From: an uncultured Acidobacteriota bacterium
GTDB taxonomy: Bacteria > Actinomycetota > Acidimicrobiia > Spongiisociales > ZC4RG35
DNA length: 64,000 bases
Reading direction: 5' to 3'
NCBI GenBank assembly: GCA_963780755.1
Contig: CAWACX010000002.1
Location: 81,426 to 145,425 of the forward strand
In this document: positions 1 through 64,000 of the stretch, one piece after another
Layout: each line of letters opens with the position of its first letter
How positions within the stretch are numbered: the first letter of the stretch is position 1
The notes under the pieces: model-generated
What the model saw: only the letters and a program-made list of their open reading frames with translations
Database searches by the model: none
What the model was told of the DNA's origin: nothing
Program-made: the position numbers and the translations under genes

Positions 1-257
1 TCCACCACCGAGACCACCCGACCCAACTCCACATCCACAGAGACCGGCTCGGCGCCAGGCCGTGTCGACTCACCGCCGACGTCGATGAGGCCGGCGCCGG
101 CGGCGGCCATCTCCTGGCCTGCCGGCACCGCCTCATTCGCTTCGAGGTAGAGGCCTCCATCGGAAAAGGAATCGGGAGTGACGTTGAGCACCCCCATGAG
201 CAGGCCGCGCGACAGGTCCAGAACCTGGCCGCTTCCGACTCTCCACTGGGTAGTCAC
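1..257 (-). CDS. folP: dihydropteroate synthase, N-terminal part (gene continues past window start)
   Basis: Minus-strand translation from GTG at 257 reads VTTQWRVGSGQVLDLSRGLLMGVLNVTPDSFSDGG...LIDVGGESTRPGA, the DHPS pterin-binding signature. It is absent from the ORF track because no stop lies in the window. It sits downstream of folE as in actinobacterial folate clusters. Confidence 0.85.
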   Translation of the reverse strand, partial: MTTQWRVGSGQVLDLSRGLLMGVLNVTPDSFSDGGLYLEANEAVPAGQEMAAAGAGLIDVGGESTRPGAEPVSVDVELGRVVSVV

Positions 258-308
258 AAGTAGAACGTAAAACGTCGAACGGAAAACGGCGAGCGCAGCG
301 AGCTATCG

Positions 309-884
309 CTAGCGGGTGGTGCCGAAGAGGAGGGACATCGCCTCGGCGCGGGTGGCGGGGTTGGTGTGCATGATCCCGCGCACCGCGGAGGTGACCGTCT
401 TGGCCCCTGGCTTGCGCACGCCGCGCATCGACATGCACAGGTGCTCGGCCTCGATCACGACCATGACCCCCAGCGGCTCGAGGCGCTCGGCCAACGCGTC
501 GGCCACCTGGGCAGTCAGCCGCTCCTGCATCTGGGGCCGGCGGGCATACCCCTCGACCAGCCGCGCCAGCTTGGAGAGCCCGGTGACCCGGCCCTTGGGC
601 ATGTAGGCGACGTGGGCCTGGCCATGGAACGGGACCAGGTGATGCTCACACATCGAGTAGAAGGGGATCTCCCGGACCATGACGATCTCCTGGTAGTGCT
701 CTTCACCAAAGAAGGCGTCGATTTCGTCACCGGGATCACGGTGTAGCCCCTCGAAGACCTCGCTGTAGAAGCGCGCCACCCGCTCCGGTGTCTCGATCAG
801 GCCCTCGCGGTCGGTGTTCTCACCGAGAGCCTCCAGGATCTCACGGACGGCTTTCTCGATCCGTCCCTGGTCTATCCCGTTCAT
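309..884 (-). CDS. folE: GTP cyclohydrolase I
   Basis: The C-terminal 191 aa of ORF 309..1121 ([23 protein letters not shown]...[17 protein letters not shown]...) match FolE. The ATG at 884 removes an Arg/Pro-rich extension that overlaps ftsH. Confidence 0.9.
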
Positions 885-900
885 GAGGGGGAACCGGCCT

Positions 901-2907
901 CTAGGCCCCGGCGTCGGCGGGCCTGCCCTTGGGGCGGAGGCTCCGCTTGAGGCGGAGGGACTCGGTGACCTTCTCCTCTTCCTCCTCCTCGACCTCGGAG
1001 GCGGCTGCCAGGTCCTCACGGGGCTGAGGGAGGATTGGGTTCTCCGGATACTTGATCCGCATCGACCCCTCCCCGCTGTGAACCCACTTGGGGACATCCT
1101 TGAACAGCTCGGCGACTTCATCGGGCCCCACCGTCTCGCTCTCGAGGAGAGCCTCCACCATTCGCTCCATTGCGTCCTGATGGCGCTCGATCACCGAGCG
1201 GGCCTCGACGTGGGCGGCGACGATCAGCTTGCGTACCTCTTCGTCGACCTTGGCCGCGACGTCGTCGGAGTAGTCCTGCTGTCGCGAGTAGTCGCGCCCG
1301 AGGAACACCTCGGCGTTGGGCTTGCCGTATTGCATCGGGCCCAACTCGTCGCTCATTCCGTACTCCATGACCATTCGCCTGGCGATGGCAGTCGCCTTCT
1401 CGATGTCGTTCGCTGCGCCCGTGGTTGGGTCGGCGAAGATGATCTCCTCCGCCGTCCGGCCGCCGAGAAGCATGGCGAGTTGGTCGACGAGCTCGGAGCG
1501 CCGAACCAGGTACTTGTCATGAGTGGGCAGGGCCAGGGTGTGGCCCAGAGAGCGGCCCCGGGCCACGATTGTCACTTTGTGAACCGGGTCCGAGTTGGGG
1601 AGGGCGAACCCGACCAGGGCGTGGCCGGTCTCGTGGTAGGCGATGAGCTTGCGCTCCTCCTCTGTCATCACCTTCGCCTTGCGCTCGGGGCCGGCGATGA
1701 CACGGTCGATCGCCTCCTCGAGCTCCAGCATCGAAACTTCCTTCTTGTGCCGACGGGCGGTGAGGAGTGCGGCTTCGTTGATCAGGTTGGCCAGATCGGC
1801 ACCGGTGAATCCAGGCGTCCGTCGGGCCAGCACGCCAAGATCTATCTCTTTGGCGAGCGGCTTGCCCTTGGAGTGCACCTCCAGAATCGCCTTGCGGCCT
1901 TCGATGTCCGGAGCATCGACCACGATCTGACGGTCGAAACGGCCCGGTCGAAGCAGGGCGGGGTCGAGGATGTCGGGGCGGTTGGTGGCGGCCATGACGA
2001 TGACCCCGGTGTTCCCCTCGAATCCGTCCAACTCGACGAGCAACTGGTTCAGGGTTTGCTCCCGCTCGTCGTGGCCGCCGCCGAGTCCGGCGCCACGATG
2101 ACGGCCGACGGCGTCGATCTCGTCGATGAACACGATGGCTGGGGCACTCGACTTGGCCTGCTCGAAGAGGTCGCGGACACGGGCTGCGCCGACTCCGACA
2201 AACATCTCGACGAAGTCCGAGCCGGAGATCGAGAGGAAGGGGACACCTGCCTCGCCGGCCACCGCCTTGGCGAGGAGTGTCTTACCGGTGCCTGGAGGCC
2301 CGAACAGGAGGACGCCCTTGGGGATCTTCGCACCCAACTGGCGGTAGGGGTCGGGGTTGGCGAGGAAGTCCTTGATCTCTTCGAGCTCTTCCTTGGCCTC
2401 CTCGAGGCCGGCGACATCGTCGAACGTGACCTTGGGTTGCTCTTTGCCGACCAGCTTGGCCCTCGACTTGCCGAATTGCATGACGCGGTTCCCGCCACCC
2501 TGCATCTGCATGAATATGAACACCATGAACCCGAGCAGGAACAGCCAGGGCAGGAAGCTGATGAGCAGTTCCCAGAATGAGGGGGGCTCTGGATCGGACC
2601 CGAACGCCGTGCACTCGCAAGCGAGAATCGCCTCGGTGATCGGGCCTTCGGATCCCTCGGGGTAGCTGGCCACCACGTCCCAGACGTCATCGGTGGCGTC
2701 GTCTCCGGCTTCGGCCCTGCCCTGGACCTGGTTGGAACGGGCCAGCATCTGGACCTCGGCGAAGTCGCCGGCCTCGACCTGTTCCATGAACACCGACAGG
2801 GAAACCTCTTTGGGGCCCGAGACCTGGTCGAACCACCACTGAGCGAGCACGGCCAACAGGATGATGGAAAGGCCGTACACCACCAGCGTGCGCATAGTTC
2901 GATTCAC
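901..2907 (-). CDS. ftsH: ATP-dependent zinc metalloprotease FtsH
   Basis: 668 aa with two N-terminal TM segments, AAA+ Walker A (GPPGTGKT), the SRH region and the HEXGH zinc site (HETGHAL). It has an acidic poly-Glu tail. Confidence 0.95.
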
Positions 2908-2975
2908 GAATACCTCAGTTCGGGTGAGAGAACCGTCGAGGGCTCAATGTTACGGGACTCAGTCGAATACACCAC

Positions 2976-3497
2976 CTACACATCGGAGCCCATCACACCA
3001 ACGTATGGGAGATTCCGATATTTCCCGGCGTAGTCGAGCCCGTAGCCGACGACGAACTCAGGCCCGATGGGAAACCCGACGTACTTGACGTCGATCGGGA
3101 CCCTTTGAATCCCCTCCTTGAGGAGCAACGCAGCGATCTCGAGCGATGCCGGCTTGCGGACGTTGAGGCTCTTCATCAGGTAGTTCAGAGTGAGCCCTGA
3201 GTCGATGATGTCCTCCACGATCAGCACGTGGCGGCCCTCGATCTCTTCGTCGAGGTCCTTGAGGATGCGGACCACTCCCGAAGTCTGAGTGGAGGCGCCG
3301 TATGAGGACACCGCCATGAAGTCGAACTCCACCGGGAGGTCGATGTGACGGGCTAGGTCGGCCATGACCATGAACGCACCGCGCAGGACACCCACCAGGA
3401 GGAGGTCCTGGCCCGAGTAGTCATCGGTGATCTGCTTTCCCATCTCGGAGAGCTTGGAGTCGATGTCCTCGGCGGTGATCAGCGGCTTGATGTCCAT
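2976..3497 (-). CDS. hpt: hypoxanthine-guanine phosphoribosyltransferase
   Basis: 173 aa with the PRPP-binding motif VLIVEDIIDSGLT. The tilS-hpt-ftsH order is conserved in actinobacteria. Confidence 0.9.
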   Translation of the reverse strand: MDIKPLITAEDIDSKLSEMGKQITDDYSGQDLLLVGVLRGAFMVMADLARHIDLPVEFDFMAVSSYGASTQTSGVVRILKDLDEEIEGRHVLIVEDIIDSGLTLNYLMKSLNVRKPASLEIAALLLKEGIQRVPIDVKYVGFPIGPEFVVGYGLDYAGKYRNLPYVGVMGSDV

Positions 3498-4717
3498 CCA
3501 ATTTCCTCTGTGGCGAGAACCGAAAGGTAGCCGGTGGTCTTCGGCTCATACCAAGCCACCGGGTGCCGCTTGACCCATGGCTCCCAGGCCAGGGCGCCAT
3601 CCGCCTCCACGACGAGCCCTCCCTCCCCCTCGCTCGCCACCAGCGTGACTCCGGGGTCGAAGATCGCAGCCGATGTTCCCAGTGGGGCCACCTGGCAGAC
3701 CGAGTCCATCGCCTGCACATCGAACACTGCCCTGCCCAGCCGGTGTCGCCCCGGAGAGAGCTGGACCCGGTCGGCAGGCACCTCCGCCGGTTCGGCAGCG
3801 ATGACCAGCATCGGGCCCGAGCGGTGGGCGATCAGCCCGCCGCTCAGCTCCGTTCGGGCAGACGCACCAAGTATCACGTCCCACACCCGGTCCAACTCTT
3901 CCCCACTGAGGGCGCCATGCTCCCGAAACCGGCCGATGAGGCCGGAGAGCACGCGGTGTGCCAGTGCCGGATCGACCGTGGTGAGTGAGCCGACCGCCAC
4001 CTTGGCCGCGTCGGGCTCATGAATGACGCCGACCTGCGCTGCTTCGCGCTCGATGAGCTCCGACTCGGCCCTTACGTTCTCCGCCAGCCGCGCCAGGCTT
4101 GCCACGACCTGCGGGTTGAACCGGGCAAGCTGCGGAAGCACCTCGAGGCGGATCGCGTTGCGCGTGAGCTCGAGTGACTCGTTCATCGGATCGTCGAAGT
4201 AGGGGAGCCCGGCGAGGGCGGCGAGCTCGCGCGTTTCCGATCGGCCGACGTCGAGCATGGGGCGGTAGACGTTCGGCGGCCGGAACCAGGAGATGCCGGC
4301 AAGGCCTCTGAGCCCGGAGCCGCGCAACATGTTCATCAACACGGTCTCTGCTTGGTCATCGCGGGTGTGGGAAAGGAGCACAGCTTCTCCCCGGGCAGAG
4401 TCCAGGAAGGCCTGGTATCTCGCTGTTCTCGCCTGGCCCTCCAGCGATGCGCCAGCGGGGACCGACACCCCGATCACTTCGATCTCCAGCTGCAGATTCG
4501 AGGCAACATCCCGGGCGGCTGACTCGAGGCGGTCACTGGCGGGGAGCCCGTGGTGGACGTGGATCGCCCGCAGCGGGTGCCTGCTTCGGGAGAGAAGGTA
4601 GGCAAGGGCCGCGGAATCTGCTCCACCCGACAGCCCCACGACGAGTTGGCGTTCGGGAAGTCGGAGCTTGGCTTCGATAAGGGCGGCGAGGGCTGTCAGG
4701 CGACGCGTGTCAACCAT
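3479..4717 (-). CDS. tilS: tRNA(Ile)-lysidine synthase
   Basis: 412 aa with the PP-loop SGGADS near the N-terminus. It overlaps the hpt start by 19 nt. Confidence 0.85.
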   Translation of the reverse strand: MVDTRRLTALAALIEAKLRLPERQLVVGLSGGADSAALAYLLSRSRHPLRAIHVHHGLPASDRLESAARDVASNLQLEIEVIGVSVPAGASLEGQARTARYQAFLDSARGEAVLLSHTRDDQAETVLMNMLRGSGLRGLAGISWFRPPNVYRPMLDVGRSETRELAALAGLPYFDDPMNESLELTRNAIRLEVLPQLARFNPQVVASLARLAENVRAESELIEREAAQVGVIHEPDAAKVAVGSLTTVDPALAHRVLSGLIGRFREHGALSGEELDRVWDVILGASARTELSGGLIAHRSGPMLVIAAEPAEVPADRVQLSPGRHRLGRAVFDVQAMDSVCQVAPLGTSAAIFDPGVTLVASEGEGGLVVEADGALAWEPWVKRHPVAWYEPKTTGYLSVLATEEIGWTSSR

Positions 4718-5742
4718 TGCCGGGGATGCTCGATCTCGGCAAGCGTGGGAAGGCTCCCCACGCCGCGAAAGGCCAGGGTGACCGTTTCCCAGCCGGCCTC
4801 GTCCTCGACCGCCTTGATGAACCGCTCCCCCATCCGGTACTGGTTCAGCTTCATCTCCAGCCCCGTGATCCTGAAGAACGCCGCGGTCCTTTTGTCCAGT
4901 CGACGGTTCTTCAAGACCCGGCTCATCCGCTCCTGCGAACGCAGGTGCTGGTGGCCGACTCGGTCCATGACCACGTGACCGTGGCCTTCGAGTAGCGACA
5001 TCAGCGCCTGGACCTTGTCGATCACGAGTCGTTGCTCCGAAGTGGCGAACAACCCGAGCAGGCCTCGTTCGTCGAGGAGTGCACCCCCGGCTTCCTTTCT
5101 GGTCATCAATTCGTCGACCACGCGGCCAAGGCGGCCTGGCTCGGGGGTCGACTGCTCGACGAGCTCGGTGACCAGAGAGAGGAAGTAATCGCGGAGCCAG
5201 GGCACACCCTGGAACTGGGCACGGTGGGTGAGCTCGTGGAGGGCGACCCAGAAGCGGAACTCAGAAGGGCGAAACTGATGGGTGCGCTCCATCGCCATGA
5301 TGTTGGGGCCTACATAGGCGACAACGTCACCATCCTCACCGGTTGGCATCACGAGCTCGTATTGGCCCAGCACCCGTCGCGCCAGGACACCGAGGACAGC
5401 AGTCACCTCGGCCTGCATCAACCGACCGGCCATGGCCGCTGCCCCTCTGGCGCCGGGCCCGGCGTCGGCGACCCGCTCCGCGAGCTTGCGATTGGCCGGT
5501 TCGATCATGTGCGAGAAGCTGGCGACGTTTCGCTCCACCCACTCCGACCGCCCGATGACCAGGGTGCCGGGGGCCCCCGGGAGCTCGAGACCTGTGGCCT
5601 CGGGAACGAGATCGGAGACACGGCTGGTGAGCTCGATCATCTCCGACTCCAGGGCCGCGGTGTGGTAAGTCTCGGCGAGCGGATAGGTGCCGGCGATGCG
5701 CCCCGCGATCCGGCCCGGGCCCTGGCGTGAAGGGTGGGTCAC
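4696..5742 (-). CDS. zinc-dependent metalloprotease, DUF2342 family
   Basis: 348 aa with HELTHRAQF (HExxH). It occupies the position upstream of tilS, as this family does in mycobacteria. GTG start at 5742. Confidence 0.7.
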   Translation of the reverse strand: MTHPSRQGPGRIAGRIAGTYPLAETYHTAALESEMIELTSRVSDLVPEATGLELPGAPGTLVIGRSEWVERNVASFSHMIEPANRKLAERVADAGPGARGAAAMAGRLMQAEVTAVLGVLARRVLGQYELVMPTGEDGDVVAYVGPNIMAMERTHQFRPSEFRFWVALHELTHRAQFQGVPWLRDYFLSLVTELVEQSTPEPGRLGRVVDELMTRKEAGGALLDERGLLGLFATSEQRLVIDKVQALMSLLEGHGHVVMDRVGHQHLRSQERMSRVLKNRRLDKRTAAFFRITGLEMKLNQYRMGERFIKAVEDEAGWETVTLAFRGVGSLPTLAEIEHPRQWLTRVA

Positions 5743-6050
5743 TCCTCGACGATTCGGTACCGGCGTCGCACCACCCTGGTGAAGTATTGGACGCAGGTGA
5801 TGACCACCACCAGGACGGCCAGGGCGATCGCGGTCGGCACCATGTATCGGTACGTCCAGTCGGGGAGCGGCTCGGTGGCGGTGGGGGTAGTGATGGGGAC
5901 CGCAGGCTCGAAATCGACTGTTGGTGCCGGCTCTTCGGCAACCGTGGTTGCGGTCTCATCCGGGCTGTCGGTGGCGAGTGCAGTGGCGGCGATCGTCAAC
6001 AGCGCAGTGATCACCAGGAGAAGTGCGGCCAGCCGACTCAGGGCCTTCAT
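5739..6050 (-). CDS. small secreted/membrane-anchored hypothetical protein
   Basis: 103 aa with an N-terminal signal-like segment, a Thr/Pro/Glu-rich middle and a C-terminal TM followed by RRRYRIVEE. Its stop overlaps the next gene's start (GTGA). Confidence 0.55.
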   Translation of the reverse strand: MKALSRLAALLLVITALLTIAATALATDSPDETATTVAEEPAPTVDFEPAVPITTPTATEPLPDWTYRYMVPTAIALAVLVVVITCVQYFTRVVRRRYRIVEE

Positions 6051-6090
6051 ACCCGCGCAGCCTACAACCGGGCGGTGTCAGGAGCGAACG

Positions 6091-6336
6091 TCAACGATCC
6101 CCTGCCGGCTCGCGGGCGAGGGCGGCCCGGAGGCGTTCGATGAACTCCGGGGGGACCTCTTCGGCGAGTCGCTCCCTCACCACGACTTTGAGTCGGACTT
6201 CGAACTCGTAGATGTCGAAGCATCCGGTGCACTCGCCGAGATGGGCACGGATTCGAGCGGAGTCGACCGATTCCATCTCGCGATCGAGATATTGATAGAG
6301 GTTGGTCAATGCCTCATCGCAATGATGGCCGCTCAT
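6091..6336 (-). CDS. rshA: anti-sigma factor, zinc-associated (RshA/RsrA type)
   Basis: 81-aa reading [21 protein letters not shown]...[10 protein letters not shown] contains the HxxxCxxC motif. It has an ATGA overlap with the upstream sigma gene stop (6333-6336). It is the in-frame tail of track ORF 6091..6999. Confidence 0.85.
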
Positions 6337-6911
6337 GGTTTCTCCACGTCCGTGGGCACGAGACCCCGGTTCTCCGCGAACTCCCACAACCGCCGCTGAA
6401 GGGCCTTTCTTCCCCGATGCAGCCGCGACATCACGGTACCGATAGGGATGTCGAGGATGTCGGCGATCTCCTTGTAGGAAAAACCCTCCAGGTCGGCGAG
6501 GAGGACCGGGATGCGGAAGTTCTCCGGCAACTCCTCCACCGCCTGTTTGATGTCCGACTCGACGAGCCCGTCGAGGACCCGGTCCTCGGTGGTCCGCGCC
6601 GCCTCCGCCGACTCCTCGGAGCCGATCCTGCGATAGAGATAGAGGTCCTCGACTGCCCCGAGGTCGACCTCGGAGGGGCGGCGTGATTCCTTGCGATAGT
6701 TGTTGATGTAAGTGTTGGTGAGGATCCGATAAAGCCAGGCCTTGAGGTTGGTCCCCTCTTCGAAGGTGTGATAGGCCCGGTATGCCTTGAGGAAGGTCTC
6801 CTGGACCAGGTCTTCGGCGTCGGACGGGTTGCGGGTCATCCGCATCGCGGCGCTGAACAACTGCCGCGTGTATTGCAGGGCGTCGCGTTCGAAGTCGGCC
6901 TGGTCCGCCAT
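6333..6911 (-). CDS. sigH: ECF sigma factor, SigH/SigR type
   Basis: [48 protein letters not shown]...[12 protein letters not shown] is very close to the mycobacterial SigH pattern. The start was moved to the ATG at 6911 (alternative 6929) because the longer ORF runs through the tRNA gene. Confidence 0.9.
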
Positions 6912-6964
6912 TGGGCGGGGACGGTACATGGACAACGGCGCTTGCCCGACTCCATCGATTTGAG

Positions 6965-7039
6965 TGGAGCCGGAGAGGGGAGTCGAACCCCTGGCCCACG
7001 CCTTACGAGGACGTTGCTCTACCACTGAGCTACTCCGGC
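6965..7039 (-). tRNA. tRNA-Thr (anticodon CGU), CCA encoded
   Basis: The reverse complement GCCGGAGTAGCTCAGTGGTAGAGCAACGTCCTCGTAAGGCGTGGGCCAGGGGTTCGACTCCCCTCTCCGGCTCCA folds as a cloverleaf. It has a 7-bp acceptor stem, D arm GCTC/GAGC, anticodon stem ACGTC/GGCGT with loop CTCGTAA, and T arm AGGGG-TTCGACT-CCCCT. Confidence 0.93.
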
Positions 7040-7509
7040 GAAGGATCCAATGTTAGAGGGAGGGCGACCACTGAGCCAGAAAACGCACTGTGCTGCGGGT
7101 CGCCTTCGAGGATGCGATAGGAATCGGCGAACCGGATCCGTTTGACCTGGCCGTTGGCAGTAGGTGCCAGCCGCAGATTGACACAGGCCTGACCGTTCCA
7201 GACGTTTGCCGGGAGGTAGAAGCAGCGGTCGGTGGTCGCGTCATAGACGCCAATCCAGTCCACTTCCTCTTCCGTGTATCGATGGGTCACCCAAGCCGAG
7301 TTGCTCATGACACGCGCTATCACGACCCGTCCGTTCGAGGTGGTGTACTTGCACTGGACCTTCTCCAGGGCGCCGTCCTCCTTGCGAATCACGATCAGGT
7401 CGTAGGGCAGATCGTGCCCGAAGGGGATGGCGACACCATGCCCTTGTCGTTGCAGGTCGGCGAGGATGATCGCCTCCCCGACCTCCCCCTTGGCGGTGGT
7501 GACACCCAT
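7030..7509 (-). CDS. PD-(D/E)XK-type endonuclease-like protein
   Basis: 159 aa. [49 protein letters not shown] shows a D...ExK-like nuclease core, resembling small Hjc-like or intron-associated PD-(D/E)XK proteins. The last 10 nt overlap the tRNA-Thr 5' end. Confidence 0.6.
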
Positions 7510-7516
7510 TTCGATT

Positions 7517-7545
7517 CCCTCCCGATTGTGAACTTATCGGGAGGG
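7517..7545 (-). promoter_or_regulatory. 10-bp stem-loop between holB stop and the nuclease gene start; one arm contains the nuclease SD
   Basis: CCCTCCCGAT (7517-7526) and ATCGGGAGGG (7536-7545) are perfect complements with a 9-nt loop. On the minus strand, GGGAGGG lies 7 nt upstream of the ATG at 7509. Confidence 0.55.
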
Positions 7546-7556
7546 TGGGACAGGAC

Positions 7557-8595
7557 TCAGTCCTGCGAGCCCAACCCGGTGAACAGGCTGGCCAGCACCA
7601 GCTCCCGGCGCAGGCTGCCCTGGATGTCGACCACCGCATCGAGGATGTGCTCCGCCGACGCCACCGCCTTGCGTGGGGTGACTTCGGTGAAGTCGGCAAG
7701 GGGCAGGTCGGCATTCTTCACCGGGCCCCCGAGTTGCAGCGAGGCCGAGTCCGAGTACCAGGAAGCCAGGATCTCCAACCCGTTGACCAGCAACGCCTGC
7801 TCCGCCCGGCGTCGGGTGCGCTGCTGAGCTTCTTTGGTCATCTCCGATGAGACGGAACGGTTGGCCAGGGGGCCGATGTCCTCGAGGACCAACATCGCGA
7901 GACGCTGACCGTCCCCGGGATGGGGTGTCACCTGTCCCGGGATGGAAAGCCACAGATCGCGAAAACCGGAGACCTCGGGCTGGTCCATCAACGCAAGGGC
8001 GAGCCCGGGACGGCCGCCCGAGACCACCGACACCACAGACGCGTCATCGGCATCCATCCCACGCTCGACGAGGGCCTCGATCATGATGTCCAAGGGCACC
8101 CTGCCGATGTGGACCGTGCGGCACCGGGAGGCGACCGTGGGCGGAAAGTCCTCCTCCGACTCCGCAACGAGCAAGAAAACGGCGGCTGCGGATGGCTCCT
8201 CCAGCGTCTTGAGGAATGCGTTCGCAGCTTGCTCGGTCATCGACCCGGCGTCGGGGAGAAGGAAGATCGCCCGTCTTCCCTCAACGGGTCGCAGCGCGGC
8301 CCGGGTGACCACGTTCCGGACCTGTTCCACTCCGAGGCTGGTCGCGCCCTTCGGGCTCGACCACCGAGACGTCGGGGTGAGTGTCGGACTCCACAAGGCG
8401 ACAGGAGCGGCAGGGCTCGTCGTGCACACCTCGAGTGGGGCAGAGGATCGCGGCTGCGAACCGCCGGGCCAGCGTCGCTTTGCCCACCGACTCCGGGCCG
8501 AAGAACAGGTACGCATTCGCCGGCTCGTCCGCGTCCTGCCTGAGCAAGTCGACCACCCGGGAGTGCCCGATGACACCTTCGAAATGATCAATCAT
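7557..8595 (-). pseudogene. holB: DNA polymerase III delta-prime subunit, reading frame broken by an apparent +1 shift near 8346
   Basis: The N-terminal part MIDHFEGVIGHSRVVDLLRQDADEPANAYLFFGPESVGKATLARRFAAAIL...DVSVVEPEG is in the frame of ORF 8281..8625. The continuation ATSLGVEQVRNVVTRAALRPVEGRRAIFLLPDAGSMTEQAANAFLKTLEEP is in the frame of ORF 7557..8591. Its start overlaps the tmk stop. Confidence 0.85.
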
Positions 8596-9205
8596 TGGCC
8601 AACCCTTCCAGAACCTGGTCAGCAAGCTGATCGACGGGTTGCGAGCCGTCGAGAAGGACCACCCGAGCGGGCTCCGACGTCGCCAGATCCCGGTAGGAGG
8701 ACCTCACTTCCAGCTGGAAGTCGATGCTCTCGCTGCCGATCCGGTCGGGCCTGTGTTGACGGCTGAGAGCGGTATCGGGGTCCACTTCGATCACGAAGAC
8801 ACGACCCGGCACCAGGCCGTCGAGCCCGGCCTCATTGATCTCGCGCACCAGTTGCTCGCCCAGGCCCCGGGCCCTCCCCTGATAAGTGATCGACGAGTAG
8901 TAGGTGCGATCGCTGATGACCCAGGCTCCCCGGCCCAACGCAGGCCCCACCACGTCTCGCACCAGCTGGGCTCGCTGGGCGGCAAACAGGAACACTTCCG
9001 CCCATGGTTCGACATGGTCGGAGTCGAGCAGGAGCTCGCGGATGCTCTCCCCGAGCGGGGTCCCCCCGGGTTCTCTGACCTCCACCACTTCGTCGCCTCG
9101 GCCGCGGAGGCGAGAGGCGATCGCGGCCGACAATGTCGTCTTGCCGCTCCCATCGCCGCCTTCCAGCGCAATATATCGGTGGATTCGGGGCTGATTGCCT
9201 GCCAC
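8588..9205 (-). CDS. tmk: thymidylate kinase
   Basis: 205 aa with P-loop IALEGGDGSGKTT. The tmk-holB pairing is typical. GTG start. Confidence 0.9.
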   Translation of the reverse strand: MAGNQPRIHRYIALEGGDGSGKTTLSAAIASRLRGRGDEVVEVREPGGTPLGESIRELLLDSDHVEPWAEVFLFAAQRAQLVRDVVGPALGRGAWVISDRTYYSSITYQGRARGLGEQLVREINEAGLDGLVPGRVFVIEVDPDTALSRQHRPDRIGSESIDFQLEVRSSYRDLATSEPARVVLLDGSQPVDQLADQVLEGLAND

Positions 9206-9285
9206 TGGAGACAGACGGTAACGCTCACCCCGGACACGGTTCGTATTGACATCGGCCTGTCACATGAAGTCAACTCTCCACACCC

Positions 9286-11853
9286 ATGCCTAAGAGCCTC
9301 GTCATCGTCGAGTCGCCTACGAAGGCCCGAACCATCTCCGGATTCCTCGGATCCGAGGTGGCGGTCGAGTCGTCGATGGGGCACATTCGCGACCTCCCAC
9401 GGTCTGCGGCCGAGATCCCTCCGAAGGCAAAGGGTGAGAGCTGGGCACGCCTCGGGGTCAACGTCGACAACGACTTCGAGCCCTTGTACGTGGTGCCCAA
9501 GGAGCGTCGGGAACGGGTGAAGATGCTGAAGCAGATGCTCGCCGGCGTCGACGAGCTCTATCTCGCGACCGATGAGGACCGGGAGGGGGAATCCATTGCC
9601 TGGCACCTCACAGAGGCGCTGAAGCCCAAGATCCCGGTGCATCGGATGGTCTTCCACGAGATCACCAAGCACGCCATCGAAGAGGCGTTCGCCCATCCCC
9701 GGGACCTCGATCTGCGCCTGGTTCAGGCCCAGGAAGCGCGCCGCATCCTGGATCGGCTCTACGGCTACGAGGTCTCCCCGGTCCTCTGGCGCAAGGTGCA
9801 GCAAGGCCTCTCGGCGGGCCGGGTGCAGAGTGTGGCGATCCGGATCGTCGTCGAGCGGGAGCGGGAGAGGATGGCGTTCACCTCCGCCTCCTACTGGAGC
9901 CTCGAGGGCGTGTTCGCCCCAGCGGACGACCTGGACAGCACCTTCGAGGCGACCCTGCTCGCCATCGACGGCCAGCGAGTGGCCACCGGCAAGGAATTCG
10001 GAGCCGATGGTGCCCCCAAGCCGAACGTGACCGTCCTCGACCAGGAGCAAGCGACCGCGTTGGCCGAAGCCCTGCTCGAATCGAAGTTCGCGGTGCAGAC
10101 CGTCGAGGAGAAGCCGTACAAGCGGTCGCCCTACCCACCCTTCCGCACCTCCACCCTCCAGCAGGACGCGGGCCGCAAGCTGCGCTTCTCGTCGTCGCGG
10201 ACGATGTCGGTGGCCCAGCGCCTCTATGAGAACGGGTACATCACCTACATGCGCACCGACTCGACCGCACTTTCCGACACCGCGGTTGGTTCAGCCCGTT
10301 CCCAGATCGCCAAGCTCTACGGGGAGAATTACCTGTCTCCGAAGCCCAGGGTCTACGCCTCCAAGGTCAAGGGAGCCCAGGAGGCGCACGAGGCGATAAG
10401 GCCTGCGGGCGACGAGACCTTCCAGACCCCGGAGCAGGTGGCCGGCCTGGTTGGGCCCGACGAGGCCAAGCTCTACGACCTGATCTGGAGGCGGACCATC
10501 GCCTCTCAGATGGCGGATGCGGTCGGGGTGACCGTGTCGGCGCGCCTCGGCGCGGAGTCGAGTGACGGTCGGGAGTCCGTTTTCGCCACCAGCGGGCGCA
10601 CCATCACCTTCCCCGGCTTCCTCAAGGCATATGTCCAGGGCTCGGATGACCCGGAAAGCGAGGCCGACGACGCAGAGAAGGTGCTTCCCGCGCTCGCCGT
10701 CGGCGACGCCCTCGCCGTGCAGCGCCTGGAGCCAACCGGGCATGAGACCCGCCCTCCGGCCCGCTACACCGAAGCCTCGCTGGTGCAGAGGCTCGAAGAG
10801 CTCGGGGTGGGCCGTCCGTCCACGTACGCCTCGATCATGACCACCATCCAGGACCGGGGCTACGTTTGGAAGAAGGGCGCCGCCCTGGTCCCCACGTTCA
10901 CCGCGTTCGGGGTGGTGGCCCTCCTCGAGCAGCACTTCCCACAACTCGTCGATTACAGCTTCACCGCCGCCATGGAGGACGACCTGGACCGGATCGCCGC
11001 CGGTGAGGAACAGTCCGTCCCCTGGCTGACCGAGTTCTACTTTGGCGACGACGGCCTCAAGAACAAGGTGGCGACCCGTCTCGACGAGATCGACCCCAGG
11101 GCGGTGGGCTCGATCCCGATCGGGGCCGACGACTCCGGTACCGACGTGGTGGCCCGGATCGGCCGGTATGGGCCTTATGTGCAGATAGGCGAGGAGCGCG
11201 CATCCATACCTGGTGACCTGGCCCCCGACGAGCTGACCGTTGCGAAGGCGATCGAGCTGGTTCAGACCCAGAACGTCGGCGACAAGATCTTCGGGACCGA
11301 CCCGGGCAGCGGGCTCATCGTGTTGGGCAAGACCGGTCGCTTTGGGCCCTATGTCCAGCTCGGCGAGACCGAGGAGGGGAGCAAGGACAAGCCAAAGCGA
11401 GCGTCTCTGTTCAAGAACATGTCCCTCGACGAGCTCTCTCTCGACACCGCCCTCGAGCTCCTTTCCCTGCCCCGAACGGTGGGGGTGGACGCTGAGGAGG
11501 TGGAAATCACCGCCCTCAACGGCCGCTACGGGCCCTACATCCAGCGCGGCTCTGATCGGCGCAGCCTGGAGAGCGAGGAACAACTCTTCACACTTACGGT
11601 TGAAGAGGCGCTGGCACTGCTCGCCGAGCCCCCGAAACGGCGCGGGCAGAGAGCCGCAGCAGCGCTCAAAGAGCTCGGTGACGACCCGGTGAGTGGCAAG
11701 CCGGTCACCGTGCGCAACGGCCGCTTTGGGCCCTACGTCACCGACGGGGAGGTCAACGCCTCGTTGCGACAAGGAGACTCGCCGGAGACCATCGACATCG
11801 AGCGGGCTGCCGAGCTTCTCGCCGCCCGCCGGGAGCGGGTCGCCAAGAGTTAG
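9286..11853 (+). CDS. topA: DNA topoisomerase I
   Basis: 855 aa with a Toprim start (LVIVESPTKARTI), the active-site region YITYMRTDS, and repeated C-terminal GRFGPY/GRYGPY modules of the actinobacterial type. Confidence 0.95.
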   Translation: MPKSLVIVESPTKARTISGFLGSEVAVESSMGHIRDLPRSAAEIPPKAKGESWARLGVNVDNDFEPLYVVPKERRERVKMLKQMLAGVDELYLATDEDREGESIAWHLTEALKPKIPVHRMVFHEITKHAIEEAFAHPRDLDLRLVQAQEARRILDRLYGYEVSPVLWRKVQQGLSAGRVQSVAIRIVVERERERMAFTSASYWSLEGVFAPADDLDSTFEATLLAIDGQRVATGKEFGADGAPKPNVTVLDQEQATALAEALLESKFAVQTVEEKPYKRSPYPPFRTSTLQQDAGRKLRFSSSRTMSVAQRLYENGYITYMRTDSTALSDTAVGSARSQIAKLYGENYLSPKPRVYASKVKGAQEAHEAIRPAGDETFQTPEQVAGLVGPDEAKLYDLIWRRTIASQMADAVGVTVSARLGAESSDGRESVFATSGRTITFPGFLKAYVQGSDDPESEADDAEKVLPALAVGDALAVQRLEPTGHETRPPARYTEASLVQRLEELGVGRPSTYASIMTTIQDRGYVWKKGAALVPTFTAFGVVALLEQHFPQLVDYSFTAAMEDDLDRIAAGEEQSVPWLTEFYFGDDGLKNKVATRLDEIDPRAVGSIPIGADDSGTDVVARIGRYGPYVQIGEERASIPGDLAPDELTVAKAIELVQTQNVGDKIFGTDPGSGLIVLGKTGRFGPYVQLGETEEGSKDKPKRASLFKNMSLDELSLDTALELLSLPRTVGVDAEEVEITALNGRYGPYIQRGSDRRSLESEEQLFTLTVEEALALLAEPPKRRGQRAAAALKELGDDPVSGKPVTVRNGRFGPYVTDGEVNASLRQGDSPETIDIERAAELLAARRERVAKS

Positions 11854-13211
11854 AGGACCGTCGCCGCCATCTCGGCCAACGGAGATCGGACCGAGCGCTC
11901 CAATGTGATGTGCCCGAAGAGCGGCGATCCCTTGAACTTCTCGATGAGCGCTGCCATCCCCCCGAACGGCGAGATGTAGGGGTTGTCGACCTGGGAGAGG
12001 TCCCCACAGAACACCACCTTCGAGTCCCGTGACATCCTCGTGAGAATCACCTTCAGGGTCGGCAACTCCAGGTTCTGCGCCTCGTCGATGATGACGAACT
12101 CCCCGGTGATCGAGCGACCCCGCAGATAGGTGACCGCAGCCATCTCCAACTCGCCACGGGCGATGAGCTCGTCGATGGCGTTGCGAGCCCCCTCGACGCC
12201 TGCATCCGAGAACAAGGCGTAGAGGTTGTCGTGCACCGCCGCCATCCAGGGGGCCAGCTTCTCGTTCAGGTCGCCTGGCAGATACCCGACCTCCTGTCGG
12301 CCCACCGCCACCAGCGGCCGATACACCGACACCCGGCGATAGCGCCCCTGCTCGAGGACCTGCTCCAGGGCCGCCGCCAGGGCGAGAAAGGTCTTCCCGG
12401 TGCCAGCCATGCCCATCACCGAGACCGCGGCAATGTCCGGATCGAGGAGTTGATGGAGCGCGACGGTCTGACGCACGTTCTTGGGCTCGACGCCGAAGGC
12501 CCGGACATGTGTGGGGACCCGCTCCAGGACCGTCGGGCCCGACTGGACGACCCGGGCCAAGGCGGAGCGCGAGGCACCGTTGCGGAGAATCAAGAACTCG
12601 TTGACCTCGGCCTCCAGCCCCTCCATCTCGACCTTGCCCTCGTCGAAAAGTCGATCGATCAGCTCACCGTCGGTGATGTGCTCGACGAGCCCGGAATGGT
12701 GCTGATCGACGGCCACGGTGTCGGCGCGATAGTCCTGAACCGCCACGCCAAGTTGGGCACCCTTGATCCGGAGGGCGGCGTCCTTGGTCACCAGGACTGC
12801 AGGTGTCTGCTCCACGAGGTTGAGACAGGTGGCGAGAATCCGATGGTCGGGGGTCAACGGGTCGAGGGCGCTGGGCAGGCGCTCGGACGTGATCCCGTTG
12901 AGCTCGATGCGAAGCGTGCCCCCGCCCGGCAGAGCGACCGGCTCCCGGAGCCCGCCCTCCTTGGAGGCGCCGAGCTCCTCGATGAGTCGGATGGCGGCAC
13001 GAGCATTGGCGCCGACTTCGTCGAGACGGGTCTTCTTCCTGTCCAACTCCTCGATCACGACGAGCGGGAGGACCACATTGTGTTCGTCGAATCGGAGTGG
13101 GGACTGGGGGTCGGCGAGCAGGACGCAGGTGTCGAGTACGAAGGTGTCGGGCACCTGTTCGGTCTCCTTGGGGGTCGTCGCCAGGGGGCATAGCTTCCCG
13201 TGCCCGGGCAC
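11850..13211 (-). CDS. PIN-domain plus PhoH-like ATPase (PhoH2/YlaK type)
   Basis: 453 aa with an N-terminal PIN (FVLDTCVLLADP) and a C-terminal PhoH P-loop (GMAGTGKTFLALAAAL). It is convergent with topA, with a 4-nt overlap. Confidence 0.85.
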   Translation of the reverse strand: MPGHGKLCPLATTPKETEQVPDTFVLDTCVLLADPQSPLRFDEHNVVLPLVVIEELDRKKTRLDEVGANARAAIRLIEELGASKEGGLREPVALPGGGTLRIELNGITSERLPSALDPLTPDHRILATCLNLVEQTPAVLVTKDAALRIKGAQLGVAVQDYRADTVAVDQHHSGLVEHITDGELIDRLFDEGKVEMEGLEAEVNEFLILRNGASRSALARVVQSGPTVLERVPTHVRAFGVEPKNVRQTVALHQLLDPDIAAVSVMGMAGTGKTFLALAAALEQVLEQGRYRRVSVYRPLVAVGRQEVGYLPGDLNEKLAPWMAAVHDNLYALFSDAGVEGARNAIDELIARGELEMAAVTYLRGRSITGEFVIIDEAQNLELPTLKVILTRMSRDSKVVFCGDLSQVDNPYISPFGGMAALIEKFKGSPLFGHITLERSVRSPLAEMAATVL

Positions 13212-13229
13212 GAATTACAAGGATCGACG

Positions 13230-13661
13230 TCAGTTCGGCTCGTTGACCTCGAAGACGGGGAACAACTCCGCATTCTCGGCGAAGTCGGCGACCGTGGGGT
13301 TCTCGGGGACGTCCATGTACTGGCTGGCGTATCCCTCTCGGGCGTAATAGGCCGCGACCACCTTCGCCGCGGCATCGCCGCCGGCCTCGGTGAGCCGGAT
13401 CTGCCGATCGGTCGACCCGTGACGGAGGCTTGCGCTGGGATTGGCCCTGGCGTTGTGCACCCATCCCATCTCGCCGTACGGGCACACCACGTATTCGACC
13501 CCTTCGACCACGATCGGGCTCACCGGAACGCTCCTCGGCTCGCCCGACTTCCGGCCGGTCGTGGTCAGCACCTGGACTTTGCCGATGCCCCGGCGCGCCA
13601 TCCAGGACATGACCCGGCCGATGCGAAGCGTGCCGGAGTTGAGCTCGTATTGCTTGGCCAT
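13230..13661 (-). CDS. nitroreductase-family deazaflavin (F420H2)-dependent oxidoreductase (DDN-like)
   Basis: 143 aa. LTTTGRKSGEPRSVPV...WVHNARANP resembles the PF04075-type pattern. Confidence 0.7.
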   Translation of the reverse strand: MAKQYELNSGTLRIGRVMSWMARRGIGKVQVLTTTGRKSGEPRSVPVSPIVVEGVEYVVCPYGEMGWVHNARANPSASLRHGSTDRQIRLTEAGGDAAAKVVAAYYAREGYASQYMDVPENPTVADFAENAELFPVFEVNEPN

Positions 13662-13671
13662 GGCAACGAAG

Positions 13672-15402
13672 CTACCGATCGCGTCGCCTGGCCACCCATT
13701 CCATGAAGTCGGCGAGGGGCCGGGCGTTCACCACCCGGTCTTTCGTCACCCAGCCTCTTTGCGCGTGGGCGACTCCGTATCCCATTCGCACCCATTCACT
13801 GGTGTGATGCGAGTCGGTGTCGATGACCACGTCGACACCCGCGCCCATGGCCCTCCTCGCCACCTCCGCGGTGGCATCGAGGCGGTCGAGGGCACCGTTG
13901 ATCTCCAATGCCACCCCGGTCACCTCGAGCGCCTCCAGCACGACGTCGATGTCGAGCTCGACCCCGGGGCGGCGCCCGATGTAGCGGCCCGAGAGGTGCC
14001 CGATGGCGTTCACGGCAGGATCGGCCAACGCAGTCAGGACCCTGGCGGTCTGGTCGTCCTGGGACAGGTCGAAGTGGGAGTGGATCGAGGCGACGCAGTA
14101 GTCGAACTCGAGGCGAAACTCCGGGTCGTAGTCCAACTCCCCGCGAGGCCCGATATTGAGCTCGCAGCCGAAGAGGAGCCTGATCCCCTTCTCCTGCTCC
14201 AGCCCGCGGATCCGATCCCGATGGGCCAACATCTCCTCACGGGTCGAGCCGTTGATCGCCAGGTCCTCTCCGTGGTCGGTGATCGCCACGTATTCGTACC
14301 CACGGCCCACTGCGGCATCCACCATCTCCCCGAGACTCGACCGCCCATCGCCCGACTGGTCGGTGTGATAGTGGAGGTCTCCTTTGATCTGATCGAGCTG
14401 GATCAGATCGGGAAGGTCCTGGTCGGCCGCCAGCTCGACCTCGCCAGTCGACTCTCTGAGCGGCGGCGGCACGAAAGACATCTCGAGGGCCTTGTAAATG
14501 TCCTCTTCGGACTTGGATGCCACCACCTTCTCCTCCTCGAACAGCCCGTATTCGCTGAGCAGCCAGCCCCGGTCGATGGCGCGTTGTCGCAGGGCGATGT
14601 TGTGTGCTTTGGAGCCGGTGAAGTAGAGGAGCGCCGACCCCAGTTGGCCCGGTTTCACGGTGCGCACATCGACCTGCATTCCTTCCCTGGTCAGGAACGA
14701 GGTCTTGGTGTCACCGGAGCCGATGACCTCGGCGACCTCCGGCAGGCCGAGAACGAACTCGGACACCGTACCCGGGCTGGTGGTCGCCACCACGATGTCG
14801 ATGTCGCCAATGGTCTCGGAGAACCTCCGTATCGACCCACATGGGACCGCGGCCTTCACCGATGTCAGCTCCGAGATCCTGGCCGCCAGCGACCGAGCAA
14901 GGGGAAGGGCCTCGATCAAGGGAGTCCGACGGTCCTTGCCATGGAGGCCGAGCCGGTCGATCGCCTTGGCGATCTTCTCCTCCGAGGTCTTGCCCATGCC
15001 GGGAAGCTCGCGCAGTTGCTCCGCTGCGATCGCGGCTCGCAGGTCATCGATGTTCTCGACGCCGAGCTCCGACCGGATCAACTTCAGGGTCTTGGGCCCG
15101 AGGCCGGGGATCCTGGTCAGCTCGACGAAAGCCGGCGGGTACTTCTCACGGAGAGCGTCGAGCTTGGCGACGCTTCCCGTGGCCTGGAACTCGAGGATCT
15201 TGTCGGCAGTCGACGCACCGACGCCCTTGATCGCGGTCAGACCGGCCTTGTCCAGGCCATCGAGTTCACCGGAATGACCCTCTATCCCATGTAGAGCGTT
15301 CTCGTAGGCCCTAACCCGAAAAGCCTGAGGGCTGCCCTCCTCGATCGAAGTGAGCTTGGCCATTTCGGCCAGCATGCGCAGGATCTCGATACGGGTCGAC
15401 AT
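13672..15402 (-). CDS. polX: DNA polymerase X family protein with C-terminal PHP domain
   Basis: 576 aa with N-terminal helix-hairpin-helix/Pol beta-like modules (GIGPKT-like GLGPKTLK, GDIDIVV). The C-terminal PHP histidinol-phosphatase-like region contains LHYHTDQSGDG and SIHSHFD. Confidence 0.9.
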   Translation of the reverse strand: MSTRIEILRMLAEMAKLTSIEEGSPQAFRVRAYENALHGIEGHSGELDGLDKAGLTAIKGVGASTADKILEFQATGSVAKLDALREKYPPAFVELTRIPGLGPKTLKLIRSELGVENIDDLRAAIAAEQLRELPGMGKTSEEKIAKAIDRLGLHGKDRRTPLIEALPLARSLAARISELTSVKAAVPCGSIRRFSETIGDIDIVVATTSPGTVSEFVLGLPEVAEVIGSGDTKTSFLTREGMQVDVRTVKPGQLGSALLYFTGSKAHNIALRQRAIDRGWLLSEYGLFEEEKVVASKSEEDIYKALEMSFVPPPLRESTGEVELAADQDLPDLIQLDQIKGDLHYHTDQSGDGRSSLGEMVDAAVGRGYEYVAITDHGEDLAINGSTREEMLAHRDRIRGLEQEKGIRLLFGCELNIGPRGELDYDPEFRLEFDYCVASIHSHFDLSQDDQTARVLTALADPAVNAIGHLSGRYIGRRPGVELDIDVVLEALEVTGVALEINGALDRLDATAEVARRAMGAGVDVVIDTDSHHTSEWVRMGYGVAHAQRGWVTKDRVVNARPLADFMEWVARRRDR

Positions 15403-15414
15403 CGGAGGCCGAGC

Positions 15415-15912
15415 CTATCGAGGGTCGGGGTCCTCGATGAGGGTGGCCACCGTTCCATTCGTGGCCCGGATCAGGTCGTCAGGTACCAGCTCGAGCTGGA
15501 GGCCGCGCACTCCCCCTGAGACCGCGACCGTGCCCATCACCAGAGCTGACGAGTCCAGATAGAGAGGTAGGGCCCGCTTCTGGCCGAACGGGCTGATCCC
15601 TCCCGTCACGTACCCGGTCAACCTCTCGGCTACGGCGGGCGCAGCCATCTCAGCTCGCTTGCCACCTGCGGCGCGGGCAAGGAGCCGCGTGGAGAGACGC
15701 CGGCCGACCGGGACCACGGCCACGACCGGAGCGCCGTCCACCTCGGCGACCAGAGTCTTGAGGACCCTGTCTCCCTCGATGCCTATGGCAGCGGCAACGG
15801 CCTCCCCATAACCGTCGCCCACCCTCTCCGTCACCTCGTAGTGATGGGCGACATAGGCGATGCCCAGGTCGTCGAGGGCTTTCGTCGCCCGGGTGGTTCG
15901 CGCCATGCCCAT
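15415..15912 (-). CDS. ybaK: Cys-tRNA(Pro)/Cys-tRNA(Cys) deacylase, YbaK/EbsC family
   Basis: 165 aa. KTLVAEVDGAPVVAVVPVGRRLS...TGYVTGGISPFGQK is typical of YbaK. Confidence 0.85.
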   Translation of the reverse strand: MGMARTTRATKALDDLGIAYVAHHYEVTERVGDGYGEAVAAAIGIEGDRVLKTLVAEVDGAPVVAVVPVGRRLSTRLLARAAGGKRAEMAAPAVAERLTGYVTGGISPFGQKRALPLYLDSSALVMGTVAVSGGVRGLQLELVPDDLIRATNGTVATLIEDPDPR

Positions 15913-15921
15913 ATCTTCCCA

Positions 15922-16312
15922 TCACCCCCCGAGCCACAGGGCGGGATCGAACTCCGAGCGGGCAGCCGCGCTGACCGTGACGTCGCCGAAGATCGGAACC
16001 TTGACCTCGAGCGCCGTCGTCACCACCACGATCCTCGCCCGGAGAGTGGGGTCCACCGGGCAACGACAGCTCACGAGACGCGAAGCGTTCCTCTCGGCGA
16101 ACTCGGCAGCCAACGCTTGGGGCGCGGCTCCTGCCCCCGCCGGGGGATAGGTCGAGACCGCAGCCGCCGAGCGCGGCAGCTTGCGCTGCCGTGTTCGCCT
16201 GTTCCCTCGCCGCAATCAGGGTCCCGAGGGAGGCAGTGGCCACGCCAACCGTCACCACCACCGCCACCCAGCCAACCACCAGGATGCTGGCGCCTCCGCG
16301 TTCCTCGGTCAC
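15922..16312 (-). pseudogene. TadE-like pilus-associated protein (actinobacterial secretion-neighbourhood type), apparent +1 frame change near 16165
   Basis: The GTG at 16312 (GTGA overlap with the upstream TadE stop) gives the TM N-terminus MTEERGGASILVVGWVAVVVTVGVATASLGTLIAAREQANTAAQAAALG. The conserved tail AAVSTYPP...AAEFAERNASRLVSCRCPVDPTLRARIVVVTTALEVKVPIFG lies in the frame of ORF 15922..16215 and stops 10 nt before ybaK. Confidence 0.65.
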
Positions 16313-16689
16313 CTCTCGGTGCGCATCGAGGCGGTGGCGGTGAGGTCGAAGCCGGCAGAGGCCGGAAACGGCGCACCGAGCCGGTGACGGAAGTGAATCG
16401 TGACCAGGGCGGGCACGCCCACCCGGTCCGGGCGCTGAACCGAGATCCGGGCCCGCTCCCGGATCTCAGAAGGCAACGAAGCCATGACCGCCTCGACCGC
16501 ACGCGAGGGGTCGGGGGTGGTCGCGGCGACCCTGGCCCCATCCCTCGCCGCTGCCACCAACTCGAGCCTGGTTTGGGTGATCCCCACCACCTGGATCGCA
16601 GCCACCGCCGCCAACACCAGCACCGGGAGCACCAGGAATAGCTCCACGGTCACCGAGCCCCGGTCACTCAGAACTTTCCGGCGACCCAA
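16309..16689 (-). CDS. TadE-like pilus assembly protein
   Basis: SDRGSVTVELFLVLPVLVLAAVAAIQVVG is the classic TadE N-terminus. The start is uncertain: TTG at 16689 gives MGRRKVLSDRGS, and GTG at 16653 is the alternative. The longer track ORF overlaps flp. Confidence 0.7.
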   Translation of the reverse strand: MGRRKVLSDRGSVTVELFLVLPVLVLAAVAAIQVVGITQTRLELVAAARDGARVAATTPDPSRAVEAVMASLPSEIRERARISVQRPDRVGVPALVTIHFRHRLGAPFPASAGFDLTATASMRTER

Positions 16690-16859
16690 TCGATGACCCG
16701 GCCGAACAGCCCTCCGAGCAGGCCTCCACCGCTCCCCGACTGAAGCCAATTGAGGGCGACGAGGGCCAGGGCCGTGGCCGCCAGGATGACTAGGAAATAC
16801 TCGACCGTCCCCTGTCCCTCCTCTCGCTTTGCCATGTTCCATTTGAAGATTCGAGCCAT
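16668..16859 (-). CDS. flp: Flp-family type IVb pilin
   Basis: MARIFKWNMAKREEGQGTVEYFLVILAATALALVAL carries the G-XXXX-EY Flp processing motif. A strong SD (GGAAGGAGAG) lies 5 nt upstream of the ATG at 16859. Confidence 0.8.
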   Translation of the reverse strand: MARIFKWNMAKREEGQGTVEYFLVILAATALALVALNWLQSGSGGGLLGGLFGRVIDWVAGKF

Positions 16860-16910
16860 CAGCTCTCCTTCCACTCCGGTTGCCGACCGGTACGGGGAGA
16901 AGTGCGGATC

Positions 16911-17447
16911 TCATGAGAGCGGGCCCGACAGGTCCGCAAAGGTGCGGAGCAGGGAGGGGGCATATAGCAACAGGACGAGGCCGGGGAGGATCAGCAGGGT
17001 GATGGGGACCATCAGCCTTATCGGCAGAGATCTCGCTCTCTCGATTCGGCGGGCACGCTCATCGGCGATGTCCCCGTCGAGGAGGGATCGCATCGTGTCA
17101 GCCACCGCCGAGCCGGAGCGCTGTGCCCTGGCCAACTGGGCGAGCACCCCCCGGATCGGGCCACGGCATTCGTCGACCGCGGCTGTCAGGCCGCTCACGG
17201 AGGCAACGCGGGAGGCAAAGACCAATTGGGTGTCGTCTGGGAAAACCCGGGCCGCCTCCTGGAGGGCGCCCAAGATCGACCTTCCCGCCCGGAGCTCGAC
17301 GATCAGGATCATCAGGACCGGGCGGATCGGCTTCGGTCGTGGCCTACGAGCCATCAGGGACCGAATGGCGACGACCGCGACCATCGCCAGCCCGACACCC
17401 GGGCCGCCAAGGGCCAACCCAACCGCTCCCGCGAGCACCGCCGTCAT
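16911..17447 (-). CDS. tadC: type II secretion system F-family protein (TadC-like)
   Basis: 178-aa membrane protein at the tadB-tadC position, with an ATGA overlap to the upstream gene. Confidence 0.7.
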   Translation of the reverse strand: MTAVLAGAVGLALGGPGVGLAMVAVVAIRSLMARRPRPKPIRPVLMILIVELRAGRSILGALQEAARVFPDDTQLVFASRVASVSGLTAAVDECRGPIRGVLAQLARAQRSGSAVADTMRSLLDGDIADERARRIERARSLPIRLMVPITLLILPGLVLLLYAPSLLRTFADLSGPLS

Positions 17448-18088
17448 CGCGACCTCCTGAGCAGCGTGGCTGCGATCACGGTGCCCAAGGCCACCAAGGC
17501 GAGCCCGATGAGAGCCGATGCCCGCTGCGAAGTCGTTGCCAGATACGAGCCGAGTCGGCCACTGAAGAGCACCCAGCCCACGGCAAGGGCGGGCGCGGCG
17601 AGAAGCACGAAAGAGGTTGCCCGGGCAGGTGCTGTGGCGGACGCGACCTCGTGGAGGACCTCCACCCGGGCCAGCGCGAGTGCCGCCATCTCGTCGAACA
17701 ACGGCGCGACCGGCCCGCCGATACGGGACCCATGCGAGATCACGGTGGCCAACTCGACACCAACATCCTCGAACTCGCGCCTGACCGCGTCCGCCACCTC
17801 AGAGATCGGGGCACCCTCGCGACAACAGCTGGCGACCCCGGGAGACCCGACAGAGTCCGCGGCTCGCTCCAGGGCAAACCGGAACGAAGAGCCGGCGCGT
17901 AGCTCGCCGGACACCGCCTCACAGAAGACGGTGGACCTCGTGGAAGGTTGCGACCGGGACCGCCAGACGTGAACCACCATCAAGCAACCCAGCGGCACCG
18001 GAGCCGCCAACGCGGAGATGATGACGAGCACTCTGACCCGGTCCAGCCCGGAGACGACACCCCAGCCGACGAGGAGGGCCTCGATCAC
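17444..18088 (-). CDS. tadB: type II secretion system F-family protein (TadB-like)
   Basis: The GTG at 18088 (GTGA overlap with the tadA stop) gives [14 protein letters not shown]..., a polytopic membrane protein. The longer track ORF 17444..18328 overlaps tadA. Confidence 0.7.
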   Translation of the reverse strand: MIEALLVGWGVVSGLDRVRVLVIISALAAPVPLGCLMVVHVWRSRSQPSTRSTVFCEAVSGELRAGSSFRFALERAADSVGSPGVASCCREGAPISEVADAVRREFEDVGVELATVISHGSRIGGPVAPLFDEMAALALARVEVLHEVASATAPARATSFVLLAAPALAVGWVLFSGRLGSYLATTSQRASALIGLALVALGTVIAATLLRRSR

Positions 18089-19134
18089 AGCCCACCCCCG
18101 GACACCCCTTCGGGGCCGACGGGCGCTATCGATCTGATGCTGCGCCCGGTGCCGGTGCGCTCGATCTGCACGACATGGTCGACAGCGGCATGGAGCTGCC
18201 GCCTCACCGAGGTCTCCGATGTGTCCCCGGCCGAGAGTGCCAATGTCTCCAATCTCCAAAGGGCCTCCTCCGGGGAGTTGGCATGAACCGTGGACAACGA
18301 GCCCCGGTGACCGGTGTTGAGCGCCCAAACCAGGTCGAGGGCCTCCGGGCCCCGGACTTCGCCGACAATGATTCGATCCGGTCTGAGGCGCAGGGCCGAC
18401 CTCAACAGAGACCGAATCGTCACCTCTCCGGCGCCTTCTGCATTGGCGGGGTGAGCTTCGAGCCGGACGACGTGGCCGGGGAGCCTGAGCTCGGCAGCAT
18501 CCTCGATGGTGACGACCCGTTCCCGGGGAGGGATCAAGCTTCCGAGGAGGTTGAGCAGCGTCGTCTTGCCGGCGCCGGTGCCGCCGGAGACGATGATGGT
18601 CTTCCGCTCGATGACCGCCTGCTCCAGGAACTGGACCTGTTCGGCCGTCGCCGTGCCCATCGGGACCAGGTCATGCAGCGATTCGACTGCCTGGGTGAAG
18701 CGGCGAATCGCGACCACCGGGTGGTCGACGGCAGCCGGCGGGGTGACGGCATGCAGGCGGCTGCCATCGAGCAGCCGGGCATCGACCATCGGCGAGGCGC
18801 GGTCGACTCGAAGGCCGAGGGGGGCAATCACCCTTTCCACGGCCGCGATCAACGCTTCATCACCGTCGAACACGGCTTCTGTGCGGCTGAGGACCCCTCT
18901 CTTCTCCACCCAGATCTCCCGGGGGCCGTTGACGAGGACGTCCGTGACCTCGGGGTCGCGGAGAAGGGGTTCCAGCGGGCCCAGGCCGAGCACGTGGTCG
19001 GCGACGACGCCCGCCAGCTCGGCTGCCCGGTCCGGGGCGGCGAGCCGCAGCCGCTTCCCGGCATCGAAGGCGACCTCGCCCCTCCTCATCGGAGCGCGCC
19101 CGGACGCGATCTGCTCGGCGACTCGCTCGATCAT
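18085..19134 (-). CDS. tadA: CpaF/TadA-family pilus assembly ATPase
   Basis: Walker [14 protein letters not shown], Asp/His boxes and [11 protein letters not shown]. The ATG at 19134 forms an ATGA overlap with the upstream ORF stop. The longer track ORF (to 19380) has poorer third-position GC. Confidence 0.9.
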
Positions 19135-19571
19135 GCCCACGGCATCCTCCACACCGTCTTCCAAACCTCGAGCCAGCGCCCGCGCCCCGGCAGGCGCCCG
19201 GCGAGGAGACCTCTGGCCTTGCGAGCTGTGAGACGGGGCAGGACCGGTCCCGGGCCGGGAGGGCGAACCCCTCCGGCAAGGGACTGCCACACCGCCGGGT
19301 AGGGCTCGGTCGGGGCCAGGAGGCCGGGCCATAGCGGGCGAACCGGGACGGTGGGTCCCGGCCATCCGCCGGAGTCGCATCGGATCACCACCGCAGGCCA
19401 GTTCGCAGCCAACCGCTCGATGAGTGGCAGTCCCTCCTCGACCCCAATCGCGCCACCGGCGATCAGGGCCACGCCGGTCCGTGTCGGGCTCAACTCATCG
19501 AGACTGGGACCGTCCTCGACCAGATCGGCGAGCGTCCGCACGGTTCCGATAGGCGCATCCGACGGTGACAT
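19131..19571 (-). CDS. hypothetical protein at the CpaE/TadZ position of the Tad cluster (possibly N-terminally longer, see findings)
   Basis: 146 aa (MSPSDAPIGTVRTLADLVEDGPSLDEL...AVVIRCDSGG...) with high third-position GC and translational coupling to tadA. No intact Walker A was recognised. Confidence 0.45.
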   Translation of the reverse strand: MSPSDAPIGTVRTLADLVEDGPSLDELSPTRTGVALIAGGAIGVEEGLPLIERLAANWPAVVIRCDSGGWPGPTVPVRPLWPGLLAPTEPYPAVWQSLAGGVRPPGPGPVLPRLTARKARGLLAGRLPGRGRWLEVWKTVWRMPWA

Positions 19572-19737
19572 CGATCACCAGGGCGGTGCCGGCAGCGGCG
19601 CCCAGCCCCAACGACCCGAACAAAGACAATGCTGGATCGGGCGACTCGACTCCGAGGGCGCCCCTTCTCCCCACCCCCTCCATCCGGTCGAACCTATAAG
19701 CCCCGCATCCGGCTCACAAGACCCTCGACGCTCGCTC

Positions 19738-20118
19738 TCAGGCGAGGGTGGACTCGACCACGGACCACTCGAATCCAGCCTGTTCGACGGTCCGGATCAG
19801 GTCTTCCGGTGTGAGCACCAGTTTCCCAATGACCGTCAGGACGCTGAGGTCGATGGCGAATCCTTCTATCCACCAGAGGCCCTCACGGTCGAGAGACGAC
19901 CGGATTCGGCCGTCGTCGACCTGCTTCACCGCGTCGGTGACGGGTCTGACCAGGAGCAGCGCCGCCCCACGGGCCGCGGGCAGCGGTCGCGCAGAAGGTT
20001 TCCCCATGGGATCGAAGACGACCGGCGAGCCCTGGTCCCCCGCTGCCTCGGTCAACGCCCCGATGTCGATCACAGGCTCAAAGTACTCTCGCCTGATGTC
20101 GGGACGGGCGATGATCAT
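19738..20118 (-). CDS. hypothetical protein with IspD C-terminal-like motifs
   Basis: From the ATG at 20118: MIIARPDIRREYFEPVIDIG...LLLVRPVTDAVKQVDDGRIRSSLDREGLWWIEGF...LTPEDLIRTVEQ. The PVTDxxK...LDRxxLW pattern resembles the middle and C-terminal part of IspD, but the nucleotide-binding N-terminus is missing. Confidence 0.45.
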   Translation of the reverse strand: MIIARPDIRREYFEPVIDIGALTEAAGDQGSPVVFDPMGKPSARPLPAARGAALLLVRPVTDAVKQVDDGRIRSSLDREGLWWIEGFAIDLSVLTVIGKLVLTPEDLIRTVEQAGFEWSVVESTLA

Positions 20119-20749
20119 CGTGGCGGGAGGAGCCAGTTCCCGCTTCGGCGGCGACAAGCTGATGGCCCCGATCCTCGGTCTGCCACTGGTCATGCACACC
20201 GTCGCATCCGTTTCCCGGGCCGTCGACCACTGTGTGCTGGTCTGCCGAGCGGATCAACTGGACGCCTTGCTGGCGTTCGACAGCGGGGTGGTCATTGTCC
20301 CTGGCGGTGCCACCCGGACCGGCAGCGAGCTCGCCGGCCTCGCTGAGGTGGGCGCCGAGGTCGACCTGGTCGGGATCCATGACGGGGCGAGGCCACTGGT
20401 GAGTGCCGGTTTGATCGAGCATCTATTCGACGTGGCGGCGGACGTCGGGGGAGCCGTCCCGGTCCTCACCGATGCGCCCATCGTCAGCCGCACCGACCTG
20501 ACCCGGGTGCCCGGGACCGGGCTGGCCCAAACCCCGCAGGTGTTCCGGGCTCGGCCACTCATCGAGGCCTACAAGATGGCTGAGGCACAAGGTTTCGAAG
20601 GGCACGACACGGCAGACGTCGCCCTGGCATTCAGCGATCTCGCCATCGCCGCGGTTCAGGGTGACCCTTCGAATATCAAGGTCACCTTTCCTGCCGACCT
20701 CGAGGCCGTCACGTTGGCGTTAGGGACTTCTCGTAACGGACCTCGGTGA
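20096..20749 (+). CDS. ispD: 2-C-methyl-D-erythritol 4-phosphate cytidylyltransferase
   Basis: MSGRAMIIVAGGASSRFGGDKL...GIHDGARPLV...LAQTPQVFR...DPSNIKVTFPADL. The start is ATG at 20096 or 20111. The upstream part of track ORF 19748..20749 is the antisense of the neighbouring gene. Confidence 0.85.
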   Translation: MSGRAMIIVAGGASSRFGGDKLMAPILGLPLVMHTVASVSRAVDHCVLVCRADQLDALLAFDSGVVIVPGGATRTGSELAGLAEVGAEVDLVGIHDGARPLVSAGLIEHLFDVAADVGGAVPVLTDAPIVSRTDLTRVPGTGLAQTPQVFRARPLIEAYKMAEAQGFEGHDTADVALAFSDLAIAAVQGDPSNIKVTFPADLEAVTLALGTSRNGPR

Positions 20750-21206
20750 CCTCGGTCCCACCGATTGTCTCCAAGCGAATTGGCCGCCCCAGACTCCAAC
20801 CCTGTCGCTCGTAGAAGTGACGGGCTCGGGTGTTGGCCTCCAACACCCAGAGCGAGGCGCGGTGATGCCCCAGGTCCGCAAGTCGCTGCTCCGCCGATGC
20901 CAGGAGCGCCCAACCCAGTCCGGCGCCCCAGTGCGCGGGGTCGACGTATATGGCTGCCACCTCACCCCATCCCTGGTCATCGGCACCACCGATCAGGCTG
21001 AACCCGACGACCGCTTCGTCGACCTCGGCCACAAAGGCCGATCCATCGTCGCGCTCCAACAATGACTGCCACCACGCGGTCCGGGTCTCGAGGTCGAGCC
21101 CACCGAGGAAGTCACGATCGAGAATTCCCTGATAGGCGTGCTGCCAGGCGATCACGTGCACCCGGGCAATCGCCCGAGCGTCACCGAGGGCGGCGAGCCT
21201 GACCAT
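20709..21206 (-). CDS. GNAT-family N-acetyltransferase
   Basis: 165 aa from the ATG at 21206. The acetyl-CoA motif region is IYVDPAHWGAGLGWALL...HFYERQGW. It overlaps ispD convergently by 41 nt. Confidence 0.8.
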   Translation of the reverse strand: MVRLAALGDARAIARVHVIAWQHAYQGILDRDFLGGLDLETRTAWWQSLLERDDGSAFVAEVDEAVVGFSLIGGADDQGWGEVAAIYVDPAHWGAGLGWALLASAEQRLADLGHHRASLWVLEANTRARHFYERQGWSLGRPIRLETIGGTEVTEVRYEKSLTPT

Positions 21207-21260
21207 CCGCCTCAACGTAATCGACTTGACAAACAGGCGGGAAATCCCGACCATACGGGA

Positions 21261-21851
21261 ATGGCAGTACATTCCGGCCCGCCTGACTACGACCTAGAGG
21301 ATGTGCTCAAGCTCACGGATCAGAGTCAAGTGAGAGCTCTCTTCGAGGAGACCAGGAGCGAGATCGCCAATTTACTGCTGGAGAGGGCAGCCACTATCTC
21401 CGAGCTGGCGCGGGCCCTCGATCAACCGAAAGGCACTGTCGGGCACCATGTCGGGGTCCTGAGGGAGGCGGGCTTGATAAGGGTGGTCCGGACTGAAAAG
21501 GTGAGGGCGCTGGAGGCCAAGTACTACGGGCGCACTGCGCGGACCTTCGAGATGGGGGCGAAGGTCGGCCTCGGCGTCGAATTTGCGCCGGACTACTTCC
21601 TCTCCTCAGCCGCCTCCGAATACGCACGGGCTGCCGCCAATCAACCAGAGGAAGCCCACGAATCGATGCTGAGCACGCTGCGCTATGCCCGGATCCCGAG
21701 CGACCGCGCCCAGGAATGGGCGGTGCGCCTCGGCGAGCTGGCCCAGGAGTTCGTGACCGAGAGCAGGGGTGGGGACACCACATTCGGGCTCCTTATCGCC
21801 ATCTACCCCACGGACCGACCCCACCTGCCGGATCCGGCGCAAGGCGAATGA
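21261..21851 (+). CDS. ArsR-family winged-helix transcriptional regulator
   Basis: From the ATG at 21261: ...IANLLLERAATISELARALDQPKGTVGHHVGVLREAGLIRVV. It is translationally coupled (ATGA) to the downstream MFS gene. Confidence 0.8.
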   Translation: MAVHSGPPDYDLEDVLKLTDQSQVRALFEETRSEIANLLLERAATISELARALDQPKGTVGHHVGVLREAGLIRVVRTEKVRALEAKYYGRTARTFEMGAKVGLGVEFAPDYFLSSAASEYARAAANQPEEAHESMLSTLRYARIPSDRAQEWAVRLGELAQEFVTESRGGDTTFGLLIAIYPTDRPHLPDPAQGE

Positions 21852-23200
21852 GCACTCCCCTCGGTCGGAACTACTGGAAGCTGTGGACCGCCTCCGTCAT
21901 CTCCAACCTGGGAGATGGGGTCTCCTTCATCGCCTACCCGTGGCTGGCCTCCGCCGTCACCCGCGACCCGGTCCAGATCGCCTTGGTCGCCGTGGCCACC
22001 CGGCTCCCCTGGCTGATCTTCACCCTGCCGGCTGGCGTGATCACCGACCGGGTCGATCGCCGAAAGCTGGTGGCCTGGATGGACGTGGTGCGCTTCGTCA
22101 TCACGCTCGGGGTCGCTTTCACCGTCTTCGCCGCACAGGGCCAGCTGGCCAGTCCCGATGAGATCGCGGCCGGGACCGCCCCCTCCCCTGCCAACTCCAC
22201 CCTCCTCCTGGTGGCCATCTACGCCGCCGCGCTGCTGCTCGGAATCGCCGAAGTGCTCAGGGACAATTCGGCGCAGACGCTGTTGCCCGCCATCGTGGCC
22301 GAGGAGAATCTCGAGAAGGCCAACGGACGGCTCTGGGGCGCCGAGTTGGTGATGAACTCGTTCGTGGGCCCGCCTCTGGCCGGGTTCCTGCTCGCCATCG
22401 CCTTCTCCCTGCCCTTTTTCATCGACGCCGGCTCGTTCGCAGTCGCCGCGGCGTTGATCTTCACCATCGGGGGCAACTTTCGTCCCAAGCGCTCAGCAGT
22501 ATCCGAAGCCGCGACCTCGACGTTCTGGGGGGAGTTGAAAGAAGGGGTGCGCTGGCTGTGGCACCACCCCCTGTTCCGGCCGATGGCGATCTGCCTCGGG
22601 GTGATCAACGCGATGTTCAATCTCGCCTTCGCCACCGAGGTCCTCTTCGCCCAGGAGATCCTCGACCTGGGCGCCGCCGGCTTCGGTGTGTTGATGACTT
22701 CCGGCGCCGCGGGAGGGGTCCTCGGATCATTCCTGGCAGCATCGATTTCCAAGAGATTCGGCCAGGGCCCATCGCTGTTCCTCACCCTCGGTGTGAACAG
22801 CCTCACACTCCTGGTGACAGGGCTCACTTCCTCGGCGACAGTGGCCTGGGTCATGCTCGCCCTCGGGGCGCTCACCGGGACGTTGTGGAACGTGATCACG
22901 GTCTCCCTGCGCCAGGCACTGATCCCGGATCAGCTACTGGGGAGGGTGAACTCGGTGTACCGCTTCTTCGGGTGGGGGATGATGCCGATTGGGTCTCTGA
23001 TCGGCGGCGCCATCGTTGCGATAACCGAGCCCCTCGCCGGCAGGGAATGGGCCCTGCGCACCCCTTTCATCTTCGCCGCCATCGTCACCCTCGGATCGTT
23101 GCTCTATGCACTGCCCAACCTGAACAGCCGGCGCATCGAGGAAGCCCGGCAAATGGCTCGGGATCAGGTGTCGGGCGGTGAGGCCTCGGCGGGAGCCTGA
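21848..23200 (+). CDS. MFS transporter
   Basis: 450 aa from the ATG at 21848, with about 12 predicted hydrophobic segments. The ArsR+MFS pairing is common in actinobacteria. Confidence 0.8.
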   Translation: MSTPLGRNYWKLWTASVISNLGDGVSFIAYPWLASAVTRDPVQIALVAVATRLPWLIFTLPAGVITDRVDRRKLVAWMDVVRFVITLGVAFTVFAAQGQLASPDEIAAGTAPSPANSTLLLVAIYAAALLLGIAEVLRDNSAQTLLPAIVAEENLEKANGRLWGAELVMNSFVGPPLAGFLLAIAFSLPFFIDAGSFAVAAALIFTIGGNFRPKRSAVSEAATSTFWGELKEGVRWLWHHPLFRPMAICLGVINAMFNLAFATEVLFAQEILDLGAAGFGVLMTSGAAGGVLGSFLAASISKRFGQGPSLFLTLGVNSLTLLVTGLTSSATVAWVMLALGALTGTLWNVITVSLRQALIPDQLLGRVNSVYRFFGWGMMPIGSLIGGAIVAITEPLAGREWALRTPFIFAAIVTLGSLLYALPNLNSRRIEEARQMARDQVSGGEASAGA

Positions 23201-23727
23201 GCCATGGCGTCTTCGGGCGGCGACTCATCCTCGTCACCGCTCTCGGTGATCTCCCCCTCCCCCTCGTCGCGGCCGCCAAGGACCCAAAATGCGAGGGCCG
23301 CCAACGATGCTGCTCCGAATGCCAGAGCGAGCCATCCCCAGCCGATCGTGTCGGCGCTGAGCCCCTCGTCGGCCGTGGTGCCGGTGCTCCCGTCCCCGCT
23401 CACCTCCACCCCGAGGTCGCTGAGGGTCACCACCTGGGACTGGCTGGACACCTCGCCGAGCGTCTCGAATACCACCTGGTAGTCGGCCGGCTTGACCTCG
23501 GTGGTGACGCCGAAAGTCCCATCCCCACGGTCGAGCAACGGCAACGCCAAAGTGGGCTCGTTGGGAAGGGCGAGATGCGCCACCACCGCCTCCACCTCCC
23601 CCTCGACTCCGACCTGGATCTCGATCGTCATCGACTCGTCGCCCTTGGTCACGACCTCCGCGCTGGCAGAGCCGAAGACGCCACCCAACTCGACTGCGAG
23701 GAAGATCAGGGCAGTCACGAAGTGCAT
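23164..23727 (-). CDS. hypothetical secreted/membrane-anchored protein
   Basis: 187 aa with a signal-like N-terminus (MHFVTALIFLAVELGGVFGSASA), a beta-rich middle, a C-terminal TM (WGWLALAFGAASLAALAFWVLGG) and an acidic tail. Confidence 0.5.
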   Translation of the reverse strand: MHFVTALIFLAVELGGVFGSASAEVVTKGDESMTIEIQVGVEGEVEAVVAHLALPNEPTLALPLLDRGDGTFGVTTEVKPADYQVVFETLGEVSSQSQVVTLSDLGVEVSGDGSTGTTADEGLSADTIGWGWLALAFGAASLAALAFWVLGGRDEGEGEITESGDEDESPPEDAMAQAPAEASPPDT

Positions 23728-23761
23728 AGTTCGATGTTACGCCGCTGCTCTCCCCCGGCGT

Positions 23762-24550
23762 TCAGGCCCATTCCCCCCTGGCCACCAGCAATTCTTTGAG
23801 CAGATCGGGCCGGTCGGTGATGATGCCGTCGACCCCGATCTCGAGCAGGTCCTCCATCTCGCCCGGGTGGTTGACGGTCCAGACGTGGACCTGCAAACCG
23901 CGGCTGTGCGCCGCGTCGACCAGGCGCCGGTCCACCACCCGGACCCCACGGGTCTGCACCGGCAACTGAAGGACCGAGGCCTGACCGCCGGGAGCCCGGC
24001 CAACTCGCGAGCTGAGCAACCAGCGCCGACTCAGGATCGGCCCGCTCGAGGTGGGGACCCGGCCCCCGGTGGCGGCCCGGAACTCATCGACGCGCCGGTC
24101 AGAGAAGGAGCCGACGATAAGTCGATCATGGAGCGAGAGCCGTTCGACCAAGGCAACCAGCGGACCCACGATCCCCTCACCCTTGAGGTCCACGATGAAG
24201 GACGCCTCCGGGAACGTGGTCACCGCTTCCTCCAGGGTCGGCACGCTGACATTCGTTCCCCGGAACGGATACCCGGAGTCGAGGTTGTGCCGGAAACCGG
24301 CGTCGAGCGCCGCCAACCGATCGAAGGACATCGACCGGACTTCGCCGCTTCCGTCCGTCGTCCGGTCGACGGTGTCGTCGTGGAAGCAGACGACGACGTC
24401 GTCGGCCGTGACATGGAGGTCGGTCTCGATGAACCGATAGCCGAGCCCAACGGCTCCGCTGAACGCTTCCATCGTGTTCTCAGGCCACAAGTGCCGACTG
24501 CCCCGGTGGGCAATGGCCACAGGAGGCGCCCACTGATCGGGGAGCATCAC
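23762..24550 (-). CDS. glpQ: glycerophosphodiester phosphodiesterase
   Basis: IAHRGSRHLWPENTMEAF...FIETDLHVTADDVVVCFHDDTVDRTTDGSG is the GDPD signature. Confidence 0.85.
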   Translation of the reverse strand: MMLPDQWAPPVAIAHRGSRHLWPENTMEAFSGAVGLGYRFIETDLHVTADDVVVCFHDDTVDRTTDGSGEVRSMSFDRLAALDAGFRHNLDSGYPFRGTNVSVPTLEEAVTTFPEASFIVDLKGEGIVGPLVALVERLSLHDRLIVGSFSDRRVDEFRAATGGRVPTSSGPILSRRWLLSSRVGRAPGGQASVLQLPVQTRGVRVVDRRLVDAAHSRGLQVHVWTVNHPGEMEDLLEIGVDGIITDRPDLLKELLVARGEWA

Positions 24551-24562
24551 CCCAAAGTAATG

Positions 24563-24582
24563 GACCCCGCCTGAGCGGGGCC
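24563..24582 (-). terminator. putative intrinsic terminator downstream of hup
   Basis: On the minus strand, GGCCCCGC-TCAG-GCGGGGTC forms a stem-loop about 25 nt after the hup stop. The U-tract is weak (CATTACTTT). Confidence 0.4.
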
Positions 24583-24605
24583 CATGAAACTCCCGGTTTG
24601 CGCTC

Positions 24606-24899
24606 TCAGAGCGAGACTCGGTCCTTGAGACCCTTGGCTGCTGCGAAGTGGGCGTAGTTCTTCGCGGGGATGGTGATTGTCGCCCCGGTTGCAGGATTCC
24701 GACCCTGTCGGGCGGAACGTGACTTGGTGCTGAAATTGCCGAACCCGGTGATATTCACTTTGTCGCCGGCGTCGAGCGCTATGGCGATGATTCCTTCCCC
24801 GTCCTTGGTCGAGAACAGGATCTCGATGATCTCGGCAGCCTTCGCCTTCGAGACGTCCGCCTTGTCGGCGAGTTTGTCCGCCATCTCGGATTTGTTCAC
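24606..24899 (-). CDS. hup: HU-family DNA-binding protein (short form)
   Basis: 97 aa. ...ITGFGNFSTKSRSARQGRNPATGATITIPAKNYAHFAAAKGLKD is the HU/IHF arm signature. GTG start. Confidence 0.9.
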   Translation of the reverse strand: MNKSEMADKLADKADVSKAKAAEIIEILFSTKDGEGIIAIALDAGDKVNITGFGNFSTKSRSARQGRNPATGATITIPAKNYAHFAAAKGLKDRVSL

Positions 24900-25024
24900 G
24901 AGCCCTCCTTGTGGGTCGACAGTGGCCGCCGCCAGCGCGGCGAGACAAGGTAACCATAGGCGTTGTCCCCGAAAAAACCCATCATTGCTTGATCATTAGT
25001 GTGACGATCGACCGAGGAGGACCG

Positions 25025-25804
25025 ATGTCCGTCGATTACAAGCTGGATGACGGGGTCGCGACCATCACCCTGAACCGCCCCGACCGCTACAACGCGATCG
25101 ACCGCTCCTTGAGCGAGGCGCTTCTCGATTCCCTGCAGAGGGCCGGAAGCGAGGGGCGCGCGGCGATCGTCACCGGAGCCGGGAAGGGCTTCTGCTCCGG
25201 GGCCGACCTGGCGGACCTGAAGGCCGGCTACGACAGCGGAGACGGCCCCGACCTGACCCGCCTCCTGGACGACGTGTTCCACCCGGTGGTCCACGCCCTG
25301 GTCGACTGCGCCGTGCCCACAGTCGGCGCCCTGAATGGCGTGGTGGCGGGGGCGGGCCTCGGCCTGGCCCTCGCCTGCGACCTGCGGGTCATGTCCAACG
25401 ACTCCTACCTGACTTCGGCGTTCACCGCCATTGGCCTGGTCCCGGACTCGGGGACCACCTGGTGGCTCACGCAACACCTCGGGGTGTCGAGGGCCCTCGA
25501 GATCACCATGACCAACCGCCGGGTGAGCGCGGAGGAGGCAGTCGCTCTCGGCCTGGCCATGGAGGCGGTGCCCGGTGAGGACCTCGCGGGTCGAGCAAGA
25601 GAGGTTGCCTCCACCCTTGCGGACATGGTGCCTGACTCGCTGGTCACCACCCGACGCCTGATCAGAGAAGCTGCTGTCTCCTCGTTCGAGTCCGCCCTCG
25701 ACGCCGAGCAGGCGGAACAGGGCCGGCTGGGGCGGACCATCGAGCATCGGGAAGGGGTGAGGGCCTTCACCGAAAAGCGCAAGCCCGACTTCAGGAACTT
25801 GTGA
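25025..25804 (+). CDS. enoyl-CoA hydratase/isomerase family protein
   Basis: From the ATG at 25025, preceded by GAGGAGG: VATITLNRPDRYNAID...GKGFCSGADL...LNGVVAGAGLGLALACD is the crotonase fold. Confidence 0.85.
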   Translation: MSVDYKLDDGVATITLNRPDRYNAIDRSLSEALLDSLQRAGSEGRAAIVTGAGKGFCSGADLADLKAGYDSGDGPDLTRLLDDVFHPVVHALVDCAVPTVGALNGVVAGAGLGLALACDLRVMSNDSYLTSAFTAIGLVPDSGTTWWLTQHLGVSRALEITMTNRRVSAEEAVALGLAMEAVPGEDLAGRAREVASTLADMVPDSLVTTRRLIREAAVSSFESALDAEQAEQGRLGRTIEHREGVRAFTEKRKPDFRNL

Positions 25805-25813
25805 TCGCCGCGG

Positions 25814-26221
25814 TCAGGGTCTGACCAGGAACACCTCAAGCGTGATTCGCCCTGCCTCCCCGTGGCCGAAAGCGACACCGATCTCGCCGTTGAGCCATGC
25901 CAGGTCCTCGTTGCCCGTCTGAAAGAGGATCAACTCCTTGGGGTCTGCCGACTGGTCGGGGTTGAGGATCGAGACGCCGGTCCCGGTATAGGCGACGGCT
26001 TCGCGTTTCTCGCCGATGACACCGTGGATCCTCAACTCCAGATTGCCGTCCCCTCGCACCGTGCTGTAGTCCATCCCACCCACCGGGCGCTCGCCCTCCC
26101 AATGGGGCCCTGTCGCCACTCCCTGGAAGGGAAAGTCGATGCGCATCCCGAGTGGGGTCTGGCCCAGGATCCTCCTCTCCAGGCTGGCATCGATGCTGCA
26201 GAACTTCTCGAGGCTGGGCAT
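25814..26221 (-). CDS. DUF3237-family protein
   Basis: 135 aa. The beta-barrel-like pattern ...GMRIDFPFQGVATGPHWEGERPVGGMDYSTVRGDGNLELRIHGVI... resembles DUF3237. Confidence 0.55.
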   Translation of the reverse strand: MPSLEKFCSIDASLERRILGQTPLGMRIDFPFQGVATGPHWEGERPVGGMDYSTVRGDGNLELRIHGVIGEKREAVAYTGTGVSILNPDQSADPKELILFQTGNEDLAWLNGEIGVAFGHGEAGRITLEVFLVRP

Positions 26222-26253
26222 ATCTCCTCCGGAACGACCGATTCACGGGCACG

Positions 26254-26895
26254 CTAGTGAGCGCCCCGGGAGCGCCGCAGCAGGTCCTGCACCTCGCCAG
26301 TGCTGGTCTGCGTGAAGTCGCGGTACCAGGCCCCGACTGCCATGAATCGGTGGGGTCGATGCAGGGTGACCACCAGGTCGGCGACCTCTTCGACGTGTCG
26401 CACCGCCTCGGGTGGCGCCACCGGCACCGCGACCCAGACCCGGGACGCCCCCTTGGCGCGGGCGACGTCGATAGCAGCGAGGGCGGTCGAGCCAGTGGCC
26501 AGCCCATCGTCGGTGACGATCACGGTGCGACCAGTGGGGTCGATGGCGGCTGCCGATTCTCTGTAGACCGCGACCCTGGTTTCGACTTCGTCCATCGCGG
26601 TCAGGGCCGCACCCTCGAACGCTGCTTCGCCGACCCGGGCCGCGAGCAAGATGTCGTGATTGCGGACCACAACCCCATGCTCGCCAACCGCCCCCATGGC
26701 AAGTTCCGGCTGATAGGGGACGCCGACTTTGCGCACCACGAGGACATCGAGCTCACATCCCAACGCGAGAGCCACTTCGTAGCCGACCGGCACTCCACCT
26801 CTGGGCAGGGCGGCGACCAGTGGCCTGTCCGGGTGCATCTCGGCCACCGCCTCGCCGAGCCGCGCCCCCGCTTCCCGACGATCGGCGAACCTCAT
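26254..26895 (-). CDS. phosphoribosyltransferase-family protein
   Basis: From the ATG at 26895: MRFADRREAGARLGEAV...RTVIVTDDGLATGSTALAAI contains the PRPP loop. Confidence 0.75.
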   Translation of the reverse strand: MRFADRREAGARLGEAVAEMHPDRPLVAALPRGGVPVGYEVALALGCELDVLVVRKVGVPYQPELAMGAVGEHGVVVRNHDILLAARVGEAAFEGAALTAMDEVETRVAVYRESAAAIDPTGRTVIVTDDGLATGSTALAAIDVARAKGASRVWVAVPVAPPEAVRHVEEVADLVVTLHRPHRFMAVGAWYRDFTQTSTGEVQDLLRRSRGAH

Positions 26896-26896
26896 C

Positions 26897-27884
26897 TCAG
26901 CCGTAGCGAGCGGCGTACCTGGCGAGCCAGGGCATGACGTGGGCCAGGTACTGCTCGGTCTCACCCATGGGAAGGGTCCGCGCCGCGTAGTTCATCAGCA
27001 TGACCTGGCGGGCGGCGTGGAAGCCGTCGACCTGCTCGTGGCCATCGATCGGCCAGGGAAGAAACTCCTCATAGCCCTTGCGAAATGCGGCCTGGATCTC
27101 CGAGGTCCGATCGTTCATCCGCGACGAGTAGAGGCACACCGAGACGTCCTGCGCGGGGAGGGCGATCATCACGTCCTCGAAGTCGAACGCGTAGAGCCGG
27201 GTGCGATTGGTGTGCACGTTCCACTCGTGGAGGTCACCGTGCACCACCTGTGGGGTTCCCGCTTCCCATGAGGCGTCGATCACGTTGGTCGCAGCCTGAC
27301 CTGCCTTGTCGATAATGGTTCGGCGTCCCGGGCTGAAGACGTGGTCGAAGCGGGAGTCGTAGATGATGACCGGGTCCAGGCCCTGGTCGTAGTAGAAGAT
27401 CCGGTCCCATTTCCTCATGCCTTCAGGGTTTGGTGGGCTCCAGGTGCGACCGTGGCTCTGCAAGGCGGCACACATTTGTCCGAGCTGTCTATAGCCAAAT
27501 GCCCCCGCCCCATCCGCCAGGGGCACTCCCGGCACCCAGGTGAAGAGGACGCAAGGGCGGGTGAGCTCGCTCTCCGGTTCCCGCAGCGTCCACGATGAGG
27601 GCGCCGTACCCGGTCGGGACCGGAGAGACGACGTCGATGTCGGTGTCCTTGTTCAGCGCCGACAGCCAGGCCACCTCGTACTCGATGTTGGCCCGGGAGT
27701 TGCCATAGGGGTCCCCCACCCGAAGCACCAACTGCCTGCCGTCGTCCGTGACCACTCGATACATGACGTTGGAGTGCGTCGCCAGGTGCTCCAGCTCGCG
27801 CACTTCGAACGGGTAGCGCTCGAGCACCTTCCGGGCAATGGGAAGGAGTCGCGAGGCTTCGGCGGCGATTCGGTGGGCGTCCAT
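26897..27884 (-). pseudogene. aminoglycoside/choline-kinase-like phosphotransferase (APH family), apparent +1 frame change near 27575
   Basis: The N-terminal lobe is in ORF 27489..27884 (…HSNVMYRVVTDDGRQLVLRVGDP...ALIVDAAG). The continuation ESELTRPCVLFTWVPGVPLADG...VVHGDLHEWNV...YAFDFEDV (catalytic HGDLHxxN and DFE) is in the frame of ORF 26897..27535. Confidence 0.75.
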
Positions 27885-27965
27885 GAGTCAGGTTCGATCG
27901 GTCGGTTTCGTGCCAATTCTCGCGGGGTTGAAACCGCTTCGCACCAGCCCTCCGTAATTGAGACG

Positions 27966-27987
27966 AAAAAGGTCGGTATAGCGACCT
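27966..27987 (-). terminator. putative intrinsic terminator after the hisC-like gene
   Basis: On the minus strand, AGGTCG-CTATAC-CGACCT is followed directly by TTTTT, 12 nt after the TAA stop. Confidence 0.55.
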
Positions 27988-28003
27988 GACGGTCCAAATT
28001 ACG
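27983..28003. repeat. second copy (20/21 identical) of the AT-rich motif GACCTG[A/T]CGGTCCAAATTACG
   Basis: GACCTGACGGTCCAAATTACG here versus GACCTGTCGGTCCAAATTACG at 46105-46125. Both copies are followed by a G-rich run. Confidence 0.7.
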
Positions 28004-29088
28004 GGGAGGGGAGCACCGCATCGAGGGCTGCGACGAAGAGGTGGTTTTCCGCTTCGGTGCCCACTGTCACCCGGAGCCATCCCCCGGACATGGGGCGGAT
28101 GATCACGCCTTGCTCGAGGATCGACGCGGCCACCGCGTTCGAGTCGTCGCCGAGGCGGAAGTAGACGAAGTTGGCCTGGCTGTCCGAATGTTCGAGCCTG
28201 CGCTCGGCCAGGGCGCCCATTAGGTGCTGGCGTCCCACGGCATTGGCCGCAACCCGGCGCTCCAGCTCGGCGGGGTTCCCCAACGATGCCGTGGCCGCGG
28301 CCTGTGACACCTGACTGATGGTGAACGGGGGCTGGGTCTTTCGCAGCTCACCGAGCGTGTCCGGATGCCCCACGGCGTAGCCCACCCGGTGCGAGGCCAG
28401 CCCGTAGACCTTGCTGAAGGTCCTGAGCACGACCACGTTCCGGCGGCTGGTGGCGATCCCCAATGCGCTCCGGTGCCCCGGGTCGGTCACGAAGTCGTGA
28501 TATGCCTCGTCGACGACGAGGAGCACCCTTTCCGGGAGCGTGGTGGCGAATGCCTCGACCTCGTCAGCTGAGACGATTGTCCCGGTGGGGTTGTTGGGGT
28601 TGCAGAGATAGACCACTGTGGTGTCGTCGCGGATCGCCGCGGCCATGGCCGCCAGGTCGTGGACATGGCGATCGGTGAGAGGGACCTCGACGTTGGTGGT
28701 CATGGCCCAGGCGGAGACCGTGCGGTACATGATGAACGAGGGCCAACCGAAGACAGCGCTCGTACCCGGCCCACCCACCGCCAACCCGATGTGACTGAGC
28801 AACGCAACACTGCCGGCCCCGACCCAGAGCTGGTCCTCTGGAACCTCGAGCCAGCGTGACATCGCTCGGGATAGTGCCGTGGTGTCGGTGTCCGGATATC
28901 GGTTCGAGGACCCCAATGCCGAGATCGCAGCTTCGATGACCCCGGGGAAAGGGCCGTCGGGGCTCTCGTTGGAGGCCAGCTTGACGATCTCGCCCTCCGT
29001 GAGGCCCGAGGTCCTGGGCCACTTCCTCGATAGGGCGCCCCGGCACATAGCCCCTCATCGCCGTCAGGTCCGGTCGAAAGGTCGGCAC
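27999..29088 (-). pseudogene. hisC: histidinol-phosphate/aromatic aminotransferase (class II PLP), apparent +1 frame change near 29004
   Basis: The GTG at 29088 gives MPTFRPDLTAMRGYVPGRPIEEVAQDLG. The conserved continuation LTEGEIVKLASNESPDGPFPGV...YPDTD...TFSKVYGLASHRVGY is in the frame of ORF 27999..29048. Confidence 0.8.
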
Positions 29089-29231
29089 ACGACCGACGAT
29101 AGTTTCCCTGCATCACCGGCAAATGGCGTGGCAGACTCGACAAACGATGGTTTCTGCCGACATCGCAGCATCGCCTACCGTCATCCAGATCGCGGCATCA
29201 GACGGTCAATGCCGCGCAGGAGGAGTAGGAA

Positions 29232-31379
29232 TTGGCAGCGCGCAGAGCCGGTCTCGGTCGCGGCTTGGAGGCACTGATCCCGACAGGCAATTCTGAGCAT
29301 CACAAAAAGCGTGCCCTTCGGATAATCGACGCCGACGGGCACCTGGTCGCCGACGACCCTGGGCTCGATCCCGAGCTCTACCAGCAGATGTACCGGCAAA
29401 TGGTCCAGGCCCGTGTCCTCGATCGGCGGATGCTCGCGATGCAACGACAGGGCCGGCTGGGGACCTACGCCATGCTCGAAGGCCAGGAAGCGGTACAGAT
29501 CGGCTCCGCCCTCGCCCTGCGACCGGACGACTTCGTGTTCCCCTCCTACCGGGAGCACGCGGTCCAGGTCTCCAGAGGGCTGCCCATCGAAGTCCTCCTC
29601 GCCTACTGGAAGGGGCTCCCCAACTCGGGATGGGACATCGAGAAGTACCGCACCGGGATCGTCACCGTCCCCATCGCCAGCCAGCTGCCCCACGCCGTCG
29701 GCTACTCCTATATGACAAAGCTCCGCGGCGAGGACACCGTCACCGCCACCTACTTCGGTGACGGCGCCACCTCGGAGAGTGACTTCCACGCAGCGATGAA
29801 CTTCGCAGGAGTATGGAAGACCCCGACCGTTTTCATCTGCGCCAACAACCTCTACGCGATCTCGGTCCCCTACGAGAAGCAGACGGCATCGGAGACCATC
29901 GCCCAGAAGGCCGCCGCTTACGGCTTCGATGGCTTCAGGGTCGACGGCATGGACCCGATCGCGATGTTCCTCGCCACCCGGCTCGCGGTCCGGCATGCCC
30001 GAAAGGGCCAGGGACCGACCCTGATCGAGGCCATGACCTACCGCTACGGACCGCATGCCACCGCCGACGACCCGACCCGATACCGGTCCCGCGAGGAAGA
30101 GCAGAAGTGGAGGCGCCGCGATCCGATCGAGAGGCTGCGCCGTTTCCTGGAGCGACGGGACGAGTGGGACCAGGAAACCGAGGAGAAGGTCACCCGGGAG
30201 GCCTCAGAGGAGGTAGAAGCTGCAATCACAGCCATTGAGGCCGAGGCACTCCCGTCGCGAGACGACGCAGTGCGGCACGGCTTCCACAGGATCCCCGCCC
30301 ACGTCGTGGAGCAGTTGCATTCAATGCAGCGGGCTCACGGCGAGGAGCCGACACCGTTCCGGGACGACGAAGTCTGGGCGATAGGCGAGGATGCGCTCCC
30401 GGCGGGGCCGACCGAGTCCTGGACCATGGCCGATGCAATCAATGCCGCGCTGGGCCAAGCTATGGGGCGAAACCCCGATGTGGTGGTTCTGGGCGAGGAC
30501 GTGGGTTTGAGTGGCGGCGTTTTCCGGATCACTGAAGGGCTTCAGGAGAACTACGGCGAGGCGAGAGTCATCGACACCCCGCTCAACGAGTCCGGGATCG
30601 TCGGGGCTGCCGTGGGGATGGCCCTCGCCGGCGGTCGCCCGGTGGCGGAGATCCAGTTCGAGGGGTTCGTTTACCCGGCTTTCGACCAGATAGTCAGCCA
30701 TCTCGGTCGGTTCCGATTCCGGACCAGAGGCAGCTCCAGCCTCCCGGTGGTGGTGCGCTTCCCCAACGGCGCCGGCATCGGCGCCCACGAGCACCACTGC
30801 GACTCACCCGAGGCCTATTTCGTCCACGCACCTGGCCTGGTCGTGATCTGCCCGTCGACCGCAGTCGACGCCAAGGGCCTCCTCGCCGCAGCTCTCGAGG
30901 GCGACGATCCGGTGATCTTCCTCGAGCCCAAGGTCCTCTACAGGGCGGGCCGGGAGGATGTTCCAACCGAGCACTACACCCTTCCCATCGGCCGGGCCCG
31001 GGTGCGACGAGCGGGCACCGACCTCACCCTGGTCACCTACGGAGGCATGGTCCCCGTCGCGCTCGAGGCCGCCGAACGCTCCGGGGCCTCGGTGGAGGTC
31101 GTCGATCTTCGCACACTGTTCCCGTGGGACCGGGAGACCGTCCTCGCCTCGGTCTCGCGGACCGGGCGCCTGCTTCTCGTCCAGGAACCCCAGGGATCGG
31201 CCGGCGTGGCCGCCGAGGTGGCTGCCGTGGTCGCGGAAAAGGCCCTCTACGACCTCCAGGCGCCGATCGTCAGAGTCACTGGGTACGACGTGCCCTGGCC
31301 TCAGTTCGCCATCGAGAAGCACGCCCTGATCGATGTCGACCGGGTGCTCGCCGGGATACGGGAGGCCCTCGGACGTTGA
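29232..31379 (+). CDS. 2-oxoacid (pyruvate/branched-chain type) dehydrogenase E1 component, fused alpha-beta subunits
   Basis: 715 aa. The alpha part has the TPP motif (YFGDGATSESDFHAAMNFAGVWKTPTVFICANN). The beta part (TMADAINAALGQAM...VLGEDVG...VIDTPLNESGIVG) follows with no stop between them. TTG start at 29232, 8 nt after AGGAGGAG. Confidence 0.85.
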   Translation: MAARRAGLGRGLEALIPTGNSEHHKKRALRIIDADGHLVADDPGLDPELYQQMYRQMVQARVLDRRMLAMQRQGRLGTYAMLEGQEAVQIGSALALRPDDFVFPSYREHAVQVSRGLPIEVLLAYWKGLPNSGWDIEKYRTGIVTVPIASQLPHAVGYSYMTKLRGEDTVTATYFGDGATSESDFHAAMNFAGVWKTPTVFICANNLYAISVPYEKQTASETIAQKAAAYGFDGFRVDGMDPIAMFLATRLAVRHARKGQGPTLIEAMTYRYGPHATADDPTRYRSREEEQKWRRRDPIERLRRFLERRDEWDQETEEKVTREASEEVEAAITAIEAEALPSRDDAVRHGFHRIPAHVVEQLHSMQRAHGEEPTPFRDDEVWAIGEDALPAGPTESWTMADAINAALGQAMGRNPDVVVLGEDVGLSGGVFRITEGLQENYGEARVIDTPLNESGIVGAAVGMALAGGRPVAEIQFEGFVYPAFDQIVSHLGRFRFRTRGSSSLPVVVRFPNGAGIGAHEHHCDSPEAYFVHAPGLVVICPSTAVDAKGLLAAALEGDDPVIFLEPKVLYRAGREDVPTEHYTLPIGRARVRRAGTDLTLVTYGGMVPVALEAAERSGASVEVVDLRTLFPWDRETVLASVSRTGRLLLVQEPQGSAGVAAEVAAVVAEKALYDLQAPIVRVTGYDVPWPQFAIEKHALIDVDRVLAGIREALGR

Positions 31380-31939
31380 CCACGACTGTGGCGGTGTTCG
31401 GGTCATCCCAGACCGGCATCGACTCTGAGGACTGGGCGGATGCCGTGAAGGTCGGGGCCCGGTTGGCCGCCGCCGGGGTGGCCGTGATCACCGGCGGCTA
31501 CGGGGGCACGATGGAGGCGGCCTCCCTTGGCGCGGCCACGGCCGGCGGCAAGGTGATCGGTGTCACCGCCCCCACCCTGTTTCCCGGGCGGTCCGGGGAA
31601 AACTCCTACGTCGACGAGTTGATCGAGGCCCCGACCCTCTCCTCCAGGATCGACTTCATGATGCAACGGGCCGATGCCACGATCACCCTGGCCGGGTCTC
31701 TGGGCACCGCCACCGAGTTGCTCACCGCCTGGAACATGAACTTCATCGCCCGCCGAGTCGGAGGCCGCCCGTTCCCGAGCGTCGCGGTCGGAGCCCAATG
31801 GCAAAAGGTGGCCGATGCGCTAGTCCTCCTGATTGGAGCCGAAAACGACGGTATCCATTGGGCAAATACGGCGGATGAAGCTGTCGACTGGGTTCTGGGG
31901 CAACTCGGAATCCACGAGACAGGCCGGGCGACCACCTAG
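31376..31939 (+). CDS. LOG/TIGR00725-family Rossmann-fold protein
   Basis: VAVFGSSQTG...VITGGYGGTMEAASLGA...AGSLGTATEL is the LOG-type PGGxGTxxE motif. The TTG at 31376 overlaps the E1 stop (TTGA). Confidence 0.7.
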   Translation: MTTTVAVFGSSQTGIDSEDWADAVKVGARLAAAGVAVITGGYGGTMEAASLGAATAGGKVIGVTAPTLFPGRSGENSYVDELIEAPTLSSRIDFMMQRADATITLAGSLGTATELLTAWNMNFIARRVGGRPFPSVAVGAQWQKVADALVLLIGAENDGIHWANTADEAVDWVLGQLGIHETGRATT

Positions 31940-31953
31940 TCTCTGGCCAGGTC

Positions 31954-32166
31954 ATGACTCACATCCGCACCGCACCCAAACCCTCGTCCAAGCACAAGAT
32001 CGCTGACTGCCGCAAGGGCATTCACAACTATGCAGATGGCCAGCACATAGGCGCCGGCATCACGCGCCGGGTGTGCCAGACCTGTGCTTATGTCACCATC
32101 GACCTCAGCGGCGTGGACGACGCGTCGACCCACAACGCCACTGAACTGACCACCGCCCAGCAGTAG
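31954..32166 (+). CDS. small hypothetical protein with a possible zinc-ribbon (CxxxxH...CxxC)
   Basis: 70 aa, MTHIRTAPKPSSKHKIADCRKGIHNY...RRVCQTCAYVTIDL. Third-position GC is coding-like. The opposite-strand ORF 31936..32256 looks like a shadow. Confidence 0.45.
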   Translation: MTHIRTAPKPSSKHKIADCRKGIHNYADGQHIGAGITRRVCQTCAYVTIDLSGVDDASTHNATELTTAQQ

Positions 32167-32194
32167 GCGGTTTCCCGCCTCTAAGCTCCCGCCG

Positions 32195-33073
32195 GTGCCA
32201 CGACTCATTCGAGCCGCCGGGGGTGTCGTGATACGGCGAACCCGGAAAGGCCGCATCGAGGTCCTGGTCTCTCACCGCCCGCGCTACGACGACTGGTCGT
32301 TGCCCAAGGGCAAGGCAGATCCCAACGAAACGCCTGAGCAAACAGCAATCCGCGAGGTGCTCGAGGAGACGGGATATCACTGCCGAATCGTGGCTCCATT
32401 GGGGAAGACGCGATATCGGGTGTCCAGTCGCACCAAAGAGGTGAGCTGGTTCGTGATGCGGCCTCTCCCCGACAGTCCCGGGTTCAAGCCCAACAACGAG
32501 GTCGACAAGGTCAAATGGCTGAAACGCAAGAAGGCAGCCTCGCGCCTCGACTACGAGCGCGACCGGGCTCTGGTCGCCGAGACCGATCTCAAGAAGCTGG
32601 CCAGAACCGGGACACTCTTCCTGGTGCGACATGCCACCGCAGGCGACCGCTCGAAGTGGAAAGGCAGTGACCGCAGCCGTGATCTGACCAAGTCCGGGAT
32701 CAGACAGTCGCAATCGATCGCAGATAGCCTGGCGGGGCGTGGCATCGAGCGCATCTTGAGCAGCCCCTATGACCGGTGCACTCAGACGATGGTGCCCCTG
32801 GCCTCGCTCACAGGAGCCCCTGTCGAGAGCACCGAGGCTTTGGTCGAAGGACACGACGTCAATGGGGCATGGGAGCTGGTCAAGTCGCTGGTGGGGCAAA
32901 ACGCGGTGCTCTGCACCCACGGCGACATCATCGCTCCGCTGATGAGCCGCCTCATCGAAGCCGGCCTCAGCATCGATTCCCGGCTCTATTACTCCAAGGG
33001 TTCGACCTGGGAGGTCGAAGTGGACGGGGGCAAGTTCACCACCGGCACCTACGTCCCGCCGTCCAACAAGTAA
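32195..33073 (+). CDS. mutT1: Nudix hydrolase fused to histidine-phosphatase domain (MutT1-like)
   Basis: Nudix box GKADPNETPEQTAIREVLEETG, then the RHG phosphatase motif LFLVRHATAGDR and a C-terminal THGD. This is the same architecture as mycobacterial MutT1. Confidence 0.8.
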   Translation: MPRLIRAAGGVVIRRTRKGRIEVLVSHRPRYDDWSLPKGKADPNETPEQTAIREVLEETGYHCRIVAPLGKTRYRVSSRTKEVSWFVMRPLPDSPGFKPNNEVDKVKWLKRKKAASRLDYERDRALVAETDLKKLARTGTLFLVRHATAGDRSKWKGSDRSRDLTKSGIRQSQSIADSLAGRGIERILSSPYDRCTQTMVPLASLTGAPVESTEALVEGHDVNGAWELVKSLVGQNAVLCTHGDIIAPLMSRLIEAGLSIDSRLYYSKGSTWEVEVDGGKFTTGTYVPPSNK

Positions 33074-33109
33074 TCGGCGCTCTCTGGGAGAATCCGGCTT
33101 CGGACTCAG

Positions 33110-35188
33110 ATGCCTCCGACAGGGGTATGGAGGAAAGCAGTGCCCTCGACCGGCCGACAAAGCACCCGGATCATCCTCCTCTTCGGCATGTCGGCGATGG
33201 CGCTCTCCCTGTTCGCTGCCCAACCGGCTTCCGCATCCGGTGACACCACTGTCCGTTGGGAGAGCTTCTCCGAGTCGCCGGAATGCGGACAGCCCTACAC
33301 CCGACCGCCTCAAGTCTCGAAGTCCGGCTCGTTGACCAACAGCGAGCGGATCCTCGGGCCTTTCGGCACCTACTTCGGGCGCTCGATCAACCAGGTGAAG
33401 TCTCGACTCGTGCTGTGGACTGTCCCCGGCAGTGGTGGGCAACGGGTCCTCGTCCATAACGCGGCCCTGCCCGCGTTTCGGCGCGTGGCGACGGGACTGG
33501 CGGCGGCGGCGGCCAATGGCCAGGTGTATCGGATCACCAGGGTCAGCGCCTTCTCCGCCCGCACCGTCGACGGGACCCGGCAGATCTCCAGGCATGGCCT
33601 GGGGACGGCCATCGACATCAACTACCCACAGAACCCCTACCGCGCCGACGGAAAACTGATCACCGACTTCCCCGACTGGTTCGTCAAGGTCTGGCGGGAT
33701 GCCGGGTTTTGTTGGGGTGGGGACTGGAGAGGGTCGAAGGACGCCATGCACTTCTCCTGGGTGGGGCCCAAGGCCACGCCGGCCACCAACGACCCGCTGC
33801 CACCGATTCCACCGCTGACCTCGATCAAGGTCTTCGGCGCTCCGGTGGCCGACATCTCGACGATTTTCGCCCCGGTCATCGATCGGTACGACTTCATGAT
33901 CGCCGACGGCGACGGCAACGCTTCGCCAGACGTGATCGGGTTGCGGTCCCACCCCGACGGCTCCGTGATCGACGTCGCCTCAGGAATCGACATGTTCGGC
34001 GCCTGCTCCATCGCCCGCTTCTTCGTTCCGGACAAGACCTTGGCAGGGGCAGAGCACACCCTGTTCGTCGACATCGACGGTGACAGCCGCCAGGACCTGG
34101 TGTCGATCAACGGATCCCAGGCGCGGGTCGCCACCCGGCGCGGTGACTACGAGGACCTGGCCACCAGGGCCACCTCCATCGAACCCGACGCAGTCGCCAT
34201 CGCGGGAGGTGACTTCAATGCCGACCACCTCGCCGACCTTTGGGTGGTCTCTGCCGATGGCAATCTGCGAGTGCATGCCGGGCCAGCTTGGACCAGTGTC
34301 CTCCACCAGCAGGCCCTCCCCGATGGGGCGCCGCTCGAGATCGCTGTCGGAGACCGGGATGGCGGCAACCTTCCCGAGCTGTTCGCCCTTTACTCGTCGG
34401 GTACCGGGAGCCGGGTCGAGGTGCTCAAGCTCGGCGGGAGTTGGCAGTTGTCCCAGGGGGTCCCGGTCTCGGTGCCGGCGGCCCAGGTCCGATCGCTAGG
34501 TGCGGCCGACTACGACGGCGACGGCCGAGCCGACATCCAGGTGTTCGACGGGCGCCTCAAGCCATACTTGGGCAACTCCGCGACCGGCCGCCCTGCGTCG
34601 GGATGGTTTGCCAACCCCAACTGCCCGGATGTCCCCGTCCGACTGCTCTATAACGGGACGTTCTTCGACGACGACGCCAGCGTCCACGTCAAGGGAATCG
34701 AGGCCATGGCCGCGGCGGGGATCACCAAGGGCTGCAACCCACCCTTCAACGACATGTTTTGCCCTGAGCGGACACTGACCAGGGCCGAGGCGGCGACTCT
34801 TCTTGCCCGGGCACTCTCCTTGCCCGATCCGGGGAAGGATTTCTTCGTCGATGACAACGGCGACGTGTTGGAGGGTGGGATCAACCGCCTCGCTGGCGCC
34901 GGGATAACCACCGGATGCAACCCGCCGGCCAACAACCGTTACTGCCCGGATCGGTCGCTGTCCAGGGCAGAGTTCGCCACCTTCATCGCACGCGCCCTGA
35001 GCCTCCCGGCCGCCTCCCGTGACTTCTTTGTCGACGACAACGGGCACATTCTCGAAGGCGCGATCAACCGGATCGCCCAGGCTGGGATAACCACCGGGTG
35101 CAACCCGCCGGCCAACACCCAGTTCTGCCCGGCCCGGCTCAACACCCGGGCGGAGACCGCCACGTTCCTCACCAGAGCGCTGGGATGA
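33110..35188 (+). CDS. secreted multidomain protein: M15 (VanY-like) peptidase + FG-GAP/VCBS-like repeats + three SLH-like repeats
   Basis: Signal peptide (ILLFGMSAMALSLFAAQPASA). M15 zinc ligands are SRHGLGTAIDI and DAMHFSW. D-x-D-G-D type repeats include DIDGDSRQDLV and ADYDGDGRADIQVF. The C-terminus has three 61-aa GITxGC...FCP...TRAE repeats. Confidence 0.75.
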   Translation: MPPTGVWRKAVPSTGRQSTRIILLFGMSAMALSLFAAQPASASGDTTVRWESFSESPECGQPYTRPPQVSKSGSLTNSERILGPFGTYFGRSINQVKSRLVLWTVPGSGGQRVLVHNAALPAFRRVATGLAAAAANGQVYRITRVSAFSARTVDGTRQISRHGLGTAIDINYPQNPYRADGKLITDFPDWFVKVWRDAGFCWGGDWRGSKDAMHFSWVGPKATPATNDPLPPIPPLTSIKVFGAPVADISTIFAPVIDRYDFMIADGDGNASPDVIGLRSHPDGSVIDVASGIDMFGACSIARFFVPDKTLAGAEHTLFVDIDGDSRQDLVSINGSQARVATRRGDYEDLATRATSIEPDAVAIAGGDFNADHLADLWVVSADGNLRVHAGPAWTSVLHQQALPDGAPLEIAVGDRDGGNLPELFALYSSGTGSRVEVLKLGGSWQLSQGVPVSVPAAQVRSLGAADYDGDGRADIQVFDGRLKPYLGNSATGRPASGWFANPNCPDVPVRLLYNGTFFDDDASVHVKGIEAMAAAGITKGCNPPFNDMFCPERTLTRAEAATLLARALSLPDPGKDFFVDDNGDVLEGGINRLAGAGITTGCNPPANNRYCPDRSLSRAEFATFIARALSLPAASRDFFVDDNGHILEGAINRIAQAGITTGCNPPANTQFCPARLNTRAETATFLTRALG
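34658..35185 (+). repeat. three tandem ~183-nt coding repeats (SLH-like, Cys-containing)
   Basis: Units start near 34658, 34838 and 35021. Units 2 and 3 begin DFFVDDNG(D/H)(V/I)LEG(G/A)INR(L/I)A(G/Q)AGITTGCNPPAN. Confidence 0.8.
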
Positions 35189-35219
35189 CACACCCGGCAT
35201 TAGCCGACGGTGCGGTGAC

Positions 35220-36983
35220 TCAGACGGTCTTGGTGCCGGCCACCCAGTCTCGGTAGAGGGCGGCGTACAGCCCTTCGTGGGCGATCAGGTCACGGTGATG
35301 GCCTCGTTCGACGAGACGGCCCTTGTCGAACACCAAAACCTCGTCAGCCCCTTCGGCTGTCGCCAGGCGGTGGGCGATGGTGACCGAGGTCCGACCTTCG
35401 ATCAGGTGCTGGATGGCGTGCCTCAGGGCCACGTCGAGTGCCGGGTCGACCGCGGAGGTCGCCTCATCGAGGACCAGGAGATCGGGGGAGCCGATCCATG
35501 CCCGGACCAGCGCCACCAGCTGGCGCTCGCCGGCGGAGAGGTTGCCTCCTCGCTCGCCCACCTGGGTGTCGAGGCCGGCGGGAAGCCCGGTCAGCCAATC
35601 TCCGAGCTCCAACTCGTGGAACGAAGTCCAGATCTCGGCGTCGTCGGCTTCCGGGCTTCCGTATCGGACGTTTCCGGCGATGGTGTCGTCGAAGAGGAAA
35701 CCTTCCTGGGGGACGAAGGCCACCCGGGAGCGAAGCTCGGCGAGGGGAACCCGCTTGGCGTTGACCCCACCAATGGTCACCGCGCCTCCGCTGGGGTCGA
35801 CCAAGCGCACCAGCAGCTTGGCGAAGGTCGTCTTCCCGGAGCCGGTCTCACCAACCACCGCGACCCGCGACCCGACCGGGATGTCCACGGTCACGCCCTG
35901 CAGCACTTCAGACCCTTCCTCGTATGAGAAGTTGACGTCTCGGAACCGGGCGCTGAGCCCTCCCGACCGGAGGTGCTCGGGGTTCTCAGGGTCGGCGACT
36001 TCGATCTCGCTGTCCAGGGCGCCGAGGATCCGGCGCAATCCCGAGGCCGCATGCTGGGCGAACTCCAGAGTCTCCACCACGATCTGAAGTGGCTCAATGA
36101 GCAGATTGGTGAGGAAGAGGAAGGCGATCAGGGTCCCCGCGGTCATCCCCTGGTTGACACCGATGATGATCCCGGTGACCACGATGGCGGCGGTGAGCAG
36201 GCCGGCGAACACCTCGGCCGAGGAGAAGAGGATGTTTCCGAAGCGGGCGGTCCTGAACTCGGACCAGAACCTCCGCTCCAGGGCTTCGGCGACCTTGACC
36301 TTGGTCGGCTCCTCGATCCCATAGGAACGGACCACCGGGATCGCGGTGATCGACTCGCTCAGCACACCGAGGGAGTTCCCCACCTCGCTGCGAACCCGGT
36401 CGTAATTGCGGGACAACACGACCTGGAACCAGCGCATCAGGCCCAGATAGAGCAAGACCCCGACCAGGGCCACCAGGGCGAGGCGCCACTGGTAGACGGA
36501 CATGACCACCAGCGCCAGGAACACCTGGCTCCCGGCGATGACGATCCCGACCCCGCCCCACTCCATGAACTCCTCGAGGGTGGTCACGTCCGAGGTCACC
36601 CGCGAGACGAGGTCTCCGCGGCGGTCGGACTCGGTGTGAAGCACCGAGCGACGGAGCAAATGGCGGAAGGTCATGATCCGGAGGTCGGAGAGACCGTTCG
36701 ACGAGCTTCGGATCAGGCGATGGATGGCAGCCCGGCCCACGAAGGCGCCGATCACGAGACAGACGAGGGCGATGGCCGACTTCTGCAGGACGCCGACCAT
36801 GTCGACTCCGCCTGGAGCCAGGATCTCGTCGTCGATGATCTTTTGCATCACGACCGGGGTGACCACCGTGATCGCCTGCCCCATCATCGCCATCAGCAGC
36901 GTGACCTTCAGCCCGTGGCGCAGCGCCGGAGCCACCCGGAAGGCGCGCACCAGGATCGTGCCGCTGGATGTGGGATCGCTCAC
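35220..36983 (-). CDS. ABC exporter, fused permease/ATP-binding subunit
   Basis: 587 aa with six N-terminal TM helices, Walker A GETGSGKTT, signature LSAGERQ and Walker B LLVLDEATS. Confidence 0.9.
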   Translation of the reverse strand: MSDPTSSGTILVRAFRVAPALRHGLKVTLLMAMMGQAITVVTPVVMQKIIDDEILAPGGVDMVGVLQKSAIALVCLVIGAFVGRAAIHRLIRSSSNGLSDLRIMTFRHLLRRSVLHTESDRRGDLVSRVTSDVTTLEEFMEWGGVGIVIAGSQVFLALVVMSVYQWRLALVALVGVLLYLGLMRWFQVVLSRNYDRVRSEVGNSLGVLSESITAIPVVRSYGIEEPTKVKVAEALERRFWSEFRTARFGNILFSSAEVFAGLLTAAIVVTGIIIGVNQGMTAGTLIAFLFLTNLLIEPLQIVVETLEFAQHAASGLRRILGALDSEIEVADPENPEHLRSGGLSARFRDVNFSYEEGSEVLQGVTVDIPVGSRVAVVGETGSGKTTFAKLLVRLVDPSGGAVTIGGVNAKRVPLAELRSRVAFVPQEGFLFDDTIAGNVRYGSPEADDAEIWTSFHELELGDWLTGLPAGLDTQVGERGGNLSAGERQLVALVRAWIGSPDLLVLDEATSAVDPALDVALRHAIQHLIEGRTSVTIAHRLATAEGADEVLVFDKGRLVERGHHRDLIAHEGLYAALYRDWVAGTKTV

Positions 36984-38776
36984 GACGCCTCCTCCGCCAT
37001 CCTCCGGGCATCTTCCTCGTAGGCCTGGACCAAACGGGCATACCCGGGGGTGGTGGCCAAGAGCTCGTCGTGATTCCCGTGGGCCACGACTCGGCGCTCG
37101 TCGACATAGACCACCTCGTCGGCCAGGCGGATCGAGGCCGGGCGATAGGCGACCACCACGATCGTCGAGGGGAGCTCAGCCGTGCGCAAGCTGCGCAGAA
37201 TCTCGGCCTCGACGGACGGATCGACCGCCGAAGTGGCGTCGTCGAGGATCAGGACACGGGGCTTGCGGATAAGGGCCCGGGCCAATGCGATCCTCTGTCG
37301 CTGACCCCCGGACAGGGTCGTCCCCCGCTCTCCGAGTTGGGTTTCGAACCCGTTGGGCAGGGCGGATATGAAGGCGTCGGCCCCCGCCAGCCGGGCCGCA
37401 TTCCGGACCTCGGTCTCGGAGAATTCCTGGCCCAGGGTGATGTTGCCGCGGACGGTATCGTCGAAGAGGAAGGCCTCCTGGGTGACATACGACACCTCTT
37501 TGGGCAGCTCGGACGGCCCGAATGAGCGCAGATCCTGGCCATCGATGTGGATCGCACCCTGTGCCGGGTCCCAGAGCCGGGCCATCAGCAGCGTGAGCGT
37601 CGACTTGCCGGAGGCGGTGGGACCGACGACAGCCAGAGTGGTCCCAGCCGTGAGGTGGAGGTCGAGCCCATCGAGGACCGGTGCGGTGTCGTCGTAGGCG
37701 AAAGACACGGTCTGCCCGCGGATCGGGGCCGCGCCTGCATCGGGCCGGGCGAGGGCCTCCCCGTACTCCATGAACTCGTCAGCTTCGAACACCCCCTCCA
37801 CCCGCCTCCAACCCGCGAGGCTGCCAGCCAGGTCCCAGAGCACGAAACCGATGAGCTGGATCGGAAAGGCCAGCAACGACAGCAAGTAGGCGACGGTGAC
37901 GATCTCACCCGGGGTCACATCCCCCTGTCCCACGAGGTAGGCACCAACGGCGAGCAACGAGATGATTAGCGCCTGCGGGAGGGCGCGGATCACCGCCTGG
38001 TACGACGCCCAGGTCGAGTTCACCTTGATCAGCCGGTCTCGAAGCAAGTCGGATGCGACGCCGAAATGATCGGCGACGAAGTCCTCCCGTCCCAGGGACT
38101 TCACGGTGAGGGCGCCGTCGAAAGACTCATGGGCGACTGAAGCGACGTCGCCGCGGGAGGCTTGGACCCTTTCCCAAAGCTCGAAGGTCACCCAGCTTCC
38201 CTTGATGTCGATGACGGCAATAACGATCAGCCCGACAGTGGCCCCGAGCCCGAGCCAGGGATCGATGGCCGTGATCATCACGATCGTTCCCACCAGGAGC
38301 AGCGAGACCCCGGTCGCGTAGGGCAGCGGCCCGAGGACGCCGGTCCCCTGGTCGACGTCGGCGTCGGCCACGGCGAGCAGGTCGCCGATCGACTGCCGGT
38401 TGAGCCAGGACATGCGCAGGGAGAGCTGGTGCTCGAGGAGCTGGTTGCGCAGGTCGCGGCGTGTGGAGAACTGAAGCCAGCCGGCCGCGGTGCGCCGGAG
38501 GACGATCCCGCCGGCCTTGATCACCGCCACGGCGAGGATGGCGGCAACCGCGGGAAGGACCAGGCCCTCGGGGGGTACCCCTTTGTCGAGCACCGGGATG
38601 ATCAACTCATCCGTGACCCGGCCGATGACCCACGCCGAAGCGATGATGGCCCCGGCGAACACGGCGGCGCCGAACACGGCCAGCCCGAAGGCCGCCGGGT
38701 GCCCTTTGACGAAACGCCAAATGAGGCTGATTCCGTCGCGGAGCACCAACCAAGGGGTGTTTTTCTCGGAGGGCAT
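36980..38776 (-). CDS. ABC exporter, fused permease/ATP-binding subunit (partner of 35220..36983)
   Basis: Walker A GPTASGKST, signature LSGGQRQ and Walker B VLILDDATS, with a GTGA overlap to the downstream partner. The start is ATG at 38776 (the track uses TTG at 38794). Confidence 0.9.
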   Translation of the reverse strand: MPSEKNTPWLVLRDGISLIWRFVKGHPAAFGLAVFGAAVFAGAIIASAWVIGRVTDELIIPVLDKGVPPEGLVLPAVAAILAVAVIKAGGIVLRRTAAGWLQFSTRRDLRNQLLEHQLSLRMSWLNRQSIGDLLAVADADVDQGTGVLGPLPYATGVSLLLVGTIVMITAIDPWLGLGATVGLIVIAVIDIKGSWVTFELWERVQASRGDVASVAHESFDGALTVKSLGREDFVADHFGVASDLLRDRLIKVNSTWASYQAVIRALPQALIISLLAVGAYLVGQGDVTPGEIVTVAYLLSLLAFPIQLIGFVLWDLAGSLAGWRRVEGVFEADEFMEYGEALARPDAGAAPIRGQTVSFAYDDTAPVLDGLDLHLTAGTTLAVVGPTASGKSTLTLLMARLWDPAQGAIHIDGQDLRSFGPSELPKEVSYVTQEAFLFDDTVRGNITLGQEFSETEVRNAARLAGADAFISALPNGFETQLGERGTTLSGGQRQRIALARALIRKPRVLILDDATSAVDPSVEAEILRSLRTAELPSTIVVVAYRPASIRLADEVVYVDERRVVAHGNHDELLATTPGYARLVQAYEEDARRMAEEAS

Positions 38777-38941
38777 GGATCTCGAACCTGACAACCGGTT
38801 ACGGCGCCCAGACCTTCCATGGTCGGGCCCGGCCGGATTCGAGAGTGTACGACCCGGGGCGATGATCCCCGGCCGAATAAGTTTCCTCCCCCAGGAGCGA
38901 AGCGACGTTGGGGAAGGTGGCCCGGAGGGCCGGAGGGGGTC

Positions 38942-39928
38942 CTAGACCAGGTCGGCCTCGCGGATCCCGAAGGAGGGATGGCGGAGACGGCACAGGGCCA
39001 GCTTCTCCAGCTGGCGGATCCGCTCCCGGGTCAGATTGAACTCGTCACCGATCTCCTCCAGCGTGCGGGGCACGCCGTCGTAGAACCCGTAGCGCAAAGC
39101 CAGGATCCGGCCCTCACGCTCGGGGAGGCGCTCGATGGAGATGCGGAGCGAGTTGGCGACATCCATCTCCTCGGTCATCTGCACCGGATCGGCCGCGTCC
39201 TCGTCCTCGATGAAGTCACCGAGTTGGGCACCGTCCTCGCCGATGGGCTGCTCCAGCGAGACGGTGTCGGCGACACTCAGCGCTAGCTCCACCTTGTCGG
39301 CGGTGACGCCTGCCTCCTCGGCGATCTCTTCCGGCCTCGGGTCGCGACCCAGCTCGGCCTTCAACGAGGCCTGGGCGGCGCGCACCGCAGCGAGGGTGTC
39401 ATGGAGGTGGACAGGGATCCGAACCGTCCGCGACTTGTCGGCGATGGCTCTGGTGATCGCCTGACGGATCCACCAGGTCGCATATGTCGAGAACTTGAAG
39501 CCCTTGCGCCAGTCGAACTTCTCGACGGCGCGGATCAGGCCAAGGTTGCCCTCCTGGATCAGGTCGAGGAAGTCGATCCCTGAGGTGTTGGCATAACGCC
39601 TGGCGTTGGCGACGACGAGGCGGAGGTTGGCGGTGAGGAAGTCGTCCTTGGCCTGCGCCCCGCGGCGGGCCAGTCGGCGCAACTCCATCTCTTCGCGCTT
39701 CCCGCTGTACTCGCCCTTCTCCAGCTTCTCGGCGGCTTCCTCGCCGGATTCGATCTTCTGGGCCAGCTCCACTTCCTGCTCGGCGGTGAGCAGGTCGTAT
39801 TCGCCGATAGCCGTCAGATACTGGGAGACCAGGTCCGTGGTGAGGCGGCCGCGCTCGTCTGTCAGCTTCGAGTGAAGCCGGGGACGCGGTTTCTCGGTTT
39901 TGTCTGTACGCGTTTCAGCAGCAGCCAT
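38942..39928 (-). CDS. RpoD-family (group 1/2) sigma-70 factor
   Basis: 328 aa with region 2 ([12 protein letters not shown]...[41 protein letters not shown]), region 3 and region 4 ([14 protein letters not shown]). Confidence 0.9.
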
Positions 39929-40072
39929 AAAGTTCTAAGTCCTCCAGGGGCCCGTGGGCAGGGAATCGTGTGTTCCCCGGGCCGACCAACTATGACACAA
40001 GACGGGCGTTTTGTGAACCCCCCTCTTTTCCACATGGTTAGACGTGCTGGTTGTTGACATAGTTCCCACCTG

Positions 40073-40768
40073 TCACACCTCTTCGACGAACTGGAGGATC
40101 CTCATCCCTTCTGAGTCCTCGAGGTCGAGCTCTCTCCCGCTGCGACCCACCGACAACCGGTGGGAGGCCACCCGGGGCAGCCAACCCAGATACAGCGCTT
40201 CCTGCTCCATAACCGGCTCCGGGCACATCATCCTGGTGCCGCCGGCAACTCCGATCTCCAAACGATCAGGGCCGATGTCGTAGGCGGCGGTGTAGCGGTT
40301 GCACCCCGAGTTACCGGAGAGCCTTCCGTCATCGTCGAATTGGAGAGTGACCAACACATCTCCCAACACAGATGTAAACCCGCTCCCACCGTCGTGAATT
40401 CCCCTCAAGACCCAGGTCACGCCACGTATCTCCTCATCGACCCGAGCCAGGCGCAACAGCACCTGATCGCCGTCTCGGACTTCGAGTCGGTCTCCCACGA
40501 CTACCTGGCTCTTCGCCCTCTCCAGTAGGGCGAGAAAGGCGTCCTCCTGGGCCATGACCTCAGGAGGGCCGGCCATCATCGTCCGGCCCAAGGGACCGAT
40601 GACGCCGTCTTCGTCGACGCGTCCGAACAACCGATTGCAGCCCCCGAAGCCTGACACCGACCCGTCCCCGCCGATCTCGAGAGTGACATTCGTGCCGGCG
40701 ATCAGTGGCCCCAGTCCCTCTGGGCCGGCGAGCTCTACGACCACCCACTTGCCGGCTGCGGTCACCAC
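40073..40768 (-). CDS. tandem META-domain protein (HslJ-like)
   Basis: Two copies of the pattern W...L......VTL.F..DG.vSG.sGCNRy. The GTG at 40768 follows directly after the sixA stop. The longer track ORF overlaps sixA out of frame. Confidence 0.65.
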   Translation of the reverse strand: MVTAAGKWVVVELAGPEGLGPLIAGTNVTLEIGGDGSVSGFGGCNRLFGRVDEDGVIGPLGRTMMAGPPEVMAQEDAFLALLERAKSQVVVGDRLEVRDGDQVLLRLARVDEEIRGVTWVLRGIHDGGSGFTSVLGDVLVTLQFDDDGRLSGNSGCNRYTAAYDIGPDRLEIGVAGGTRMMCPEPVMEQEALYLGWLPRVASHRLSVGRSGRELDLEDSEGMRILQFVEEV

Positions 40769-40769
40769 G

Positions 40770-41288
40770 TCATGCTCCGTCGTCCTGGTCCCACTCCGAT
40801 CCGAAGAACATGCGAGGGTTGATCGCGAACCGGACCCAGCCTCTGGCCTGGTCCAGGCCATGCCAATGGTCGGCAAGGAGATCGATGGCGACCACCGCCC
40901 CGGTCCGCATTTCCAACCGGCCGCCGCTGATCCGCTCGGCGAGCATGGACCATGTCGGTTCGTGCCCGACGAGCATGATCCGCTCCTCGTCACCGGCCTG
41001 CTTCTCCGTCGCCGTGAGCACACTGTCGGGCCCGGTGCCATAGAAGTCGGGCACGACCTGCAGCGGGCAGTCCCATCCGCCGGCACGCGCCGCTTCCTCC
41101 GCCGTGGTCCGGGCGCGCATGGCCGAGGAGGTGAGCACGAGGTCGGGGACTTCCGCCCACGCCGAGAGCACCCGTCCCATCACCGTCGCGCTGCGGTGCC
41201 CGCGAGATGCAAGGGGGCGGTCGTGGTCCGATCCATACGAGGCGTCCCAATCTGATTTCGCATGCCGCATGAGCAGGATGGTCTTCAC
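40770..41288 (-). CDS. sixA: histidine phosphatase family protein (SixA-like)
   Basis: 172 aa. LLMRHAKSDW...RPLASRGHR...VGHEP is the RHG/H catalytic motif set. Confidence 0.8.
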   Translation of the reverse strand: MKTILLMRHAKSDWDASYGSDHDRPLASRGHRSATVMGRVLSAWAEVPDLVLTSSAMRARTTAEEAARAGGWDCPLQVVPDFYGTGPDSVLTATEKQAGDEERIMLVGHEPTWSMLAERISGGRLEMRTGAVVAIDLLADHWHGLDQARGWVRFAINPRMFFGSEWDQDDGA

Positions 41289-41346
41289 CGCTTCCAGCCT
41301 ACGAAATCCGGGCTGTCGAGGTTCGGGCTCGCCCTAGCCTGACCCC

Positions 41347-41982
41347 GTGCCGGAGCCCACCACCCTCCTCGTCTTTCTCGGCGCCTGCTTGCTCCTGTTC
41401 GTGATACCGGGGCCTGCGGTGCTCTACGTCGTCACCCGCAGCGTCACCCAGGGCCGGCGGGCCGGATTGATCTCGGTGCTTGGCATCCACCTCGGAAGCC
41501 TGGTCCACATCGCCGCCGCGATCGCCGGGCTCAGCGCGCTGATCGCCGCCTCGGCGACGGCGTTTGCCGCCATCAAGTGGGCCGGGGTCGGCTATCTCCT
41601 CTACCTCGCGGTGTCCACGTTTCGTTCCGCGGGTCGTGACCAGGAAGTAGAACTGATAGAGCCGATGTCTGAGCGACGAATCTTCTGGCAGGGGGCGGTG
41701 GTCAACATCCTCAATCCCAAGACTGCCCTCTTCTTCCTTGCCTTCGTGCCTCAGTTCGTGGACCCGGCACTGGGCAGCACCACCTTGCAGTTGGTCGTGC
41801 TGGGAGCCGTCTTCGTGATCGCGGGGATGATCAGCGACGGGACCTATGCGCTGTTGGCGGGCGCGGCCGGAAATCGATTCATGCGCAACGACTCCTGGCG
41901 CCGGGCTCAGGGATACGTGGCGGGAACCATCTACCTCGGCCTCGGGGTTGCCGCCGCTCTCACTGGCCGCTCCAGCGAATAG
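41347..41982 (+). CDS. LysE/RhtB-family amino-acid exporter
   Basis: 211 aa. LLVFLGACLLLFVIPGPAVLYV is the typical LysE N-terminus, with about 5-6 TM segments. Confidence 0.85.
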   Translation: MPEPTTLLVFLGACLLLFVIPGPAVLYVVTRSVTQGRRAGLISVLGIHLGSLVHIAAAIAGLSALIAASATAFAAIKWAGVGYLLYLAVSTFRSAGRDQEVELIEPMSERRIFWQGAVVNILNPKTALFFLAFVPQFVDPALGSTTLQLVVLGAVFVIAGMISDGTYALLAGAAGNRFMRNDSWRRAQGYVAGTIYLGLGVAAALTGRSSE

Positions 41983-41990
41983 CCGAGGCG

Positions 41991-42671
41991 TCAGACGGCG
42001 AGCCGGGCTGCGGTGGTGAAGATCCTGGGGTCGGGATAGTCCTCGCAGTAGTTGTAGGGGTAGGCGACCCTGATCAACCCGTCGCTACCGACCACGAACT
42101 CGCCGGCCTGCATCCAGGGGTCGTCTACCAGCGGCCGACCCAGCGCACGGCGCGATTCCTGGAATGCGACTCCGGTCTCCTCGGCGAGATCGCAGAACTC
42201 GTCCGGAGCGTCGTAGAGGACCTGTTCCCGGGACCAGTGCCCCAGCCCAAAGGCCCGATGCGTGGAGTAATCGGGGTCGGCGAGCATGGGCACGGGAATC
42301 CCGTACTTCTCCTTGTAAAGGGCCACACGCTCCCGATCACCAGGGGCCACCACCACGACTTCGAGCCCGGCGTCCAGGTATCCCCGAATGTCGGCTTTGA
42401 GCCGCTCAGCTCGCTCCAACCCGCAGCCGCATCCCAGGTGACGCCACAGGATCACCAGAGCCGGCTTCTCCGCCCAATGCGAGCCGAGCCTCACCGCCGA
42501 CCCGTCCTCCGCGATCAGCTCCAAGTCGGGGGCGGAGTCGCCGCGACGCAACGGGTTGCCGGGAAGGGTCGGGCCCTCGAGCCAATGCTGGAGCCAGCGT
42601 TGCTCGGCGTTCGAATACAGCTCACGGATGTCACCTTCGCTCATGTCACGAACGTAACCGAGCCAGGTCAC
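41991..42671 (-). CDS. thioredoxin-fold, AhpC/TSA-like (peroxiredoxin-like) protein
   Basis: 226 aa. ...[22 protein letters not shown]... matches the redoxin-like fold pattern. The start may instead be the ATG at 42644. Confidence 0.55.
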
Positions 42672-42702
42672 CCATAATTCCTGGCGCAGGTACGGTCACG
42701 GT

Positions 42703-44679
42703 GTGCCCAACCGCCTCGCTGATGCCACCTCGCCGTACCTCCTCCAGCACAAGGACAATCCCGTGCACTGGCAGGAGTGGGGCGACGACGCGTTTGCCGA
42801 CGCGAAGGCCCGGGACCAGCCGGTATTGCTCAGCGTCGGCTACTCGGCCTGCCATTGGTGCCATGTGATGGCCCACGAGTCCTTCGAGGACCAGGAGACG
42901 GCCGCAGAGATGAACCGCCTCTTCGTCAACGTCAAGGTCGACCGCGAGGAACGGCCCGACGTCGACTCGGTCTACATGGAAGCCGTCCAGACGATGACAG
43001 GCCGCGGGGGATGGCCGATGACGGTGTGGCTGACACCCGATGGGGAGCCATTCTTCGCGGGGACCTATTTCCCTCCCGATGACCGGCAGGGGATGCCCTC
43101 CTTCAAGCGGGTCATGGCCGCAGTCTCCGATGCCTGGGTCAACCGTCGCAGCGAGGTGCTGGAGCAGTCCGGGCGGCTGATGGAGGCGATAAGCCGGGAG
43201 ATGCCCATTGCCGAAGACCTCCCCGGTGTGGAGGCCCTGGCTGAGGCCCACCGCAACATCGCAGCTTCGTTCGATCCGATCAACGGTGGTTTCGGCAACG
43301 CCCCCAAGTTTCCGCAACAGCCGATCCTGGAGTTCCTGCTCCGAACCCACGGCGAGCCGTGGGGCGAGCGGGGAGGGGAGATGCTGCGCCGGACTCTGCA
43401 CGAGATGGCGGACGGCGGGATCCACGATCAGCTCGGAGGCGGGTTCGCCCGCTACTCGGTGGACAACCAGTGGCTGGTCCCTCATTTCGAGAAGATGCTC
43501 TACGACAACGCCCAGCTGGCCCGGATCTACCTCTGGTCAGGCATCGAGCTCGACGAGCCCCGCTTCATCGAGGTCGCCCGCTCCACCCTCGACTACCTGC
43601 TCGCCGACCTCCACCATCCCGACGGCGGCTTCTACTCGGCGGAAGACGCCGACTCTGAGGGTGTCGAGGGCAAGTTCTACGTGTGGTCCCTCGGCGACCT
43701 GACCGAGGTGCTCGGCGAGGAGGACGCGACCGAGGCTGCCCGGTTCTTCGGTGCTTCACGGCATGGCAACTTCGAGGGCTCCAACATCCTCTACCGCCCG
43801 ACCCGCGAGCCCATGACCGACCGCATGGCGGCGATCAGAGACCGGCTCCTCGAGGCCCGTGCGGCGCGGGTGCGGCCCGGCCTCGACGACAAGGTGGTCG
43901 CCTCGTGGAACGGCCTGGCACTCCGGGCGATGGCCGAGGCCGGCGCCGCGCTATCCGACGAGCGATACCTGCAGGCAGCCATCCAAACCGGCGGCTTTCT
44001 CGTGGACAACCTGATCGCGGACGGGGTCGCAATGAGGTCCTGGCGGCAGGGCCAGGCGCGGGTGGCGGGGTTTCTCGAGGACTACGGCGGCCTCGCCGTT
44101 GGTCTCTTTGCCCTCTACGCCGCCACTGGCGAAGTGCGGTGGTACGAGGTGGGAGCGGAGCTGGCAAGCATCATCCCGACCCGGTTCGGCGCCCCGGAGG
44201 GAGGCCTCTTCGACACCGCACAGGACGCGGAGAAGCTGATCAAGCGACCCAGGGACCCGATCGACAACCCACTCCCCTCGGGCAACGCCATGGCCGCCGA
44301 AGCGCTCCTGATCCTTCACGGCTACACCGGGGCGGACAGGTGGCGCCAGTCGGCCATCGAGGCACTTGGGACCACGGCTGCCCTAGTCGGGAGTTACCCG
44401 GCGATGGTGGGCCACCATCTCTCCACCCTGCACGCCATGAGCGGCCTTCGCGAACTGGCGGTGGTCGGCCCCGACCCGGAGCCTCTCTCCGCCGTGTACT
44501 GGGAGCGGTTCCGACCTCACATGGCCTTCGCCTACTCCCGGAGTGAAGAGGACCGGGTACCACTCCTCCAAGGGCGCGCCGCGGAGTCGGGCACCACCCT
44601 GGCCTACCTCTGTGAGGGCCATGTCTGCAACCTCCCCACGGCCGATCCCCAGGCGCTACGGGAGCAACTCGCGGGCTGA
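42703..44679 (+). CDS. thioredoxin-domain protein, DUF255/YyaL family (N-acylglucosamine epimerase-like C-terminus)
   Basis: 658 aa. [22 protein letters not shown]...[20 protein letters not shown] is the family hallmark. Confidence 0.85.
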
Positions 44680-44746
44680 TCGAAGAGGCGCCGCCGCAAC
44701 CGGCCCTGGCATACTTCGACCTCGATTCGGCAGGAAGGAACACGCA

Positions 44747-45160
44747 ATGATTTTCGATTTCTTCGACGATTTGAACTGGGTGGCCGTCCTGGTGGCAGCC
44801 GTAGCCTGGTTTGCATTCAGCGCGGTCTGGTACTCGATCCCGCCCCTGAGCAATGCCTGGCAGCAGGCGGCCAAGGTGACTCCCGGGGAAGGCCCACCGC
44901 TGGCGATGATTCTGATCCCAACCTTCCTCGGCTATTTCGTGACCACGATCGTCATCGCTCTGCTGGTGAACGCGATGGACGCCGACTCTTGGCAAGACGG
45001 GCTGGCACTGGGCGCGGCCTTGGGGATCGGATTCGGTGTGGTCGGCGCCCTGGTCAGCCAGCTCTACGAGCAGAAGGGGCGCTTGTACTGGTTGATCAAC
45101 GGGGTCAACGCCATCATCGCCTATTCGATCGTTGCAGTGATCCTCAGCCTCTGGGACTGA
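44747..45160 (+). CDS. DUF1761-family membrane protein
   Basis: From the ATG at 44747 (SD AGGAAGGA upstream): MIFDFFDDLNWVAVLVAAVAWFAFSAVWYS..., with 4 TM segments. Confidence 0.6.
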   Translation: MIFDFFDDLNWVAVLVAAVAWFAFSAVWYSIPPLSNAWQQAAKVTPGEGPPLAMILIPTFLGYFVTTIVIALLVNAMDADSWQDGLALGAALGIGFGVVGALVSQLYEQKGRLYWLINGVNAIIAYSIVAVILSLWD

Positions 45161-45165
45161 CCCGT

Positions 45166-46054
45166 TCAGACCGGTTGGCTCACCTCGCTCGGGACCTGGA
45201 GCGCCCCGGCCGATGTGAGCACGTAGGCAATCCAAAGCGCGTCGGCGAGGGCCAGGTGCACCAGCTGCATCCATGAGGGCACCCCAAGGGCGACGTTGAT
45301 CGCCCCGGTGATCAGCATCGCCCCCACCAAGGCGGGCACTGCTCTCGCCGCGGCCGAACGCGGGCCTGCACTCCTCCCCGAGATCCACCAGGCAATCGAT
45401 GAGGCGGCCAGGGCGAGAACGGGGTGGATGACACGGAGGTCGGTGAGAAAGTGCGACTCCTCCAGGCTCCCAGCGCCCGACTTGGGGAACAGGGTGTCGG
45501 CGAGGGCGGTGACCGCGCCGGAGGCCGCAATCAGGACCAGGGCTACACCTCCGGCGATGACCCACCGGGTCACGGTGGGCTCGGCCCTGAAGTCGAGCCG
45601 TCGGCCACCGGCGAGCCAGAAGGCGGTCAGGGTCAGCGCCGCCAGCAGGAAGAGAGTGTTGACCAGATGCAGCGGGACCGCGACTACCCGGGCAAGTGAG
45701 GCGTCATCGGCGACCCAGTCGGCGAGGACGATCATTGCGCCGATCAGGGCCTCGATGACGATGGCCACGACGGAGAGGCTCGCTCCGAGCCGGGCCGGCT
45801 CGCCGCGCTCGAGTTCCGCGCCAGACCAGAACTGCGAGTACGCCCACAAGGACCAGCGCCAGCCCGCTCATGGCGCGGTGGGTGAACTCGATGGCGGTGG
45901 CACCCTCCATCTCGGGGACCAGGACTCCCTGGCAGGTGGGCCATGACGACCCGCATCCCGCCCCGCTGCCGGTCGCCCGTACCAGGGCGCCGAGCAGGAT
46001 CACCAGGACGTTGAAACCGACTACGAACCAGGCATAGCGGGCGAGGCGAGGCAC
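45166..46054 (-). pseudogene. ctaA: heme A synthase (CtaA/COX15), apparent +1 frame change near 45847
   Basis: The GTG at 46054 gives MPRLARYAWFVVGFNVLVILLGALVRATGSGAGCGSSWPTCQG...IEFTHRAMSGLALVL. The continuation WAYSQFWSG...VPLHLVNTLF...RVIHPVLA...LVHLALADALW, with conserved His residues, is in the frame of ORF 45166..45849. Confidence 0.8.
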
Positions 46055-46075
46055 GCTCGGGAGGTTAGACCCCCC

Positions 46076-46124
46076 GAAATTTGGGTCGTCAGGGCTCAGA
46101 TGGTGACCTGTCGGTCCAAATTAC
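46076..46124. promoter_or_regulatory. imperfect 18-nt inverted repeat (operator-like) in the divergent ctaA / CBS-like intergenic region
   Basis: GAAATTTGGGTCGTCAGG (46076-46093) matches the reverse complement of CCTGTCGGTCCAAATTAC (46107-46124) at 14 of 18 positions. The AT-rich AAATTTGG/CCAAATT cores stand out in GC-rich DNA. Confidence 0.55.
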
Positions 46125-46136
46125 GATGGGGGGTGC

Positions 46137-47090
46137 ATGGAAATCCATCCCGACGTGGTGGCAACGGTCGGCGACACCCCACTGATCCGCCTCTCCAGAA
46201 TTCACCCGCCGGGGAACCTGGTGGCCAAGCTGGAGTCGACCAACCCCGGGGGCTCGATCAAGGAGCGGATCGCGATTTCCATGATCGACGCCGCCGAGAA
46301 GTCAGGGCTCCTCCGGCCCGGCGGGACCATCGTCGAACCCACCTCCGGCAACACGGGCGTCGGACTGGCGATGATCGGCGCAGTGCGCGGCTACCGGGTG
46401 ATCTGCACCGTGCCCGACAAGGTCTCCAAGGAGAAGCAGGACCTGTTGAAGGCCTACGGGGCCGAAGTGATAGTCACCCCCACCGACCTCCTTCCCGAGC
46501 ACCCCGACTCCTACTACGGGGTTGCCCGGCGCCTGGCCTCCGAGATCGATGGCGCCTTTCATCCCGACCAATACTCGAACCCGGCCAATCCCGAGGCGCA
46601 CTACCTCACGACCGGCCCCGAGATCTGGAAGCAGACCGCGGGGGCGGTGGAGGTCGTCGTGATCGGGGTCGGCACCGGAGGCACCATCTCCGGGGTGAGC
46701 CGCTACCTGAGAGAGCAGAATCCGTCGGTGCTCGTGGTTGGCGTCGATCCTGAGGGGTCGATCTACACCGCGGATGACAGCTCCCAAGTTCACCAGTACT
46801 CGGTGGAGGGAGTGGGTGAGGACTTCTACCCCGAGACCGTCGAGCTCGACCTGATCGACCGCTGGATCGAGGTGACCGACGCCGACTCGTTTGCGATGAC
46901 CCGCCGCCTGGCACACGAAGAGGGGATCCTGGTGGGTGGCTCGTGCGGGATGGCGGCCCATGCCGCTCTCGTCGTCGCCGCCGAAGACACCAGCCGGCTC
47001 GTGGTGGTCATCCTCCCCGACTCCGGGCGCGGCTACCTCTCGAAGGTGTTCAACGACGAGTGGATGGCTGACAACGGCTTCGACACGTGA
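46137..47090 (+). CDS. PLP-dependent cysteine synthase / cystathionine beta-synthase family enzyme (no CBS-pair domain)
   Basis: 317 aa. NPGGSIKERIA (PLP lysine), TSGNTGVGLA, GVGTGGTISG. Confidence 0.85.
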   Translation: MEIHPDVVATVGDTPLIRLSRIHPPGNLVAKLESTNPGGSIKERIAISMIDAAEKSGLLRPGGTIVEPTSGNTGVGLAMIGAVRGYRVICTVPDKVSKEKQDLLKAYGAEVIVTPTDLLPEHPDSYYGVARRLASEIDGAFHPDQYSNPANPEAHYLTTGPEIWKQTAGAVEVVVIGVGTGGTISGVSRYLREQNPSVLVVGVDPEGSIYTADDSSQVHQYSVEGVGEDFYPETVELDLIDRWIEVTDADSFAMTRRLAHEEGILVGGSCGMAAHAALVVAAEDTSRLVVVILPDSGRGYLSKVFNDEWMADNGFDT

Positions 47091-47120
47091 GAAGGCCCCC
47101 GGCGAACCGGGGGCCTTCTC
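47089..47120. terminator. perfect 14-bp GC-rich hairpin shared by convergent genes
   Basis: GAGAAGGCCCCCGG-CGAA-CCGGGGGCCTTCTC starts within the stop codon of the CBS-like gene. Confidence 0.7.
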
Positions 47121-47372
47121 TCAGAAGTTCAGCTTTGGCGTTGCTTCGGCGATGACGCCGCCACGAATGGACGAGGTCCGTGGTGTCCAAAAGCCGGGTG
47201 GTCCGAGTGTGGAGTCGCCACCGGTCCCGAAGGACGAGCGGCGCACGCGGTCAGCGCCGCTCAGCGCTCGACCACCTCCAGAGTCCAAAGACTTTCATAC
47301 AACCTAGGACCACCTCCTTTCTCTGGTGAGTGCAGTCTGCCACGCCCCGGTGCCTTGGTGCCAGCTTTTTTC

Positions 47373-49694
47373 TCACCCCCGGAACACGTCCGGTGGAATC
47401 GGGTCCTGGAAGCGCCTACGGGCATTGAGCCCAGAGAGGTATTGGTTGGGAAAGTCGAAGTCGGCGTAGCCGAGGTCGATGGCCGCGTTCAGCGTCCAAT
47501 ATGGGTCGACCAGGTGGGGCCGAGCCAGGACGCAGAGATCCGCCCTCCCCGAGACCAGGATGTTGTGCACGTCGTCGATGCTCGACACTGCACCGACGGT
47601 CATGGTCGGGATTTGGGCTTCGTGTCGAATTCGGTCGCTGTATGGCGTCTGATAGAGGCGCCCATAATCGGGGTCGGCATCGATCGTGGTCTGGCCGGTG
47701 GAGACGTCGACGATGTCGCACCCCAGCGCCTTGAGCTCCCGTGCGAAAGCGACCGCGTCGTCACCGTCGAACCCACCGGGCACCCAGTCCGTGGCGGAGA
47801 TGCGCACCGAGATCGGCTTGTGCTCCGGCCACGCCTCCCGGACCGCAGCGAACACCTCGAGCGGAAACCTCATCCGGTTCCGGAGCGAGCCCCCGTATTC
47901 GTCCCCTCGCTGGTTGGAAAGGGGCGTCAGGAAGCTCGACAGGAGATAGCCATGGGCGAAGTGGAGCTCGAGGAGGTCGAACCCGGCCCGGTCGCCCAAC
48001 CGCGTTGCCTCGAGGTGCTGGTCGACGACCAGGTCCATGTCCTCCCGGGTCATCTCCTTGGGGATCTGGCTGTCGGGCCGGTAGGGAATCGGTGACGGCG
48101 CGATCAGGTCCCAGTTCCCGGACTCGAGCGGCTCGGAGTCGCCCTCCCACATCAGCTTGGTCGATCCCTTGCGACCGGCGTGCCCGATCTGGAGCCCGAT
48201 CCGGGAGTTGGTGTGGTCGTGGACGAAGTCGACCACTCTGGCCCAGCCATCGGCCTGTTCCTCATTCCAGATCCCGGTGCACCCCGGGCTGATCCGGGCC
48301 TCCCTGGACACACAGGTCATCTCGGTCATCACCAGCCCCGCTCCCCCCACCGCCCGGCTGCCGAGATGCACCAGGTGCCACTCATTGGGCATCCCGTCGA
48401 CCGCGGTGTATTGGTCCATCGGCGATACCACGATCCGGTTGGGAAGGATCAGGTCCCGCAGCCGGAGTGGGTGGAACATCGGGGGGATCCCGGGGTCGAT
48501 CGGTCGTGGGGAACCGTGGTCGGCGGAGGCGTACCAGGAGTCGACGCTCTCCATGTACCCGGCATCGCGGACCCGGAGGTTGTCGTAGGTGACCCGCTGG
48601 CTTCGGGTGAGCATGCTGAACACGAACTGCTCGGGGTCGAGGCTCCGGTAGCGGTCGGCTCCCTCGAACCACTCCAGGCTCGCCCTCGCCGCCCGTTGCA
48701 GGCTCTGCACCTCGGGGCGCCGCGCCCTCTCATAGGAGGCAAGAGCCTCGTGGAGCGGTGCGTCGGCGCCGAGAGCCCCGCTGAGGGAAATTGCATCCTC
48801 CATCGCCAGCTTGGTGCCGGACCCGACCGAGAAGTGAGCGGTGTGCGCGGCGTCACCGATGAGGACCACGTTCTGGTGATGCCAGCGGGCACAGGTCACG
48901 GTTGGAAAGCGAAGCCACCGCGACTTGTTGCCTATCAGGCGATGACCGCCGAGGTGGGCCGAGAACAGCTCGGTGCAGCGATCCAGGGCGAATTGATCAC
49001 TGGAGCCGGGAGGGAGCGAATCGCCTGACGTGGCGTCGAACCCGAGCGCGGCCCAGGTCTCGGGCGAGGTCTCGACGATGAAGGTGCTCCCCTCGTCGCT
49101 GTACGGATAGATGTGGGCCCAGACCATCCCGTGCGGAGTGTCGCCAAAGATGAAGTTGAACTCGGAGAACACCCGGTCTGTGCCGAACCAGATGTAGTGG
49201 TTGCGACGCTCATCAACGGTGGGGCCGACCTCGCCGGCAAGCTCACGGCGGACTATGGAGTTGGCCCCGTCGGCGCCGACGATCAGGTCGGCATGGCCCA
49301 ACGAGGCGAGGTCGGTGACCGGGGTGCCGAATTCGACGGCCACTCCCAACGTCCCGGCGCGTTCGGTCAGGATCTCGAGAAGCCGCTTGCGACTCACCGA
49401 AGAGAACCCATGTCCGCCGGACACGAAGTCCCGCCCGTCCGGGTGGTGGACCCTGATCTCCCCCCAGCGACGAAAGCCGGACACAAGAGTTGCGTAGCTC
49501 TCCTGATCTGCGGATTGGAAGTTGTCCAGTGTCTCGTCGCTGAAGACAACACCGAACCCGTAAGCGTCTCCCGGCTGATTTCGCTCCAGGACGCGGACCC
49601 GGTGCCCGGCGCTTTGTTGGGCGAGGAGAATCGACAAGTAGAGGCCGGCCGGCCCGCCGCCGACGATGAGTGTCTCCAGACCGTCCCGGCTCAT
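47373..49694 (-). CDS. bifunctional FAD-dependent aromatic-ring hydroxylase / Old-Yellow-Enzyme-type NADH:flavin oxidoreductase (salicylyl-CoA 5-hydroxylase / 2-aminobenzoyl-CoA monooxygenase-reductase architecture)
   Basis: 773 aa with N-terminal GGGPAG and GDAAHTAHFSVGSGTKLAMEDA (FAD monooxygenase). The C-terminal OYE TIM-barrel motifs are NRIVVSPM and HGYLLSSFLTPLSNQRGDEYGGS. Confidence 0.8.
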   Translation of the reverse strand: MSRDGLETLIVGGGPAGLYLSILLAQQSAGHRVRVLERNQPGDAYGFGVVFSDETLDNFQSADQESYATLVSGFRRWGEIRVHHPDGRDFVSGGHGFSSVSRKRLLEILTERAGTLGVAVEFGTPVTDLASLGHADLIVGADGANSIVRRELAGEVGPTVDERRNHYIWFGTDRVFSEFNFIFGDTPHGMVWAHIYPYSDEGSTFIVETSPETWAALGFDATSGDSLPPGSSDQFALDRCTELFSAHLGGHRLIGNKSRWLRFPTVTCARWHHQNVVLIGDAAHTAHFSVGSGTKLAMEDAISLSGALGADAPLHEALASYERARRPEVQSLQRAARASLEWFEGADRYRSLDPEQFVFSMLTRSQRVTYDNLRVRDAGYMESVDSWYASADHGSPRPIDPGIPPMFHPLRLRDLILPNRIVVSPMDQYTAVDGMPNEWHLVHLGSRAVGGAGLVMTEMTCVSREARISPGCTGIWNEEQADGWARVVDFVHDHTNSRIGLQIGHAGRKGSTKLMWEGDSEPLESGNWDLIAPSPIPYRPDSQIPKEMTREDMDLVVDQHLEATRLGDRAGFDLLELHFAHGYLLSSFLTPLSNQRGDEYGGSLRNRMRFPLEVFAAVREAWPEHKPISVRISATDWVPGGFDGDDAVAFARELKALGCDIVDVSTGQTTIDADPDYGRLYQTPYSDRIRHEAQIPTMTVGAVSSIDDVHNILVSGRADLCVLARPHLVDPYWTLNAAIDLGYADFDFPNQYLSGLNARRRFQDPIPPDVFRG

Positions 49695-49763
49695 CTCGAC
49701 CCCATAGAGCCAACGTTAGGAGGCATGGCGCCGGGTTATGGCCCGGGCGGAGAGCTCAGCGGC

Positions 49764-50540
49764 TCAGAGTTTGAGGGTTCCGAAGAAGTCGTCCCACCAT
49801 GAGCCCAGGGCATCGATGGTGCTGGAAAAGGCCCAGAGAAGGATGATGACCAGGGCCACAAGCAGGACGATGGTGGCCAGGTTCCTGACCCGGTAGAGCT
49901 GGCGCTGGGAGGAGTCCTCCATATACGAGGGCTCGACCAAGGGTGGGGTCGCCGCCGACAGGACGAATGGCTCCGGGGGCTCTGCGAATGCGGGTGCTGG
50001 AGTGGGTGAAGCCATGTTTGAGGTTACCGGTGCTTTCCACAACGTGTCGTCCGGGGCCGTTGGTTCCCCGATCGGGACCGAATCCTCGGCGGGCGATTCC
50101 GGGTCCTCGACCGGCTCCGGGACTGCCGCCACTTCCGTGGACGGTTCTGGAGGATCGGCGAGGTCCAGCTCGAAGACGGGGTAGGGATCCTCCACCCCGA
50201 CCGGTGAGCGTTCGGGCTCGTCGGACAAGGCCGGCGCCGATCCGCCCATCATGGAACCTCGGGAGTCTGCACTGAGGCTGGCCAGAGCCTGTTCCACGGT
50301 CGGGCTGGTCTCCTCGACCGGCAGTTCCAATCCGGCCTTCTCAAAGAGAGAGCGTTTGTCGATGTCGAGAACGGCGGCCAGGGCATTGACCACCCCATTG
50401 TCGGTGGGAACCGACATGTCACGCTCCCAACTCCTGATGGTCGTTGCAGAGCGGCCGACCAACTCGGCGAGCTTCGCCTGGCTCATCCCGAGCTTGTTAC
50501 GGCGGTATCGGATGGTCCTTCCAAAGGATCGTTCAGGCAT
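49764..50540 (-). CDS. XRE-type helix-turn-helix protein with Pro-rich linker and C-terminal TM anchor
   Basis: From the ATG at 50540: MPERSFGRTIRYRRNKLGMSQAKLAELVGRSATTIRSWE, then a Pro/Glu-rich spacer and the TM segment LATIVLLVALVIILLWAF. Confidence 0.7.
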   Translation of the reverse strand: MPERSFGRTIRYRRNKLGMSQAKLAELVGRSATTIRSWERDMSVPTDNGVVNALAAVLDIDKRSLFEKAGLELPVEETSPTVEQALASLSADSRGSMMGGSAPALSDEPERSPVGVEDPYPVFELDLADPPEPSTEVAAVPEPVEDPESPAEDSVPIGEPTAPDDTLWKAPVTSNMASPTPAPAFAEPPEPFVLSAATPPLVEPSYMEDSSQRQLYRVRNLATIVLLVALVIILLWAFSSTIDALGSWWDDFFGTLKL

Positions 50541-50697
50541 GTCTGGGCATCGATGGTACAAGTGGTGGCGGGATGGGCAGGGGACGTCCTACCCGCAATT
50601 AGGGTCCATCAACCCTGGGCGGCGGGCCTTTCGACCCTCTTCGGCCGCTGGGAACAGCGGTAGGTGTAGGTTCTGGACCAAGAAAAAGGAGCCTCAA

Positions 50698-51135
50698 GTG
50701 AGAAGAGCTGCATCGATCGGCGCCATCGTCCTCGGAGTCCTATTGATCGTCGGAGGGGTGACCACCTGGTTCGTGGTGGCCGACACTCTCGGAGATCAGC
50801 AGATTGTGACTTCGGACGACGCTTGCATGCCCGGACAGCCGGTCGATGATCCGTTCACCGCGTATTGCGAGGCCAAGGTCATCGAACAGCATGCCCTCGA
50901 AGCCACCGGCGGCCTCTACTACGCCGAGTTGGACCGCGAAGATCCGTTGCGGGAGACGGCAATGACCGCTTCCTTCCTTCAGGCATCGCTCTTCACCTCG
51001 GTGGTCTCCTTCGGAGTGGCCGCGATGGCGGCGCTTATGGGAGTCGTTTTCATCCTGATCGGCCTCGGCATGCGTGACGTCGAGCAGCACCTCCCGGTCG
51101 AGGTCACCCAGGCCCCGCCGGCCGAAACCGTATGA
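50698..51135 (+). CDS. hypothetical two-TM membrane protein
   Basis: The GTG at 50698 lies 6 nt after AAGGAG. The N- and C-terminal TM segments are IGAIVLGVLLIVGGVTTWFVV and VVSFGVAAMAALMGVVFILIGLG. The longer track ORF upstream is the antisense of the HTH gene. Confidence 0.55.
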   Translation: MRRAASIGAIVLGVLLIVGGVTTWFVVADTLGDQQIVTSDDACMPGQPVDDPFTAYCEAKVIEQHALEATGGLYYAELDREDPLRETAMTASFLQASLFTSVVSFGVAAMAALMGVVFILIGLGMRDVEQHLPVEVTQAPPAETV

Positions 51136-51493
51136 ACGGAGCGGCGTCCACGTAATTGCCGATATGGGCCGTCGCCTTGGCGGGCTCAACGCCCCAGTTC
51201 TCGGTCAGGGCGCGGATGAGGATGGCGGCCCGCTTCTCGGGGTTGGGCTCGGGCTCACCGACCACCGGCACATCGGCTTCGAGGCCCCGCTTCAGGTGCA
51301 GGGTGAATTCGGGGTGGGCCAGGATGTTGGCCACCCAGTCCCGCTTGAACCCGGGGCGGCCCGTCAGGTAGTACTCGCCGTCGAACTGGTGGAAGTAGAT
51401 CTCCACCCGCCGCGGCAGGCCGGTCTGGCGCCCGGTAGTGGTGATGTCGGCGATCCCACCGCGCGCCAAGGCCTCTTCGATTGAATGGTCCAT
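51104..51493 (-). CDS. nitroreductase-family deazaflavin (F420H2)-dependent oxidoreductase (second DDN-like gene)
   Basis: From the ATG at 51493: ...ITTTGRQTGLPRRVEIYFHQFDGEYYLTGRPG...WVANILAHPEFTLH. Confidence 0.65.
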   Translation of the reverse strand: MDHSIEEALARGGIADITTTGRQTGLPRRVEIYFHQFDGEYYLTGRPGFKRDWVANILAHPEFTLHLKRGLEADVPVVGEPEPNPEKRAAILIRALTENWGVEPAKATAHIGNYVDAAPFIRFRPAGPG

Positions 51494-51548
51494 GGTGTCG
51501 GGAACCCCCTTCTTCGACTCGATCTTCCCAACTCGGTAGCTTGAGCCG

Positions 51549-52769
51549 ATGGGCCAGCGCATCGAAGTGAGCTCGGTTGCCCTGGGAACGGTGGCCCTGT
51601 TCAGCACCGACCGCTCGCTGACCGGCCAGGACGGGGTCGAGCTCTTCAGAGGAGCCATTGACGGGGAGGGGCCCCCGTCGGAGCTCGCCCGACGGCTGAT
51701 CGCTGCGGACGATGGGATCGATCACGTCCACGTCCTCTCCAACACGGTCGCGGTCCGCAAGGACGTCGCCTGGGAAGAGGATGCGCTCGCCGAGGCCGCC
51801 GAGATCATCAGCGGTCTGTTCGTCTACTACCCGCCAGCCGACAGCTTCGTCTCGGCAGAGGAGGACGAGGCGCTGCGCGTGCAGCACTACAACGCGACTC
51901 TGAGCGAGATCCGGGCCCACAACGAGGACCTGTGGGTGATGATGGTCCGACCCGACCAGCCGGTCGACCCGTACCTGCCGGGGCAGTACACCACGCTCGC
52001 ACTCGGGTACTGGGAGCCACGCTCCGACGAGGCCGTCGAGGAGCTCCCGGCCGGTCAGCGGGCCAAGCTCGCCCGCCGCTCCTATTCGATCTCGAGCTCG
52101 ATGGTGGACGACGAGGGCAACCTGTTGCCGCCGCGTTGGGACGAGGTGGAGTTCTACATCGTCAAGGTGCGACCGGGTGAGGAAGAGATCCCTGCCCTGA
52201 CCCCGCGCATCTTCATGAAGGGGGTCGGCGACCGGATCTTCATGGGGCGCAAGTTCACGGGGCATTACACGTTGGAAGGGGTCAATCCAACGGACAGCGT
52301 GGTGTTCCTCAGCACCGGCACCGGTGAGGCGCCGCAGAATGCGATGAGTCGCGAGTTGTTGAGCCGCGGCCACGAAGGCCCGATCCTCAACCTGGTCTGC
52401 GTCCGCTACCGGGACGACCTGGCCTACACCAGTCAGCAAGCGATGGTCGAAGAACGCCACCCGACCTACAAGTACGTGGTCCTCACCACCCGGGAGCCGG
52501 AGAACGAGGGGAACAAGGTCTACATCCAGGACATGATCACCTCGGGCCGTCTGGAGGAGGAGCTGGGACGGCCACTCGACCCGACGAGCACACACGTGTT
52601 CCTCTGCGGCAACCCGGCGATGATCGGCCTCCCCAAATGGTCGGACGACGAGATGACCTTTCCCGGCGTGGTTGGCGTCTGCCAGTTACTCCACGAGCGG
52701 GGGTTCACCATCGACCACGGCAAGGCCCGGGGCAATGTCCATTACGAGGAGTACTGGAAGGACCGCTGA
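51549..52769 (+). CDS. ferredoxin-NADP+ reductase (plant/Fpr type) with ~110-aa N-terminal extra domain
   Basis: The FNR motifs RSYSISS, FLSTGTGEAP, VFLCGNPAMI and a C-terminal EEYW are preceded by a domain resembling an Nfu/NifU N-terminal scaffold fold (weak call). Confidence 0.8.
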   Translation: MGQRIEVSSVALGTVALFSTDRSLTGQDGVELFRGAIDGEGPPSELARRLIAADDGIDHVHVLSNTVAVRKDVAWEEDALAEAAEIISGLFVYYPPADSFVSAEEDEALRVQHYNATLSEIRAHNEDLWVMMVRPDQPVDPYLPGQYTTLALGYWEPRSDEAVEELPAGQRAKLARRSYSISSSMVDDEGNLLPPRWDEVEFYIVKVRPGEEEIPALTPRIFMKGVGDRIFMGRKFTGHYTLEGVNPTDSVVFLSTGTGEAPQNAMSRELLSRGHEGPILNLVCVRYRDDLAYTSQQAMVEERHPTYKYVVLTTREPENEGNKVYIQDMITSGRLEEELGRPLDPTSTHVFLCGNPAMIGLPKWSDDEMTFPGVVGVCQLLHERGFTIDHGKARGNVHYEEYWKDR

Positions 52770-53978
52770 ACCCAGCCAGGCGACAACCTGGTCCAGCACC
52801 TCTCGGTCGTAGAGCAGGTTGAAGTGTCGTCGCCCGCCGAGCACGCGGATCTCCGTTGCATCGACCTTGCGTCGCCTTCCCCGACCGGTCCCACTCGAAG
52901 CACGGACCATGAGATCGCCGAGCAATGCACCCAAAGGATGTTTCGGGTCCGAGGTGATGACTGCGGCGACAAAATGCTGCTCGACACCCTCCACCGGCGG
53001 GAGGTTGCTTACGGTGTCAGACAAGAGCGCGTCGGGCTCGACGCCTTGCCAATCGTCCTCGACGATGGCGCCGAAGCGGAGGTCCTTGATCCCGACGCTT
53101 CGGGCGTCGAGGAGATCGGCAAGCGGGCGGCTCTCGGGTGCGACTCGGAGCCCCCACGAAACCACGTTTGCTGCCTTTTCCAGGGGAGCGCCCAGATGGG
53201 GAGTGCCCACCGTGATCAGCTGGTCCGCGGTGTCCAGCCAGCGGTGTTGGGCGTCCTTCCCGGCATGGCACGCACTCCGGATCACGAGCCCGCCCATCGA
53301 GTGACCCACCAGAGCCATCGATTCGATAGGCACCGGCCAGGTCCGCCACACCTCTTCGAGGAGCCGGGCCAACTCCGCGCCGTTGTCGGACACCCGCCTC
53401 CCCGAGTTGAAGCGAACCATGAGCGGTGTGACTGATGGGTCTGCATCGAGTCGGTCCCACAGACCCACCTGGCCACTGCCGCCGAGCCAGCAACTTTCGG
53501 TCCGTCCCAGCCCATGGACCAGCACGACCAACCTTGGAGTGGCCGACGGGAAGCCAACGGCGAGGTCTTCGGGGGTGAGATGGACTGTCGCCCCTTCCGA
53601 GTTGCGAACTCCCATTTCGATGCGCAAGCCGTTGCCGCGTTGCTCGAGCTCGTCCCCCCAAGTCGCGTTGACCACCGCCTGCAGCCGGCTCCCCAGGGGC
53701 GATCCCGAGACCAGCTGGCCTCTGTCTCCTGCCACCATCTCGCTCAGCCCGACCGTCGTTCCCAACGCAGATCCAGTAGCCCGGATCGCTCCATAGAGCC
53801 CGGCGAGTGTGGAGTCGATCGCCTGCCTGGTTGATTTGCCGGTCGACCCGGTCCACCGCAAGGAGCGGTCGGCGATGGCCCGATGCATGCCCTCGACCGG
53901 GGTCGTCGCCCGCTCGATGGCCAGTGCCAAGAGATCGCCCAATCCGCGCAGTTCGTTGTTGGCCTCAGGTTCCCTCAA
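52686..53978 (-). CDS. alpha/beta hydrolase (lipase/PGAP1-like)
   Basis: 430 aa with the nucleophile elbow GHSMGG and LVVLVHGLG. TTG start. The 3' end overlaps the FNR gene convergently by 84 nt. Confidence 0.7.
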   Translation of the reverse strand: MREPEANNELRGLGDLLALAIERATTPVEGMHRAIADRSLRWTGSTGKSTRQAIDSTLAGLYGAIRATGSALGTTVGLSEMVAGDRGQLVSGSPLGSRLQAVVNATWGDELEQRGNGLRIEMGVRNSEGATVHLTPEDLAVGFPSATPRLVVLVHGLGRTESCWLGGSGQVGLWDRLDADPSVTPLMVRFNSGRRVSDNGAELARLLEEVWRTWPVPIESMALVGHSMGGLVIRSACHAGKDAQHRWLDTADQLITVGTPHLGAPLEKAANVVSWGLRVAPESRPLADLLDARSVGIKDLRFGAIVEDDWQGVEPDALLSDTVSNLPPVEGVEQHFVAAVITSDPKHPLGALLGDLMVRASSGTGRGRRRKVDATEIRVLGGRRHFNLLYDREVLDQVVAWLGSAVLPVLLVMDIAPGLAVVDGEPPLVE

Positions 53979-53998
53979 GCTGAGAACCGTAACGGCTG

Positions 53999-56276
53999 TT
54001 ACTGGCCGGCCCGCTCCCGGCGCTGGGCTTCCGCCACCGCGATCGCGGTCATGTTGACCACGTCGTTGACCGAGGCATCGCGCTGGAGGACGTGGACGGT
54101 CTTGGAGAGGCCGCTGAGGATGGGGCCGATCACCTCGGCGTCACCGAGGCGGTTGAGCAGCTTGTAGGAGGCGTTGGCCGCGGTCAGGTTGGGGAAGACC
54201 AGGACGTTGGCCTCACGGCCCAAGGGCCCGTCGGGCCGACGATCCTTGAGCAGCTCGGGCATCACCGCGGTGTCGGCCTGCATCTCGCCGTCGACCGGGA
54301 TGTCAGGGCGGGCGAGCCGGAACAGCTCCACCGCCCGTCGCACCCGGGCCGGCTCGCCACCTCCGGCGGAGCCGAAGTCCGAGTAGCTGATGAAAGCCAC
54401 CCGGGGGTCGCGGTCGAACTCGTTCTGGGCGGTGGTGGCGGCGGCGAGGGCGATCTCCGCCAGTTGCTCGGCGGTCGGCTCGATGTTGACCGCGCAATCG
54501 GTGAAGAAGAAGGCGGTGCCCTGGACCACGACCAGGTACACCGAGCTCACGATGGAGCGCCCCTCTTCGACCTTGAGGACCTGGAGCGCGGGGCGGATGG
54601 TGTCCGGGTAGTAGGTGTTGAGGCCGCCGAGGACGGCATCCGCCTTCCCCTCCCGCACCATGAGACAGGCGTACATGTTGGGATCGGCAGTCTGCGCCCA
54701 GGCCTCCTTGAGGGAGAGCCCGCGGTGGCGGCGTAGCTCTTCGAGGTCGGCGGCGTAACGGTTGCGCTCCGCGGTCTCGTTGACGTGGTCGATGACCTCC
54801 ATCCCATCCAGGGAGAGCCCCGACCCGTCCGCCAACGCCTCGATGCGCGCGACATCCCCGAGGAGCACCGGCCTGGCGATTCCCTCGTCGGCGACCCGTC
54901 GGGCGGCACGGATCAACCGGATGTCGTCGGCGTGGGGGTAGACCACCTTCTTCGGCTGTTCCATGGCCTTGGTGGTGATCGCGTTGATCAGGCTGTGCGA
55001 GGCCCGGAACCTGGTCTGGAGCTGGGCCCGGTACTCGTCGAAGTCCTCGATCGGCGCGCCGGCCAGGCCCTCGTCCATCGCCGCCTTGGCCACCGCGGGA
55101 GCCACGGTCCACAGGACCCTGAGGATCGAACGGCTTGGGGATCAGATAGTCGGGGCCGAACTGGAGCCGCTCCAGGTCGTACGCCCTGAGCACCGAGTCG
55201 GGGACCGGCTCTTTGGCCAGGTCAGCGAGGGCCCGGGCGGCGGCGATCTTCATCTTCTCGGAGACGGCACGAGCCCGGACGTCGAGAGCCCCTCGGAAGA
55301 TGAAAGGAAAGCCCAGCACGTTGTTCACCTGGTTCGGGTAGTCACTGCGACCGGTGGCCATGATCACGTCGTCCCGTGCGGCCCGAGCATCGGGATACGG
55401 GATCTCGGGATCGGGGTTGGCGAGGGCGAAGACGATCGGGTCGGGTGCCATCGACTGCACCATCTCCTTGGAGACCGTCCCTGCCACCGATACCCCGATC
55501 AGCGAATCAGCGCCTTCCAGGGCGTCGGCCAGAGTCCGGGCATCGGTCTGGACCGCGAACTCCCTCTTGATGTCGGTGAGATCGTCACGCTCGCTGTGGA
55601 TCACGCCCTTGGTGTCGGTCAACAGGACATTGGCCGGGTCCACGCCCAACTCGATGAAGAAGCGGGCAGAGGCGATGCCGGCGGCGCCGGCTCCGGCAAA
55701 GACCACGCGGGTCTTGGCGATGTCTCGTCCGGTGAGCTCCAACGCATTGAGGAACCCGGCGGCCCCGATGATGGCCGTCCCGTGCTGGTCGTCGTGGAAC
55801 ACCGGGATGTCGAGGCGGTCCCGAAGCGTCTCTTCGATGTAGAAGCACTCCGGTGCCTTGATGTCCTCCAGGTTGATCCCGCCCACGGTGGGGGCCAGCA
55901 TCTCGCAGAAGCGGACCACGTCGTCAGGGTCGGTAGCGTCGATCTCCAAGTCGAAGACGTCGATGTCCGCGAACCGCTTGAAGAGGACTGCCTTCCCCTC
56001 CATCACCGGCTTCCCGGCAAGGGGTCCGATGTTCCCCAGGCCGAGCACCGCAGTCCCGTTGGACACCACGGCGACCAGATTCCCCCTGTTGGTGAACTTG
56101 AACGCCGCCTCGGGGTCGTCGGCGATCACCAGGCATGGTTCGGCCACTCCCGGGGTGTAGGCCAGGCTCAGGTCCGCCTGGGTGGCGGTGGGTTTGGTGG
56201 ACCTGATCGCGATCTTTCCCGGGCGGGGGCTCGAGTGGTATTCGAGCGCCTCGGAGAAGTTCGATTTGTCGGCCAT
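53999..56276 (-). pseudogene. maeB: NADP-dependent malic enzyme (malic enzyme + PTA-like domain), apparent +1 frame change near 55121
   Basis: The N-terminal malic-enzyme part (…[12 protein letters not shown]…GAGAAGIA…LIPKPFDP) is in ORF 54303..56285. The PTA-like domain ([21 protein letters not shown]...) is in the frame of ORF 53999..55105. Confidence 0.85.
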
Positions 56277-56353
56277 GGCCACCAAACCCTACCGACTGAC
56301 CGTCGTCGCGGTCTCGCCGTTGCCCGGACGACCTGCGAGAATCAGGGGGAACG

Positions 56354-56662
56354 ATGATGACGAGCGGCCTACCCATCTTCCACGACAACGGCTACAAAGT
56401 GATGCCCGGATGGCGTGTCGGTCACTCTCCGGAGGAGTCGACCACCCGCTCCGGCCTCCTTGTCCCGATCGGGACCAAGGACGGAAACGACGCCCTCGCC
56501 CTGGTCGACGTGCAGACCGGTCAACGCTTCTGGGCGGTCCCCATGGGAGCCTGGCGCTTCATCTGGCCCTCATCGGGCAAGCCGGTGATCGCGGTGCGTG
56601 AGTCACAGATCATTGCCGAAGAGGAGTTGGAGCACGTCGGGGACGAGGGCCAATACCTCTGA
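56354..56662 (+). CDS. hypothetical protein
   Basis: 102 aa with coding-like third-position GC. No family was recognised. Confidence 0.45.
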   Translation: MMTSGLPIFHDNGYKVMPGWRVGHSPEESTTRSGLLVPIGTKDGNDALALVDVQTGQRFWAVPMGAWRFIWPSSGKPVIAVRESQIIAEEELEHVGDEGQYL

Positions 56663-56732
56663 GCGCTGCTAAATGCGCCGGCATCAGCGGGTCGACTCGG
56701 CAATCATCGGCGGCCCGCCAAGCCCACGCCTA

Positions 56733-58041
56733 ATGACTAACGATCGCACCTCCCGCAGCCGCCGCCGGCTGACCGCAACCGTCACCGACCTCGAGGTCAG
56801 GGTTCAGCGCGCCTTCCTGGTCGGCGTCGAGCTTCCCGGTATGACCGGCTTCGAGGCCGAGCGCAGCCTCGACGAGCTCGAACTGCTCACCGACACCGCC
56901 GGCGCCGAGGCCGTCGATCGGGAACTGGTGCACCGCCGCCAGATCGACCCTGCCACGTTCATCGGCTCCGGGAAGGCGGGTGAGCTGGCCACGCTGACCC
57001 GCGCCCTGGACATCGACCTCGTGGTATTCGACAACCAGCTCAACCCGGGGCAGCAGCGCAACCTGCAACAGTCTTTTCGAATGCGACGTCGTCGACCGGG
57101 AAGCGTTGATCCTCGACATCTTCGCCCAGCATGCGACTTCCCGGGTCGGGTCGATCCAGGTGGAGCTGGCCCTGCTCCGTTACTACCTGCCCCGACTCCG
57201 GGGGAAGGGCAAGGCCATGTCGCAGCAGGGTGCCGGGGTGCTGGCGAGGGGACCGGGAGAGACCAAGCTCGAGACCGATCGGCGACGGATCGTGCAGCGG
57301 ATCTCGAAGCTGGAGCGAGAGCTCAAAGAGACCGTCCAGCACCGGGCAACCCAGCGCAAGTCGCGCAAGAGGTCGGAGATCCAGCAGGTGTCGATCGTCG
57401 GCTACACCAATGCCGGGAAGTCCACCCTGCTCAATGCGCTCACCGATGCCGGTGCCCTGGTCGAGGACCGCTTGTTTGCCACCCTCGACTCCACGGTGAG
57501 GCGCCTCGAATTACCAGACCACCGAGTTGCGCTGGTAGCCGACACCGTTGGCTTCGTGCGGCGCCTACCCCACCATCTCGTCGAGGCGTTCCAGTCGACC
57601 CTGGCCGAAGTCGCCGAGGCCGATCTTCTCCTACATCTCGTCGACGGCACCGACCAGGACCCTGCCGGCCAGCTGGCTGCAGTCCGGGAAGTGCTGTTGG
57701 AGATCGACGCCGCCTCGATCCCGGAGCTGATCGTCATCAACAAGGTCGACGCAATGTCGGAGTTGGAGGTGCAGCGCCTCGCCAACCTCTACCCCGACGC
57801 GGTGATGATCTCGGCCATGGACGGGATCGGCCTCGACACGTTGCTGGCCCGGGTCAGTGAGCTCCTGGCACCCACGATGGTCACACTCACCCTGGAGATC
57901 CCCTACGACCGGGGAGATGTCGTTGCCGCTGCACATCGGGCCGGTGAGGTGATCGAGGAGAAGCACGACGACCAGGGCACGATCCTCGAGGTCCGCGTGC
58001 CGGAGACTGCCCGAACCCGGTTCGCAGCCTTCAGCCGGTAG
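56733..58041 (+). pseudogene. hflX: GTPase HflX, apparent +1 frame change inside a T-run near 57075
   Basis: The N-terminal domain (…RAFLVGVELPG…IGSGKAGELA…NQLNPGQQRNLQQSF) is in ORF 56673..57860. The continuation ECDVVDREALILDIFAQHATSRVGSIQVELALLRY…GYTNAGKSTLLN…DTVGF…NKVD is in ORF 57106..58041. Confidence 0.9.
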
Positions 58042-58774
58042 CCACCAGGCTGGCGGCGCCGATGATGCCGGCGTTCTTGCGGAGTGCCGCCGGCGCCACT
58101 GGGAGGGCGGGGTCGAACGCCTCGGCGAAGGCTTCCCACTTCGAGACCACCCCACCGCCGACGATTATCCGATCGGGGCTGAACATGGCTGCCACGTGGC
58201 TCACGAACTCGTTGGCGCGCTTCCCCCATTCCGCCCAGGTGAGGCCTTCGTCGGTCATCGCCTTGGCAGAGAAGTAGAGCTCAGCGGGCTGAATCCCCCG
58301 CAGCTCGATCTGACCGAGCTCCACGTTCGGGATCAGCCGGCCGTCGTGGAGGATGGCACTGCCGATCCCGGTCCCAAACGTGAGGACGATCACCGTGCCC
58401 ATCTCGTCCTTCACGGCACCAAAGCGGTATTCGCCAACGCCGGCCGCGTCGGCGTCGTTGATGACGAACACCTCGCGCCCGGTGGCGTTGGAGAACAGCT
58501 CAACCGCGTTCACACCGATGCAGGACATGTCGATGTTGGAGGCGGTGAGGATCCAACCCCCTTTGAGCACGGCGGGAAAGCCGATGCCGATGGGGCCTTT
58601 GCCGCCGAGCTTCTTCACCAGCGAGCCGACCTCGGCGGCTAGCCCTTCAGGCGTTGCCGGCTTCGGCGTGTCGAACCTGACACGGTCAGAGACCAAAATG
58701 CCCGCGTTGGTGTCGACAAGGGCTCCTTTGACCCCGGACCCACCAATATCGATCCCGATTCTGACCTTGGCCAC
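58031..58774 (-). CDS. ppgK: polyphosphate/ATP glucokinase (ROK family)
   Basis: The GTG at 58774 gives (M)AKVRIGIDIGGSGVKGALVD... The motifs INDADAAG and FGTGIGSA follow. The longer track ORF upstream is not supported. Confidence 0.85.
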   Translation of the reverse strand: MAKVRIGIDIGGSGVKGALVDTNAGILVSDRVRFDTPKPATPEGLAAEVGSLVKKLGGKGPIGIGFPAVLKGGWILTASNIDMSCIGVNAVELFSNATGREVFVINDADAAGVGEYRFGAVKDEMGTVIVLTFGTGIGSAILHDGRLIPNVELGQIELRGIQPAELYFSAKAMTDEGLTWAEWGKRANEFVSHVAAMFSPDRIIVGGGVVSKWEAFAEAFDPALPVAPAALRKNAGIIGAASLVATG

Positions 58775-58834
58775 GACCGGCGAGAGTACGCAACCGCCCG
58801 GATGTGTGCGAGCGCCCCGGTACCCTCGCCGCCA

Positions 58835-60235
58835 ATGAGCGACCGCGCCGATATCGCAGTGGTGGGCCTCGCAGTGATGGGCGCCAACCTCGCCCTCAAC
58901 CTGGCGGATGCCGGGAACCGGGTGGTCGTCTACAACCGGACCCGGTCCGTGACCGACGAGTTCATGCGTGGCGAGGCCGCGTCCAAGCCGATGATCGGCG
59001 CCGGGACCCTGGAGGAGGTCGTGGCCTCGCTGGAGACCCCGCGGGTTGTCCTGCTCATGATCAAGGCCGGAGCGCCGGTCGACCAATTGATCGCCGACCT
59101 GTCGCCACTCCTCGAGCCCGGAGACATCATCATCGATGGCGGCAACTCCCTCTACACCGACACCGAGCGCCGCCGGGTCGAGGTCGAGGCGATGGGGTTG
59201 CTCTACCTCGGGGTCGGGATCTCGGGTGGCGAAGAGGGGGCCAGACATGGGCCCTCGCTCATGCCGGGCGGCAGTCCCGCGGCCTGGCAACGTGTCGAGC
59301 CCATCCTGAAGGGGATCGCGGCAAGGGCCGGCGACGGGACGCCGTGTTGCGAGTGGATCGGCCCAGGCGGCGCCGGGCATTTCGTGAAGATGGTCCATAA
59401 CGGGATCGAATACGGGGACATGCAGGTCATTGCCGAGGCCTATGACCTGTTCCGACGAGGGCTGAACATGGAGCCCGCCGAGATCTCGGAGGTCTTCGCC
59501 GAGTGGAACCGGGGACGGCTCCGCTCCTATCTGATCGAGATCACCAGCGAAATCCTGGCAGCCACGGAGAACGGGGCACCCATGGTGGACCTGATCCTCG
59601 ATGCCGCAGGACAGAAGGGAACCGGGAAGTGGACCGTGGTCGCCTCCCTGGACCTCGGCGAGCCGACTCCCCTGGTGGCGGAGGCTGTCTACGCACGGAT
59701 CGTCAGCTCCGACCCCGATTCACGAAAGAGGGCGGCCGAGATCTTCCCGTTGGGGCCTCACGGTGACCTGACCCTGACCCTGGACGATGTCGAGCAGGCC
59801 CTGTATGCCTCGAAAATCATCTCCTACGCCCAGGGCTTCCGACTGATGCGGGCGGCTTCGGAAGAGCATGGTTGGGACCTCGAGCCGGGGAGCATCGCCT
59901 CGATTTGGCGGGCGGGCTGCATCATCCGCGCCGCGTTCCTCGACGACATCACCGCCGCCTACCTGCGTGATCCCGGTCTTCCCGACCTGGCAGAGGACGA
60001 GTTCTTCGCCAATGCGTTGCGCGAGGCGGAGGGCGGTTGGGGCAATGTGGTGGCAGGCGCCGCTCATGCCGGGGTCCCGGTGCCCGCGTATTCCAGCGCT
60101 CTCTCCTATTTCAACGCGATGCGGTCGGCGCGGCTGCCCGCCGACCTGATCCAGGCGCAACGGGACTACTTCGGGGCCCACACCTTCGAGAGAGTGGACC
60201 ACCCCCGTGGCGAGTTCTTCCATCGGGAGTGGTAA
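58835..60235 (+). CDS. gnd: 6-phosphogluconate dehydrogenase, decarboxylating
   Basis: From the ATG at 58835: IAVVGLAVMGANLALNLADAG…GGNS…GISGGEEGA…HFVKMVHNGIEYGDMQ. Confidence 0.95.
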   Translation: MSDRADIAVVGLAVMGANLALNLADAGNRVVVYNRTRSVTDEFMRGEAASKPMIGAGTLEEVVASLETPRVVLLMIKAGAPVDQLIADLSPLLEPGDIIIDGGNSLYTDTERRRVEVEAMGLLYLGVGISGGEEGARHGPSLMPGGSPAAWQRVEPILKGIAARAGDGTPCCEWIGPGGAGHFVKMVHNGIEYGDMQVIAEAYDLFRRGLNMEPAEISEVFAEWNRGRLRSYLIEITSEILAATENGAPMVDLILDAAGQKGTGKWTVVASLDLGEPTPLVAEAVYARIVSSDPDSRKRAAEIFPLGPHGDLTLTLDDVEQALYASKIISYAQGFRLMRAASEEHGWDLEPGSIASIWRAGCIIRAAFLDDITAAYLRDPGLPDLAEDEFFANALREAEGGWGNVVAGAAHAGVPVPAYSSALSYFNAMRSARLPADLIQAQRDYFGAHTFERVDHPRGEFFHREW

Positions 60236-60261
60236 CGGCCTCAGGCAAAGTCGGCCGGCAA

Positions 60262-61488
60262 TTAGACCGGCGGGATGCCGGGAACTTCGATCCGGTCGGG
60301 CACTTGGAACCCGGGATCGGAGGCGTCGGCGTCCTCCACGTGCTGGCGCTGGATGCCCATGATGAAGAGGATGGCGTCGAGGTAGGGCACCGAGATCGCG
60401 GTGTCGGCCCGCTCCCGGACCACCGGTTTGGCGTTGAAGGCGATGCCGAGCCCGGCCGCTGCGAGCATGTCGAGATCGTTGGCTCCATCACCGACGGCCA
60501 CGACCTGCGACAGGGGAATCCCCTCGGCCTCGGCGATCGACCTGAGGAACCGGGCCTTGCCTGGCCCGTCGACGAACTCCCCCGTCAGTTCGCCGGTGAG
60601 CACCCCGTCGACGTCCACCAGTGTGTTGGACAACGAGTAGTCGATCCCGAGGTCGGCGGCGATGACGTTGGTGAACCTGGTGAACCCAGCGGAGACGATC
60701 GCGGTGACCATGCCCAGGCGCTTCAAGGTCCTGATGAAGGTCCGGGCCCCGCTGGTCAGGGTGATGTTCTCGAACACCCGGGTCAAGGCGAGCTGATCCA
60801 CTCCTTTCAGCATTGCCACCCGCTCCCGTAGCGACGTTTCGAAGTCCATCTCGCCGGTCAGCGCCAGGTGGGTCATTTCGGACACCTGCTCCTCGACGCC
60901 GGCCTCCCGCGCCAGGAGGTTGATCACCTCGTGCTGGATCAGCGTCGAGTCGACGTCCATGATCACCATGCGCTTCGCCCGACGCTCGAGGCCGTCGGGT
61001 TGGATGGCGACGTCGATGGGCAGTTGGGCCGCGGCGAGGACCAGGCCCTCTCGTATCAAGGAGATGTCGCCATCCGAGACCAGCAACTCATAGGAGACCA
61101 CCGGATACCGGGAGAGCCGGAAGATGCGCTCGATGTTCCCGTTGCCGGCAGCGATGGCCGTCGCCACCGCTCCGAACTCCTCGGGGCCGATCCGCATCCC
61201 GATCACGGTCACGGCCGACATCGCCTTGGTAGGGGTGGGAGCGTCGTCGACGACTTCGAATTCGATATGGAGCCCTCGTTGCCATCCGAAGAAGAGGAGC
61301 TCGCCGATTGTCGACTTCTCGCCGGCGACACCGATCAGCACATTGAGTGTGAGCCGGCCCCGGACCACGATCTGCTCCACGTCGTAGATCTCGGCTCCGG
61401 AGTCGGCCAGGACCTGCATCAAGCCGGCGCTGATCCCCGGCCCGTCGGGACCGTTGACCGCCACCAGGATCGTGGAACGATCGTCCAT
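60262..61488 (-). CDS. serB: phosphoserine phosphatase with N-terminal ACT domains (SerB2 type)
   Basis: From the ATG at 61488, 408 aa. It has two ACT-like regions, then HAD motifs MDVDSTLI, SAGF and GDGANDLDML. Confidence 0.9.
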   Translation of the reverse strand: MDDRSTILVAVNGPDGPGISAGLMQVLADSGAEIYDVEQIVVRGRLTLNVLIGVAGEKSTIGELLFFGWQRGLHIEFEVVDDAPTPTKAMSAVTVIGMRIGPEEFGAVATAIAAGNGNIERIFRLSRYPVVSYELLVSDGDISLIREGLVLAAAQLPIDVAIQPDGLERRAKRMVIMDVDSTLIQHEVINLLAREAGVEEQVSEMTHLALTGEMDFETSLRERVAMLKGVDQLALTRVFENITLTSGARTFIRTLKRLGMVTAIVSAGFTRFTNVIAADLGIDYSLSNTLVDVDGVLTGELTGEFVDGPGKARFLRSIAEAEGIPLSQVVAVGDGANDLDMLAAAGLGIAFNAKPVVRERADTAISVPYLDAILFIMGIQRQHVEDADASDPGFQVPDRIEVPGIPPV

Positions 61489-61593
61489 GGAGGGCAGGGT
61501 AAAGCCCGCGCCCCGATTCACAGGATTCGGGGTAGAAGGCTGGTTTTCGGTCGGTAGCATTTCCAGGTCCGTACGACTGTCGAGGCTGGGAAT

Positions 61594-64000
61594 TTGTCCG
61601 ACAACCCCTATCGCTTGCCGCGCCTGGTCATACCTGCGGCCTATGAACTGACGCTCGAGCCAGACCTCGAGACCTTCACCTTCGACGGGCGGGTCTCGAT
61701 CACGATCGGGGTCGTCGAAGAGGTCGACTCCATCGTCCTCAACTGCGCCGAGATCACGATCGGGGCCGCCCGGGTGACCTCCGAAGCGGGCACGATCGAG
61801 ATCGGCGAGAGATCCTACGACGAGGAGTTCGAGCGGGCCACGCTCCCCCTCGCCTCGCCGCTGGCTCCCGGCACCTATCAACTGGAGATCGAATACACCG
61901 GGATCATCAACGACCAGCTCCGCGGCCTCTACCGCTCCACCTACAAGGACCCGGACGGTGTCGAGCACCCGATAGCCACCTCACAATGCCAGGCCACCGA
62001 TGCCCGGAGGGTGTTCCCGTGCTGGGACGAGCCGGACATCAAGGCGACCTTCCAGACCACGATGGTGATCGCTCCCGGGCTGGCAGCCTTCTCCAACACC
62101 GGCGAGGAGTCCCGCACCGACCTCGAGGACGGGCGCGTCGAGATCCGCTTCGCGCCAACCATGAAGATGTCGACCTATCTCCTGGCGTTCATCGTTGGGC
62201 CGTTCGAAGCCACCGATCCGGTGGTGGTCAGGGGGACGCCGATCCGGATCATCGTGCCCCAGGGAAACCTTCACCTGACGGATATGGCGATGGAAAACGC
62301 CACCTTCTGCTTCGAGTATCTCTCCGACTACTACGGCATCCCTTATCCCGGGGACAAGTTGGACCACATCGCGATCCCCGACTTCGCCGCCGGCGCCATG
62401 GAGAACGTCGGCTTGATCACATATCGGGAGACCTACCTGGTGGTGGACAAGGCCCGGGCCAGCCAGGGCGAGCTGCAGAACAGCCTCGACGTGATCGGCC
62501 ACGAGGTTGCTCATCAGTGGTTCGGCAACCTGGTCACTATGCGGTGGTGGGAGGGTGCGTGGCTCAACGAGGCATTCGCAAGCTTCATGGAGCTCAAGGC
62601 CACCGACGCCAAGATGCCGGAGTGGAAGAGGTGGTTGTCCTTCGCCAACCTCGAGATCCCCTGGGCGATGGGGACGGACCAGCTGCACACCACCCGCCCG
62701 ATCGAGTTCGAGGTCAACTCGCCGCGCGAGGTCGACGAGATGTTCGATGCCATCACCTACGGAAAAGGATCGGCGGTGCTCTGGATGATCGAGCAGTTCA
62801 TCGGCACCGAACAGTTCCGCAAGGGCATCGGGAACTATCTGCGGAAACACGAGTACGCCAACACCGTCACCACCGACCTCTGGGAAGGGCTGGACGGTGC
62901 ATCCGACTGGCCCGTCGGCGAGATCATGGACACCTGGGTCTACCAGCGGGGATTCCCCCAGATCGACGTCCAGGCGGCCGGCAGCGGGGTCAAGCTCAGC
63001 CAGCGCCGCTTCCTTGCTATCCCCGATGAGAGCGACACCACGATCTGGAAGGTCCCGGTCCAGCTCCGGGGAAGAGCGGGTGGGCGCGACTTCGATCACA
63101 AGGTCCTCCTCTCCGACGACGAGGTGACCGTCGAGATCGAGGGCGACCTCGAGTTCGTCGTGGCCAACGCCGGCGGCCATGGCTTCTATCGGACCCGATA
63201 CTCCGAACAGCTCTTCGCCCGCCTTCTCTCCCATCTTGATGACCTCGACGACATCGAGCGCTACGGGCTCGTCTCCGACACGTGGGCGATGATCCGCTCC
63301 TCTCAACTCCCGGCGTCCGACTTCCTCGACCTGGTGGGAGCGTTCGGCGAGGAGAAGGAACAGGCGATCTGGTCGGTCATCACCGGCGGGCTGGCCGCGA
63401 TCGAGCATCACGCCCTGTCCGACGAGGCCCGCCCTGCGTTCGAGAAGTACGTGCGGGACCTGGTCGGCCCCGCCCACCGCAGGCTCGGGTGGGAGCCCGG
63501 CGCCGATGACAGCGATCTCACCCGGAAGTTGCGTGGAGACCTGATCGCAGCCATGGGCAACGTCGGCCACGACGAAGCGACGATCGAGCGGGCACGACAA
63601 GCCGTCGACTCGCTGCTCGGTGGTGAGGACCTCGACCCTGAGGTGGCGACCGCGGCGCTCTCCGTCTACGCCCGGCACGGGGGCCCCGACGAGTACGACC
63701 GGCTTTGGAACACCTATCGGGAAGCGGGCACTCCCCTCGACCAGCTCCGATACCTGCGATCGGTGGCTGCGGTCCCCACCAAGGACCAGGTGGTGACGAC
63801 CGTCGACCGCATCATCAACGGCGACATTCGCACCCAGGACGGATTCTGGGTGCTGGCGCGCCTCCTGGTGGGGAAGGGTGGGCCCTCGGCATGGGAAAGC
63901 GCCGCGGACCCGGTGGCCCGACGTCCTGGCACAGATGCCGGGGATGACCAAACGCCGGATCACGGAGGGCCTGTCCGGACTGTCCCAGCCCGAGATCGCA
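61594..64000 (+). pseudogene. pepN: aminopeptidase N (M1 family), 3' end beyond window; apparent +1 frame change near 63910
   Basis: This frame is absent from the ORF track because it has no in-window stop. The TTG at 61594 gives MSDNPYRLPRLVIPAAYELTLEPDL…GAMENVGLITYRE…HEVAHQWFGNLVTMRWWEGAWLNEAFA. After …AWESAAD the sensible continuation RWPDVLAQMPGMTKRRITEGLSGLSQPEIA is one base out of frame. Confidence 0.85.

Follow-up and report, generated by a model that had tools for sequence, protein, structure and literature searches.

ATPases of the ParA/MinD family position DNA, carboxysomes, chemoreceptor arrays, flagella and the divisome, and in the known cases the connection is made by a dedicated partner protein. 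Dedicated ParA and partner genes are usually adjacent. In the systems of McdB (carboxysomes), PomX/PomY and ParP/ParC an N-terminal peptide of the partner engages the ParA-family ATPase and positions a large assembly over the nucleoid (PMC11407121, PMC10241942). For M. xanthus ParB, residues L11, R13, L15, L18 and I19 were found to be needed for ParA binding, and a peptide of ParB residues 1-20 suffices, given DNA, for stimulation of the ParA ATPase; both peptide sites of each ParA dimer probably must be filled for full activation, and closed ParB clamps activate far more strongly than one peptide does (PMC12462528). A 2024 review of the positioning of cargoes by ParA/MinD mentions no dehydrogenase (PMC11407121). 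On the metabolic side, E1 alpha of the B. subtilis pyruvate dehydrogenase is described as sitting over the nucleoid and being coupled to Z-ring assembly (PMC4030479).

In the window, which is the whole stretch of DNA that was analysed (64 kb, from a soil actinobacterium), an intact open reading frame at 29232-31379 on the forward strand encodes a protein of 715 amino acids made of a ParB-type peptide, a linker and fused E1 alpha and E1 beta modules. The alpha module (residues 29-365, 29316-30326) is of the thiamine-diphosphate binding type, and the beta module (residues 397-713, 30420-31370) comprises a transketolase pyrimidine-binding domain and a C-terminal domain. Pfam places E1_dh (PF00676, E=4e-86) at residues 54-338, Transket_pyr (PF02779) at 398-571 and Transketolase_C (PF02780) at 587-705, and the structures 1ik6_A, 1um9_B and 1w85_B all match the beta module at E<=1e-90. 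The thiamine-diphosphate motif GDG-X(24-27)-NN is represented by G176-D177-G178 and, 26 residues later, N205-N206; across 56 E1 homologues G176, G178, N205 and N206 are invariant and D177 nearly so. From its sequence the E1 behind the peptide looks catalytically intact. In databases the protein is named either pyruvate or 2-oxoisovalerate dehydrogenase E1. The heterotetrameric E1s of G. stearothermophilus (1W85) and T. thermophilus (1UM9) and the untagged fusions are alike in full-length homology and in the intact TPP motif, but in 1W85 and 1UM9 the alpha and beta chains are separate whereas here they are fused in one, and the solved E1 homologues lack the 28-residue N-terminal extension found here.

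The gene is followed on the same strand by a LOG-family gene (31376-31939; PF03641, PF18306), which begins with a TTG that overlaps the stop codon of E1 (TTGA), and a class I/II aminotransferase gene (27999-29048, reverse strand) is transcribed divergently from it. No E2 or E3 gene was found within +/-10 kb of E1 at this locus or at the annotated orthologous loci, and neither an Rfam nor a tRNA scan of the window returned anything near the E1 locus.

The translated product opens with MAARRAGLGRGLEALIPTGNSEHHKKRALRIIDADGHLV. Its first 17 residues, M1-P17 (MAARRAGLGRGLEALIP, 29232-29282), contain a core motif, G7-P17 (29250-29282), preceded by the basic pair R4 R5, and are followed by a variable linker of predicted largely flexible character (residues 18-28, TGNSEHHKKRA, 29283-29315). 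The sequence-only reading had recognized here a ParB N-terminal signature, and three lines of evidence agree with it. A 30-position profile of E1 N-termini, searched against 1.84 billion (1.84e9) representative proteins, gave 231 matches at E<=1e-3, and almost all of the 150 matches listed were N-termini of ParB proteins that continue into the NPxQPR ParB box. Among these ParB-type matches listed was MTQRKGGLGRGLAALIPTGP; matches of this kind resemble the N-terminus of M. tuberculosis ParB as given in the sequence-only reading. In a search of all PDB sequences the sole match to the peptide profile was T. thermophilus Spo0J, residues 6-18 (E=5e-4). Finally, the N-terminal consensus of 120 Acidimicrobiia ParBs, MTTRRGGLGRGLEALIPTG, coincides with the first 17 residues of E1, including the spacing from the start methionine: the motif begins at index 6 in 111 of the 120, and at index 6 or 5 in the E1 fusions, which read M[TA][AT]RRxGLGRGLEALIP[TS]E. 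ParB is thus like the E1 tag in having GLGRGLEALIP after two basic residues, 5-6 residues past the start methionine. Even the variability follows ParB position by position (rho 0.74 over 14 positions, 0.92 over 23).

The window, translated in six frames, contains the full 10-residue motif pattern a single time; in 724 kb of loci the pattern was seen at E1 and ParB N-termini only, apart from a looser minus-strand match in locus L084. Judged by these comparisons, the resemblance to ParB is not due to chance. The first 40 residues of E1 have no Pfam or NCBIfam match, which is uninformative since the peptide is too short to be covered by those models. TIGR03181 (429.4 bits, cut-off 411.35, residues 29-363) and 1w85_A both begin to match at residue 29, which agrees with the earlier estimate that E1 homology starts about 10 residues after the peptide. 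The Pfam scan detected the E1 domains alone and none of PF02195, PF17762 and PF23552, so that the product, without the ParB_N CTPase, HTH parS-binding and C-terminal dimerisation domains, is not a ParB. A Tat signal peptide was considered on account of the RR pair and rejected by reasoning, as there is no hydrophobic h-region and the protein is a cytoplasmic cofactor enzyme.

The start codon is TTG (29232-29234), with the Shine-Dalgarno sequence AGGAGGAG (29218-29225, forward strand) 6 nt before it and, between them, an in-frame TAG (29226-29228) that closes the upstream reading frame; all three elements are present as the sequence-only reading had described them. An SD of the AAGGAG/AGGAGG type stands upstream of a TTG or GTG start in most peptide-bearing orthologues. 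The TAG is not conserved: it is absent in the orthologous locus L002, whose frame reads through, and conservation of the amino acids does not begin before the start codon. A conserved box, TGGCAGACT (29129-29137, forward strand), is located about 95 nt before the start; it resembles an extended -10 element (TGn + CAGACT) and may act as a promoter. It recurs 93-105 nt before the start in eight peptide-bearing loci, and in the peptide-less orthologues the same box is followed after 6 nt by ATG or GTG, a layout of the leaderless type. The only sigma-70-like promoter match falls inside the coding region (29299-29326) and is probably due to chance.

The tag has a restricted distribution. Syntenic orthologues in sister lineages are without it, and the fused E1s of haloarchaea, Nocardiopsis, Streptomyces and most Acidimicrobiia do not have the extension. 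In at least three lineages nested among the carriers it has decayed or been lost, so the tag is dispensable in some backgrounds. Orthologues lacking the peptide, which had been named beforehand as evidence against a function, do exist in the sister lineages, yet they give no sign that a function is absent; this pattern shows a lineage-specific gain with later losses. The only genome in which a ParB (P0382) and an E1 (L044) could be paired, the 3.48 Mb chromosome OZ244213.1, has an untagged E1.

That the junction is an artefact, either a misassembly of parB to E1 or a miscalled start with translation beginning downstream, has a practically negligible probability. The start codon is TTG and not ATG, and gene callers chose downstream starts in several orthologues (versions of 708, 704, 690 and 688 amino acids). 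However, the junction recurs in two independent assemblies (L001, 97.8-99.5% DNA identity; L002/L003, 91% protein identity) and in 15 other species-level genomes, GTDB species-representative MAGs that come from several assembly projects as judged by accession prefixes, and no parB or parA sequence flanks it; the chimeric assembly joint proposed earlier is hereby refuted. Most carriers have the SD, and amino acids are conserved upstream of every alternative start. Initiation solely at TTG 29265 or CTG 29274 is likewise excluded, because the residues upstream of them are conserved while their codons vary. Across 16 distinct DNA sequences each of the 11 motif codons uses 2-5 alternatives, and the sole amino-acid change among them is one E to D. 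Strong purifying selection acts on the amino acids of the motif, and the peptide is, as the sequence-only reading had supposed, translated. A further candidate, an element that acts as RNA within the stretch encoding the peptide, was ruled out since the codons vary freely. The same figures bear on the idea that the peptide is a neutral leftover from an old capture of a parB 5' end, devoid of present function, which we regard as highly improbable. The peptide equals the extreme N-terminus of ParB, which suggests an origin by recombination, and the tag is lost or decaying in some lineages. No trace of a parA 3' end or of sequence upstream of parB was seen beside E1, the similarity being limited to the peptide codons, with one exact match of 17 nt; the peptide may have arisen by capture or by convergence. 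Against a neutral state stand the 11 codons that vary while their amino acids stay fixed, a second E1 paralogue that keeps the same tag, and the mean pairwise identity among carriers, which is 92% in the motif, 84% in the catalytic core and 33% in the adjacent linker, itself nearly constant in length (9-11 residues) in the fusion carriers. The relic proposed earlier may thus be right as to the origin of the peptide and is wrong as to its present state.

The ParB peptide is the part that interacts with ParA, and the motif sequence, its position and the key residues all coincide on E1, in line with the identification made from the sequence. Residues L8, R10, L12, L15 and I16 of E1 are the equivalents of L11, R13, L15, L18 and I19 of M. 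xanthus ParB, so that all five residues experimentally tied to ParA binding (L, R, L, L, I) are present; L8, R10, L15 and I16 are invariant among orthologues, and L12 nearly so, with I in a few of them. In an AlphaFold2 model of moderate quality (mean pLDDT 73.8, shallow alignment) pLDDT is below 50 at residues 1-11 and 18-25, a short low-confidence helix spans residues 12-15 and the E1 core is confident from about residue 30. The peptide thus has the predicted layout of an activating peptide, at the extreme N-terminus and in a low-confidence region ahead of a folded core. ParB is like the tag also in this, with the four key hydrophobics and the central Arg in a low-confidence modelled region. 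The difference is that ParB has CTPase, HTH and dimerisation domains, and the tagged protein is a thiamine-diphosphate enzyme instead. As the tag is not borne on ParB domains, E1 would have no parS loading and no CTP-gated clamp that pairs two peptides, and any bivalency must come from its own dimerisation or from E2 assembly.

No ParA/MinD gene was found in the 64 kb window, the six-frame translation of which contains no deviant Walker A motif, and no ParA, CbiA or MipZ Pfam match occurs in the +/-10 kb flanks of the loci L001-L004 and L085. Since there is no orphan ParA/MinD gene in the window or flanks, the candidate partner is the chromosomal ParA (Soj). At the level of the class only, an Acidimicrobiia origin region encodes parA-parB. 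This ParA aligns with M. xanthus ParA (8RAY) at E=1.8e-86, and the six positions that correspond to the ParB pocket of 8RAY are all hydrophobic (I, L, L, V, M, L). Of the three explanations first offered for the peptide, engagement of E1 by a ParA-type ATPase is the best supported, though it is an inferred one and a dedicated ATPase gene nearby did not appear.

We consider it moderately probable, on the strength of the motif and its conservation, that a captured ParB-type ParA-interaction motif docks E1, or the complex that contains it, on nucleoid-bound chromosomal ParA. According to this proposal the E1 gene of one Acidimicrobiia sub-lineage would have gained about 180 nt, consisting of a leader of about 95 nt with a ribosome-binding site and of 28 codons, which would encode residues 1-17 of the class's own ParB (M-x-x-R-R-x-G-L-G-R-G-L-E-A-L-I-P) and a short, fast-evolving linker that joins the peptide to the enzyme. 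The peptide would do on E1 what the ParB peptide does on ParB, its central Arg contacting the neighbouring subunit. There would be two tags on the (alpha-beta)2 dimer of E1 and many on an E2-bound assembly, so that avidity may favour the assembled complex. The 2-oxoacid dehydrogenase complex would then be transiently tethered to the nucleoid and spread along the ParA gradient as cargo. Alternatively, the outcome could be the modulation of ParA ATPase activity by an abundant metabolic enzyme. One might expect an abundant enzyme with a ParA activator on it to interfere with chromosome segregation, and a simple cargo model is less comfortable for this reason.

The idea is the same as for McdB, PomX/PomY and ParP/ParC. 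Known ParA/MinD cargo systems use a dedicated ParA paralogue, usually encoded beside a dedicated adaptor with its own peptide, whereas here the enzyme itself is tagged, the tag copies the ParB motif and no ATPase gene lies nearby. With B. subtilis E1 alpha the proposal shares a nucleoid-associated E1 that links central metabolism to the cell cycle; the abstract of that report describes neither a ParA-type motif nor a means of tethering (PMC4030479).

The remaining explanations accept that the peptide is functional. It might bind a partner other than ParA, such as the E2 core, the peripheral-subunit-binding domain or a different partner specific to E1, its ParB identity then reflecting origin only; we think this unlikely. 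Two different E1 paralogues are tagged and E1s share docking onto E2, no ParA gene is found nearby, and in the homodimeric E1p and E1o an N-terminal segment is the E2-binding element. In heterotetramer-type E1s, however, it is the C-terminal domain of beta that docks on E2, and this domain is intact here; the motif is also found on proteins unrelated to E1, for example a response regulator with two copies. Moreover the constrained positions are the same as those of ParB, including the basic pair and the spacing from the methionine, as expected if the partner is the same. A quite improbable variant, in which the peptide does bind ParA, makes of E1 a regulator or decoy that competes with ParB or stimulates the ATPase and so couples segregation or division to metabolism. 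All of the evidence for ParA binding applies equally to it, and tunable modulation is conceivable as a single peptide is weaker than closed ParB clamps (PMC12462528). E1 alpha of B. subtilis is described as acting from the nucleoid to couple Z-ring assembly to the level of pyruvate (PMC4030479). Nothing in the sequence, though, tells a regulator from a cargo, and the tag was lost in several lineages without visible compensation. There is also a very slight chance that the peptide targets E1 to a compartment, as a microcompartment encapsulation or encapsulin cargo-loading peptide. Encapsulation peptides consist of a short N-terminal helix followed by a flexible linker and the enzyme, which the predicted helix-linker-enzyme architecture resembles, but no shell or encapsulin gene was seen among the Pfam-annotated genes within +/-10 kb, and the sequence matches ParB N-termini specifically and no other family.

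Docking of E1 on chromosomal ParA may not be confined to the fused enzyme. A second, divergent E1 alpha of Acidimicrobiia, encoded in an E1a-E1b-E2 operon that is known from one frameshift-ridden locus (L085), bears the same tag with a linker of about 22 residues, and in the MAG JBAVIK01 the tag is found on this second paralogue and not on the fusion; a homologue search started from the fragment P0197 of this clade returned fragments only. The motif is also present on proteins other than E1, namely the response regulator, in which the two copies are in tandem, and several proteins without a Pfam family; the genomic context of two tagged proteins (P0246, P0453) was uninformative. A wider and rather doubtful extension would see the chromosomal ParA of Acidimicrobiia, besides its role as a motor of chromosome segregation, as a general positioning hub into which clients plug by means of a copied ParB peptide. 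The megadalton dehydrogenase complexes, tagged on one or the other of the two E1 paralogues, would be held on the nucleoid and partitioned as plasmids or carboxysomes are. If this were so, the response regulator with two motifs and the tagged proteins without Pfam family would be further clients, and a portable "ParA address tag" would tie central carbon metabolism to chromosome dynamics.

Among open-access papers and preprints we found no earlier description of a ParA-type motif on E1 or on other non-ParB proteins. A core metabolic enzyme carries the ParA-binding motif of the chromosome-partition protein itself and maintains it by selection, and the persistence of such a peptide across many related species suggests, as far as sequence comparison goes, a so far unreported link between central metabolism and chromosome segregation. 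The tag also supplies a defined pattern with which genomes can be searched for more clients of ParA. If the motif does bind ParA, the list of ParA cargoes would extend to a soluble metabolic complex, and a short linear motif could move between proteins and rewire the spatial organisation of bacteria. The five mutable residues would then offer a handle on the link between 2-oxoacid dehydrogenase, nucleoid and cell cycle, a link of the dehydrogenase documented until now in B. subtilis.

The gene encoding E1 runs on the forward strand from a TTG start at 29232 to the stop at 31379 and encodes a protein of 715 aa with three Pfam domains, E1_dh (54-338), Transket_pyr (398-571) and Transketolase_C (587-705). 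The product belongs to the E1 family, as the fused alpha-beta E1 component of a 2-oxoacid dehydrogenase. It retains an intact thiamine-diphosphate motif (GDG-X26-NN), in which four of the five named residues are invariant across homologues. The NCBIfam model TIGR03181 (PDH E1 alpha) scored above its cut-off with a match from residue 29, and solved E1 alpha chains align from the same residue; that of G. stearothermophilus (1w85_A) does so with its residue 23. Since the domain matches begin after residue 28, residues 1-28 are an extension ahead of a normal-looking enzyme. The sequence-only reading had described this N-terminus (MAARRAGLGRGLEALIPTGNSEHHKKRALRIIDADGHLV) accurately, including the TTG start, the AGGAGGAG upstream of it (29218-29225, +), the in-frame TAG (29226-29228, +) and E1 homology only about 10 residues beyond the peptide. 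At the other end of the gene, the E1 stop and the TTG start of a downstream LOG-family gene (Pfam Lysine_decarbox) overlap as TTGA (31376-31379), which suggests translational coupling of the two. The sole RNA gene detected in the window is a tRNA-Thr (CGT) at 6965-7039 on the reverse strand.

A profile built on 14 E1 orthologues over their first 28-30 residues, searched against 1.84 billion representative proteins, gave 231 matches at E<=1e-3, and among the 150 listed nearly all are ParB N-termini, as told by the NPxQPR box downstream. When all PDB sequences were compared with the E1 peptide profile the only match was T. thermophilus Spo0J (residues 6-18, SGLGRGLEALLPK, E=5e-4). Both results uphold the proposal that the peptide is a ParB N-terminus. 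A search seeded with the full-length cluster member of a top profile match, named as an Acidimicrobiia ParB, provided 120 Acidimicrobiia ParBs with the consensus M-T-T-R-R-G-G-L-G-R-G-L-E-A-L-I-P-T-G; in 111 of them the motif begins at index 6. The pattern of the E1 N-termini is M-[TA]-[AT]-R-R-x-G-L-G-R-G-L-E-A-L-I-P, their motif standing at index 6 or 5, and variable and invariant positions coincide in the two families (Spearman rho 0.74 over 14 motif positions and 0.92 over 23 positions). The E1 extension is, in effect, the first 17 residues of an Acidimicrobiia ParB. The window E1 itself, having no ParB domain in Pfam, is not a ParB.

A chimeric assembly joint and a recombination relic had also been proposed as explanations of the peptide. 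The exact E1 protein is present on an independent ENA contig (L001), whose DNA is 97.8-99.5% identical with indel differences, and the gene neighbours seen in the window recur around a 91%-identical orthologue on a contig of 2.64 Mb. Moreover, among GTDB species representatives, 15 species-level Acidimicrobiia MAGs proved to carry the tag; judged from their accession prefixes, these come from several assembly projects. Recurrence of the junction on the ENA contig and in these MAGs rules out an assembly chimera. The full motif occurs in 57 of the 120 closest E1 homologues; the shorter ones among the 120 are mostly gene calls with a downstream start which cuts into the motif. In most carriers a Shine-Dalgarno sequence lies 6-12 nt ahead of the TTG/GTG start, from which the amino acids are conserved, while the translated sequence ahead of the start is not; translation from a downstream start only is therefore excluded, and the view that the peptide is translated is supported. 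Among 16 distinct DNA sequences, two to five alternative codons are used at each of the 11 codons of G7-P17, with one E->D as the sole amino-acid change, so that an RNA-level explanation can be dismissed as well. Mean pairwise identity over 54 full-length carriers is 92% for the motif, 33% for the 11-residue linker and 84% for the enzyme core. Such a contrast, together with varying codons and fixed amino acids, discards a relic in the sense of a neutral present state: the peptide is under purifying selection.

Elsewhere, L001 positions 13800-19100 are 97.8% identical to window 33030-38330 with 62 gapped positions, and gene calls there are broken up across stretches that form long intact ORFs in the window, among them those of the M15 peptidase/SLH protein and the ABC exporters. 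This fragmentation is typical of the indel errors of long-read assembly; the E1 is identical at the protein level in both.

The tag is not universal among orthologous E1 fusions, since syntenic orthologues exist which begin with M-G-R-F-E-T-L-R-I-I-D. Tagged and untagged loci share their upstream neighbours (APH kinase, phosphoribosyltransferase, DUF3237, enoyl-CoA hydratase) and their downstream ones (NUDIX/His-phosphatase, an ABC exporter pair, a sigma-70 gene). E1 fusions of other Acidimicrobiia (57-73% identity) and of haloarchaea, Nocardiopsis and Streptomyces (43-47%) also have no tag. A neighbour-joining tree places most carriers in a single clade; nested within this clade are lineages with decayed remnants (ELETSIPSEN, ELELLIPSEG) or no trace, and one carrier pair stands apart. 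This distribution fits a single gain, or a small number of gains, with several later losses. In lineages nested among carriers (loci L014, L015, L077) remnants of the peptide codons, SAELETSIPSEN and EDELELLIPSEG, lie at about 2960-3000, the GLGRG part being gone and the start apparently moved; such remnants point to secondary loss. Several MAGs with an E1 that groups with Acidimicrobiia (L005, L009, L010, L015, L018, L029, L069) bear the titles 'Acidobacteriota' or 'Acidobacteria bacterium' and look like mislabelled bins.

A conserved box, TGTGGCAGACT, lies upstream of the E1 start at 29129-29137 and also stands just upstream of the E1 starts in L004, L016, L017, L020, L025, L028, L033 and L060. 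Untagged orthologues have it 6 nt ahead of their start codon, as in a leaderless-type layout; in eight tagged loci it is 93-105 nt upstream. From this spacing we infer that the tag was gained as an insertion of about 180 nt, which brought in 28 codons together with a leader and a ribosome-binding site, and the gene seems thereby to have changed from leaderless to leadered and Shine-Dalgarno-dependent. DNA similarity of the E1 locus to a parB 5' region is confined to the peptide codons. A 43-codon ORF in another reading frame (29147-29277) begins with an ATG about 10 nt beyond the putative -10 hexamer and runs across the E1 start and the peptide codons; it may be an upstream ORF or coincidental and, judged from the translated upstream sequence, locus L002 apparently keeps its ATG. 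A sigma-70-like match, ATCACA-16-GATAAT, within the linker-coding region (29299-29326) is probably due to chance; if used, it would give an N-terminally truncated E1 product without the tag.

The E1 peptide profile also matched a divergent E1 alpha of Acidimicrobiia, in 50%-identity clusters distinct from that of the window protein. Its N-terminus, M-S-T-R-K-P-GLGRGLE[SA]LIP, is a ParB-type peptide followed by a linker of about 22 residues. It is encoded downstream of ftsK in all three loci examined (L086 6001-6450, L087 6001-6728, L085 10001-13267), in L085 within an E1alpha-E1beta-E2 operon. Some copies in this second clade have no tag, and in the MAG JBAVIK01 the operon E1 alpha is tagged and the E1 fusion of the same assembly (L021) is not. 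That two E1 paralogues have each kept the tag independently favours a function linked to E1 or its complex.

Other non-ParB proteins carry the motif. One is a response-regulator receiver protein of 216 aa (P0131/P0453, L090 1712-2362; three cluster members, from ENA and JGI) whose C-terminal tail holds two ParB-like motifs in tandem, GGLGRGLSELIPS ... EGLGRGLSALIPS. Further carriers are P0165, P0250/P0452, P0194, P0227/P0246 (L089 5001-5675), P0269 and P0163. P0165 and P0250 seem to belong to a single family, sharing a C-terminal region of about 110 residues, P0194 has a long, possibly membrane-spanning hydrophobic stretch, and P0269 has weak, sub-threshold zinc-ribbon matches; no Pfam family was found for the remaining carriers scanned. 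Some of these may be frameshift artefacts of long-read assemblies.

In an AlphaFold2 model of the window E1 (pTM 0.81, mean pLDDT 73.8, from a shallow alignment) residues 1-11 and 18-25 have pLDDT below 50, a four-residue helix at 12-15 is of low confidence (about 51), and the core is modelled confidently from about residue 30, as would be expected if a short linear motif sat on a flexible tether. For the M. xanthus ParB peptide, modelling, NMR and mutagenesis point to a short helix formed upon binding ParA; each of L11, L15, L18 and I19 is needed, R13 makes contact with the other subunit, and residues 1-20 suffice for ATPase stimulation when DNA is present (PMC12462528). The E1 equivalents L8, R10, L12, L15 and I16 are all present. 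Acidimicrobiia have a standard origin-proximal gidB-parA-parB cluster, whose ParA aligns to M. xanthus ParA 8RAY with all six pocket residues still hydrophobic. The most economical reading is that the tag would dock E1 onto nucleoid-bound ParA. The ParA dimer has two peptide sites, and binding is strengthened by bringing two peptides together (PMC12462528); an E1 fusion dimerising as homologous alpha2beta2 E1s do would present two tags, and E1 assembled on an E2 core would display a large number, comparable to a partition complex or a carboxysome coated with McdB. This might lead to nucleoid tethering and distribution of the dehydrogenase complex or, instead, to modulation of ParA by a metabolic enzyme. 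Counting against docking on ParA are the loss of the tag in some lineages and the search for a ParA/MinD gene, which revealed none in the 64 kb window or in the annotated flanks of orthologous loci.

The window E1 is like known ParA partner proteins in N-terminal architecture and key residues, but these usually have an adjacent cognate ATPase, which E1 does not. B. subtilis PDH E1 alpha offers the closest functional precedent: it is located over the nucleoid and affects Z-ring formation (PMC4030479). No dehydrogenase is mentioned in a 2024 review of the cargos of ParA/MinD ATPases (PMC11407121), and targeted searches of open-access papers and preprints brought up no account of another protein carrying ParB's motif. 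The finding is both real and non-trivial, with no earlier report found, and the tagged E1 would represent a ParA partner-type peptide on a new class of carrier.
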